This document shows positions 1-44,790 of a stretch of DNA of 44,790 bases, one piece after another. The notes beneath the pieces were generated by a model. That model had not been told where the DNA came from. It saw nothing but the letters and a program-made list of their open reading frames with translations, and ran no database searches. The DNA comes from a virus (lineage: Duplodnaviria > Caudoviricetes). Every line of letters starts with the position of its first letter. Position 1 is the first letter of the stretch. Made by a program: the position numbers and the translations under genes. The DNA lies in IMG/VR virus record IMGVR_UViG_3300025000_000029, positions 1-44,790 of that record. One strand, 5' to 3'.

Positions 1-127
1 AATGTATTGCTTGATCCGCTTGACCTTATTGGACCCGTTGGTAATGTTGCAATGGGGAAGGTTGGCAAGGTAACAGGTAACACAGCAATGCTTGATGCTT
101 TCGGATTCGATAACGCAGGTAAGAGTA
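1..127. repeat. Terminal direct repeat, copy 1 (circular assembly overlap)
   Basis: 1-127 is identical to 44664-44790; 127 is a common assembler k-mer length. Confidence 0.95.
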
Positions 128-3100
128 TCTTAGAGAATACACAGGCATATAAAACAATGGTGCGCACAATGCCAGCAGAACAGGCAGCGCAATTATCATC
201 GTTCGGTCAATGGGTTGCAGGAATTACCAAAGAGGGTATGCCGAAAGAACTTGTTACAAAGCCAGGCAAGAACCCGTTCAACTATCTATTCGGATTGACT
301 CCAACCTCACGCGCGAACTATACACTATCAACAATGGTTGATGGATTGAATAACCTTATCGCGCATGAATGGGACATACCAACCATTGAAGCCTTGATTG
401 ACAGGGTTGCGAGTTTATCACCACAGGACGCGATCAAAGCAGCGGAAACACCAACCATGAAATTGAATGTTGGTGGAGTAGAAACAACCGTACCCGTACC
501 AAAATACTATATGAGCGCAGAGGCACAGGTAATGCCAGCAGCAATTAAGGATTCATTACCAGCGGTAAAAGAAAAATTTGATGCGTATAAAGTTGCAGAA
601 CCACAACGACAGATCATTAATAAGATTGCTGAATATATGGGGTATGAGAAACCAGAACAGCTTATCAGGAAATTGCACAATGCAAAGGCAAAAGAAGCAG
701 ATCAGATATTCACGCAATTTGTATTTAGATTACAGGCAGCCGCCAAAGCAGGGGACACAAGCGCAGCACGGATACTTGATACATTGGGGAAGGCTGATGA
801 GTTCAAAACATTATCAGGCAGCAAGCTAAAGAAGATGGCTGATGAGTTTGTCGGAACCAATGGTATTGCTTTCAATGAAGCAATCCTAAAGTATCAAATC
901 CTTGACACGCTTGAAAGACAGATAAGTAAATGGGCGGTTGATTGGTTTGGAGTAAAGCCGGATAAACTGCTATTCCGTATGGGAAATGTAATCAAAAGAG
1001 CGCAAGGCGTGTTATTACTGGGGTTGAATCCGGCTTACTTTTTTAACAATACGATTGATAACCTTGTTAAGATGTCATGGGATGGGTTGATTCGCATGGG
1101 GAATATCCTTGATAAGAAAGCGATCCTTGCGGATTTAGGATATACACCTACCCGATGGATGCAGGCAGCAGGCGCGTATGATGTTGGCGGTATTGAATCC
1201 GGCACATTGAAGATGATGGGCGTTGATGCAGATAAAGTTATTGGGGAAGATATTCGCGCAGCAACAAGAGCGAAAGATGCAATTCAGGGAGTCGATGACT
1301 TCTTTAAGAAGGGTGATAAATTCCAGGTAATGCAGCAGGCCAGCCAATTGAACGAACGATGGTCAAGCTCAACAGCTATGGCCAGAGGAATAGAGGAATA
1401 TCTTAACCGCGCATTTCAACCAGGAAAAGGATTCGATAAAGTTCCCGATGACTTGAAGCTCATGCTTGAAGCAATTGAACCAGGACTATCAAAGAAATTT
1501 GAGAAAGCAATTGCCGGACGATGGAGCAAGAAGAAGATTGAGAACTATGTCTTTGGCAAGATGGGACGAAAGACTTCGATCAAAGATGTGCTTGATCCTG
1601 ATGCTGCTGATATGCTCGATCATTTAGGATTGACCAAAGAATTTGACAGACGATTAGCAACAGCCAAAACAGATGATGATATTTTCAACGTGTTCAAGGA
1701 TATGACCAAGACAATCCAGGATAATATTACGCAACAGATTATCCGCAACATGAAGAAGATTACGAATGATGCCTTGATGAAAACCAGCGTTGAAGGGTTG
1801 CAAGGCGTATTGGATATGATGGACAACCTCGAACAGATGAACGCTGATTTCTGGTTGCTACACATGGACAATATGCACAACGTTGCAGATGAAGCAGCAA
1901 AACGCAAGGGCGCATACAGGGCAGCAACATGGGAAACAGGCAGAACACAGGCAAGCCGCAACTGGAACAATCAGAATAATATCTATGGATCAAAGACATT
2001 GGGTATCTTCGAGGGATTAGGGATGGATAACGCAAGTCCTGAATACCTGAATGTTGGCAAGCTGATTATCGGTAAGAACAATAACTGGAATGACTTCTAT
2101 AAATTGACCGATGAATTATATAGCGCGTTTGCTGATAGCGTGAATGATGTAACCGATGCAGAGCGCATGACCAAATGGAATGACCTGAATGTACAACTCA
2201 ACCAGGCATACCTTGATGCAATCCTATCAGAGGATGCAATCATCAACAGCTTGAATGATATGTTTATTGTCCAGTATGCAAAGCAGTTCGAGAATAAAGG
2301 ACAGCTTGCAATCCTTGAAGCGCGTAATTGGCGATCATCCATAATGACAGAACGCCGGAAGATGATGCAGGCACAGTTACTATGGCGCAATGGAACCATA
2401 CCAGAGGATGCCTTAAAGTGGGGCGACTTACTTCCACAGGCAACCAAAGATGCGATCACCAAACTCAATCAGGGAAAACCAATTCATACATTCAACCGGG
2501 CGACAAGGGATAAGATCAGTCCTAAATTTTGGAATGTGATATACCGCCAGTTCGTGAGAGATATGTCTATGGCCAGCGCAAACAACGCGCCAGGTATGGT
2601 AAAGAGTGCCAACCTACCGAAAGACTTACAGGCAGACTTGCCAGAGATACCAAAGCCAGAAGTTGAAGCGAAACCGAAACGACCCGCAGCCGTTGAGAAA
2701 CACGAAACCGATGTATGGAAAGTTATCTCCGAGAAGAAACCAGAGCTTGCAGGTATTGATGAAAATGGAATGATTGTACCGGAAGGGAAGCTGAATGTAA
2801 TCAAGTACGTGTTGAAGTGGAGTCCAGAAGCACGCGCAAAGATGCGATTGAACGCAGATAAGAAGCTACACTTCACCGACATAATGCCATCAGACATTGA
2901 GCAGGCAATCGGACTTGAAGCAGATTGGATGAAACGCCAGATGGAATTACCGCTTGACGATCCGAAAAGGATTGTTGACGAGAGCGGTAATATCGTAAAG
3001 GCAAAGCCAGAACCGGAGAAGGTTGACGATCCGTTCAAGGCAGAGAGAGAACGCAGCAGACGGACGACAGAAGAACAAGCGGCAGCAATCGCAGAACAGC

Positions 3101-6100
3101 AACCCGAACAGGTTACAGCAGAACCCGTAATTTCCGAACAAGAGCGTATTCAGAAATACGTTGACGAACAGAACGCCAAACGACAGGAGTCCATTGACAA
3201 CCAGCTTGCAGAATTACAGCAGCAGATTGACGAGAACAATAGACTGTATGAGATTGAAACAGACCAGGCGAAGCGCGAAGAATTACGCACAGAAGCAGCG
3301 CGATTAGACAAACAACGCAAGAAAATTACACAGACATTTGAAGAAATGGCAGGCGAATCAACAACGCAGCCAAAGCAATACTTGGGTATTCCTGAAACAA
3401 GTAAGGTTGCAGATATTCAGGATGAGTTTATCCGCAGTTCTGTTACGTTGAGCCTACAACAAATGCTTGATGATGTTGGTTTGACCGTTGAAGTATTGCC
3501 AGACAACACAAGAGTTGTTGAAGCAGGTGGACTTGGATGGTACAAGGATTGGTATTACGGACAGAAGCGATCCGGTAAAGACTCCGGCACATGGAACGCC
3601 AGCATTAACCGCAGAACACGAAGCGCATTAGAACATTTGATCAAAGGAACAGATAGCAAGAGTGACGACATACTTGCATACCAACAGCAGATATTCAATG
3701 ACGCGTTCCGAATGGCAGGCGAGAGCGATATTTACACCGCATGGAAATCAGGCGATTATGATAACGCGATCCGGTTATACGATCAGGTTGCAGACACGAT
3801 GGACAATGCAGCAATCCTTGACTTGCTTCATGGGGACGAGGGATTACTTGATGATATTTCAACCGCATGGATCAAGTCACTGGAAGAAAACGATTTGCTG
3901 AATATATCTGATGAGTGGAGTGTACCTGGTGGAGAGATTGAACCAGCACCACGCTTCACGCCAGAACAGCAGGCCTTGATTGACGCACGTAAACAATACA
4001 AGGATGTGCTTGACACGTATGACATGTTACGCAGTAATGCCGATGAAATGCAGAGAAACTTACCGCCAATGAAAGTTGGAAGGGAAGCAACACATCGGGC
4101 GTTATTCGATTACCTGAATGAAACCGCACGAGGGCAGGAATACGACAGCGTTATAGCCGTATGGGAAGGACTATCGAAAAACTACGCAAGGAATAATCCA
4201 GGTAAAACGCCGGAAGATTGGTACGAAACATGGGCGTTCAATTATGGTGGGGATGAGATTGATATTGTTGGACTATCACAGTTATATCAAGAAGCCGTTG
4301 CTTCTCCTAACAAAATCCATGTACCGGACAACATAAAGAACTTTGCGCGTATGCTACTACGTTCAGACGACAAGCAGATATTGTTTGAATTGCAATGGGC
4401 TGATTCGATTGACCAGAAGAAACAACTACTTACAGCATTACACCAGCAAGACCCGGTAAGAGCAAAGAATATCTTTGACCAGGCTATGCAGAATAAGGAA
4501 AAGTATTTGTGGCAGGAAGGAATGTCGCCAGAACAACGGCAGGCGAACCTGAATAAATTCATGGAAGGCAGTAAGGTTGTCGATGAGAATGGTAAACCAA
4601 AGTGGCTTTATCATGGAGCAAACAGAATAGACAGGATTGCAAAGGCTGAAAAGTTTGACAAGACAAAAGCCACAAGCGGACCAATGGCATTCTTTACTGA
4701 TGATCCTGAAATAGCAACCGGATATTCAACTAACAAAGCAGACAACAGTTTGTATTATGAATCTACACCAGGTGATTATTATAAAAAAGTATTCAAGGTT
4801 ACTGACAACGGAAAAGAATATTCGCTAATAGAATCGTACAACAAATTGCCAGCAGCAAAGCGGAGAGAGATAGCCGACAAATTGAAGGATGTTACGGCTT
4901 ATGATCCTATCACGGGTGATGAGTTAGAATTTCCTACTTACATAAAAGGCAGTGGTGGACCAGGTGGATTAGGCCACTGGAATTATATATTGAGACAAGA
5001 AGCAAAAAATAATCCTATTGATGCAGCAATAAATATATGGCTTGAATCTGGTAATCTGTATAACAACGAAGCTGATTTTGTAAAGGTATTACGCCAAGCA
5101 GGATGGGATAAAGGGATCATTGAACTTGTTGAAACAAGACCAGGTATTATTCCTGTTGTTGCAAACATAAAAAATCCGCTTGACACAATGAATATCCCGA
5201 ACGAACTCAAAGCAGCACTTCAAGAACGTGCAACCATTGAGGAACCAAAGTTTGTAAGAGAACCAGGCGGCGCAGATTTTTGGGATAAGAATACGATCAG
5301 TCCGCTTGAATGGATTGATTACTTCAACAAGAACATGGAAACAGGCGACACAACAGTATGGACAAGAATACCTGATTGGGCTACTGATACAATAAAAAGC
5401 TATGGGTATGATGGTATCAAGGATTATGGTGGAAAATATAGTAGCAACAAACACACTGTATGGATTCCATTTGATGAAACACAGGTAAAATCTATTTTCA
5501 ATCAGGGAACATTCAACCCTGATGATCCAAGAATGTTACACCAACAAAAGCGCGGCTTCACTCACTGGACAGATGACGGCGTTGCAATCGTTCATGCGTT
5601 GAAAAGCGGGGATGTATCGACATTAGTACATGAAACAATACACGTGTACACAAGGCAAATGGGCGCAGAACATAGCAAGGTTGTAACTGATTGGCTACGC
5701 AAGGATCACAAACTTGAATTAGCTGATGAATGGTATCTCGATCCTATCGCAAACAGAGAAGCAAGCGAACTACTTGCGAAGGGATTCGAGAAATACCTTG
5801 CAGAAGGCAAAGCACCAACCCCGAAATTACAGCAGGTATTCGAGAACTTCAAACGCTGGATGGTTGATATTTACAAGAGTATCACGGGTAGTGATATTGA
5901 TATTACTTTAAGTGATGATGTTCGGAAAGTGTTTGATGAATGGGTGAGCGGTGAGAAGGTTGCGGAAGCAGAGCAGGCAGGTGGCACATCGTTACTTGAT
6001 GGACAGAAAGAATGGTGGCAATTAACCAAAGAAGAAATCAAACCAATTGCTGATGAAATCAATAGCGTATTGAATGATAAGAAATACAACAATGATAATT

Positions 6101-9009
6101 TGCATATTGGCAGACTTCAAAGAAAATTAGAAACAGAACAAAAGGAACTAAAGAAGCTAAAAGATTTTCAAGCAGAAAATGACTTTACAAAATCAGACAA
6201 AAAATTAGTAAACAAAATTAAGAAACAATTAGAGATTGTCAAAGATACTGAAATAAAATTACAGGAAGCAAGGGATAAATTCTACAAGATAGGTAGAGAA
6301 CTTGCCGACACAATGTTAGAAAAGTTTCCTGATTATGTTACTCCGTTAGACGAGTACCCATATTTTGTAGGAAATAAAAATTGGAGTACGGCGTTATTAA
6401 AAGACGGTCATTTAGACGCAGTTAGAAAAGCTATTAGAGAAGGCAAACAAGTACCTCCCGAAGTTCTTGCAGACTATCCAGAACTTGCGAGATTACAACC
6501 CGAACCGCAATCCAACATCTTCACGCCGAAAGCACAGACAAACCTATTCGGTGAAGATATGCCAGCATGGGGATTGAAACCAGAGCAGGCAGAAGCACAG
6601 ACATTCAAACCGCAAGACGAATCGTTGCAGCCAAAGATGTTTGATACCCGCGAATATTTGCCAGAGATAAAAGCAAAGCAAGGCGGTGATGTAAAACCGA
6701 TTGAAGGTGGTTTATTCCAGGACGCACCAAGCGCACCGAAAGAGAACTACGCACAGGGCGCGCCATTCGGTACAGCAGATCAATTGATTGAAGCACCAAT
6801 GGATGAAATGTTATACGAGGGATTTCTTAAGAATATCCAACCAACCCTTGATAAAGCAATGAATGACCTGATGAGTTCAAAGGTTGCAGAGCAGGGCAGT
6901 ATCGCCAGCAGATTGCCGGAAGAAGCACAGCCATTACTCCGCAAGTATTTGGGCAAGGTGTATTCAGACTTATCCAGCACCAACATGGGCGCAATCAAAT
7001 ATGCAGAAGGACGCAGAAAATTCTCATTGCTTGACTACTCCGCACGTACTGGATTCGATTCAGTTGCCGGAATGTTCATGCCGTATCAATTCTGGTACAC
7101 AAGATCAGCTATCAATTGGTTGATTCGTATTGCAGCAGACCCGAAGATACTTGCAGACTATTTGAGATTACAGAACTTTGCACAGGACGCGGAAGATCGG
7201 GAAGGATTTCCAACCAGGCTAAAGGGTAAAGTTGGAATACCAGCACCGTTCTTACCTGATTGGATGGGTGACACCATCTACATTGACCCGATGCGTAAGA
7301 TATTCAACTTTCAAGATATGGCAAGACCCTTCACGCAGCTTGCAGAGGAAAATAATCTTGTCAATCAAAAGACAATGAGCGCAATTCAGCGCATGTTGGA
7401 AGAAGATCAGATCACAGAGGAACAGGCACAGGAAGCAATCGAGTCACGATCCGGTAAGATATGGGAAGATGCCAAGATACAGGCGAAAGCAGAAGCGGAC
7501 ACTGAATTGAATAACCCGCTTGACTTTGCATTTGCCTTATCAAGTCCGAGCTTACCCTTATCACTTGCAAGAGAATACTTTGGTATTGCAGGTGGAGATA
7601 AAAGCAGGATCAGCCAGCTTCCCATTACCAGGACAATACAGTCCGTTACTTCCATGATGGGCATTGGCAAGAATCCACGTGGAGTAAACGTTGAGGAACC
7701 ATTTAGAAAAGGATTTGGATTGCCGGAGATTGACCGCTTTGAAGCCTATCGAATTGACAGGGAACTATCCAACATGGTTGCGGATGGATTGATTGACAAG
7801 GACACCGCAATAATGTCAATGATAAACCGGACGGGTCCGGATTTTGAGGATGCACAGCGCAGGGTTGCAACACAGATGAATATAAAAATGTTTCTTTCCA
7901 GTGTTGGGGTTGACTTCTTCCCGGAAGGTGAGGAAGAAATGAGAGCAATCCAGAGCGAGTATTACAAGGCAATGGAAGCAAGATACGAGCAGGGTGATGA
8001 GCAGGCGTTCACGAAGTTTTGGGATGAGTTCCCGGAGTATGAAGCGCGACAGGCAGCAGTCAATGATGACCCCGAAGAAATGATGCGCCACTTTTTACGC
8101 TCACGTATTTGGCAGGCATGGAATGAGAAGAACGGATATGAGAAAGGGCAGGTTGCAAAGGCGTTCGGTGATGTATTCGAGGATTCTTTCCTGAATAAAG
8201 AGACCAGGAATTATGACGATATATCAACCGAAACATACGCAGCATGGGCGAAAACATTGGGCGCGACAATGCCAGACAAACTGGAAGGTACACCAGAGAT
8301 TGCAAACGCTTCAATCCCGGATGAGATCAACAACCAGCTTAACCAATACTTAAGCGAACGTAACTCAAACTTTCCAGGTATCAGCGAAACATTAGAACAA
8401 TTGTACGCATTACCAGAAGCACAACAGCAGGCGTTCAGAAATTCACACCCGATGATCGAGGACTATCAATCATGGCGTAACAAATTCATTACACAAAATC
8501 CATCCGTTGTTTCTTATCTTACAGGTGAGAGTTCAGAATTGTACGGATTACCGGAGCCAGTACAGCTTGCGGTATATAACTATCGCCAGGAAGTGAATGA
8601 CAACTTCCCGAACATTTACGATACACAATCCGCATACTTCAACATTGCCAACACCAACGCGAAAAAGAATTACCTGAAACAACATCCTGAATTGCCAGCG
8701 TATTGGGATTTCAGGCGCGAGTATTCAGCAGCTTACCCACAGGCGGCACCGTACATATTGAGTGATGAAAGCCTTGCAAAATCCATTCTTGGAGAGGACA
8801 GGTACATTAACTCAACCGTTCAGGAAGTTGACCGCACACAGTTTGATGATGCACTTCTCCGATTGCTTGCCAGTTATTATTACGGCGGCAGACCATTGAC
8901 CAGTGGAGCAAGAGCAGAACTTACAAGACTATGGGATAACGCAGGTAAACCAGCAGGAACAATGGAGAATTGGCTGAACGCATACGTGTGGCCAACAATC
9001 AAAAAATAA
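1..9009 (+). CDS. Giant polyvalent virion/ejection protein, C-terminal ~3000 aa, with ART-PolyVal-like and zincin metallopeptidase-like domains
   Basis: 3000-codon ORF; SKVVDENGKP..YHG...FFTDD...GYDGI...QVKS..N.GTF (ART-PolyVal-like); STLVHETIH...ELLAKGFEKYLAEGKAP (HExxH); lies after portal. Confidence 0.8.
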   Translation, partial: NVLLDPLDLIGPVGNVAMGKVGKVTGNTAMLDAFGFDNAGKSILENTQAYKTMVRTMPAEQAAQLSSFGQWVAGITKEGMPKELVTKPGKNPFNYLFGLTPTSRANYTLSTMVDGLNNLIAHEWDIPTIEALIDRVASLSPQDAIKAAETPTMKLNVGGVETTVPVPKYYMSAEAQVMPAAIKDSLPAVKEKFDAYKVAEPQRQIINKIAEYMGYEKPEQLIRKLHNAKAKEADQIFTQFVFRLQAAAKAGDTSAARILDTLGKADEFKTLSGSKLKKMADEFVGTNGIAFNEAILKYQILDTLERQISKWAVDWFGVKPDKLLFRMGNVIKRAQGVLLLGLNPAYFFNNTIDNLVKMSWDGLIRMGNILDKKAILADLGYTPTRWMQAAGAYDVGGIESGTLKMMGVDADKVIGEDIRAATRAKDAIQGVDDFFKKGDKFQVMQQASQLNERWSSSTAMARGIEEYLNRAFQPGKGFDKVPDDLKLMLEAIEPGLSKKFEKAIAGRWSKKKIENYVFGKMGRKTSIKDVLDPDAADMLDHLGLTKEFDRRLATAKTDDDIFNVFKDMTKTIQDNITQQIIRNMKKITNDALMKTSVEGLQGVLDMMDNLEQMNADFWLLHMDNMHNVADEAAKRKGAYRAATWETGRTQASRNWNNQNNIYGSKTLGIFEGLGMDNASPEYLNVGKLIIGKNNNWNDFYKLTDELYSAFADSVNDVTDAERMTKWNDLNVQLNQAYLDAILSEDAIINSLNDMFIVQYAKQFENKGQLAILEARNWRSSIMTERRKMMQAQLLWRNGTIPEDALKWGDLLPQATKDAITKLNQGKPIHTFNRATRDKISPKFWNVIYRQFVRDMSMASANNAPGMVKSANLPKDLQADLPEIPKPEVEAKPKRPAAVEKHETDVWKVISEKKPELAGIDENGMIVPEGKLNVIKYVLKWSPEARAKMRLNADKKLHFTDIMPSDIEQAIGLEADWMKRQMELPLDDPKRIVDESGNIVKAKPEPEKVDDPFKAERERSRRTTEEQAAAIAEQQPEQVTAEPVISEQERIQKYVDEQNAKRQESIDNQLAELQQQIDENNRLYEIETDQAKREELRTEAARLDKQRKKITQTFEEMAGESTTQPKQYLGIPETSKVADIQDEFIRSSVTLSLQQMLDDVGLTVEVLPDNTRVVEAGGLGWYKDWYYGQKRSGKDSGTWNASINRRTRSALEHLIKGTDSKSDDILAYQQQIFNDAFRMAGESDIYTAWKSGDYDNAIRLYDQVADTMDNAAILDLLHGDEGLLDDISTAWIKSLEENDLLNISDEWSVPGGEIEPAPRFTPEQQALIDARKQYKDVLDTYDMLRSNADEMQRNLPPMKVGREATHRALFDYLNETARGQEYDSVIAVWEGLSKNYARNNPGKTPEDWYETWAFNYGGDEIDIVGLSQLYQEAVASPNKIHVPDNIKNFARMLLRSDDKQILFELQWADSIDQKKQLLTALHQQDPVRAKNIFDQAMQNKEKYLWQEGMSPEQRQANLNKFMEGSKVVDENGKPKWLYHGANRIDRIAKAEKFDKTKATSGPMAFFTDDPEIATGYSTNKADNSLYYESTPGDYYKKVFKVTDNGKEYSLIESYNKLPAAKRREIADKLKDVTAYDPITGDELEFPTYIKGSGGPGGLGHWNYILRQEAKNNPIDAAINIWLESGNLYNNEADFVKVLRQAGWDKGIIELVETRPGIIPVVANIKNPLDTMNIPNELKAALQERATIEEPKFVREPGGADFWDKNTISPLEWIDYFNKNMETGDTTVWTRIPDWATDTIKSYGYDGIKDYGGKYSSNKHTVWIPFDETQVKSIFNQGTFNPDDPRMLHQQKRGFTHWTDDGVAIVHALKSGDVSTLVHETIHVYTRQMGAEHSKVVTDWLRKDHKLELADEWYLDPIANREASELLAKGFEKYLAEGKAPTPKLQQVFENFKRWMVDIYKSITGSDIDITLSDDVRKVFDEWVSGEKVAEAEQAGGTSLLDGQKEWWQLTKEEIKPIADEINSVLNDKKYNNDNLHIGRLQRKLETEQKELKKLKDFQAENDFTKSDKKLVNKIKKQLEIVKDTEIKLQEARDKFYKIGRELADTMLEKFPDYVTPLDEYPYFVGNKNWSTALLKDGHLDAVRKAIREGKQVPPEVLADYPELARLQPEPQSNIFTPKAQTNLFGEDMPAWGLKPEQAEAQTFKPQDESLQPKMFDTREYLPEIKAKQGGDVKPIEGGLFQDAPSAPKENYAQGAPFGTADQLIEAPMDEMLYEGFLKNIQPTLDKAMNDLMSSKVAEQGSIASRLPEEAQPLLRKYLGKVYSDLSSTNMGAIKYAEGRRKFSLLDYSARTGFDSVAGMFMPYQFWYTRSAINWLIRIAADPKILADYLRLQNFAQDAEDREGFPTRLKGKVGIPAPFLPDWMGDTIYIDPMRKIFNFQDMARPFTQLAEENNLVNQKTMSAIQRMLEEDQITEEQAQEAIESRSGKIWEDAKIQAKAEADTELNNPLDFAFALSSPSLPLSLAREYFGIAGGDKSRISQLPITRTIQSVTSMMGIGKNPRGVNVEEPFRKGFGLPEIDRFEAYRIDRELSNMVADGLIDKDTAIMSMINRTGPDFEDAQRRVATQMNIKMFLSSVGVDFFPEGEEEMRAIQSEYYKAMEARYEQGDEQAFTKFWDEFPEYEARQAAVNDDPEEMMRHFLRSRIWQAWNEKNGYEKGQVAKAFGDVFEDSFLNKETRNYDDISTETYAAWAKTLGATMPDKLEGTPEIANASIPDEINNQLNQYLSERNSNFPGISETLEQLYALPEAQQQAFRNSHPMIEDYQSWRNKFITQNPSVVSYLTGESSELYGLPEPVQLAVYNYRQEVNDNFPNIYDTQSAYFNIANTNAKKNYLKQHPELPAYWDFRREYSAAYPQAAPYILSDESLAKSILGEDRYINSTVQEVDRTQFDDALLRLLASYYYGGRPLTSGARAELTRLWDNAGKPAGTMENWLNAYVWPTIKK

Positions 9010-9020
9010 GGATTGTACCT

Positions 9021-9040
9021 ATTGACATTTACTGTATAAT
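9021..9040 (+). promoter_or_regulatory. Putative late promoter of the head/tail operon
   Basis: ATTGAC-N8-TATAAT, same layout as 37856-37875. Confidence 0.55.
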
Positions 9041-9101
9041 AGAATTGTCGTAAGGTAATAAATAAATTGACTAGAATCAATTAAAAGTGCCTTACAGTTT
9101 C

Positions 9102-9144
9102 GGCGAATGACCGCTTGACAAATTGTTGAGCGGTTTTTTATTTT
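9102..9144 (+). terminator. Leader terminator/attenuator with GGCGAATGACCG box
   Basis: Stem ACCGCTTGACA/TGTTGAGCGGT plus T-tract, upstream of the AGGAGG RBS of the scaffold gene. Confidence 0.75.
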
Positions 9145-9157
9145 ACCAGGAGGTAGA

Positions 9158-9874
9158 TTGATGAGCGATACAAACCCTGTAAAGTTTCAAGCGCAACCGG
9201 AAGGCCAGCCGGAAGGTATTCCAACAGTGGATACCAACGCGCAGGGGAACGAACAGGCAGACAACAGTCAGAGACAACCGTTCGATATTCGCGAACTAGA
9301 GTCGATTGTTGAAAAAACTGTCTCAAAATCTTTGGAGAGTTTCTCACGGGAACAACAGAGCCAGAGAGACAGGATGGAAGCAAGGATTAAAGGTGAGGTT
9401 CAAAAGCAATTGAATGTGTACCAAAAAGCAGGCTATGAAGTAACTGACGACATGAAAGAAAAAGTTGAATCAGTTATCCGCAATGACATTGCAAATGAAT
9501 CTCGTAACAATGGTTCACTCCCAGCGGAAGGCCAACCGACAGGGAAGCAGGATCAAAGTACAGGTAATCCATCGGAGCAATTGGTTAATGCTGAACTTGA
9601 AGAACTTGACAAGCAATACGGCGTATCACTGAACAGGGATGATCCCGAAGCGCAGGAGATAAAAGATAATCTCAAACCGTTTCAATTTATACGCGCGTAC
9701 GAGCAAGCACTGAAAGCGAAAGCAGAACGCCTTGCATTGCCAGACCAGACCACACGCACACCATTCCAGCAAGTACATACAAGCGGTGGCGCTGGAACTC
9801 CCGGTAATCCATTAGCAAACATGACCAGTCCTGATGACATTTGGGGCGAAGTTAGAAAAACCATGAGGAGATAA
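9158..9874 (+). CDS. Putative capsid scaffolding protein
   Basis: Acidic/Q-rich helical protein directly upstream of the major capsid gene; AGGAGG RBS (start probably ATG 9161). Confidence 0.7.
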   Translation: MMSDTNPVKFQAQPEGQPEGIPTVDTNAQGNEQADNSQRQPFDIRELESIVEKTVSKSLESFSREQQSQRDRMEARIKGEVQKQLNVYQKAGYEVTDDMKEKVESVIRNDIANESRNNGSLPAEGQPTGKQDQSTGNPSEQLVNAELEELDKQYGVSLNRDDPEAQEIKDNLKPFQFIRAYEQALKAKAERLALPDQTTRTPFQQVHTSGGAGTPGNPLANMTSPDDIWGEVRKTMRR

Positions 9875-9877
9875 TCA

Positions 9878-10885
9878 ATGGCAGGAATTACTTTAGCACA
9901 ACTCGCGCAAGTGACCAAAGACCCGATTAAGAAATATGTCGGTATGCAGTTAATTCGCGAGAGCAAAATTTTAGAGATGTTACCGTTCGAGAATGTGAAC
10001 GGGTTGAACGTCAAGGCGTATTGGTGGGAAGTACTTCCCACAGGTGGCGCGTTCCGTTCTTTGAATGAGGGCTACACCTCGTATGAAGATGGACAATTAG
10101 GTGATGGTTCCGAATCTGTTTACGGGTTCGGCGGCGACATTACCTACGACACTGTATTGGAAAAGATCAAAGATGTAATCGGCGATCCCATTCAACTCCA
10201 GATTGATGCCCGTATCAAATCAATGGGTATCACATGGAATGACTATTTTATTAACGGTGATGTTGCAACTGACCCGAAAGGTTTCAACGGATTAAAGAAA
10301 CGTGTTGCGAGCATGGACACCCGCCAGACCATTTATGCAGCCGGATCAACCGCTGCACCAATGGACCCGACAGGTTCAGCCGCATTAGCACGTGGATTTA
10401 TCAACAAGTTCAATCGCGGTATCCGATACTGTAATGCTGGTGGATGCAACGCCATAATCATGAATGAAAACATGATTGTTGGATTCTCACAGGTATTGAG
10501 TTACATTCAAGGACAGGGGAACTACCTTTCCGTAACACAAGATCAATACGGACGGGAAGAGGTTTCATTCAGGGGCGTGAAGTTTGTTGATCCTGGATTG
10601 AAAAAAGATCAATCAACCGAAATCATTACTGAAACCGAAGTTGCCGGAGACGCAGGCGCGGACAGCACATCCATTTATTTCGTTGCTTTCAACAAAGACA
10701 ACGGCGTACATGGTATTCAATTGAGCGACTTCAACGCATACCAGGTTGGCAGCGGGGAATTGGAAGATTCACCAGCAAAGAAATGGCGTGTTGATTGGTG
10801 GAACGGTTTAGCCAGTTTCGGACGGCACGGTATTGTGCGCATGCGCAACATCGAAGCATTTGCTGACTGGACAGAAGGAGCATAA
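9878..10885 (+). CDS. Major capsid protein (HK97 fold)
   Basis: 335 aa; ILEMLPF...FRSLNEGY...FINGD...KGFNGLKKR motifs typical of BPP-1-like capsids; GAGGAG RBS. Confidence 0.85.
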   Translation: MAGITLAQLAQVTKDPIKKYVGMQLIRESKILEMLPFENVNGLNVKAYWWEVLPTGGAFRSLNEGYTSYEDGQLGDGSESVYGFGGDITYDTVLEKIKDVIGDPIQLQIDARIKSMGITWNDYFINGDVATDPKGFNGLKKRVASMDTRQTIYAAGSTAAPMDPTGSAALARGFINKFNRGIRYCNAGGCNAIIMNENMIVGFSQVLSYIQGQGNYLSVTQDQYGREEVSFRGVKFVDPGLKKDQSTEIITETEVAGDAGADSTSIYFVAFNKDNGVHGIQLSDFNAYQVGSGELEDSPAKKWRVDWWNGLASFGRHGIVRMRNIEAFADWTEGA

Positions 10886-10887
10886 TC

Positions 10888-11292
10888 ATGACTCACCCAT
10901 TTGATGATGAATTAATGTTTGCAACCGGAGCGGATTTAACCGCCAGTGTTTCACAAGGTCCATTGACTGTATATGGACAGATTGAAAAAGGGTTAGCCGT
11001 ACGTGTTGTGGTAGAGGATGCCTTTGGCGCAAACGACACCATGTTACCAAAAGTGTACTTATCCGCAGATAACAGCACTTACAACCTTGTCGCGCAATCA
11101 CATCTTGGCGCAACATTGGTTGACGGCGGTTACGAGTTCATGGTTCCATTCCCTGTACCAGCAGGTAAATGGTACGTAAAACTTGAACTTGTCTTAACTG
11201 CTGCTTCAACAACCTCGACTTTCACTGATGTGTACGCGGGCATTGTACCGAATGTCGGTCAACCATTTGACCGTACAAGTAATTGGGCATAA
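10888..11292 (+). CDS. Putative capsid decoration/cement protein
   Basis: 134-aa beta-rich protein right after the capsid gene, starts ..DDELMF (Bbp16-like position). Confidence 0.55.
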   Translation: MTHPFDDELMFATGADLTASVSQGPLTVYGQIEKGLAVRVVVEDAFGANDTMLPKVYLSADNSTYNLVAQSHLGATLVDGGYEFMVPFPVPAGKWYVKLELVLTAASTTSTFTDVYAGIVPNVGQPFDRTSNWA

Positions 11293-11307
11293 GCAAGTAG
11301 TACAACG

Positions 11308-11337
11308 ATAGGGGTGGGGAAACTCACCCCTATTTCA
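11308..11337 (+). terminator. Hairpin terminator after capsid/decoration genes
   Basis: ATAGGGGTGGG-GAAA-CTCACCCCTAT followed by TTC. Confidence 0.7.
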
Positions 11338-11350
11338 AAAAGGGAATAAG

Positions 11351-12070
11351 ATGGTTAAGGTTTTACTTGGCGCACCAACCACGCGGGATTTACCGATACC
11401 TTATGTCAGATCATTATGGATGACACAGCTAAAGGGAACGATCGCATGGGATACTATCTATGGACAGGCCGTTGATGTTGGCAGGAATAACCTTGTAAAA
11501 CGATTCCTTGAAAAGTACAAGGAATATGATTACTTATTGATGCACGATACCGATGCAACTTGGGATGGTACAGCCGTACAGCGGTTGGTTGACAGGCAGT
11601 TACCCATTGTAACCGGGATCATATTCAAGCGATCCATACCAACAGTGCCAACAATCGGAAAGTTTGTGAATATCAGCCCGGAAGGGAATCACATGTATTC
11701 ATACAAGGATGCAGTAAACAACATCCTTGATGTGGTTGAACGGGAAAAGATTGACCATAAGACGATAAATGAATTAGTGCTTGCTGAACAACCAGGACAG
11801 GTGAAAGAGATTGATGCAGCAGGCGCACATTTTATGTTGATACACAGGGACGTATTTACCGCCATTGGTGACAACTGGTATGAATGTACCCGGATGAACG
11901 CAGGCGAGGACTTCGCATTTTGCAGGAAGGCACAACGGGCAGGGTTCAAACTTCATGCAGATTTCAGCGTATTCACCGGACATCATTTGGGCGGCACAAT
12001 GGAAATTGGATTGCGCGAGTTCGTGTTGTATCACGACAACGAAAAAGTTGAAACAGAGTGGATAGCATAA
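11351..12070 (+). CDS. Glycosyltransferase, GT-A/GT2-like
   Basis: GRNNLVKRFL, DxD (HDTDA), GAHFMLIHRDVF, GEDFAFCRKA motifs. Confidence 0.8.
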   Translation: MVKVLLGAPTTRDLPIPYVRSLWMTQLKGTIAWDTIYGQAVDVGRNNLVKRFLEKYKEYDYLLMHDTDATWDGTAVQRLVDRQLPIVTGIIFKRSIPTVPTIGKFVNISPEGNHMYSYKDAVNNILDVVEREKIDHKTINELVLAEQPGQVKEIDAAGAHFMLIHRDVFTAIGDNWYECTRMNAGEDFAFCRKAQRAGFKLHADFSVFTGHHLGGTMEIGLREFVLYHDNEKVETEWIA

Positions 12071-12159
12071 CGTGGAAGCACATATTTATTTTATTCATGT
12101 ACGCGTTATTCATTTTGTTAATTTGGATGGAATGGGAGATTAGGGAAAAAAGAAAATGA
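12058..12159 (+). CDS. Small single-TM peptide (33 aa)
   Basis: GTG start, MDSITWKHIFILFMYALFILLIWMEWEIREKRK; ATGA overlap with the next gene. Confidence 0.4.
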   Translation: MDSITWKHIFILFMYALFILLIWMEWEIREKRK

Positions 12160-12983
12160 TAGAGATATTATATGCAATCCTGATTGGTTGGGCGTTTGAC
12201 AGAGCGCAGATGATGATTAGCGCACCAAACTATTCAGCCTATTTCAACGGTTTTGGAGCCATTGACCTTACTGTAAAGAAACAGGTTAAAGCACCAATGG
12301 CATACAGGGTATTGGTTCCATTCCTTGTTTCATGGATAGAACAAACATTCAAGGTTGAAGCAAAGTACAGAGTATTCATTTACCAGAACTTGAAAGCGTT
12401 CTTCGTGATCCTGGCGGCGTATTCTGTTATTCATGTATTTGGGATTGTTACCGCTTTACTTACATTCCTGATTCTATTATTGACCATCCAGTTTGATTAT
12501 TGGGATTGGCCGATTGAACTTGCGGCAGTTGTATTTGCAAGTGGGGGACATTTTGTACCCGCCTTGCTATTGGGAATATTATTTGCGTTCTCACGGGAAA
12601 CCGCTCCAATAACCGGATTCATTTACTGGATTGCAAGCGGTGATATTGCAGGTGGAATCATCATAAGCGGATTTACTGTATTGCTTATGTTAGGCGTGAG
12701 AATATTTGTTGGTCAGCGTGAACTATATTGCAAACGCGTTATGTGGAAAGACAACCTTATATTATTCAAGAACTTTTTGAAGTGGAAGCCGTTCGCATAC
12801 AGTCCGTTATTCGTAACAAGTGCAATAACAGCAGGATCATTAATCAGTGTAATTGTGAATCCACAGTATTGGTATTCACTTATTTTTATTATCGCGGGAT
12901 GGGTACTTGCAAAGGCAGACGAGCCACGAGTATTCTCCGCAGTCGTCCCATTTATTTCGTTAATGATTGGAGGTAGCCTATGA
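12156..12983 (+). CDS. Multi-pass membrane protein (possible GT-C-like transferase)
   Basis: Many hydrophobic helices; P..YRVLVP and RET motifs; next to the GT2 gene. Confidence 0.6.
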   Translation: MIEILYAILIGWAFDRAQMMISAPNYSAYFNGFGAIDLTVKKQVKAPMAYRVLVPFLVSWIEQTFKVEAKYRVFIYQNLKAFFVILAAYSVIHVFGIVTALLTFLILLLTIQFDYWDWPIELAAVVFASGGHFVPALLLGILFAFSRETAPITGFIYWIASGDIAGGIIISGFTVLLMLGVRIFVGQRELYCKRVMWKDNLILFKNFLKWKPFAYSPLFVTSAITAGSLISVIVNPQYWYSLIFIIAGWVLAKADEPRVFSAVVPFISLMIGGSL

Positions 12984-13264
12984 CATATATCTATGGATGC
13001 AGTGACAAAAATCACCCGATAGTTGAAGTTTCTCATTCATGGAAGGAGGTGGTCTCTCTCTCTTGTGATGTATGCGGACAGCCTATGAAACGCATACCAC
13101 AAGCATTTCAGATGCGCATACCACCCGCTGATAGTGGACAGCGCAATGCGAAAGAAATACATGGATATTTGAAATCCAAATGGAAAGCAAACAAAGAACG
13201 GCGAGAAGCCAACGAATACGAAAAACGAAAAGCACAGGAAAGGAAAACAAATCATGCCAACTAA
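12980..13264 (+). CDS. FmdB-like zinc-ribbon protein
   Basis: MTYIYGC..H...CDVCGQPMKR. Confidence 0.65.
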   Translation: MTYIYGCSDKNHPIVEVSHSWKEVVSLSCDVCGQPMKRIPQAFQMRIPPADSGQRNAKEIHGYLKSKWKANKERREANEYEKRKAQERKTNHAN

Positions 13265-13442
13265 ACCAGCACCAAGAACACCAAATACGCAAAAGCCGAG
13301 AGGAAAGGCAACGCCAACATCTAATTTACGAGATAAGGCGAATACTGGAACTTTGGTTCCTTATGTTAAAAGAACAACATTACCAACCACAGTGCCAACC
13401 AGTAAACCAATTGCAAAACTACCAAATAGACGAAGTAAATAA
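13254..13442 (+). CDS. Small basic P/T/K/R-rich protein
   Basis: 62-aa ORF coupled to neighbours; AGGA RBS. Confidence 0.5.
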   Translation: MPTKPAPRTPNTQKPRGKATPTSNLRDKANTGTLVPYVKRTTLPTTVPTSKPIAKLPNRRSK

Positions 13443-13454
13443 GGATAAAAAAGT

Positions 13455-13817
13455 ATGGCAACAAATCAGGAATTACAGGATGAACTAAAAAAGAAAAACG
13501 AAAAGATTCGTGACCTTGAAAAACAGGTAATGGAATTACAAACACAGGTTGAGATAATGGGAAACCAGGCGCAAGAAAGCAAAGGCTTATCCGGCTATGT
13601 CATCAGCACACCGAGCAAGACATACAGCGGCGTGACGATGGGTGTTGTATTCCGCAATGGCAGAGCGATTGTATTGGACAGCCAGGAAGCACCAGCGATT
13701 GTGAACGCATTACGCGCAGACTTTGGGTACACGGTTGAGCATGTGAAAAACTTACACGAGAAACCTGAAACCGCAGCAGATGTAAAGAAATCAATGATCG
13801 ACATATTAAGTAATTAG
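13455..13817 (+). CDS. Hypothetical protein with coiled-coil N-terminus
   Basis: ORF in late operon, AAGGA RBS. Confidence 0.7.
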   Translation: MATNQELQDELKKKNEKIRDLEKQVMELQTQVEIMGNQAQESKGLSGYVISTPSKTYSGVTMGVVFRNGRAIVLDSQEAPAIVNALRADFGYTVEHVKNLHEKPETAADVKKSMIDILSN

Positions 13818-13827
13818 GAGGATTATT

Positions 13828-14154
13828 ATGGCAGTAAAACAAGAGTCAGTTGTAATAGCGGAAGGTGGAACAATATCAACCGCTTTGAATCTAAACTATC
13901 GAGCCGTTATAACAATTGAATTTCCTGAAATGACAGGCACAAGCGTTGCGGTACACGGCAAGAATAATGCCGGAACATTTGAAGCATTGTATGACCAGGA
14001 CGGTATAGCAATAACAATTGCAACCCCATCCAACAAACTTATGAGTATTAATCCAACAAAAATATTTGGACAGAGTGAAATCAAGTTTGTGTCAAATGGC
14101 GCAGAAGCAGCAGCCCGTACAATTTATGTTCGTTCAGATTCCTACGTTGATTAA
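13828..14154 (+). CDS. Putative virion structural protein
   Basis: AGGAGG RBS; beta-rich 108 aa. Confidence 0.65.
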   Translation: MAVKQESVVIAEGGTISTALNLNYRAVITIEFPEMTGTSVAVHGKNNAGTFEALYDQDGIAITIATPSNKLMSINPTKIFGQSEIKFVSNGAEAAARTIYVRSDSYVD

Positions 14155-14211
14155 GCTAATGGCTGATACACAACCACGATTAGCGATAAAGCAGGGGAGA
14201 GGAGTGTAGCG

Positions 14212-15237
14212 ATGACAAGTGCAAAGAAGTTGTTGACGGTGTTGGGGAGTGCAGGTTATGCAAAACTTCCATATTCAGTTGATTTTACTGCACAAACAGA
14301 TGGAGCTTTACCAAATAATTGGAATGGAACTGCATGGGCTATTTCTAGTGCAAAAGCTATTAATACTCCGACACTTTCTGGAACAGAGTTAATAAATAAT
14401 CCAGGCTTTGAGGGAACATATTCTTCTGGGCTTGCTCCAAATTGGACTAAATATCCAGCAGGAACGGTAGTGTCAGAGAGTTCGGACGTTCACGGTGGTA
14501 CTGCTGCTCAATATGTTGGAAATGCCACTAGTAATGGTGGACAGGTGACATCAACAAATTTTGCATTAGTAGCAGGTGATTGGGTTAGATGTCATGGGTA
14601 TTATAAAGTCACTGGAAGTGCCATATTAAGGATTCAACAAGGATTTGGTTCATATACAGTTTTGCAACAGGTCACTCTTGCTGGAGCAGACTACACACAA
14701 AATTTCATGACTGCATTCATTCCAGAGAGCGGAAATCATGGGTTGAGTCCGGGGGCATTAAACCATGCAACAGCAGAAACAAATAATATTATTGCTGATG
14801 ACCACAGTACACAAAAATTGACAGCGTCAACTCTTTCAGCAGTATATGACATACAGTATAGGGGTGTATTAAAAGTTAGGGCATCAATGAGGGTTGGTAT
14901 TGTTGGACAACCTGCCGGAATTATTGGATGGTGGGATAAAGATAATTTATGGCAAAATATGCTTATAGCATACCATGATGGAGAAACGATAAAATTTGAA
15001 AAGTTAGTTGGATCTGTATGGACAAAACTTATAGGAGTAACAACTGCTACTTATGCCGCTGATGCTGACATTGAAATTAGGCGTCTTACTGGTACAAATA
15101 CCTTTCAGCTTTGGTATAACGATTCTCAAGTTGGTGCTAATCAAACCATAAGTGACACAGAAATAATCAATAACAAATATTTTGGTTTGCTATCAACAGG
15201 AGAAAGCAATAGCTTCGATGCGTTTTTTCTTGAGTAA
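14212..15237 (+). CDS. Putative virion carbohydrate-binding/receptor-binding protein
   Basis: ELINNPGFEG...PNW...HGG..AQ (CBM4/9-like) followed by a lectin-like beta domain. Confidence 0.55.
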   Translation: MTSAKKLLTVLGSAGYAKLPYSVDFTAQTDGALPNNWNGTAWAISSAKAINTPTLSGTELINNPGFEGTYSSGLAPNWTKYPAGTVVSESSDVHGGTAAQYVGNATSNGGQVTSTNFALVAGDWVRCHGYYKVTGSAILRIQQGFGSYTVLQQVTLAGADYTQNFMTAFIPESGNHGLSPGALNHATAETNNIIADDHSTQKLTASTLSAVYDIQYRGVLKVRASMRVGIVGQPAGIIGWWDKDNLWQNMLIAYHDGETIKFEKLVGSVWTKLIGVTTATYAADADIEIRRLTGTNTFQLWYNDSQVGANQTISDTEIINNKYFGLLSTGESNSFDAFFLE

Positions 15238-15244
15238 CAGTATT

Positions 15245-15739
15245 ATGAAAAATGTGACAGTTATTGGCGATAGTATAGCAGCCGCAGAAGATGGGTGGGC
15301 GTATTTATTAGATGCGTATGGAAACAAGGATATTTATGAAGTTAAAAACCATGCGGTATCGGGGGCAGCTATATTAGACGGTATGGATGCACAGGTTGTT
15401 GCATCTGCTTCTGATAATGCAGATATTATTATTTTAGCACTTGGAACTAATGATATTGGTGGAGATGTGGGGGCAGCAACAACTGAAGTAGAAGAAAATA
15501 TTATTGAATTAAAAACATCCAACCCTAACGCCACTTTATATTATATGAACGTATTAGATAGGGATGCAGATAATGAAACTGCAATTAGAGCTGCTATTGT
15601 AACGGCGTGTACTAATCAGTCTATTACTTGTTGGGACACTGATGGATGGATTGATCCTGCCACTGATACAGATGATGGGTTACATCCAAACGCAACGGGA
15701 CATGCAAAAATATTAGCAGAAGTTTTGGCACGAATCTAA
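15245..15739 (+). CDS. SGNH/GDSL hydrolase (esterase/deacetylase)
   Basis: Blocks IGDSI, AVSG, LGTND and DGLHPN..GH. Confidence 0.88.
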   Translation: MKNVTVIGDSIAAAEDGWAYLLDAYGNKDIYEVKNHAVSGAAILDGMDAQVVASASDNADIIILALGTNDIGGDVGAATTEVEENIIELKTSNPNATLYYMNVLDRDADNETAIRAAIVTACTNQSITCWDTDGWIDPATDTDDGLHPNATGHAKILAEVLARI

Positions 15740-15782
15740 ACAATCAACCCCCCACAACGATTATCAAGATTAGCATGAGGCA

Positions 15783-15913
15783 TGATGGATAGTATCAAGT
15801 TTGAGGCAGAAAGTATAAACAAACAAGGAGACAACAATGGCAAACGAGTTCAGACACGCAGACGCGGTAGCAGGGGAGCGTGATGGATAGTATCAAGTTT
15901 GAGACAAAAAGTA
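15783..15913. repeat. Two ~33-bp direct repeats flanking a 17-codon gene remnant
   Basis: TGATGGATAGTATCAAGTTTGAG(G/A)CA(G/A)AAAGTA at 15783-15815 and 15881-15913. Confidence 0.85.
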
Positions 15914-15923
15914 AAGGAGTAGC

Positions 15924-16694
15924 ATGACAACCTTTTATGATGTGATAAAAAGAGTAGCGCGACAGATTGCAGATGCAAGAGCGGGCGTTGCGACTGGTGG
16001 AAGCACAACAACATTGATTGATACATTGATGGATGAGCCGGATGACTTCTACGATGGCGGTCTTTTATTCATTGACCATACAGTTCCGGTCATTGTAAAG
16101 GTAACAGACTATGACTTTGCAACAACGACATTCACATTTGCAACAAGTACAGCCGTTGCAGCCGGAAAGTATTACACCGTTGTTGACGAAACATTTCCGC
16201 TTGATGTAATCAAACAGGCAGTCAATCAGGCATTGATTGAAGATGTTGGTCAGATCATGGCGGTTGACGAAACCTTAACAGGCGTTGAGGGACAGGAACG
16301 ATATACATTACCGGACGGCGTGTATGATGTGCGGCGTGTTGAAATTGGCGAGGAAGATGACGAGTGGCAAATAAACTATCACTGGACGGAAGAAATTGCA
16401 GAGCTTCGATTTATCAAAGACTTGCCGAGTGCAGACCAGACAATACGTGTTCATTACGTACATACCCATGATGAACTGATTGACCTTGACGATGTTGTTG
16501 ATGATCAGGTGAGCCTTGACTTACTCGTTCATGCAGCAAGCGCATACTGTATGCAATGGCGATATGCCAAAACAAAAGAGAATGATCCAGGTATCAAAGA
16601 CAAGATGACATTTCATGAAAGCAGAGCCATGATTGCTCGATCACGTAAACCAATCAAACTACTTAACCGCGATCCACACTTTGCGAGGTATTAA
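15924..16694 (+). CDS. Putative head-tail adaptor protein
   Basis: AAGGAG RBS; GQERYTLP..VYDVRRVE adaptor-like motif; precedes the nozzle-like gene. Confidence 0.6.
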   Translation: MTTFYDVIKRVARQIADARAGVATGGSTTTLIDTLMDEPDDFYDGGLLFIDHTVPVIVKVTDYDFATTTFTFATSTAVAAGKYYTVVDETFPLDVIKQAVNQALIEDVGQIMAVDETLTGVEGQERYTLPDGVYDVRRVEIGEEDDEWQINYHWTEEIAELRFIKDLPSADQTIRVHYVHTHDELIDLDDVVDDQVSLDLLVHAASAYCMQWRYAKTKENDPGIKDKMTFHESRAMIARSRKPIKLLNRDPHFARY

Positions 16695-16696
16695 AT

Positions 16697-19546
16697 ATGG
16701 CAGATACAATCCGCACCGAGCCAACCGAAAAGAAGATTACTCACCATGTATCATTCAGCAATGGCGGTACAGAATTAGGGTTAGTGTTATGTAACGGCTA
16801 TGGTAATCCAAGTACGCAAGGCATACGACAGGGAAAGATGCCGAACAGATCATTGCAGATCAGTCAGGGCGATCCTGATTATTCTGACATGGAATTACCC
16901 TACACGCCTATTACACAGAAAGATTGGTCAGGTGGCAGAGGTCAGGAAGATTTTGAAAAGGATAAGACCAGGTACAGCGACAGTCATACGATTGATGCAA
17001 TGATGGGTGAGGTAATGTTGGGGCCGAAGCCGACAGTTGCAAATGACGTTGGTGGATTTGCAAGCGGCACACCAATTGACAACACGCAGCAGGACGATGA
17101 AACTACACCAAACCCATTTACGGGAGGATTCTGGTCAGATGTTTCCGGCGAAGAAGTAACATATTTCGAGGATACTTGCACACTATCACGTAGATACCCA
17201 CCAGGAACATTACCTGTTTTAACTGTTCATTATCAAACAAGAGCAACAAGGTTCCAATACACAGACGCAAATCCATTGATGCAAATAAAACTAAAACTTT
17301 CCAATACTTCAAAGGTGACAATCGCAATAAGAGAAGCAACTACGGTTGACATATCTACCGACCAAAAGAAAAAAGATTTATATGATTTGTTGGTAAAGCT
17401 CGAATCTTTAGGGACATACGAAAAGTCAGAAACATTTGACATTGTTAAGGCAACAACATTAACGGAATACACATTTGATTTTAATCACACAATGGTTGAA
17501 GATGCGTATTATTGGCTGATTGTCAGGAATGAAAATATTTTAATGAATGACGATCCGCTTGATTTTGATTTTTCTGTTGGAACAAATGACACACCGAGTA
17601 CGTATGAATTTAGGGGAGTTCAAGGTTTTTATAATTCAATCAAGGCAACGTACAGCACAGGTTATGAATATGTAAAATATTGTGCTTCGATTTCTGATAA
17701 TACTGGTGATAGTCTAGCATACTCATTGATACCACTTGGCGAATCATCCGGCGATGCACACTTCTTTACTCTCCGCAATACAAAGTTTGTTATTATGTCA
17801 CCATCAGACGGAAGCGCACCCAAACTTTACATGGAAGGCTATCACGGGTATGCAGCAGCAGCCAACACAGGTGAATTGACGAAGATACACGCAAGGAATA
17901 TTGGCGCAGAAGCGGATGGTTGCATTGTAAAACTTGTTGGTGGTCCGGGTTCTACTGAACGAACACGATGGCGCGAGATTGATTCGGTTACAACGGGCGC
18001 GAGTGGATACCTGATTGTCGATCCGGCGTGGAAAATTGTGCATACAACCAGTACAGAATTTGCGGTCATTGGTACAGAAACATGGACGGAAATAACCGGA
18101 CACGGATTGACGACAGCAGTAACAGACGTAATGGTTGTTAATGACATTGTGTACTTTGCGCAGGGTGAGAGCGTAAAACTCCGGCGTATGACCTGTTACA
18201 ACAATTCAGGAGCATGGGCGTTCAAGTTTGCAGAAGAAGATTACTACGCAACCTTTATGGAACTTATTCAGAAAGAGGATGGCACGTTAAGAATTTGGCG
18301 TGCATTGGCAACCGCTTCAACCGTATCAAGTTCAGCAGTTGCAGCATGGCAGGACAGTACAGCAAAGATTTTATCTTTCGGTTCCGATATTACTTGCGGT
18401 AATACAATGTACCGTATCAATGGACTTGTCGCTTATGGTACACCGCGTATCCCTTATGTGCTGAAAGAAGATGGCTTTGGAGCAATCTCCAACGACATAT
18501 ACGATCAGGTTCCACTGGCTGAATTTGCAGCAGTAGCAGACGACAACAATGGACGCGCCAATTTGCAGAGAGGGGTATATCTATACCTTACTTTGCTCAA
18601 TGGGGTTGAAAGATATTACGAAGGCAGACTTGACGACATTGGACCTAACAGAGATTTAGGATTGCCGAACAATCGCAATGGGGTTGTATCCAGCATGTTG
18701 GCTTATCCAGGCAGAATGTACGCAAGTATTGACCATCCAACTGGATACAGCGCGGTACTTGTTTATAACGATGTTGGCTGGCATGAGATTTATAGATCGT
18801 CTTTAGCTGGAAGAATTTACAAAATGGATGTGCAGGTTATTGATGGTGATAGTTGCGATAGATTGTGGATGGCACAGGAAGGTAGAATTGTTTGGCTTCC
18901 GATTGCCATTGATCCGAAGAAGCAGGATGATTACACCTACAATCCAACCGGAAGTATTGAAACATCATGGATTAACAGCAACTTCAAAGAGATCAAAAAG
19001 TATTTCAGTAGCATTGAAATCTTTAGTGAAGGGTTAACCGCAGGCGCACAGTACGTAAGAATATCGTACAAGGTTGATGACGATGATGATGATTGGACAG
19101 AGATTGACGATGACGTTGACGAGTCACCATCACAGGAGATTGAGTTTCCGAATCACGCAGTCTATGGAAAACGTATCAAGATAAAACTTGTGCTTTACAC
19201 AACGGACACGAGCAGCAGTCCACGTATCAAGGGTATCACGATCAAACCCGTAACCAGGTTGCCACTCAAAAAATCATGGTCAATGACATTCAGGGTTGAT
19301 GATAGTATCCATGACTTGCAGGGAATACAATCAGAGCTTGACGGGTATGACCTTATGGCGCAGCTTGAAGCATGGGCTGATAGCAACACAACCCCGACCC
19401 CATTACTCATGAATGTTCCACACCTTTTATTCAACAACAAGTACGTATTCATTGAGCCGGAGAGCTTACGACCTATTCAATGGATTACAGGTGATAACAA
19501 AAAAGACCTTGTTGGCATTGGTCAATTGACGGTGTACGAGGCGTAA
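16697..19546 (+). CDS. Putative tail nozzle/stabilization protein (podovirus-type)
   Basis: 949-aa beta-rich protein; DWSGGRGQ N-terminal motif; follows adaptor. Confidence 0.6.
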   Translation: MADTIRTEPTEKKITHHVSFSNGGTELGLVLCNGYGNPSTQGIRQGKMPNRSLQISQGDPDYSDMELPYTPITQKDWSGGRGQEDFEKDKTRYSDSHTIDAMMGEVMLGPKPTVANDVGGFASGTPIDNTQQDDETTPNPFTGGFWSDVSGEEVTYFEDTCTLSRRYPPGTLPVLTVHYQTRATRFQYTDANPLMQIKLKLSNTSKVTIAIREATTVDISTDQKKKDLYDLLVKLESLGTYEKSETFDIVKATTLTEYTFDFNHTMVEDAYYWLIVRNENILMNDDPLDFDFSVGTNDTPSTYEFRGVQGFYNSIKATYSTGYEYVKYCASISDNTGDSLAYSLIPLGESSGDAHFFTLRNTKFVIMSPSDGSAPKLYMEGYHGYAAAANTGELTKIHARNIGAEADGCIVKLVGGPGSTERTRWREIDSVTTGASGYLIVDPAWKIVHTTSTEFAVIGTETWTEITGHGLTTAVTDVMVVNDIVYFAQGESVKLRRMTCYNNSGAWAFKFAEEDYYATFMELIQKEDGTLRIWRALATASTVSSSAVAAWQDSTAKILSFGSDITCGNTMYRINGLVAYGTPRIPYVLKEDGFGAISNDIYDQVPLAEFAAVADDNNGRANLQRGVYLYLTLLNGVERYYEGRLDDIGPNRDLGLPNNRNGVVSSMLAYPGRMYASIDHPTGYSAVLVYNDVGWHEIYRSSLAGRIYKMDVQVIDGDSCDRLWMAQEGRIVWLPIAIDPKKQDDYTYNPTGSIETSWINSNFKEIKKYFSSIEIFSEGLTAGAQYVRISYKVDDDDDDWTEIDDDVDESPSQEIEFPNHAVYGKRIKIKLVLYTTDTSSSPRIKGITIKPVTRLPLKKSWSMTFRVDDSIHDLQGIQSELDGYDLMAQLEAWADSNTTPTPLLMNVPHLLFNNKYVFIEPESLRPIQWITGDNKKDLVGIGQLTVYEA

Positions 19547-19548
19547 GG

Positions 19549-19938
19549 ATGGCAGAGAAACCAGGACAGCCTAACAGACTACGCGAGCAAGAGCCACAGA
19601 TCAACTTGGTACATGGCATTATGCCGGACAGCAAGAACGAATATTATGTTGCGCTTGCACTGGATAAGTTTGGCTATGATTACCACTTTCAAAAACTGTT
19701 AGGCATGGGTGGTATTCGAGGATCACAGATAATTGACTTTGTTGTATTTACAGGTGGTGGAGCAAGAGCGGTATTTGTGCAGGGTGAATACTGGCATGGC
19801 GCAAAATCGGAAAGCGAGGACGTACTTAAACATGCAATTGCAGCGCAGGTATATGGCGCGGGGAATGTGATTGACTTCATGGGTGAGGAAACTGACACGC
19901 CGGAGAAGGCAGAACAAACAGTAAAGGCGAAACTATGA
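19549..19938 (+). CDS. PD-(D/E)XK / Vsr-DUF559-like nuclease-fold protein
   Basis: E..V..AL...IIDFVVF...AVFVQGEYWHG. Confidence 0.55.
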   Translation: MAEKPGQPNRLREQEPQINLVHGIMPDSKNEYYVALALDKFGYDYHFQKLLGMGGIRGSQIIDFVVFTGGGARAVFVQGEYWHGAKSESEDVLKHAIAAQVYGAGNVIDFMGEETDTPEKAEQTVKAKL

Positions 19939-20438
19939 CAGACATAAAACAACTGGAAGAAAGAATACTACGCCTTGAAAAACACAATGCGGAAGTTTAC
20001 AGGCAGCGTAAAGGATTACACGTTGAGCCTAACAGAAATATATTAGGACAGGACACGTACATTGATGGCAATTTATATCTGAATAATTATGCCGCTGGTA
20101 TCTGGACTACTTGGGCGCCGACAATAACGTGGGATGGTACGGCGCCAACATCATTATCAGGAACATCGGTATTTAGATATTGCATTATCGGCAAAGCAGT
20201 TGCCATAAATGGTTATGCGATTTATGGATCAGCAGGAGCTACCAATACCATTGTAACTGTAACATTACCAATTGCACCGCATCCAGACCGGGCAGCGCAA
20301 GCAGCTCATGGAGTAGTAGGAAATACAGAAAACTTGACAAGAGCAATTATAAGACCAACCACAGACGACATATATCTGTCCTGTACAAGTATTGCAGCAG
20401 CACGCTTGTTGTTTATGGCAATTTATGAGATTGCATAA
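19935..20438 (+). CDS. Putative tail fibre/receptor-binding protein
   Basis: WTTWAPT...RYCIIGKAV...TLPIAP...IYEIA, a common fibre C-terminal module. Confidence 0.55.
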   Translation: MTDIKQLEERILRLEKHNAEVYRQRKGLHVEPNRNILGQDTYIDGNLYLNNYAAGIWTTWAPTITWDGTAPTSLSGTSVFRYCIIGKAVAINGYAIYGSAGATNTIVTVTLPIAPHPDRAAQAAHGVVGNTENLTRAIIRPTTDDIYLSCTSIAAARLLFMAIYEIA

Positions 20439-20447
20439 GGAGCAGAC

Positions 20448-21389
20448 ATGAAACCAATAGTAGATATTTCATTTTGGCAACCAGCTTCATCCATTGACTA
20501 CGATAAGTTAGCGGAATCTGTCAGCGGCGTAATCCTACGTGGTGCGTATGGTATCTGGAAAGATACGCAGTTTGAAAAACACTACGAGGAATTGTCAAAA
20601 CGAAATGTACCATTGGGGACGTATCATTATGTCATCGGTAATCAAACAGGCAAGCAGCAGGCAGCGGTATTTTACGAAGCAGTAAAGGGTAAGAAATTCA
20701 AACTTGGATTATGGAATGATGTAGAAGATCGCAGGGATATTACCGGATTATCCAGCAGCGTTGTAATTGAATATCATACAGAGATTGAAAGACTTGTTGG
20801 TCATAAGGTTGGTATTTATACGGGCGTGTACGCATGGTTTGAAATCATGGGGAGCAAGTCAACCATGTACGCAGATCGAGATTTATGGATTGCTCATTAT
20901 GGCGTGATCGTCCCATCCTTACCACGACAGGGCGGTTGGAAAGCATGGGTAATATGGCAACATACCGACAACCTGAAAGTTGATTGGTATTACTCCGGCG
21001 TTGATGGCAATAAGTTCAATGGCACAGATCAGGAATTTATCAATCATTTCAACCTGGCGGATGTACTACCTCCGGCAATCCCGATTGGTACATTCTGGTG
21101 TGAGTATTGCGGACAGTACACAGAGAATGATAGTCGCGGTCATTGCGGTAAATGCGGCGCACCACGAGAAGGATGGATACCGCAACCACAGGCAGCAAGT
21201 TTACGCACAACGAAAATCGTTAATATCCGAACCGCACCAAACACCAGTGCATCAAGTGTTGGCGTGAGAAGTGTTGGAGCAGAGGTTGAAGTATTGGAAA
21301 TCTATATTGCATCATCAAATAGTGTATGGGTAAAGGATTCATTTGGTTGGAGCGCAGCCGTACACGCAGGCGTAAAGTACATGGAATAA
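20448..21389 (+). CDS. Endolysin: GH25 muramidase + zinc ribbon + SH3b-like domain
   Basis: VDISFWQ, GTYHY, DVE, LWIAHY, IWQHT, VDGN; CEYC..CGKC; VNIRTAPNTSA. Confidence 0.88.
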   Translation: MKPIVDISFWQPASSIDYDKLAESVSGVILRGAYGIWKDTQFEKHYEELSKRNVPLGTYHYVIGNQTGKQQAAVFYEAVKGKKFKLGLWNDVEDRRDITGLSSSVVIEYHTEIERLVGHKVGIYTGVYAWFEIMGSKSTMYADRDLWIAHYGVIVPSLPRQGGWKAWVIWQHTDNLKVDWYYSGVDGNKFNGTDQEFINHFNLADVLPPAIPIGTFWCEYCGQYTENDSRGHCGKCGAPREGWIPQPQAASLRTTKIVNIRTAPNTSASSVGVRSVGAEVEVLEIYIASSNSVWVKDSFGWSAAVHAGVKYME

Positions 21390-21454
21390 CAATCAATAAT
21401 TAGTCTAAACCTAATTATCGCAATACCAATGTTAGCCAAACGCAAAGGAGCAAC

Positions 21455-22279
21455 ATGGTTGCAAAAACAATTGTGGCAATAATCAGTGATACCCATATTG
21501 GCAGCAGCACAGCACTTGCACCGCCTACATTCACCATCCATAACCGGGACACAGACGAGGAACAGATTGTAGATTACAACCGCTTACAATCCTGGCTATG
21601 GGGTAACTGGATTGACTATTGGGATTATGTAAAATTCCTGGCAGGTTGGACCAGCAAGAAAAAACGCAAGCACCGGATTGTTGTTGTGCATGTTGGGGAT
21701 GTAATTGATGGCAACCATCATGGAAGTAATCAGATCATTCAGGATGTTGGCGATCAGGCACTTGTAGCGATTGAAATATTACAACCCATTGTCGATATGG
21801 CTGACGCGTTCTTTGGTATATTGGGAACTGAAGCACACGCAGGCAATGGACAGGCTGATGAGATAGGAATTTATAAACTACTTGGGGTAACAGAGTACAA
21901 CCAAAACCTGATGATTGAAATTGACGGCAAGCTGCATGACTTTGCACATCATGGCAGGACAGGAACAAGACCCTGGACAAGCGCAGCCGCAAGCATTGGG
22001 GTTGAGGTATTGCTTGATTGTGGAAGATCAGGATTGCCTTACCCGGATTATATCTGGCGTGGTCACAAACACGAGATTGATGACAGCGGAAACAAACTGG
22101 AAGGAACGAGGGTAATCAGTTTACCATCCTGGCAATTGAAAACAGCATTTGTTAATCGGGTTGCTGCAAACAAAAGGCGATCCGATATTGGAGGATACAT
22201 TGTGAATGGTGGCATTATTGACGATAGTAAATCAAGGTATCAGGGACAGCCGGACAGCAGGAGGATAATTAAAATCTAA
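21455..22279 (+). CDS. Calcineurin-like metallophosphoesterase
   Basis: SDTHIG, GDVIDG, GTEAH, HHG and GHKH motifs. Confidence 0.82.
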   Translation: MVAKTIVAIISDTHIGSSTALAPPTFTIHNRDTDEEQIVDYNRLQSWLWGNWIDYWDYVKFLAGWTSKKKRKHRIVVVHVGDVIDGNHHGSNQIIQDVGDQALVAIEILQPIVDMADAFFGILGTEAHAGNGQADEIGIYKLLGVTEYNQNLMIEIDGKLHDFAHHGRTGTRPWTSAAASIGVEVLLDCGRSGLPYPDYIWRGHKHEIDDSGNKLEGTRVISLPSWQLKTAFVNRVAANKRRSDIGGYIVNGGIIDDSKSRYQGQPDSRRIIKI

Positions 22280-22500
22280 TGACAGAAAATGAATTACTTG
22301 AAGAACTTGCAAGGGAATTAGAGATACCAACAATAAGACCGGACGAGATAACCGTTAAGATGTTTGCCGAACGATTGAATATCACCAACAGAATGGCGCA
22401 CGGAATGTTAATGAAAATGGTTGAAAGTGGAAAACTAAAAAAGAGATTCGTACGGGGAGAGCAGCAAAGGATACTGGCTTTCAGCAAGGTTGAAGAATAG
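22279..22500 (+). CDS. Small winged-HTH-like protein
   Basis: ITVKMFAERLNIT...L.KMVESGKL; coupled start. Confidence 0.6.
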   Translation: MTENELLEELARELEIPTIRPDEITVKMFAERLNITNRMAHGMLMKMVESGKLKKRFVRGEQQRILAFSKVEE

Positions 22501-22659
22501 AACTGAATAAATTCACATAAATTTATTCAGCATGACTGCACAAATTACAAACGTATTCCGTGATGATCTACACAGAACACAAAGGAATAATGTGTACAAT
22601 TTCGCAATCCGATTGCATATCTATAAAGGATAATGGACAAAATATGTCTATTATCCTAT

Positions 22660-22695
22660 ACAAAACAAAATCAGCCCCGTCATGTGGGGCTGATT
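22660..22695 (-). terminator. Intrinsic terminator closing the minus-strand ncRNA
   Basis: AATCAGCCCC/GGGGCTGATT stem followed on the minus strand by TTGTTTTG. Confidence 0.8.
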
Positions 22696-22965
22696 GGGTG
22701 AATCCTACTTTATGGATTAGCCATATTTCAGATCCGTTGGACATGACTCCAGCAGATTGTCCAGTTCCGCTAGAGTTGCTATGGATTACTCCACGGCATA
22801 ATCCTCACTAAAGAGGAGTCCCAGCGATTCTATCCTCTGGGGGGGGAAGCATACCCTCACGGGTAGCACTCAACCACCGATGCGATTGAGGGAGTATGAC
22901 CCGGCTCGGTCAGCATAACTCTCTAGAAGCTATCCATACGAGCAGAGGCTTGCCGGGTACTGTTA
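22660..22965 (-). ncRNA. Candidate large structured ncRNA, family unassigned
   Basis: GC-rich island with a long closing stem, at least 7 hairpins, GTGA and GTAA GNRA tetraloops, and G-U pairs valid only on the minus strand. Confidence 0.7.
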
Positions 22966-23005
22966 CAAATATATTATCACACCTTGTCAATAAATAAATT
23001 ACCTA

Positions 23006-23034
23006 TTGACAAACGATTCTAAAATCCCTACAAT
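23006..23034 (+). promoter_or_regulatory. Sigma70-type promoter facing the integrase 3' end
   Basis: TTGACA-N17-TACAAT. Confidence 0.7.
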
Positions 23035-23094
23035 GACTTTGGATCAACTTTCATTTTATTTCTCCTTTTTCTTTTGGGAAAACCCCTCCTCCCG

Positions 23095-23133
23095 AACAAT
23101 AAACCCCAACTACGCAAGGGGTTTATTGTTTTA
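23095..23133. terminator. Terminator hairpin at the integrase stop (possibly bidirectional)
   Basis: AACAATAAACCCC/GGGGTTTATTGTT 13-bp stem, then TTT on the plus strand. Confidence 0.7.
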
Positions 23134-24063
23134 TAAATGCCAGCGATCCACCGGGCTTGACCTTCTGTGTACATCCTGTGTATCCGCATCCGCAAGGTGT
23201 AAATAATACCGAACCATTTCAAGGGTTGCATGGCCTAACAATCTTTGAAGCGTGAATATATCGCCACCATTGCGCAGGTATTGGATGGCGAAAGTATGCC
23301 GGAACCTGTGTGCATGTACATGAGTTCCCGTTCTTTCCTGTAAGCGGAACATAAGACTTTGGAACGAGGATTCTTTTATATCGAATATCTTATCGTTCGG
23401 ATAATTCTCATGTTCTGAAAGATACAACCACAATTCTTTTTTGGTTGATCGAGAAAGAAAGACGGTACGCGGTTTAGATTTTATCCCGGTATTATGTGCG
23501 CGAATATGAAGCTCGCCATTATCCATATTGAGATCACGATATTCCAGGCGAAGCAATTCACCCAACCGGATACCTGTATCCAGCAGCGTGAACACTATGG
23601 CGCGGTCCCGTAATGACTTTGGTTTCTTCATGCGGTATGATTTTCTTTTATCCGATCCGTCCGTTGTAATCCAGGTACATTGGTAAATAATCTTATCGAC
23701 TTCTTCTTTGGAGTATGGAATTATTTCAGGCTTCGTAACCTTTGGTCGTTTCATTTGCAGGTCAGGGCGTTCAATGTTCAGGGTATCCGCAGACCACGAA
23801 AAGAAGGAACGTAAGGCGATCCAGTATTTATCAATGGCGGTTGCACTCAATGGACTTTCATCACCGCTAAATCGTGTTGGTTTATAAGACTCTTGCAACC
23901 ATTTCAGAAACTTTGACGTATGTTCTTTATTAACGTCATGCAGTTCAATATCCCCCATCCAGTTTGCAAACCGATACAGGCACATGCCATATAGTTCTAA
24001 TGTTCTAGGTGAAAGCTCGGTTGCATTAATAAGATAACCGTCAATTGCTTTACTTAAGTTCAT
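23131..24063 (-). CDS. int: Tyrosine integrase
   Basis: RDRAI...DTGIRLGE, K, HAHRFRH, LLGH and Y catalytic residues; adjacent to the tRNA-like att site. Confidence 0.93.
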   Translation of the reverse strand: MNLSKAIDGYLINATELSPRTLELYGMCLYRFANWMGDIELHDVNKEHTSKFLKWLQESYKPTRFSGDESPLSATAIDKYWIALRSFFSWSADTLNIERPDLQMKRPKVTKPEIIPYSKEEVDKIIYQCTWITTDGSDKRKSYRMKKPKSLRDRAIVFTLLDTGIRLGELLRLEYRDLNMDNGELHIRAHNTGIKSKPRTVFLSRSTKKELWLYLSEHENYPNDKIFDIKESSFQSLMFRLQERTGTHVHAHRFRHTFAIQYLRNGGDIFTLQRLLGHATLEMVRYYLHLADADTQDVHRRSSPVDRWHL

Positions 24064-24145
24064 AGACTAACACCCTCCCGTTCAGACAAATTGTTGAACC
24101 TTCGAGTGTTAGTCTATTACAAAGGAGTAGGCTACTGCCTACCAG

Positions 24146-24217
24146 AGCGGGAGACGGGATTCGAACCCGCGAATGTTAGCTTGGAAGGCTAATGCCTTAC
24201 CACTTGGCGACTCCCGA
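24146..24217 (-). tRNA. tRNA-Gly(TCC), near-complete; probable attP core
   Basis: TCGGGAG-TC-GCC AAGTGGTAA GGC-A-TTAGC CTTCCAA GCTAA-CATTC-GCGGG TTCGAAT CCCGT-CTCCCGC-T; T1:C72 mismatch; no encoded CCA. Confidence 0.88.
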
Positions 24218-24286
24218 ATAGTAGTCTATTGTTTGCAGAAAGACTTATGCTCGACAGTTCGTTCATTTTTTAAGTAGGACTAATGC

Positions 24287-24469
24287 TCACGACAAGACAA
24301 TTAACAGGTAAAGAATGAACCCGATAATTGATACAACGATTGATAGGACAATGTTGTACGCAACAACAGTTCCGACACGAGTCCAGAATGATTTAGCAGT
24401 GAAGCCGGATGGATGTAATAACTTTGCCTTATCTTCCAACGAACGTAACCTGTATTCAAAATCATCCAT
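24287..24469 (-). CDS. Small membrane protein, paralog 2
   Basis: C-terminal TM segment; similar to 24469-24666. Confidence 0.7.
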   Translation of the reverse strand: MDDFEYRLRSLEDKAKLLHPSGFTAKSFWTRVGTVVAYNIVLSIVVSIIGFILYLLIVLS

Positions 24470-24666
24470 TATGAAATCCCTTCGATTAGAAATGCCATAC
24501 CCAATATGAACGACCAGTAAACTATCTGGACGATTGCAGCAATAACAAACTCATACCAGGTGAAGGTTATAAACCGCTTGAACCAGGAGGATGAAGTCAA
24601 TCCTGATGGTGTTAATCTTTCGTATGTTGTTTCGAGGATGGCAAGCCTGTTATCTTTTGAATCCAT
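24469..24666 (-). CDS. Small membrane protein, paralog 1
   Basis: AAAGGA RBS; C-terminal TM segment. Confidence 0.7.
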   Translation of the reverse strand: MDSKDNRLAILETTYERLTPSGLTSSSWFKRFITFTWYEFVIAAIVQIVYWSFILGMAFLIEGIS

Positions 24667-24968
24667 ACATAATCCTTTGCCAATTGTTTTAACAATTCAA
24701 CCAGAACCATTGTTAATGCGTATGAACCTAAAACCATTTTAGTAAACATAAATTCATACGTCCAATAATAAATGAATATATCAAATATTATTGAAAGAGA
24801 TAAGAATAATAACAATAACCTTATTCTAAAATCATTGAAGATATACAACGAAGCTACAACGAGACGGATAAAAAAGAACTTCCGTTTATTAAGGCGTACT
24901 AGATTCCTTGTTCTCAAGATTTGTGGTCCCCTGTTCAGATGTGAGCATTGTTTCGATGATGGAGTCAA
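24612..24968 (-). CDS. Membrane protein in repressor operon (start uncertain)
   Basis: Hydrophobic helices; AT-rich; lies between repressor and small membrane genes. Confidence 0.45.
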   Translation of the reverse strand: MTPSSKQCSHLNRGPQILRTRNLVRLNKRKFFFIRLVVASLYIFNDFRIRLLLLFLSLSIIFDIFIYYWTYEFMFTKMVLGSYALTMVLVELLKQLAKDYVWIQKITGLPSSKQHTKD

Positions 24969-25263
24969 CGAGCTTCTGCTGTGATTTTGGCAGCATTGAA
25001 ATCTTGTGTGCCAATGCTTGAATATCGGAAAGTGATTGGCTTTGACTATTCAATACTCCAGCCGCCTTAAACACTTCCTCTCGTGGTACGCGCAACGCTT
25101 TCGCGATTGCAACCAGCGAGTCAATACCAGGTTGTCTCTCACCGCTCAATAGACGAGAGATTGTTGCAGCCGTCAACCCCGACCTATCCGCAATGTCCTG
25201 TTGTCGAAGATTCTTAGATCGTAGTTGTCCGGCTAACCATTCAGGAAACGAAATTTTTACCAT
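24889..25263 (-). CDS. XRE-family HTH repressor (CI-like)
   Basis: LRQQDIADRSGLTAATISRLLSGERQPG; divergent from the early operon. Confidence 0.88.
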   Translation of the reverse strand: MVKISFPEWLAGQLRSKNLRQQDIADRSGLTAATISRLLSGERQPGIDSLVAIAKALRVPREEVFKAAGVLNSQSQSLSDIQALAHKISMLPKSQQKLVDSIIETMLTSEQGTTNLENKESSTP

Positions 25264-25315
25264 AAGACAACTATACATCATTCACCTTACCTGTGGTTAC
25301 TGAAAAAATTACCTG

Positions 25316-25344
25316 TTGACAACTCTGTCAACACTTGTTATAAT
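25316..25344 (+). promoter_or_regulatory. Early lytic promoter
   Basis: Perfect TTGACA-N17-TATAAT. Confidence 0.85.
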
Positions 25345-25402
25345 CAAGGTAACAAATCAAATGACAAAAGTCAATGAAATTATTTTCTAAAAAAGGAGGA
25401 AC

Positions 25403-25630
25403 ATGACGATAACAATCCAGGTAAGACTCGGAGAGAAGCAGAAGAAACGACTTGAAGCAATGGCCGTATCAAGTGGAACCAGCCAGACGAAATTACTCAA
25501 TGCGTTGGTTGACCTTGCGGCAGATGTGAATGGAATTGAGATTACCGAGCAGATCAACTTTAAGATTGACCAGGAGTTTGAACGCAGGGTAAAGAAATTC
25601 CCAACATTGAAAGAGGTAAACCATGACTAA
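25403..25630 (+). CDS. Cro-position ribbon-helix-helix-like DNA-binding protein
   Basis: TIQVRL....KKRLEAMA...GTSQTKLL; AGGAGG RBS. Confidence 0.65.
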   Translation: MTITIQVRLGEKQKKRLEAMAVSSGTSQTKLLNALVDLAADVNGIEITEQINFKIDQEFERRVKKFPTLKEVNHD

Positions 25631-25754
25631 AATAAAAAGTTATATTTGCAGACTTATCGGTCACAGGTGGGAACCAAAATGGCATTGTCACAACCGCTAT
25701 TATGGACTTACTTGTTCAAGATGTGGAAAGAAAACCGGTAAGAAAAATGACTGA
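25623..25754 (+). CDS. Small Cys/His protein (DUF1660-like)
   Basis: ICRLIGHRW...CSRCG; GAGG RBS. Confidence 0.55.
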   Translation: MTKIKSYICRLIGHRWEPKWHCHNRYYGLTCSRCGKKTGKKND

Positions 25755-25924
25755 ACTAATACTCATTGCAATATTGTTTCTTGCTTATCCAATAGTGGAG
25801 ATCACAGATAAGTATTGGAGACGTAAGTATTTCATAAAAAGATAATTGCTGGTGGATCAGCAATTATCAGGAGCGAGCAAACGAAAGTTAGCTCACCTGA
25901 ATTATAGCACAAAGGAGCGACAGA

Positions 25925-26257
25925 ATGAATGAACAGGCTTACTACGATACCCTTGACTACGTAACAGACAATAAGAATAAATGGGATGTAATTCGCAGAC
26001 TTGAAGAACGCAGGGCGAAATTAGACGATAGTCTCACCAAGTATTTATGGCACGCTGAAAATGGCATTGAGATTGACATGCACAACTTCTATGTCATTTT
26101 AGGAAAGATCGAGCAGATTGATTCAGACCTTGCAGTATTGCAGATGCCAGAGATCGACCCATTCTTACCGGAAGATTCACAGCCGGAGATTGATCCAGTG
26201 TATGACCCGGCATTGGAATGGCACATGATGACCGAAGATTTGCGCAGAGGTGGATGA
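25925..26257 (+). CDS. Hypothetical protein
   Basis: AAGGAG RBS, 110 aa. Confidence 0.7.
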   Translation: MNEQAYYDTLDYVTDNKNKWDVIRRLEERRAKLDDSLTKYLWHAENGIEIDMHNFYVILGKIEQIDSDLAVLQMPEIDPFLPEDSQPEIDPVYDPALEWHMMTEDLRRGG

Positions 26258-26511
26258 TGGACGCTTATATCAACACTAAACTAATGACATTTGAATTACC
26301 TGATGGCACAATCTTTGAAAAAGAATCGACCAAGAATTACAAATTTTTATTGGTTTACAAATGCAATCCAAGTTATACGATTGAAGGATGCTACAAAACC
26401 AAGAGTAGTGTTAATAAAAGAATTGAATATCTTAAACATATTGGATGGCCAGTAGAGTTTGAAATAATTAATCGTAAATCTATGGAATATATCTATCGGG
26501 ATGGTGGGTGA
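26254..26511 (+). CDS. Hypothetical protein
   Basis: ATGA-coupled to the upstream gene. Confidence 0.6.
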   Translation: MMDAYINTKLMTFELPDGTIFEKESTKNYKFLLVYKCNPSYTIEGCYKTKSSVNKRIEYLKHIGWPVEFEIINRKSMEYIYRDGG

Positions 26512-26631
26512 TGACGAACAACGAGCAGATAGATCAATTCCTATTTGTGTTGTTTCTTATCGCGACCCTGTTGACAATCGCAATCGTAGTGAAATATGAA
26601 GTTGAAAAATTAATCAATAAGGAGAAATGAA

Positions 26632-27696
26632 ATGGAAATCGAAGCACGAGAATTAGCAGTATTTGAGAAAACCAAAGCTATCATGCGTAGTGATGAAGTG
26701 ATCCAGAAGTTTGCCGAAGTATTGGGAACTGAACGATCAGCCAGGAAGTATATTGGCAGCGTGTTACTTGCAGTTGGTCAGTCCGATAAGTTGCAGGAAT
26801 GTACACCACAGTCAATCATGATTAGCGGTATGCGAGCAGCAACTTTGAAGCTCACAGTTGATCCGGCTTTAGGTCATGCTTACATGGTCCCATATGGCAG
26901 CAAGGCAACAATGATTGTTGGATACAAAGGATTGATGCAGCTTGCATTACGTACTGGAAAATACAGAACGATCAATGTTGCAACAATCTATGACGGCCAG
27001 GAAGTTGAAGAAGATCAACTTAAGGGTATTCATACAATCAAAGGGTTGCCAAAGTATGACCGAAAGAAGTGGGTTGCAATTGGTTACATGCTTTACTTTG
27101 AATTACGTGACGGCTTCTCCAAAACATTTTACATGACTGTTGAGGAAATTGACGCGCACGCGAAGAAGTACAGCAAGGGCTACAATCGCAGCGATAGCTT
27201 ATGGAAATCTGATTTTGAAAACATGGCAAAGAAAACTGTCATTCGATTAGGGTTATCCAGGTACGGTTACTTTGATGCAGATGATTACCTTGCAATGAGC
27301 GAGCCGGAAGAAGTTGGCGAGGAAGAATTAGACGATGAGTTTATCGAGGGCGAATTACTTGAAAGCGCATTGGAGCAGGAAGCAGAACGCAAAGAGGAAT
27401 TAGTTGGTGGAAAATCAACTGAAGAACTCTCCGCAATGTTGGGCTTTGAAGATGATCCTGATACACGAGCAAAAAAGAAACTCACGCCAGAAGAAAAGAA
27501 ACAGCAGGAAGCATTAGACTGGGCGAGTGCTTTCAAATCCAAACAGGTCAACAAGACTTACGGCAAGATGACCTACGAAGAATTGCAGGCAGAACTTATG
27601 ACATTGACCGGGTACAACCCAAAGACAGACGAGGAAAGAACACAGGTCAATGATCGTATCCAGGCATTAAAAATCTTAATCAAGTATTTGGAATAA
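26632..27696 (+). CDS. recT: RecT-family single-strand annealing protein
   Basis: LQECTPQSI...LGHAYMVPY...GYKGLMQLALRTG...MAKKTVIR. Confidence 0.9.
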   Translation: MEIEARELAVFEKTKAIMRSDEVIQKFAEVLGTERSARKYIGSVLLAVGQSDKLQECTPQSIMISGMRAATLKLTVDPALGHAYMVPYGSKATMIVGYKGLMQLALRTGKYRTINVATIYDGQEVEEDQLKGIHTIKGLPKYDRKKWVAIGYMLYFELRDGFSKTFYMTVEEIDAHAKKYSKGYNRSDSLWKSDFENMAKKTVIRLGLSRYGYFDADDYLAMSEPEEVGEEELDDEFIEGELLESALEQEAERKEELVGGKSTEELSAMLGFEDDPDTRAKKKLTPEEKKQQEALDWASAFKSKQVNKTYGKMTYEELQAELMTLTGYNPKTDEERTQVNDRIQALKILIKYLE

Positions 27697-27705
27697 GGTG
27701 TAACC

Positions 27706-27915
27706 ATGCAATTCAGATGCAAACACGCACAGATAATTTTTGACCCCGACTACCGAGAACATTGCGAAGCAGTGGGCGGTACACCACAATGTATTGACTG
27801 CAAGCTGGTTGAATTACGAACAGGCAACGCCAGCATAGAACAGATGATTGAAGACGAACGACACGCGACAACAGCGTATGATTACACGACAGGCGGGATG
27901 GTAAAAACATGGTAA
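27706..27915 (+). CDS. Hypothetical Cys-containing protein
   Basis: AAGGTG RBS; coupled to neighbours. Confidence 0.55.
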   Translation: MQFRCKHAQIIFDPDYREHCEAVGGTPQCIDCKLVELRTGNASIEQMIEDERHATTAYDYTTGGMVKTW

Positions 27916-28196
27916 TGGAACCAGATACCATTTACTGTGTGATGTTGGGAGCAGCAAAGAAAGAAGGGAAGCGGATGCAAATGTCCGCTTCCCAAATGGA
28001 AATGATTGCCGAGAATAAACAGAAAGCCCTTATGCTATATACCAGTTATGTTGAAAAGATAAACGCTTTCAAGGATCAGGGTTGGACCTATGGTCAGGCG
28101 ATTATGTTTACTCCATTGGTTGTTGATAACCATTACACAACCATTGTGCGCGGCGATCCTATTTGTGAATATCGGTTTGGATACAAGGAGGAATGA
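27909..28196 (+). CDS. Hypothetical protein
   Basis: Coupled ORF. Confidence 0.6.
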   Translation: MVMEPDTIYCVMLGAAKKEGKRMQMSASQMEMIAENKQKALMLYTSYVEKINAFKDQGWTYGQAIMFTPLVVDNHYTTIVRGDPICEYRFGYKEE

Positions 28197-28498
28197 TGAA
28201 CGTAATCAAGATTGTAGTGGATGAGATGCCGGAGAATTGTGGAAAATGTACACTATCAGAAGAAACAGAACGAAGTTCAATGTTAGCATGTCCATTTTTA
28301 CAATCAATGTGGTATAGCTGGGAAAAGCCGAAAGAGTGTCCGCTTGTTGTTGAGGATGTTTGCGAGTTGGTACTTAATGATTTTGATGGTCGAAAAATGT
28401 ATAATTCACCAGAAAACTGTGGATACCATGCGACACATCCAGAGTTTATATTCTGCCCCAACTGTGGCAAGCCTATCAAGTATGTGGAGGTGGAATGA
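28193..28498 (+). CDS. Cys-rich zinc-finger protein
   Basis: MPENCGKC...CP...FCPNCGKPI. Confidence 0.7.
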   Translation: MMNVIKIVVDEMPENCGKCTLSEETERSSMLACPFLQSMWYSWEKPKECPLVVEDVCELVLNDFDGRKMYNSPENCGYHATHPEFIFCPNCGKPIKYVEVE

Positions 28499-28953
28499 TG
28501 GAAGTAGATAGACTTACAAAGAAATGTCCTTTTTGTGGAGAATCAGATAGTTTGTATTCTATGCCACAATCAATAACTATTGAAATAGGTGGAAAACATA
28601 TTTTGAATGATTGGGCTGTTGGTTGTAAACGATGTAGTTTTAGCATTTTAAGAATGACACATTATAAAGAACACGCCATTGAAACATGGAACTCTCGCCC
28701 CATTGAAGACGCCCTTACCGCTACCATAGCACAGAAGGATGCGGAGATTGAGAGATTGACACAAGAAAACGCATGGCTGACAGAAAAGGCATTGATGACA
28801 CCTGATGAACTTGAGCTAATAGAAAAATTGAAACTACTTTATAAATCGTGCATGATAGCCGATATAGATGGAGAGTTATCAGAATATATTGATGGTTCAA
28901 TTCTTGACAGTGTCAGTGAAACATTAAAAATATTAGAGGTAAACAATGACTGA
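28495..28953 (+). CDS. Lar-family restriction-alleviation-like protein
   Basis: KCPFCG...VGCKRC...AIETWNSR. Confidence 0.7.
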   Translation: MMEVDRLTKKCPFCGESDSLYSMPQSITIEIGGKHILNDWAVGCKRCSFSILRMTHYKEHAIETWNSRPIEDALTATIAQKDAEIERLTQENAWLTEKALMTPDELELIEKLKLLYKSCMIADIDGELSEYIDGSILDSVSETLKILEVNND

Positions 28954-29040
28954 ATTTATCCGCAAACATCAGTTTGAAATTGGTTATCTTCTCGGTGTTG
29001 TGACAACTTTAATAATTATTTATTTGGCTTAGGAGGAACA

Positions 29041-29490
29041 ATGACTGAATTTACACCTGAATGGATTGAGGAATGGAAACACAATAATATTCCCATAAGT
29101 GGCACACTATATACAAAATCAACATTATTCGATGAAGCACTAAACGAAATATTATATTTCCAATCACGTGTGCAGGAATTGAAATTACAGACAGATAAAA
29201 ACAGTTGGAAAGAATTAAAGCTTCGTGCAAAGTTATCTGAACGCATAGCAGAACTGGAAGCCGAGCAAAGGTGGATACCAGTGAGTGAGAGGTTGCCGGA
29301 AAAAGACAGCACAGAACAATATGAAATGAAACTTTGTTTGTGTGATGACTTTGGAGAATTGCGAACAATACCCCTCTATTTTATCGGTGGGTCATGGTAT
29401 CCACATTACAACCATACGTATGTGAAATATGACAAGTATGTTAGAGCGTGGAAAGATTTGTCCAAACCCACAAAGGACGGTGACGCATGA
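29041..29490 (+). CDS. DUF551-like protein
   Basis: RWIPVSERLPE...VRAW. Confidence 0.65.
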   Translation: MTEFTPEWIEEWKHNNIPISGTLYTKSTLFDEALNEILYFQSRVQELKLQTDKNSWKELKLRAKLSERIAELEAEQRWIPVSERLPEKDSTEQYEMKLCLCDDFGELRTIPLYFIGGSWYPHYNHTYVKYDKYVRAWKDLSKPTKDGDA

Positions 29491-29605
29491 CACCCTTCTG
29501 GATTGGATTCACCTGGTTTGTTGTCGGAGTATTTGTTGGAGCAATAGCCTTATCTTGGTTTGTTGCTGCTGGTGCTGCTGATATGAGAGCAGGAAGGAAA
29601 TAATA

Positions 29606-29806
29606 ATGATTGATTCACGAAAGTTTGTTGACGAACGTTTATACGCAAGACAAAAAGTAGCACAAGAATATCAAAGAATTGTTGATAAGATGTTTGGCAA
29701 TGAAAAAGGATTACCGAAAATATTCAATTACCCGATTGAGAAAACAGACATTCAATCAATGGTTGTCGCAGCTTATCATTTGGGAAAAGTTGAAAGGGAG
29801 AAGTAA
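29606..29806 (+). CDS. Hypothetical protein
   Basis: Coupled ORF. Confidence 0.55.
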   Translation: MIDSRKFVDERLYARQKVAQEYQRIVDKMFGNEKGLPKIFNYPIEKTDIQSMVVAAYHLGKVEREK

Positions 29807-30027
29807 TGGAAAATAATTTAATTCAAATTCAAAAATTGATCATGCAAAATAAACAACTCACAGACATGTCAGACAATGAATTGAAAATATTAGGACTTAC
29901 GCAAAAAATTCAAACCATAAATTATGGAAACATCGGCAAAAGAATTTCCGTTTATTATGAAGATACAGATGGAAACGAATATCAAAGTTTCAGTCAATGG
30001 ATAGATGAAAAAAATTTGGAGGGATAA
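29806..30027 (+). CDS. Hypothetical protein
   Basis: GGGAG RBS, TAATG coupling. Confidence 0.6.
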   Translation: MENNLIQIQKLIMQNKQLTDMSDNELKILGLTQKIQTINYGNIGKRISVYYEDTDGNEYQSFSQWIDEKNLEG

Positions 30028-30452
30028 TGGAACCGAAACCGTATTGGACAGCGAATGATGGTGAATTGAAAAACTCAATTCTAAACGTATTAAATAACTG
30101 CTATGGCATAGATAATGCCATAAGCCAGAATGAACTCGCAAACAGGCTTAAATCATTGCTACAAGGTAAGAAAAACATTACCACCAGACAAAACAGAAAT
30201 GCTATCAATGAACTCCGTAACGATGGTCATTTGATTTGCAGCACAACAGGGATGGCCGACAACGCAGCCGGGTATTATCTTCCGGTAACATTGCAGGAGT
30301 ACGAACGCTATCGAGCTTATCATGCAAGGATAATCAAGACGAACGCGCAGACATTACGAGCAATGGATAAGGCAGCGGAACTTGCGTTCCCGTACGATAT
30401 GCAACCAGGATTGTTTGACGACTTGAAGGAATTTGCTTACCTTGAAAGTTGA
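30027..30452 (+). CDS. Winged-HTH DNA-binding protein
   Basis: NAISQNELA...TRQNRNAINELRNDGHLICS...GYY. Confidence 0.7.
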   Translation: MEPKPYWTANDGELKNSILNVLNNCYGIDNAISQNELANRLKSLLQGKKNITTRQNRNAINELRNDGHLICSTTGMADNAAGYYLPVTLQEYERYRAYHARIIKTNAQTLRAMDKAAELAFPYDMQPGLFDDLKEFAYLES

Positions 30453-30470
30453 CCGAAGGAAAGAAACAAG

Positions 30471-30590
30471 TTGACAACAGGTAACAAAAGTTGTAAGATA
30501 TTTATATGTCGAGACAGGGAAAAATGAATAATTAGTGTATTACTGCTTACCAACTTCCTGTCTCGACAACAGTGTTGGTAAGCAGTTTTC
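30471..30590 (+). promoter_or_regulatory. Promoter plus pseudoknot/attenuator leader
   Basis: TTGACA-N17-TAAGAT; 30507-30520 pairs with 30555-30568, which is the loop of hairpin 30542-30586. Confidence 0.75.
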
Positions 30591-30604
30591 TTAAAAGGAT
30601 TCTT

Positions 30605-31273
30605 ATGTCAACCTCAAAGCTTCAAGAAAAAACAGCACAACTTTTAAATTATCACTTTCCTTACTTAAAAATTTACGAAAACCATAGACCAAAATGGTTA
30701 AGGGGGGTTGATCTAGAGGTACTTGAATTAGATTTTTATATTCCAGAAAGAAAATTAGCAGTTGAAGTTCAGGGTAAACAACATTATGAGTTTGTGCCAT
30801 ATTTTCATAACACATACGAAGATTTTAAAAAACAAATTGAAAGAGACCAAATTAAAAAAGATTTATGCTACGGTAAAAAAATTACATTAGTTGAAATCGC
30901 GAATGAATTTGAATTAGATTTGTTTATTAAAGATTTTATTAACAAAGAAAATTCACAAAATAAAATTGAAGATTATTTTTTGTTAAATGAAAGAACATTA
31001 AGTAATTTTAATGTATTAGAAAGGAAAGCGATAAACAGAATAATTAAATTTGAGAAACATAATTCTAAACATTATTTAGAACAGGCAACCTCTAAGGTTG
31101 CAAAATTATTATCGTTTTCCCTTAAGCACAATATAGAAATCAAGAATAATAATATTTTAGTTTTTTACTCGGAAAATAAAAATGAAATTGATTTTAAGTT
31201 TAATGTCTCTTTGAAATCAAGGATATATAGACACCAGAAAAAATTAAAAACTGTTAATTCAATAGAAGAATAA
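30605..31273 (+). CDS. AT-rich PD-(D/E)XK (DUF559/Vsr-like) endonuclease
   Basis: RPKWL....LELDFYIPERKLAVEVQGKQHY...RDQIKKDLC; AAAGGA RBS. Confidence 0.75.
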   Translation: MSTSKLQEKTAQLLNYHFPYLKIYENHRPKWLRGVDLEVLELDFYIPERKLAVEVQGKQHYEFVPYFHNTYEDFKKQIERDQIKKDLCYGKKITLVEIANEFELDLFIKDFINKENSQNKIEDYFLLNERTLSNFNVLERKAINRIIKFEKHNSKHYLEQATSKVAKLLSFSLKHNIEIKNNNILVFYSENKNEIDFKFNVSLKSRIYRHQKKLKTVNSIEE

Positions 31274-31282
31274 GGAGCAGCC

Positions 31283-31534
31283 ATGAAAATAAAACCTAAA
31301 GATTGTAGATTTTGTGGATCAGACGGGGTTGCAGCCGTTGAGGTCGATCAGCAATGGAATGAAAATGTATATGCCGTAAGGTGTGAGAGTTGTTTTGCAG
31401 AGGGACCGCATTGTGTATCAGAAGAAATGGCAATCAGAATGTGGGGGTTTGAATATAACAATGTGCCACAACCAGAGCCACCAAAATATGACACGTTCGG
31501 GCTTAACTGGCATAAATTTCCGGGAGCAGTTTAG
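31283..31534 (+). CDS. Second Lar-like zinc-ribbon protein
   Basis: CRFCG...VRCESCFAEGP.....EMAIRMW. Confidence 0.65.
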   Translation: MKIKPKDCRFCGSDGVAAVEVDQQWNENVYAVRCESCFAEGPHCVSEEMAIRMWGFEYNNVPQPEPPKYDTFGLNWHKFPGAV

Positions 31535-31536
31535 TA

Positions 31537-32346
31537 ATGGCTGATTATTGGATCAAGTTATACATCGAGATTATTGACGACCCAAAGATGGCAACCTTAC
31601 CAGATCGCCTTTGGAGAAGAACAATCGAATTGTACTTACTTGCAGGGCGAATAAATAAAGACGGTGAATTACCACCTACTAATCAAATTGCATGGGCGTT
31701 ACGATCCACAACGGATGAAATTGAATTTGACCTATCTCAATTATCAATGGCAAAACTGGTAGAGAAAAATAAAGACGGTTGGTTTATTCCTAACTTTGCA
31801 AAACGCCAGGCAGCAGCCAGTGATGCTGAAAGAAAACGACAACAACGAGATCGCTCACAGCGTAATCAGTATTATGGTAACGATAGTGTCACGGACTTGT
31901 CACGAATTGTGACACAGAACAGAACAGAAACAGAAACAGAAACAGAACAGAACAGACCAGATGATGCGGTGGCGGCGGTTTACACAATTTATTCTAATAA
32001 TATTGGTTTATTAACTCCAATCATTGCAGAAAAAATTGATGCAGACATAGAAGAATATGCCGCTGAATGGGTTATTGATGCAATCAAAGAAGCAGCACGC
32101 CAGGAAAAACGTAGCCTTGCTTATGCAGAAGCAATACTAAAACGCTGGAAACGAGAGGGGAAAAGCAATGGCAAGCAATCAGCAGAAGATAAGTACGCTC
32201 ATGTTGATGAACCACTTACAGAAGATGACCTTGCATTTGCCGAACAGTTGAAACGCAACGAGGAGCAGGCACGCCTTGATGCAGAGAAATATGAGCAAGA
32301 AAAAAAACTTGCGAGAAAACTAGAATTTGAAAGGTATAGACGATGA
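31537..32346 (+). CDS. Replication initiator (replisome organizer with DnaD-like C-terminal domain)
   Basis: WIKLY N-terminus; EWVIDAIKEA....SLAYAEAILKRW; internal repeats. Confidence 0.82.
   Translation: MADYWIKLYIEIIDDPKMATLPDRLWRRTIELYLLAGRINKDGELPPTNQIAWALRSTTDEIEFDLSQLSMAKLVEKNKDGWFIPNFAKRQAAASDAERKRQQRDRSQRNQYYGNDSVTDLSRIVTQNRTETETETEQNRPDDAVAAVYTIYSNNIGLLTPIIAEKIDADIEEYAAEWVIDAIKEAARQEKRSLAYAEAILKRWKREGKSNGKQSAEDKYAHVDEPLTEDDLAFAEQLKRNEEQARLDAEKYEQEKKLARKLEFERYRR
31887..31961. repeat. Iteron-like repeats, probable replication origin
   Basis: TGTCACG twice plus inverted TGTGACA, then tandem (A)ACAGA units. Confidence 0.65.
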
Positions 32347-33170
32347 CAAAACAAATTCCGTTAGTTGTTGAAGCGTCATGGGAAGTGAAATGCCCGACTT
32401 GTAATGATGTTGGTAACACGTATTACTTTGACCTTGAAGATGGTCCATACCAAACACCTTCAAGAGTTGGCGATAAATGGCTTGATGATATTGATGGACT
32501 TTCGGGATGGTTTCATGGTCACTTGATTGAAACACCATGCCCGGATTGCAATAAGTATGCAGCGCATGAACGATTAATAAAACTATCCGGGTTACATGGT
32601 GATGATACAAATATCCGCTTATCCATGTTTGCAACGGACAAAGAGAAAGCAGCAAAGAAAACGGCGAAAGATAATATTGCTTTATTTGCAGGCATGGGTA
32701 AAGACGCGAACGGATTCGTAACAATCTATGGGGATTATGGCGTAGGAAAATCATTCCTGGCGAAAGCACTTATCAACGAATTGATTATGAATGATTGCCA
32801 CGCACGCTATATATTGGCAAGTGACATGATTGCGGACATACGTGTGAACTTTGACGAGCAGAGCAATCGCAACATTGCAATCGAGAACGCGATCTACAAA
32901 TGGCAGAGTATTCCAGCACTTATCATTGATGAATTTGACAAGGTGAATACAACCGATTGGGTAAAAGAATCTATGAATAGATTGCTCAACGTGAGATACG
33001 AGAACAGGAAACACCAGCTCACGGTAATGGTATCCAACACAGACCCGAAGAAATTACCGCCGGAGTTAGGCTACTTGCAATCCAGGATGTTTGCAGGAAT
33101 AACGATTCATGTACCGGGTCCCGATGTACGCGTAATGTTAGGCAAGATTGAGAAAGGGAGGATGAATTGA
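32343..33170 (+). CDS. DnaC/IstB-like AAA+ helicase loader
   Basis: CPTC/CPDC zinc ligands, Walker A GDYGVGKS, Walker B LIIDE, SN and SR motifs. Confidence 0.88.
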   Translation: MTKQIPLVVEASWEVKCPTCNDVGNTYYFDLEDGPYQTPSRVGDKWLDDIDGLSGWFHGHLIETPCPDCNKYAAHERLIKLSGLHGDDTNIRLSMFATDKEKAAKKTAKDNIALFAGMGKDANGFVTIYGDYGVGKSFLAKALINELIMNDCHARYILASDMIADIRVNFDEQSNRNIAIENAIYKWQSIPALIIDEFDKVNTTDWVKESMNRLLNVRYENRKHQLTVMVSNTDPKKLPPELGYLQSRMFAGITIHVPGPDVRVMLGKIEKGRMN

Positions 33171-34240
33171 AATTCGGTTCCTTATTCTCCGGTATTGGAG
33201 GTTTTGATCTCGGATTTGAACGATCCGGGATGGAATGTGTTTGGCAATGTGAGATTGACAAGCCAGCGCAATCAATATTAGATAGACACTTTGGAGCAAA
33301 GATTTATGATGATGTCAGAGCAATCACAAGAAACAACACAGAGCCAGTTGACCTTATTTGTGGAGGATTCCCATGCCAGGACGTATCGGTTGTCGGAAAA
33401 CGCAAGGGGCTTGATGGAGAGCGGTCAGGACTTTGGTTCGAGTTTGCTAGAATTATTGACGAACTTGAGCCGGGATGGGTTGTCATCGAAAATGTTCCCG
33501 GTTTATTATCCAGCAACAGAGGAAATGATTTTGCCGTCATCGTTCGATGGTTGGCAGAAAGGGGGTATTGCGTGGCGTGGAGGATACTTGACGCTCAATA
33601 CTTCGGAGTTGCCCAACGGCGCAGACGTGTGTTCATTGTCGGAAGTTTTGGAAATGGACGCTCCGCAGAAATATTATTTGAGTCCGAAGGCATGTGCTGG
33701 AATCCTCCGGCGCGTGGAGAAACGGGGAAAGAAATTGCCGGAGAAACTGTATCAAGCATTGTCAGTAATGGCGACTCGCATACAGGATTCAGGGACGAAA
33801 GAGGACTAACCGTATCATCCTTATTGTCAAGAAATTACAAGGGAATAAACGCCGATAACATAGATCATATGCTAATTACCGGAAATAGAATGACTGCTTT
33901 CGGTGAATACGTGGACGATGGAACATCGTCCACTCTGAAACAAAGAGATTATAAAGACGCAACTGATTTGGTTATATGTGAAATGAATCACGCAGCAGAA
34001 GCATACAGGGAATCAGGAAACATATCACCAACATTGCAGGCACGCATGGGAACCGGCGGCAATAATATTCCGCTTGTTGGTGTACGCAGATTGACGCCAA
34101 CAGAATGTGAAAGATTGCAGGGATTTCCTGATGGATGGACAGACAACCAGAGTGATACGCAGAGATACAAGCAGTTAGGTAATGCGGTGTGTGTTCCGGT
34201 TTCTGAATGGATTGGAAAAAGAATTATGGAGATACCATGA
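33167..34240 (+). CDS. dcm: C5-cytosine DNA methyltransferase
   Basis: FSGIGG, GGFPCQ, ENV, QRRRR, RRLTPTECERLQGFP, GNAV. Confidence 0.93.
   Translation: MKFGSLFSGIGGFDLGFERSGMECVWQCEIDKPAQSILDRHFGAKIYDDVRAITRNNTEPVDLICGGFPCQDVSVVGKRKGLDGERSGLWFEFARIIDELEPGWVVIENVPGLLSSNRGNDFAVIVRWLAERGYCVAWRILDAQYFGVAQRRRRVFIVGSFGNGRSAEILFESEGMCWNPPARGETGKEIAGETVSSIVSNGDSHTGFRDERGLTVSSLLSRNYKGINADNIDHMLITGNRMTAFGEYVDDGTSSTLKQRDYKDATDLVICEMNHAAEAYRESGNISPTLQARMGTGGNNIPLVGVRRLTPTECERLQGFPDGWTDNQSDTQRYKQLGNAVCVPVSEWIGKRIMEIP
33306..33809 (+). CDS. Nested out-of-frame ORF resembling the M.EcoHK31I beta polypeptide
   Basis: +1 frame inside dcm; LTLNTSE.P.....CSLSEVLE....QKYYLSPKACAGILRR..KRGKKLP..L..AL. Confidence 0.7.
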   Translation: MMMSEQSQETTQSQLTLFVEDSHARTYRLSENARGLMESGQDFGSSLLELLTNLSRDGLSSKMFPVYYPATEEMILPSSFDGWQKGGIAWRGGYLTLNTSELPNGADVCSLSEVLEMDAPQKYYLSPKACAGILRRVEKRGKKLPEKLYQALSVMATRIQDSGTKED

Positions 34241-34419
34241 CCCAACACAAAGGTGAACTGAAACTATGTGCGGAAGGGCGTAGATTGTTTGATGAGTATT
34301 GCAAACAAATGGAATTACTTTGGGAGAATAAAAAAATGCTTACAGTATTCGAGAAAGAAAAAGCGTGGAAAGAATACCAGGATCATAGACAGGAATGTGA
34401 GGATTGCCGATATGAATAA
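34238..34419 (+). CDS. Small Cys-containing hypothetical protein (start approximate)
   Basis: GGAG RBS; overlaps the dcm stop. Confidence 0.5.
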
Positions 34420-35059
34420 TGAGACGAGTGTAAGTTTGAGTAATGTCGTAGATATAATGGCAAAAAACTATATTGAGATGGCGCAGAATTATGTAAAGCC
34501 GTCAGTAAAGCAAGCTCAAAGTATAGTTGGTACAGGTAAAAACAGGGAGAAGAATGATTTCTACCCTACTCCACAAGAAGCTACGCTTGCATTATTAAAT
34601 GCTTGGAAATTTTCAGATGATGATTTTATTTGGGAATGTGCATGTGGTGATGGAGCAATATCAAAAGTATTGGAAGCTAATAACTATGTAGTTCATAGTA
34701 CAGATTTATATGATTATGGATATGGCAGACCAGGAATAGACTTTTTGAAAGAAACCAACCCCCCATTAGGATTTCATACAATTATTACAAATCCACCCTT
34801 TGAGTTAGCTGAAAAGTTTGTTTATCATGCACATAAGATTGGTATAACCAAATTAGCCATGTTCTTAAAACTGGCTTTTCTTGAAGGTCAGGCTAGAAAA
34901 AAAATGTATGAAATATATAAACCGGCTAGGGTATTTGTTTTTTCTAAAAGAATTTCATTTCCGGTAAATGGAAAGAAAAAAAGCGGGATGATTGCCTTTG
35001 CTTGGTATGTGTGGGATGTAAATATTCCAACCCCAAAGCCAATAATAGAATGGATATAA
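34412..35059 (+). CDS. Amino-(N6A) DNA methyltransferase
   Basis: DFYPTP, WECACGDGAI, IITNPPF. Confidence 0.85.
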   Translation: MNNETSVSLSNVVDIMAKNYIEMAQNYVKPSVKQAQSIVGTGKNREKNDFYPTPQEATLALLNAWKFSDDDFIWECACGDGAISKVLEANNYVVHSTDLYDYGYGRPGIDFLKETNPPLGFHTIITNPPFELAEKFVYHAHKIGITKLAMFLKLAFLEGQARKKMYEIYKPARVFVFSKRISFPVNGKKKSGMIAFAWYVWDVNIPTPKPIIEWI

Positions 35060-35060
35060 C

Positions 35061-35384
35061 ATGACCAATAAATATAACGCACGCAAGACTACGATCGACA
35101 ATATAACTTTCGACAGCCTGGCAGAAGGAAACAGATACGTACAACTACGACTCATGCTACGCGCCGGAATGATAAGCCAATTGGAATTGCAGAAAAAGTT
35201 TTTCCTCCGTGTCAATGACCAGAAGATATGTACATACATTGCAGACTTTTTCTATTGGGATATTGAGAAAGAAGAATGGATTACCGAAGATGTTAAGTCA
35301 AAGGCTACTATTACACCAGTGTACAGGCTGAAGAAAAGGCTGATGAAAGCAATATTGGATGTAGATATTGTCGAGGTGGAATGA
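35061..35384 (+). CDS. DUF1064-family putative endonuclease/resolvase
   Basis: NKYNARKT.IDNITFDS..E..RY...YIADFFY...EDVK. Confidence 0.85.
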   Translation: MTNKYNARKTTIDNITFDSLAEGNRYVQLRLMLRAGMISQLELQKKFFLRVNDQKICTYIADFFYWDIEKEEWITEDVKSKATITPVYRLKKRLMKAILDVDIVEVE

Positions 35385-36313
35385 ATCTGTTTATCATAAA
35401 CGCAAACGCATTACATATCCCATTACCTGATAAGTCAGTGCAAATGTGTGTGACATCGCCACCTTATTACGGATTGAGGGATTATGGAACCGACAACCAA
35501 ATCGGATTAGAACAAACGCCTGATGAATACGTGACCAATATTGTCAAGGTATTTCGTGAAGTCTGGCGTGTGATGAAAGATGATGGCGTGTTGTGGTTAA
35601 ATTTGGGGGATAGTTATGCAAACAATGGTGTATCAGACCCTTCAAAAGTTGGTGGATTTACAGGGGATAGAATACGAAACAACAAAAAAGGAATAATGGA
35701 TAGTAGACCAAAATCAATACCGCAAGGACTCAAACCAAAAGACCTAATCGGTATACCCTGGCGTGTTGCCTTCGCATTGCAGGCAGACGGCTGGTATCTT
35801 CGTCAAGATATTATCTGGCACAAACCAAACCCAATGCCCGAAAGTGTCAAGGATAGATGCACCAAGTCGCATGAATATATATTCTTGTTGAGCAAGCAGG
35901 CGAGATATTACTATGATGCTGATGCGATAAATGAACCAACAGTATCAAGAGATGATTTTGTTAGAAATAGAGATGATGGAAAATTAAATAAAGTTGACGG
36001 ACGTTCAAGAATGGGAGGACTTGACCAAAATAATTATGAGTTTAGAAACAAGCGTAGTGTCTGGACTGTCACGACAAAACCGTACAGCGGAGCGCATTTC
36101 GCAACCTTCCCACAAGACTTGATTGAACCATGTATCAAGGCAGGCAGTCGAGAGAATGACACAGTGTTAGACCCGTTCAATGGTAGCGGTACAACAGGAG
36201 AAGTGTGCGCAAGGTTTGGCCGTAATTACATCGGCATTGAATTGAATCGAGAGTATATCGAATTGACGAATGAACGGTTGTTACCTTATCGTATGCAACC
36301 GTCATTGATCTAG
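35381..36313 (+). CDS. Beta-class N4C/N6A DNA methyltransferase
   Basis: VTSPPY, IIWHKPNPMPES, HFATFP, DPFNGSGTT. Confidence 0.92.
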   Translation: MNLFIINANALHIPLPDKSVQMCVTSPPYYGLRDYGTDNQIGLEQTPDEYVTNIVKVFREVWRVMKDDGVLWLNLGDSYANNGVSDPSKVGGFTGDRIRNNKKGIMDSRPKSIPQGLKPKDLIGIPWRVAFALQADGWYLRQDIIWHKPNPMPESVKDRCTKSHEYIFLLSKQARYYYDADAINEPTVSRDDFVRNRDDGKLNKVDGRSRMGGLDQNNYEFRNKRSVWTVTTKPYSGAHFATFPQDLIEPCIKAGSRENDTVLDPFNGSGTTGEVCARFGRNYIGIELNREYIELTNERLLPYRMQPSLI

Positions 36314-36477
36314 GCATTGGGCGCATGGTTGGCCATCCATACAATGCAACAGAAAGGAAATTCCTCAAACTTCCGGGACTTTTTCTTGGGCTTCCTGAAT
36401 AAGCCACAAGGCAAATCCAACCATGCGCTTCATTTTCAACTAACCGGGATAACCGGATAATTCAGAAAGGATTTATT

Positions 36478-36639
36478 ATGCAGATGATTTCCAGGTACAC
36501 GAAGAAGATTAAGCGAATTGCAGAACTGAAACATAAAGAACAAACTATTGGATTGACCTTTGATGAGGAATCGGAACTTGAAAGATTGCAGGACTTTGTT
36601 GAAGTGATGAGCAGTAGATTACCGCAGGAGGAAGAATGA
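36478..36639 (+). CDS. Small hypothetical protein (53 aa)
   Basis: AAAGGA RBS; ATGA overlap with the next gene. Confidence 0.5.
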   Translation: MQMISRYTKKIKRIAELKHKEQTIGLTFDEESELERLQDFVEVMSSRLPQEEE

Positions 36640-37208
36640 CAGAACCAATAAGATGGTTTGAATTTTGTGGAAAAGTGTACGAAGCAATGCAATTGAGAGT
36701 GGATAATTTATATTCCATTAATTGTTTTGCAGATGTGGATAATTTTTTAGTAGAGAATAATTTGGTAAAGGTAAAAATACAAACAGTAAACGGATGTTAT
36801 GTAAGCGCAACGAACGGAGATTGGATAGTAAAAACAAATAGAGGGTTAATGGTTTATGAGCCAGCTAATTTCAAATTACTATATACAGAAGTATTTCCAA
36901 AAGGAGATGATGTGAACGAGGAACAAAAACAAAAAGAAGGATTGACAGAGTATAGTGACCAGGAAATATGGGATGAATTAAGGCGCAGACAAGATATAGA
37001 GAATGATCGCCAAGCAAATAAACCGAGAATGAAAGAACTAATCAATATTGGTGGACTTGTTAATATTTGTGAAGAATATATTGAACAAATTTATAAGCAA
37101 GGATATGCGGACGAGGACTTACCAACTAATATTTTTGAAACAGCAATGAAAACTATATTTGGCAACAATGTGTTTGATTGGATTTTTAAAGCGGAGAAAA
37201 TAAAATGA
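36636..37208 (+). CDS. Hypothetical protein
   Basis: GGAGG RBS; IQT.NG...A..GDWIVK...G motif common in phage proteins. Confidence 0.7.
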   Translation: MTEPIRWFEFCGKVYEAMQLRVDNLYSINCFADVDNFLVENNLVKVKIQTVNGCYVSATNGDWIVKTNRGLMVYEPANFKLLYTEVFPKGDDVNEEQKQKEGLTEYSDQEIWDELRRRQDIENDRQANKPRMKELINIGGLVNICEEYIEQIYKQGYADEDLPTNIFETAMKTIFGNNVFDWIFKAEKIK

Positions 37209-37329
37209 CAGTTACATGGGTAGATTTTACAGAAGGCAAACTTATTTTTGTTATAAATTTTTGGGGCAGCAAGGTAACATACGAGAAAGAAATTCCTGAT
37301 TGGTTACGATTGAAGATAAAAGGAGCCTA

Positions 37330-37524
37330 ATGGCAGATAAAAAAGAACTTGAAGTCATAATCGCGCAGGTATTATCAATGGACATTGACCAGGTTGCGGA
37401 GCTTGCAACAGCACTTGACGAGGTAAGACAGAGCAACTATGGCAAGGTTGAGATTCTTGTTAAGGATGAGCAGGTTTATCAGATCAACCGGACGAAGAAC
37501 GGGAAACCGAAGTGGAAGAAGTGA
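37330..37524 (+). CDS. DUF2292/YezD-like small protein
   Basis: AGGAG RBS; L.EV....YGKVEILVKDEQVYQINRT matches my recollection of the DUF2292 pattern. Confidence 0.6.
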   Translation: MADKKELEVIIAQVLSMDIDQVAELATALDEVRQSNYGKVEILVKDEQVYQINRTKNGKPKWKK

Positions 37525-37531
37525 GGTAAGT

Positions 37532-37834
37532 ATGTCATGTGAATATTGTAATAACAAATCAGGATTGACAGACCATAGGGGTAATTGTATTTCATGTGGT
37601 GCGCCAGTATCAACAGCAAGACTACATACATCCGGGATAATGACAAAGGAAGAAGCGCGAGAAAGATTTTTGGATATGGCACCAAACCCATTTGCTTATT
37701 TGACTTATGCGTGTGACACCGCAGGCACACCGCTCAATGATTATGAAACGCTGACGGTAAGAGGTGCGATTGATTGGGACTCACCAGGCGGTATGATTAC
37801 GTTAAGAAAAGGAGATGATATGAAAATCATTTGA
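37532..37834 (+). CDS. Zinc-ribbon protein
   Basis: GAGG RBS; CEYC...D.RGNCISCGAP. Confidence 0.65.
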   Translation: MSCEYCNNKSGLTDHRGNCISCGAPVSTARLHTSGIMTKEEARERFLDMAPNPFAYLTYACDTAGTPLNDYETLTVRGAIDWDSPGGMITLRKGDDMKII

Positions 37835-37855
37835 TTACCAACAGGCAACTAATCT

Positions 37856-37925
37856 ATTGACTGACATGCTATAATAACAATAAGGCGAATGACCGGGAGT
37901 AGTATCTTCCGGTCATTTATTTTTA
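37856..37925 (+). promoter_or_regulatory. Late promoter plus leader terminator with GGCGAATGACCG box
   Basis: ATTGAC-N8-TATAAT; stem AATGACCGGGAG/CTTCCGGTCATT plus T-tract. Confidence 0.75.
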
Positions 37926-37947
37926 ACATGCAAAAGGAGCAGAACTC

Positions 37948-38193
37948 ATGTCAATTTTACAATCATTATTACACTCACGGAAATTTTGGTTAGCGGTATT
38001 TGGTATCGTCCAGGCTTTGGTACTCAATTACTTTCAAGTACCAGAGGATATTTGGCAGTCCGTTGTTGGGCTTGTCATGGTGCTGATCGCTGGTATTGCA
38101 ATCGAAGATGCAGGCGAGAAGTCAGGTAATGCAATCCATATTCACCAACAACCGCAGGATGTTGAAGAAGCATTAAAAGAACATCAAGGATAA
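37948..38193 (+). CDS. Holin
   Basis: SRKFWLAV motif, two TM helices, charged tail. Confidence 0.75.
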   Translation: MSILQSLLHSRKFWLAVFGIVQALVLNYFQVPEDIWQSVVGLVMVLIAGIAIEDAGEKSGNAIHIHQQPQDVEEALKEHQG

Positions 38194-38199
38194 CAGCAC

Positions 38200-38613
38200 A
38201 TGGAAGCAATCATCACAGCAATAATTGGATTAGTAGGTGGTGGAATAGGGGCTGCAATTGTAAACGGGATTTTTTCAAGGCGTAAAGAAAAAGCTACGGC
38301 TTTACAAATTGATACCACGACAAAGCAGATTGAGAACACGACAACCAGGTCGAGCGGTGACGCGTGGAAAGAGTTTGCCGAGAAGATGGAACAACGGGAA
38401 AAAGACATGGACAACCGCGTTAAATGTTTGGAAGCTGAACAAGAGCAAACCAAAAAAGATCAGGCAAAAACTGATAGAAAGCTCACCAGATATGGCAAGC
38501 GGATTGTTGAGTTAACCGAAGGATTACAAAAGTTGATTGAACAGATTGTCGGGTTAGGACATACGCCCTGTTATACACCAACAGAGTGGAGTCCAGATAA
38601 AGATGAAGATTAG
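38200..38613 (+). CDS. Holin-like membrane protein (N-terminal TM + coiled coil)
   Basis: AIITAIIGLVGGGIGAAIV followed by coiled coil. Confidence 0.6.
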   Translation: MEAIITAIIGLVGGGIGAAIVNGIFSRRKEKATALQIDTTTKQIENTTTRSSGDAWKEFAEKMEQREKDMDNRVKCLEAEQEQTKKDQAKTDRKLTRYGKRIVELTEGLQKLIEQIVGLGHTPCYTPTEWSPDKDED

Positions 38614-38625
38614 GGTGCAACAAAA

Positions 38626-39039
38626 ATGAAACAAAAACCAATGGTGTGGACGAAGCAAAATAACGAGATTGCTTTGCTACTTGCACAAGGATACACGGAA
38701 ACCGAAGTGTCTAAGCGCGTTGGAGTCAATAGATCAACTGTATCAAGACGTAAAAATGATCCTGAATTTATGATGGAAGTTGACAAACTTGCATTGATGG
38801 TAGGGGTTGCGAGCAGGGCAGAACGATTGAAGATTGTTAACACTGTCTTACGTCAAAAGATACAGGATGAAATTGCAAAGACCGACAAGGATTTACTTGA
38901 CTGGTTGAAGTATGCACAATCAGAAACAGACGGTATCAAACTCAATCTCGTTGGAAACCTTGCCTCCATCCTTACGAATGATCCATCTTTGGCCGGAAGC
39001 GGACAAACAGGAACTATTAGCGAGGACGGGGAAGAATAA
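38626..39039 (+). CDS. terS: Terminase small subunit (HTH)
   Basis: N-terminal HTH (EVSKRVGVNRSTVSR..NDPEF) directly upstream of terL. Confidence 0.75.
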   Translation: MKQKPMVWTKQNNEIALLLAQGYTETEVSKRVGVNRSTVSRRKNDPEFMMEVDKLALMVGVASRAERLKIVNTVLRQKIQDEIAKTDKDLLDWLKYAQSETDGIKLNLVGNLASILTNDPSLAGSGQTGTISEDGEE

Positions 39040-39706
39040 AAAGAAACCAATAGAGATTTGGCAACCACAAAGAAAGCAGGCAACAGCATTAAAGATGTTG
39101 GGCTTGCTTGATGCGTTATATGGGGGCGAGGTATCTCCGTCATTGGCTGAACGTAATGGGTATGGTGGTGCAGCAGGTGGAGGAAAGACAGACCTTATCG
39201 TTGGGGTTGGGTTGATTGCTTGTATGACTATTCCAAGTGTTAAGGTTGGAGTGTTTCGGCGTACTTATCCAGAACTCGAAGGAGCGGACGGACCCATAGA
39301 AAGATCATTGAGTTTATACCCACAGGCAGGCGCGAAGTATAACGCAAGCAAACACGTGTGGACATTCCCGGATATATCAACTGGTATTGTTGGATCACTT
39401 GATGGGAAAGATGATGAGGGAGAGGACTGGTTGAGAACATCCGCGCCAGCATTGCGATTCTGTCAGGTCCCGAACGACAAGGACAAACACAAATATCAAT
39501 CATGGGCTTTCGATGTATTGATGATCGATGAAGCAACAAACTTTCCGTGGGGAATTGTAGATTATTTATTGACACGTAACCGCAAGTCCAGGAACTCAAA
39601 GATACCCGTACCATTCAGTTTGTTTTCAGCGAATCCGGGAATGATAGGTCACATGTGGTACAGGAAACAGTTTGGCATTTACGGGGAGTTATATCATGGC
39701 AACTAA
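38951..39706 (+). CDS. terL: Terminase large subunit, ATPase part (start uncertain, 38912-38978)
   Basis: WQPQ.KQ, Walker A GGAAGGGKT, Walker B LMIDEA, motif III SANPG. Confidence 0.88.
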   Translation: METLPPSLRMIHLWPEADKQELLARTGKNKKKPIEIWQPQRKQATALKMLGLLDALYGGEVSPSLAERNGYGGAAGGGKTDLIVGVGLIACMTIPSVKVGVFRRTYPELEGADGPIERSLSLYPQAGAKYNASKHVWTFPDISTGIVGSLDGKDDEGEDWLRTSAPALRFCQVPNDKDKHKYQSWAFDVLMIDEATNFPWGIVDYLLTRNRKSRNSKIPVPFSLFSANPGMIGHMWYRKQFGIYGELYHGN

Positions 39707-40553
39707 TACCTTGATTGATTGGCGAACCGTTGACCTTGAAATGCCAGAGGTAAAGAACGTTGAGAACCCGAACGCCATACAGGAACGGACGATATTCTTA
39801 CCATCGTTTCTCGAAGATAACCCAGCATTGACAGGCCGTGATCCGGGATATGAACAACGATTGATGAAGCGTGACCCGAAGATTGCGCAGGCTTTACGCT
39901 TTGGTAATTGGGATGTATTTGCAGGGCAGATGTTCTCACAGTTCAGCCGGGCAAGGCATGTGATTACACCATTTGAGATACCGCTTACGTGGTCACGATT
40001 ACGCGCAATAGATTGGGGATTTGCTGATCCGTTTGCTTGCTATTTTATCGCGATCAATCCAGCCAATAAGCAGCGCATTGTTTACAAAGAAATATATAAG
40101 TCCGGCTTATCTGATCCAGCACAAGCGGAAATGGTCAGGTCATACGAACAGATAGGGGAATCATTTGGATTCAACTTTGCTGATCCATCCATGTGGACAC
40201 GGCGCACAACTGAAATGGTTGCAAAGAGTACATACGATGTTTATATAGAGCATGGGGTATTGCTCACGAAAGCAGACAATGACAACCGTTCAAAGATTGC
40301 AAAGACTCACTCAATATTGGCAGATCAATGGTACGGACAACCAGGCGTATTGATATTCAACACCGTAACAAATTTGATAAACACATTGGGCGCATTGGTA
40401 AGAGACGAGAACAACCCGGAAATGATTAAGGATGGTCAAGAAGATCACGCATGGGACGCGTTTGCATACTCCCTTACCAATTGGTCAGATGATAAACCGA
40501 AACAAACACAGGAACAGAAACCCAACCCATTCACGAAGATGAAAGGATTATAA
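39696..40553 (+). CDS. terL: Terminase large subunit, lid + RNase H-like nuclease part
   Basis: GGGGAG RBS; FLPSFLEDNP, G.WD, AIDWG, ADPS, EDHAWDA..Y. Confidence 0.88.
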   Translation: MATNTLIDWRTVDLEMPEVKNVENPNAIQERTIFLPSFLEDNPALTGRDPGYEQRLMKRDPKIAQALRFGNWDVFAGQMFSQFSRARHVITPFEIPLTWSRLRAIDWGFADPFACYFIAINPANKQRIVYKEIYKSGLSDPAQAEMVRSYEQIGESFGFNFADPSMWTRRTTEMVAKSTYDVYIEHGVLLTKADNDNRSKIAKTHSILADQWYGQPGVLIFNTVTNLINTLGALVRDENNPEMIKDGQEDHAWDAFAYSLTNWSDDKPKQTQEQKPNPFTKMKGL

Positions 40554-40555
40554 GG

Positions 40556-42361
40556 ATGGCAGAAACTAAAAATAATTTTGATGATATTCGAGCAAAGGCA
40601 ATGTCTATCAAGGACGGCTTTGGTGAACGTGATGCACTGTATGAGGATGTTGACGAAGCATACCTACTCAAAGAGGTTGACCTACCATCCTACGCATGGA
40701 TCAAGAAAACAATCTCACCCGATGCCAGGAACAAAACGATTGGAGCAGTACGCTTATTGACTGCTGCTGATCCGAAGTGGAAAGTACCACGCGATAAGAA
40801 TAAAGACAGCCTTGATGAAGAAGTTGCAAGCAATGTTGAGAAGGCAGCGGAGATGATATGGAACCATGCCGGAAAGATGCGCAAACAACCAATACATTAC
40901 ACCGCAACCCTATCCGCAATGTTGTATGGACAGATTGATATTGCAATAGCGGACATGAGAGAGGTCTTAAAGGATGAAAAGAACCCCGTACGCAAGCGCA
41001 GGATGGAACGATTGGCTAACAGGTCTCCATTACATTTCGAGGTCTTATCTCCACGAACTTGTTACCCGATATATGACGCGTTCGGGTTGGCTTCACACTT
41101 CACATACAGGGAAATGAAAGTGATTGACGTAATATCCAGGTGGGGAAGTTTGGCAGAGGAACAGCTTGCGAGTAAGAAGAAAACAGAAGTGGTCAACTAC
41201 TGTGAATATTGGGATGATGAAATTCACGCGGTATGGATTGACGGACAGAAAGAACCATTGGCGTTTAAGCCGCATGAATTACCCGTGATTCCCATTGCCA
41301 GCGCGATCATTGAAGGTGGGGAATTGTTTGAAGAACCAGAATACCAGCGACAACCATTCCTTTATACCATGCTGAAATCACACTTACATGAAAGACAATC
41401 GCTCATGCTGACACTGATGTACTCGAATGTATTCAGCACAGGCGCGAACCCGACACAGGTATATAAGACTAATGACATAAGCAAGAGCCTTGATGTTGAT
41501 TACGAAGTACCCGGAGGACTTGTAAAGATATTACCAAACGAGGACTTAAGACCAATGGAGAAGCAGGTCATTGATCCAGCATTACGCGAGTTGTACCAGG
41601 TTGCAGAGAATAAAGCGGATGAAAGCACGATGTATAGCCAGACATTAGGTGAACCGTTAGGCGGTAATGCTCCCTTCTCAATGGTCAGTTTACTATCACA
41701 GGCAGGACGATTGCCATTAGTACCATACCAGAGAATGTTATCAGCGGTAATCAGTGATGCAATGATTACAGGGTTGGACTTACTACGACATAACGGCGGT
41801 GGTAAGTTTGCCGTTGGTCCAGCAGATACAGGAATTGAACTGGATTTATCCGAAGTACCAGAGGACATTGAGATTACAGCTTCACTAGAGATTGACTTAC
41901 CACAGGATGAATTTACACAGGCCAGAATTGCAATGGAAGTTGTAAAGAGTGGACTTGTCAGCAAGGAAAGAGCAAGAGATAAGTATTTGGGTATCGGTCA
42001 ATCGGATGACGAAGATCGACAGATATGGAATGAAAGATACATGGACACCTTATCACAGGCAGAGTTCCAGAAACAGGTAATGCAAATGCAGATGCAGGCA
42101 CAACAACAGCAACAACAAGCAGCAATGCAACCGGGTCAACCAGGTATGCAACAACCAGGAATGGAAGGGCAGATGACACCTGAAATGATGGCGCAATTAC
42201 AGCAAATGCAGGGTCAACAGATGGGACAACAACAGGGTATGCCGCCAGAAATGATGGCAGGTATGCAGTCGGCACAGGAAGGATTACCCATGCAAATGCC
42301 AATGCAACCAGGTATGAACCCCGAAGAAGGACTACCGCCAGAGATGCAAGGAGGTATGTAG
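40556..42361 (+). CDS. Portal protein
   Basis: 601 aa directly after terL; M/Q/P/G-rich C-terminal tail as in podovirus-type portals. Confidence 0.8.
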   Translation: MAETKNNFDDIRAKAMSIKDGFGERDALYEDVDEAYLLKEVDLPSYAWIKKTISPDARNKTIGAVRLLTAADPKWKVPRDKNKDSLDEEVASNVEKAAEMIWNHAGKMRKQPIHYTATLSAMLYGQIDIAIADMREVLKDEKNPVRKRRMERLANRSPLHFEVLSPRTCYPIYDAFGLASHFTYREMKVIDVISRWGSLAEEQLASKKKTEVVNYCEYWDDEIHAVWIDGQKEPLAFKPHELPVIPIASAIIEGGELFEEPEYQRQPFLYTMLKSHLHERQSLMLTLMYSNVFSTGANPTQVYKTNDISKSLDVDYEVPGGLVKILPNEDLRPMEKQVIDPALRELYQVAENKADESTMYSQTLGEPLGGNAPFSMVSLLSQAGRLPLVPYQRMLSAVISDAMITGLDLLRHNGGGKFAVGPADTGIELDLSEVPEDIEITASLEIDLPQDEFTQARIAMEVVKSGLVSKERARDKYLGIGQSDDEDRQIWNERYMDTLSQAEFQKQVMQMQMQAQQQQQQAAMQPGQPGMQQPGMEGQMTPEMMAQLQQMQGQQMGQQQGMPPEMMAGMQSAQEGLPMQMPMQPGMNPEEGLPPEMQGGM

Positions 42362-42577
42362 ATGCTCAACATCCTTGACCTTGATGACGTAATGATGAAC
42401 GGTAAAGCAAAACTTGACAGTTACAAGCGTGACTTTGAGAAGCAATACTACGCGCCACTTGTTGAAATGCAGATGGCTGAAATGTGGCAGAACATGCCGG
42501 ATGAAATAAAACTCCAATTACGCCAGGAAAACAAACAGGCGTTCAACCGATTAGACAAGAAGTTAGGAGGTACATAA
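42362..42577 (+). CDS. Hypothetical protein
   Basis: AGGAGG RBS; coupled. Confidence 0.7.
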   Translation: MLNILDLDDVMMNGKAKLDSYKRDFEKQYYAPLVEMQMAEMWQNMPDEIKLQLRQENKQAFNRLDKKLGGT

Positions 42578-43389
42578 TGGCAATACTACTTGATGGATTA
42601 CAGAAGGTTACATACAAAGCGCCAAAAGCAGCGACAACTCCGGTACGGTACAAATCCGCAACGTCAATGCTGAATAAGACACAGCAGGCCAGCGCGAACA
42701 GATACCAGGCGCAGGCAGATCAGGCGAAACAATCAAAGCAGGTACAAAGACCGCCAACACCAACAGCAGCACAGAAAGAAATGCAAAGCTGGTATGGTCA
42801 GGGAGTGAACGCGCAGAACGCTTATGCACAGAGTTTACAGGCGCAGGCGAATATGTACAAGCAGGGCAATACAAAACCAACAACGCAACAGCAGGGAGGA
42901 ACTACGCCAGGTGGAGCAAGTTGGTCAATGGGATTACCAAACTACAAACCCGCGCCAGATTACCGAGAGAAGTATGCAGATATTCTTATGTCGCAGGATG
43001 AGTATATCAAGCGTATGAATACATGGAATAAGATGTACCAATCAGGGTACAAGAGTTGGATTGATCGAGCAGCGCAAACACCTAACCAGGCACATGATGT
43101 ATTCAGCCAATGGTATCAGAACAACCCGAAGCCAGCAGGTTTCCTTGCAACCTATGACGAATGGGCTAAACGAAATGCAGCAGCACCAGCAGGGTATATG
43201 TGGCAGCCATTCGGAACAGGGTATGCAAAGCTGAATACAGCACCAACACCAACAAACACGCCAACCGATTATAGTGGTGGTGGATATGCAAGTAATTATC
43301 CTAACTACTCCGGTGGTGGCGGTGGTGGTGGTGGATATACACCTAAACCCCCTGAATGGTGGGTTGAAATGGTGCAATGGAGAATCTAA
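42577..43389 (+). CDS. Putative internal virion/ejection protein
   Basis: Q/A/G/Y-rich low complexity; AGGAGG RBS; precedes the giant protein. Confidence 0.55.
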   Translation: MAILLDGLQKVTYKAPKAATTPVRYKSATSMLNKTQQASANRYQAQADQAKQSKQVQRPPTPTAAQKEMQSWYGQGVNAQNAYAQSLQAQANMYKQGNTKPTTQQQGGTTPGGASWSMGLPNYKPAPDYREKYADILMSQDEYIKRMNTWNKMYQSGYKSWIDRAAQTPNQAHDVFSQWYQNNPKPAGFLATYDEWAKRNAAAPAGYMWQPFGTGYAKLNTAPTPTNTPTDYSGGGYASNYPNYSGGGGGGGGYTPKPPEWWVEMVQWRI

Positions 43390-43415
43390 TCAAACTAAAC
43401 CTATAAGGCGGTAAC

Positions 43416-44790
43416 ATGGCATACGACCCGAATAAACTTATCCCGAACTCACCAGAGCCGGAACCTGATCGTTGGGCTTCTGACCTGATACAACCAACCG
43501 AACCAACAGTAAAGACAAATGTTGTGCAGCGTTCACCTACCGCACAATTACAGGAACTATCTAATGGTAGATGGATACCGAACGCAACGCCACAACTTGA
43601 CAAGGCAGCAGGTACAGCGCCATCCTATTGGAGTGATCCGCGCAGGATTGGCCGATACTATCACGCAATCCAGGCATTACCGGATGATTCCTTTATACCT
43701 GAATGGATTGACAGACAGGGAATTGAATCCGCATTTAACTACCTGAAAGAAACAAGAGAGGGATCATGGGAAACATGGGATAACGTGACCGATGATGACC
43801 CGTTGAATATCATCATCAAAGATATGCCAGTACCCCCACCTAACTTCATGCCATTATGGGAGCAGGAGTTATTACGCAAGCGCAGCGAACAGAACAAACT
43901 ATATAAGGGCGATCAATTAACCGGATACCAACCCGATCCGACAGTACGCGACACGGAAGCAATTGGAATAGGTCAGGATGTATGGGAACAATTACCAGCA
44001 TGGAAGAAGGCAGCCAATCAGATCATGCCAGTTATCAGCACAGCAATGCCAGGATTAGGCGGCGCGATCATTGGTGGAACAATTGGCGGTCCCGTTGGTG
44101 CAATACTTGGCGCAGGTGGAATGATAGGCGGTGCAAAATACGCAGAGAAAAACCCCGATAGTATTGTAGCAAAATTATTCCTTGCGTTGAATTGGCCAGC
44201 GGAACAGGTTGAAAAGGTTGCAGGACTTGAAGCACAGATAATCTATTCATTGGTTGACCCGGATAAGTACGGCGAGGTAAAAGATTTATTTGGATCATGG
44301 GAAAACTTTGTTGCAACTTATAAAGCAGGCGCGTTATTCTATGAATCACTTGCAGCAGGACAACAGATTGTAGATGATCGCAACGTACGCGAGGAAGCAA
44401 GGGTATTCGGTGGCACGCTCAATGAATATATGTCAACTTGGATTGACTCACCAGGCGAAGTAGAACCAAACCGCGTAATTGTTGGTCACGACATTACCAG
44501 CACAGAAGATATTATTACCGAAGTACCGGATCAGAAACTTGCAAACGCATGGGTAATGCAGGAAGCAAGAAGCAGAATACTCAAAGGCGAAAGTCCGAAA
44601 GAAGTTTACTTTAGCCTTGCTCAAAACTTTGGATTCTTGGGAAGCACGAAAGAACTTGTTGGCAATGTATTGCTTGATCCGCTTGACCTTATTGGACCCG
44701 TTGGTAATGTTGCAATGGGGAAGGTTGGCAAGGTAACAGGTAACACAGCAATGCTTGATGCTTTCGGATTCGATAACGCAGGTAAGAGTA
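43416..44790 (+). CDS. N-terminal part of giant polyvalent/ejection protein; continues across the junction into 1..9009
   Basis: ATG at 43416 after AAGGCGG. I translated it open to the contig end (MAYDPNKLIP...). It is in frame with ORF 7..9009 (44670-43416=1254 nt, 418 codons) and has a glycine-zipper-like GLGGAIIGGTIGGPVGAILGAGG segment. Confidence 0.9.
   Translation, partial: MAYDPNKLIPNSPEPEPDRWASDLIQPTEPTVKTNVVQRSPTAQLQELSNGRWIPNATPQLDKAAGTAPSYWSDPRRIGRYYHAIQALPDDSFIPEWIDRQGIESAFNYLKETREGSWETWDNVTDDDPLNIIIKDMPVPPPNFMPLWEQELLRKRSEQNKLYKGDQLTGYQPDPTVRDTEAIGIGQDVWEQLPAWKKAANQIMPVISTAMPGLGGAIIGGTIGGPVGAILGAGGMIGGAKYAEKNPDSIVAKLFLALNWPAEQVEKVAGLEAQIIYSLVDPDKYGEVKDLFGSWENFVATYKAGALFYESLAAGQQIVDDRNVREEARVFGGTLNEYMSTWIDSPGEVEPNRVIVGHDITSTEDIITEVPDQKLANAWVMQEARSRILKGESPKEVYFSLAQNFGFLGSTKELVGNVLLDPLDLIGPVGNVAMGKVGKVTGNTAMLDAFGFDNAGKS
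44664..44790. repeat. Terminal direct repeat, copy 2
   Basis: Identical to 1-127. Confidence 0.95.

Follow-up and report, generated by a model that had tools for sequence, protein, structure and literature searches.

In the RAT systems, an intrinsic terminator is overlapped on its 5' arm by a hairpin of 23-30 nt that a protein stabilises, and the genes controlled in this way are sugar genes, as described in PMC4347634. The N protein of phage lambda is presented in PMC8632103 as an unstructured protein of about 110 amino acids that binds boxB via an arginine-rich motif, needs boxA as well as Nus factors, and acts on early-to-middle genes; for the lambdoid Q proteins, the same account (PMC8632103) describes loading at a paused polymerase from a DNA site that lies between -35 and -10. 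Finally, the description of the conAn system of pLS20-type plasmids in PMC8191782 assigns the ConAn1 domain to PF17362, and conAn2 is there a long RNA that acts processively.

The window studied here, a stretch of 44,790 nucleotides from a tailed phage, can be compared with each of these systems. As in the case of BglG, SacY and LicT, a small RNA hairpin that shares sequence with the 5' arm of a terminator would be stabilised by a protein. However, the phage box is 12-13 nt long, phage-specific and located in front of late genes, in contrast to the 23-30 nt of RAT in front of sugar genes (PMC4347634), and the candidate protein has only 64 amino acids and would be controlled by the time of its synthesis; neither CAT nor PRD gave a Pfam match in the 55 ORFs of the window or in 135 homologues. 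A small phage protein and a phage-specific RNA site at two promoters are reminiscent of lambda N and nut, but late genes would be gated by the phage site, which overlaps a terminator, and a folded structure is predicted for the protein (pLDDT 90.6); Pfam and PHROGs revealed no N-family match among the 55 ORFs. With Q and its binding element, the locus would share a leader terminator that follows a host-polymerase promoter and blocks the late genes, and a factor whose gene stands at the end of the early-right region, whereas no Q homologue is present among the 55 ORFs and the phage box is part of the transcript and coupled to the terminator. The combination of a small protein with an RNA element that opens a long operon recalls conAn, but PF17362 has no match in the 55 ORFs or in 135 members of the candidate family. 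The best reading of these comparisons is that the phage switch would work like RAT, yet with a protein that differs from BglG, N, Q and ConAn1, i.e. protein-mediated antitermination with a new protein family.

The phage is temperate, and its circular genome of about 44.66 kb is complete (direct terminal repeats, 127-nt terminal overlap, 100% completeness). Pfam and PHROGs assigned functions among the 55 ORFs that include an integrase, a cI-like repressor, RecT, DnaD/DnaC-like proteins, terminase, portal, capsid and endolysin; the labels holin-like and scaffold-like, as well as Com-like for a gene of the relative G017, were given from sequence and position. The two late operons are about 16 and 13 kb long. 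Relatives were collected with capsid and portal profiles, which resulted in 49 records including the window (one of them in part), and the relatives have the same gene order as the window phage. A related capsid is encoded on four genome contigs, and because two of the four are Chloroflexota MAGs, the host may tentatively be placed in this phylum.

It had been proposed from the sequence alone that an identical 12-nt box is fused to a leader terminator in front of both late operons, and our analysis bears this out: GGCGAATGACCG occurs exactly at the two sites listed in Table 1, both on the plus strand, and the window holds no other copy within one mismatch. At both sites, the 3' part of the box forms the 5' base of a terminator-like stem, to which it contributes five bases at site 1 and nine at site 2. 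T-rich tails follow the stems (9134-9144 and 37916-37924), and both upper stems pair yet differ in sequence. The stems have folding z-scores of -3.3 (site 1) and -5.6 (site 2) with none of 200 shuffles being as stable, and compensatory changes in the stem of terminator 1 are present in the relative L001. This genome contains 315 repeated 12-mers, so a repeated 12-mer is by itself unremarkable; a 12-mer common to the two intergenic stretches arose by chance in nine of 5000 shuffles; when about 20000 window pairs were drawn at random, 62 had one in common. A scan of viral contigs for the exact box returned 120 loci that were judged to be chance matches by folding and context. In an Rfam scan, only a tRNA was detected in the window and no family on the leaders, a result whose bearing on RAT depends on the coverage of RAT in Rfam.

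The same sequence-only reading had placed the two box-terminators between a promoter and the first RBS. This arrangement stands as far as a TATAAT upstream and an RBS and start codon downstream are concerned, but a sigma-70 scan called neither TATAAT a promoter. No -35 element is found 16-18 nt from either TATAAT, and CTATTGAC lies exactly 8 nt before both; this could be a second, DNA-level input. The TTGAC spacing of the lysis/packaging element is preserved in the mosaic relative L466. Across the records, the distance from TTGAC to the -10 element peaks at the canonical value, with 9 counts at 8 nt as compared to about 2-5 at neighbouring distances. A TTGACA inside terminator 1 that was flagged by the promoter scan was rejected as it is lost in L001. 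The box starts at about +56 at site 1 and about +3 at site 2 relative to the promoter, while its position relative to the terminator is fixed. The question whether the box acts as RNA or DNA had initially been left open; recognition at the RNA level is now favoured because the box keeps its place with respect to the terminator rather than the promoter and because the larger leaders described below covary. In agreement with what had been stated before, neither Q nor RinA, ArpU or sigma factor genes were detected among the 55 ORFs with Pfam and PHROGs; the sole sigma-family row is that of the terminase small subunit, matched weakly through an HTH.

Table 1. Features of the window discussed in the text (promoter functions and the extent of late operon 1 are inferred).
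Feature	Position	Strand	Remarks
Promoter-like element, head/tail operon	9019..9040	+	CTATTGAC, 8 nt, TATAAT (9035-9040); identical in L001
5' leader hairpin between promoter and box 1	9050..9095	+	RNAfold; 9050-9093 identical in L001
Box 1	9102..9113	+	predicted small hairpin (C)GGC-GAAU-G-A-CC(G), 3' strand = terminator base (RNAalifold on 8 boxes; -1.2 kcal/mol)
Leader terminator 1	stem 9109-9135 + T tail, to 9144	+	precedes RBS 9148-9153 and scaffold-like gene at 9161
Late operon 1	9161..22500	+	scaffold-like, major capsid, adaptor, tail/nozzle-like proteins, endolysin
DUF2292/YezD-like gene, candidate antiterminator	37330..37524	+	64 aa; last but one of the early-right region; 360 nt upstream of site 2
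Promoter-like element, lysis/packaging operon	37854..37875	+	CTATTGAC, 8 nt, TATAAT (37870-37875); extended -10 TGcTATAAT
Box 2	37884..37895	+	~3 nt past inferred transcription start; identical in L466
Leader terminator 2	stem 37887-37918 + T tail, to 37924	+	precedes holin-like gene at 37948
Late operon 2	37948..44790, across circular junction to 9009	+	holin-like, terminase small, terminase large (two-part), portal, giant protein

Eight short boxes can be aligned without gaps, and RNAalifold folds them into GGC, a 4-nt loop, G, one bulged base and CC. The box is thus predicted to form a small hairpin that cannot coexist with the paired base of the terminator. The predicted hairpin has -1.2 to +0.7 kcal/mol as compared to -16 to -20 for the terminators; being that marginal, it would need a bound factor. 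In L001, which has a promoter region identical to that of the window, box positions 1 and 11 and the 3' arm of the terminator change together so that both pairings are kept; this is the only compensatory change among the short boxes and statistically weak (61 of 500 shuffles). In other records, a larger form of the leader consists of a helix P1, an AGA-containing internal loop and a helix P2; the terminator arm contains the 3' strand of P1. When the 5' strands of 24 larger leaders were grafted between records, the observed pairing was reached in none of 2000 cases for P1, in 12 of 2000 for P2 and in 4 of 2000 for both, with anchors that had been set by eye on the same sequences that suggested the model. 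Shuffling of the upstream 35 nt in 38 leaders revealed no excess pairing with the terminator base (combined p 0.32). The scores of these 38 leaders exceeded those of 60 control terminators (p 0.003), but shuffled leaders also scored higher. RNAalifold on an unguided MAFFT alignment of 20 larger leaders gave no consensus pairs.

The search for the box in the relatives identified the same design of paired leader terminators, but with a box sequence that differs from record to record. Phage-specific shared boxes are CGGCCATAGACCGCTG in G025, AAGGCCAAGGCCCG in G003, CGACAGAAACAGGGTT in G030 and GAGACCGGGG in G022, and in G020, CCGACAGACG is common to three leaders. Ten of 13 leader pairs from the same record share at least 10 nt (10-17 nt; mean over pairs 11.2), with one chromosomal pair and one tandem pair inside a single leader among the 13, whereas this was the case for none of 236 pairs taken from different records (mean 4.9, maximum 9). 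The remaining three pairs, from G021, G059 and G075, share only 4-6 nt. In many other relatives, the -10 element directly precedes the RBS and there is no terminator. Five records that lack leader terminators (G004, G015, G005, G008 and G009) have, by eye, DNA motifs upstream of the promoter that are common to both late promoters, and this sharing suggests DNA-level activators in these phages. G017 (L146, L225-L227) carries paired leader terminators before the holin and scaffold genes with a different shared hairpin, no DUF2292-like gene, and a small gene for a Com-like zinc-finger protein directly upstream; this may be a second, independent late switch.

The factor had not been named before, and the gene that is now our candidate, an ORF encoding a DUF2292-like protein, had been overlooked. 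Its product scored 21.4 bits against Pfam PF10055 and 20.9 bits in another scan, both below the cut-off of 22, and matched the OscA model (NF033785) with an E-value of 0.0017, below the 85-bit cut-off; 27 of 135 homologues match PF10055 at E <=0.05. Judged by these profiles and by Atlas leads, the protein appears to be a distant relative of DUF2292/YezD. Look-alikes were first picked by eye in five terminator-bearing records, and a profile of these six proteins found an unseeded seventh in G025 (E 4e-8). The 135-sequence profile then matched G059, G075 and G077, none of which had been inspected before, and all three have the terminator. The predicted model has the order alpha-alpha-beta-beta, with helices at 2-14 and 19-34 and strands at 37-45 and 48-57. 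Natural tandem doubles of the protein exist, which suggests that it may act as a dimer. Position 50 in the second strand is R or K in 62% of the family and tyrosine in the proteins of the window and of G025, both of which have short boxes; it is tempting to speculate that this residue is linked to the box type. That the window protein does not have the arginine found here in most family members speaks against the proposed role. Fold searches with the model were uninformative (Foldseek against PDB and viral structures without a match at E 0.001; best Z 3.8 with VIA), and for a natural tandem homologue the best row (Z 6.2, rmsd 4.7, 92 aligned residues) was tied with unrelated ones. A PDB sequence search with the 64-aa protein and a tblastn search of cultured phages gave no match. 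We found no molecular function for DUF2292/YezD/OscA in our literature searches, and neither their listings nor Rfam yielded an antitermination role for DUF2292, yezD or oscA; subscription journals and RNA-motif supplements, which could hold the motif, lie outside this coverage.

This gene and the leader terminators co-occur. A terminator in the scaffold leader is present in all ten scored records with the gene and in one of 21 without it (Fisher p 2.5e-7), with three calls set by eye: G010 was taken as positive in spite of four T only, G015 and G018 as negative as the hairpin spans or precedes the -10 element. With the raw calls of the script, the numbers are 9 of 10 versus 3 of 21 (p 1e-4, or 5e-4 if the weak match in G081 is counted as positive). 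These counts refer to 31 of the 49 records, after exclusion of 11 fragments, the near-duplicate G065, G024, G026 and G027 that lack a portal of the window type, G055 and G080 in which the leader was not located, and G014, which has no scaffold ORF. On a FastTree portal tree with 30 rows, gene and terminator change eight times each; six of seven independent contrasts agree and none disagrees (p 0.031), and with the raw calls the median p is 0.0625. Among 51 window genes, the DUF2292-like gene segregates best with the terminator (7 of 10 versus 0 of 19 with the window protein alone as the query), followed by the gene for the cI-like HTH protein (5 of 10 versus 0 of 19) and the low-complexity ORF 42577 (6 of 10 versus 2 of 19); the zinc-ribbon, wHTH and RHH genes did not co-segregate and were rejected as the factor. 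In L466, where the neighbouring genes are swapped, the 64-aa protein is 96% preserved. Two records have the gene on the opposite strand and at a large distance from the leaders, a location compatible with a trans-acting factor. Partial loci with both gene and leader terminator are L323, L338 and L324. There are also records with other combinations: G001, the closest long relative of the window (76% capsid), lacks the gene and the scaffold terminator and has a terminator before terS; G081 combines a weak gene match (E 0.085) with the absence of a terminator; terminators and no gene match occur in G024 and G027, which belong to another family outside the count. L368 contains the gene and no leader terminator in the stretch examined, L363 has a terminator and a look-alike only below threshold, and L327/L328 have a terminator in loci with little upstream DNA.

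Homologues of the protein are also encoded on bacterial chromosomes: the profile matched in 39 of 401 sampled genomes from the class of an Anaerolineae MAG. A larger-form leader follows within 170 nt after 12 of 36 chromosomal copies (30 loci) as compared to 15 of 916 background tiles, using a pattern that was derived from the same loci in which it was counted. Terminators are not enriched after the chromosomal homologues (9 of 26 downstream versus 12 of 26 upstream); thus, not every chromosomal copy gates a terminator. Some chromosomal leaders have kept the motif and lack a clear T tail, and Rfam gave nothing at gathering level in 12 chromosomal loci. In Anaerolineae, the family also stands at the head of polysaccharide operons. 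Among 21 scanned neighbours, two Wzz-type proteins and two glycosyltransferases occur alongside one acyltransferase-like protein; three further neighbours belong to the NusG family and one is a terminase small subunit. Tandem arrays of the DUF2292-like gene and its leader are present in L448, L442, L454, L451 and L453, and a NusG-family gene directly follows the array in L448, L451 and L453; the order in L448 is gene, leader-terminator, gene, leader-terminator, NusG paralogue.

That a box-plus-terminator switch gates both late operons, as initially suggested, thus receives comparative support from the paired leader terminators with their own boxes in the relatives and from the co-occurrence with one small gene. 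In the explanation that we regard as probable, the 64-aa protein would capture the box hairpin in the nascent RNA and by local antitermination switch on both late operons. Host RNA polymerase would start at the -10 elements at all times and stop after about 40 and 90 nt. Upon induction, the early-right transcript would supply the DUF2292-like protein, probably as a dimer. By binding to the box while the leader is being transcribed, the protein would prevent base pairing at the foot of the terminator and thereby turn on both late operons at once. The protein would act locally at each leader, as BglG and SacY do on RAT hairpins, and local action would suffice because no strong intergenic terminator was found inside either late operon. 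This last observation, the presence at each late promoter of its own box overlapping its own terminator, and the failure to see a boxA-like element or an arginine-rich motif all argue against a protein that loads at the box and then travels with RNA polymerase, as in processive antitermination by lambda N/nut or ConAn1/conAn2; moreover, the protein is predicted to be compactly folded, whereas N is described as unstructured (PMC8632103). The length of the late operons, the position of chromosomal homologues at the head of polysaccharide operons with NusG-family genes among their neighbours (3 of 21), and the chromosomal leaders without a clear T tail would fit such a processive factor, which we nevertheless consider unlikely.

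The leader might be the switch while another phage gene, a host protein or the host homologues provide the factor and the small gene merely travels along. G017, G024, G027 and G001, in which leader terminators are present and the gene was not detected, point in this direction, as do the co-occurrence of the cI-like HTH gene and ORF 42577 and the homologues in host-type genomes. However, the DUF2292-like gene is the best of the 51 genes and is retained among swapped neighbours in L466, and simple linkage is unlikely because the gene changes its place between records, where it may precede the promoter, lie 4 kb away, belong to the late operon or be encoded on the opposite strand; this explanation is distinctly unlikely. 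We judge it very unlikely that the protein acts on DNA as an activator or a loader of the Q type, with either the box or the CTATTGAC of the promoter spacer as its binding site. A canonical -35 is missing from both promoters, CTATTGAC sits where the Q-binding element is placed in PMC8632103, and the weak fold rows are ribbon-helix-helix proteins (Z <=3.8); but the distance between box and promoter differs by about 50 nt between the two sites, in the other gene-bearing records the spacers of the two promoters have, by eye, no motif in common, the gain and loss of terminators with the gene would be left unexplained by an activator, and the paired changes in L001 and in the larger leaders point to RNA. 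It is highly improbable that the box is just a duplicated piece of a terminator without a regulatory role and that the hairpins dampen expression or end upstream transcripts: repeated 12-mers are common in this genome and the box is partly constrained by terminator pairing, but the two sites also share its unpaired 5' part while differing in their upper stems, other records show the same pattern with boxes of their own, and the hairpins sit downstream of -10 elements.

Beyond local antitermination in this phage, we lean slightly towards a broader view in which DUF2292/YezD-like proteins form a widespread, hitherto undescribed group of minimal RNA-binding antiterminators with swappable specificity. 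Temperate phages would repeatedly gain and lose the protein and the leader terminators together, as a late switch that replaces Q or DNA activators, and the hosts would use the same module before polysaccharide operons in series with NusG paralogues; the operator of the window phage would be a stripped-down version of 12 nt. If this is true, a family of unknown function that is present in phages and bacterial chromosomes would obtain a molecular function, and phages would have a route of late gene control distinct from Q, N and DNA activators. Moreover, pairs of proteins of 60-90 residues and RNAs of 12-30 nt with differing sequences would form a natural set of candidates for orthogonal switches.

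The genome has several other features. The terminase large subunit is encoded by two overlapping ORFs (38912-40553), and this split is probably natural because the protein is also in two parts in G025, G030 and L338. A giant ORF of more than 3000 codons spans the circular junction (43389-44790 and 1-9009) and contains an ART-PolyVal ADP-ribosyltransferase-like domain; its product is probably an ejected polyvalent protein. A tRNA-Gly(TCC) gene (24145-24217, minus strand) adjoins the integrase gene and is likely the attachment site, and the early-right region contains three DNA methyltransferase genes (33167-36313). Glycosyltransferase-like and membrane-protein genes within the head operon (11351-12983) are common in the relatives, and glycosylation of the particle is possible. 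Finally, a strong hairpin with a T tail is located upstream of an HNH-like gene (30508-30585), and its loop is complementary over at least 11 nt to a stretch 30 nt upstream; it is possible that this element is a pseudoknot or a switch, and a similar layout can be seen by eye in G001 and G078.
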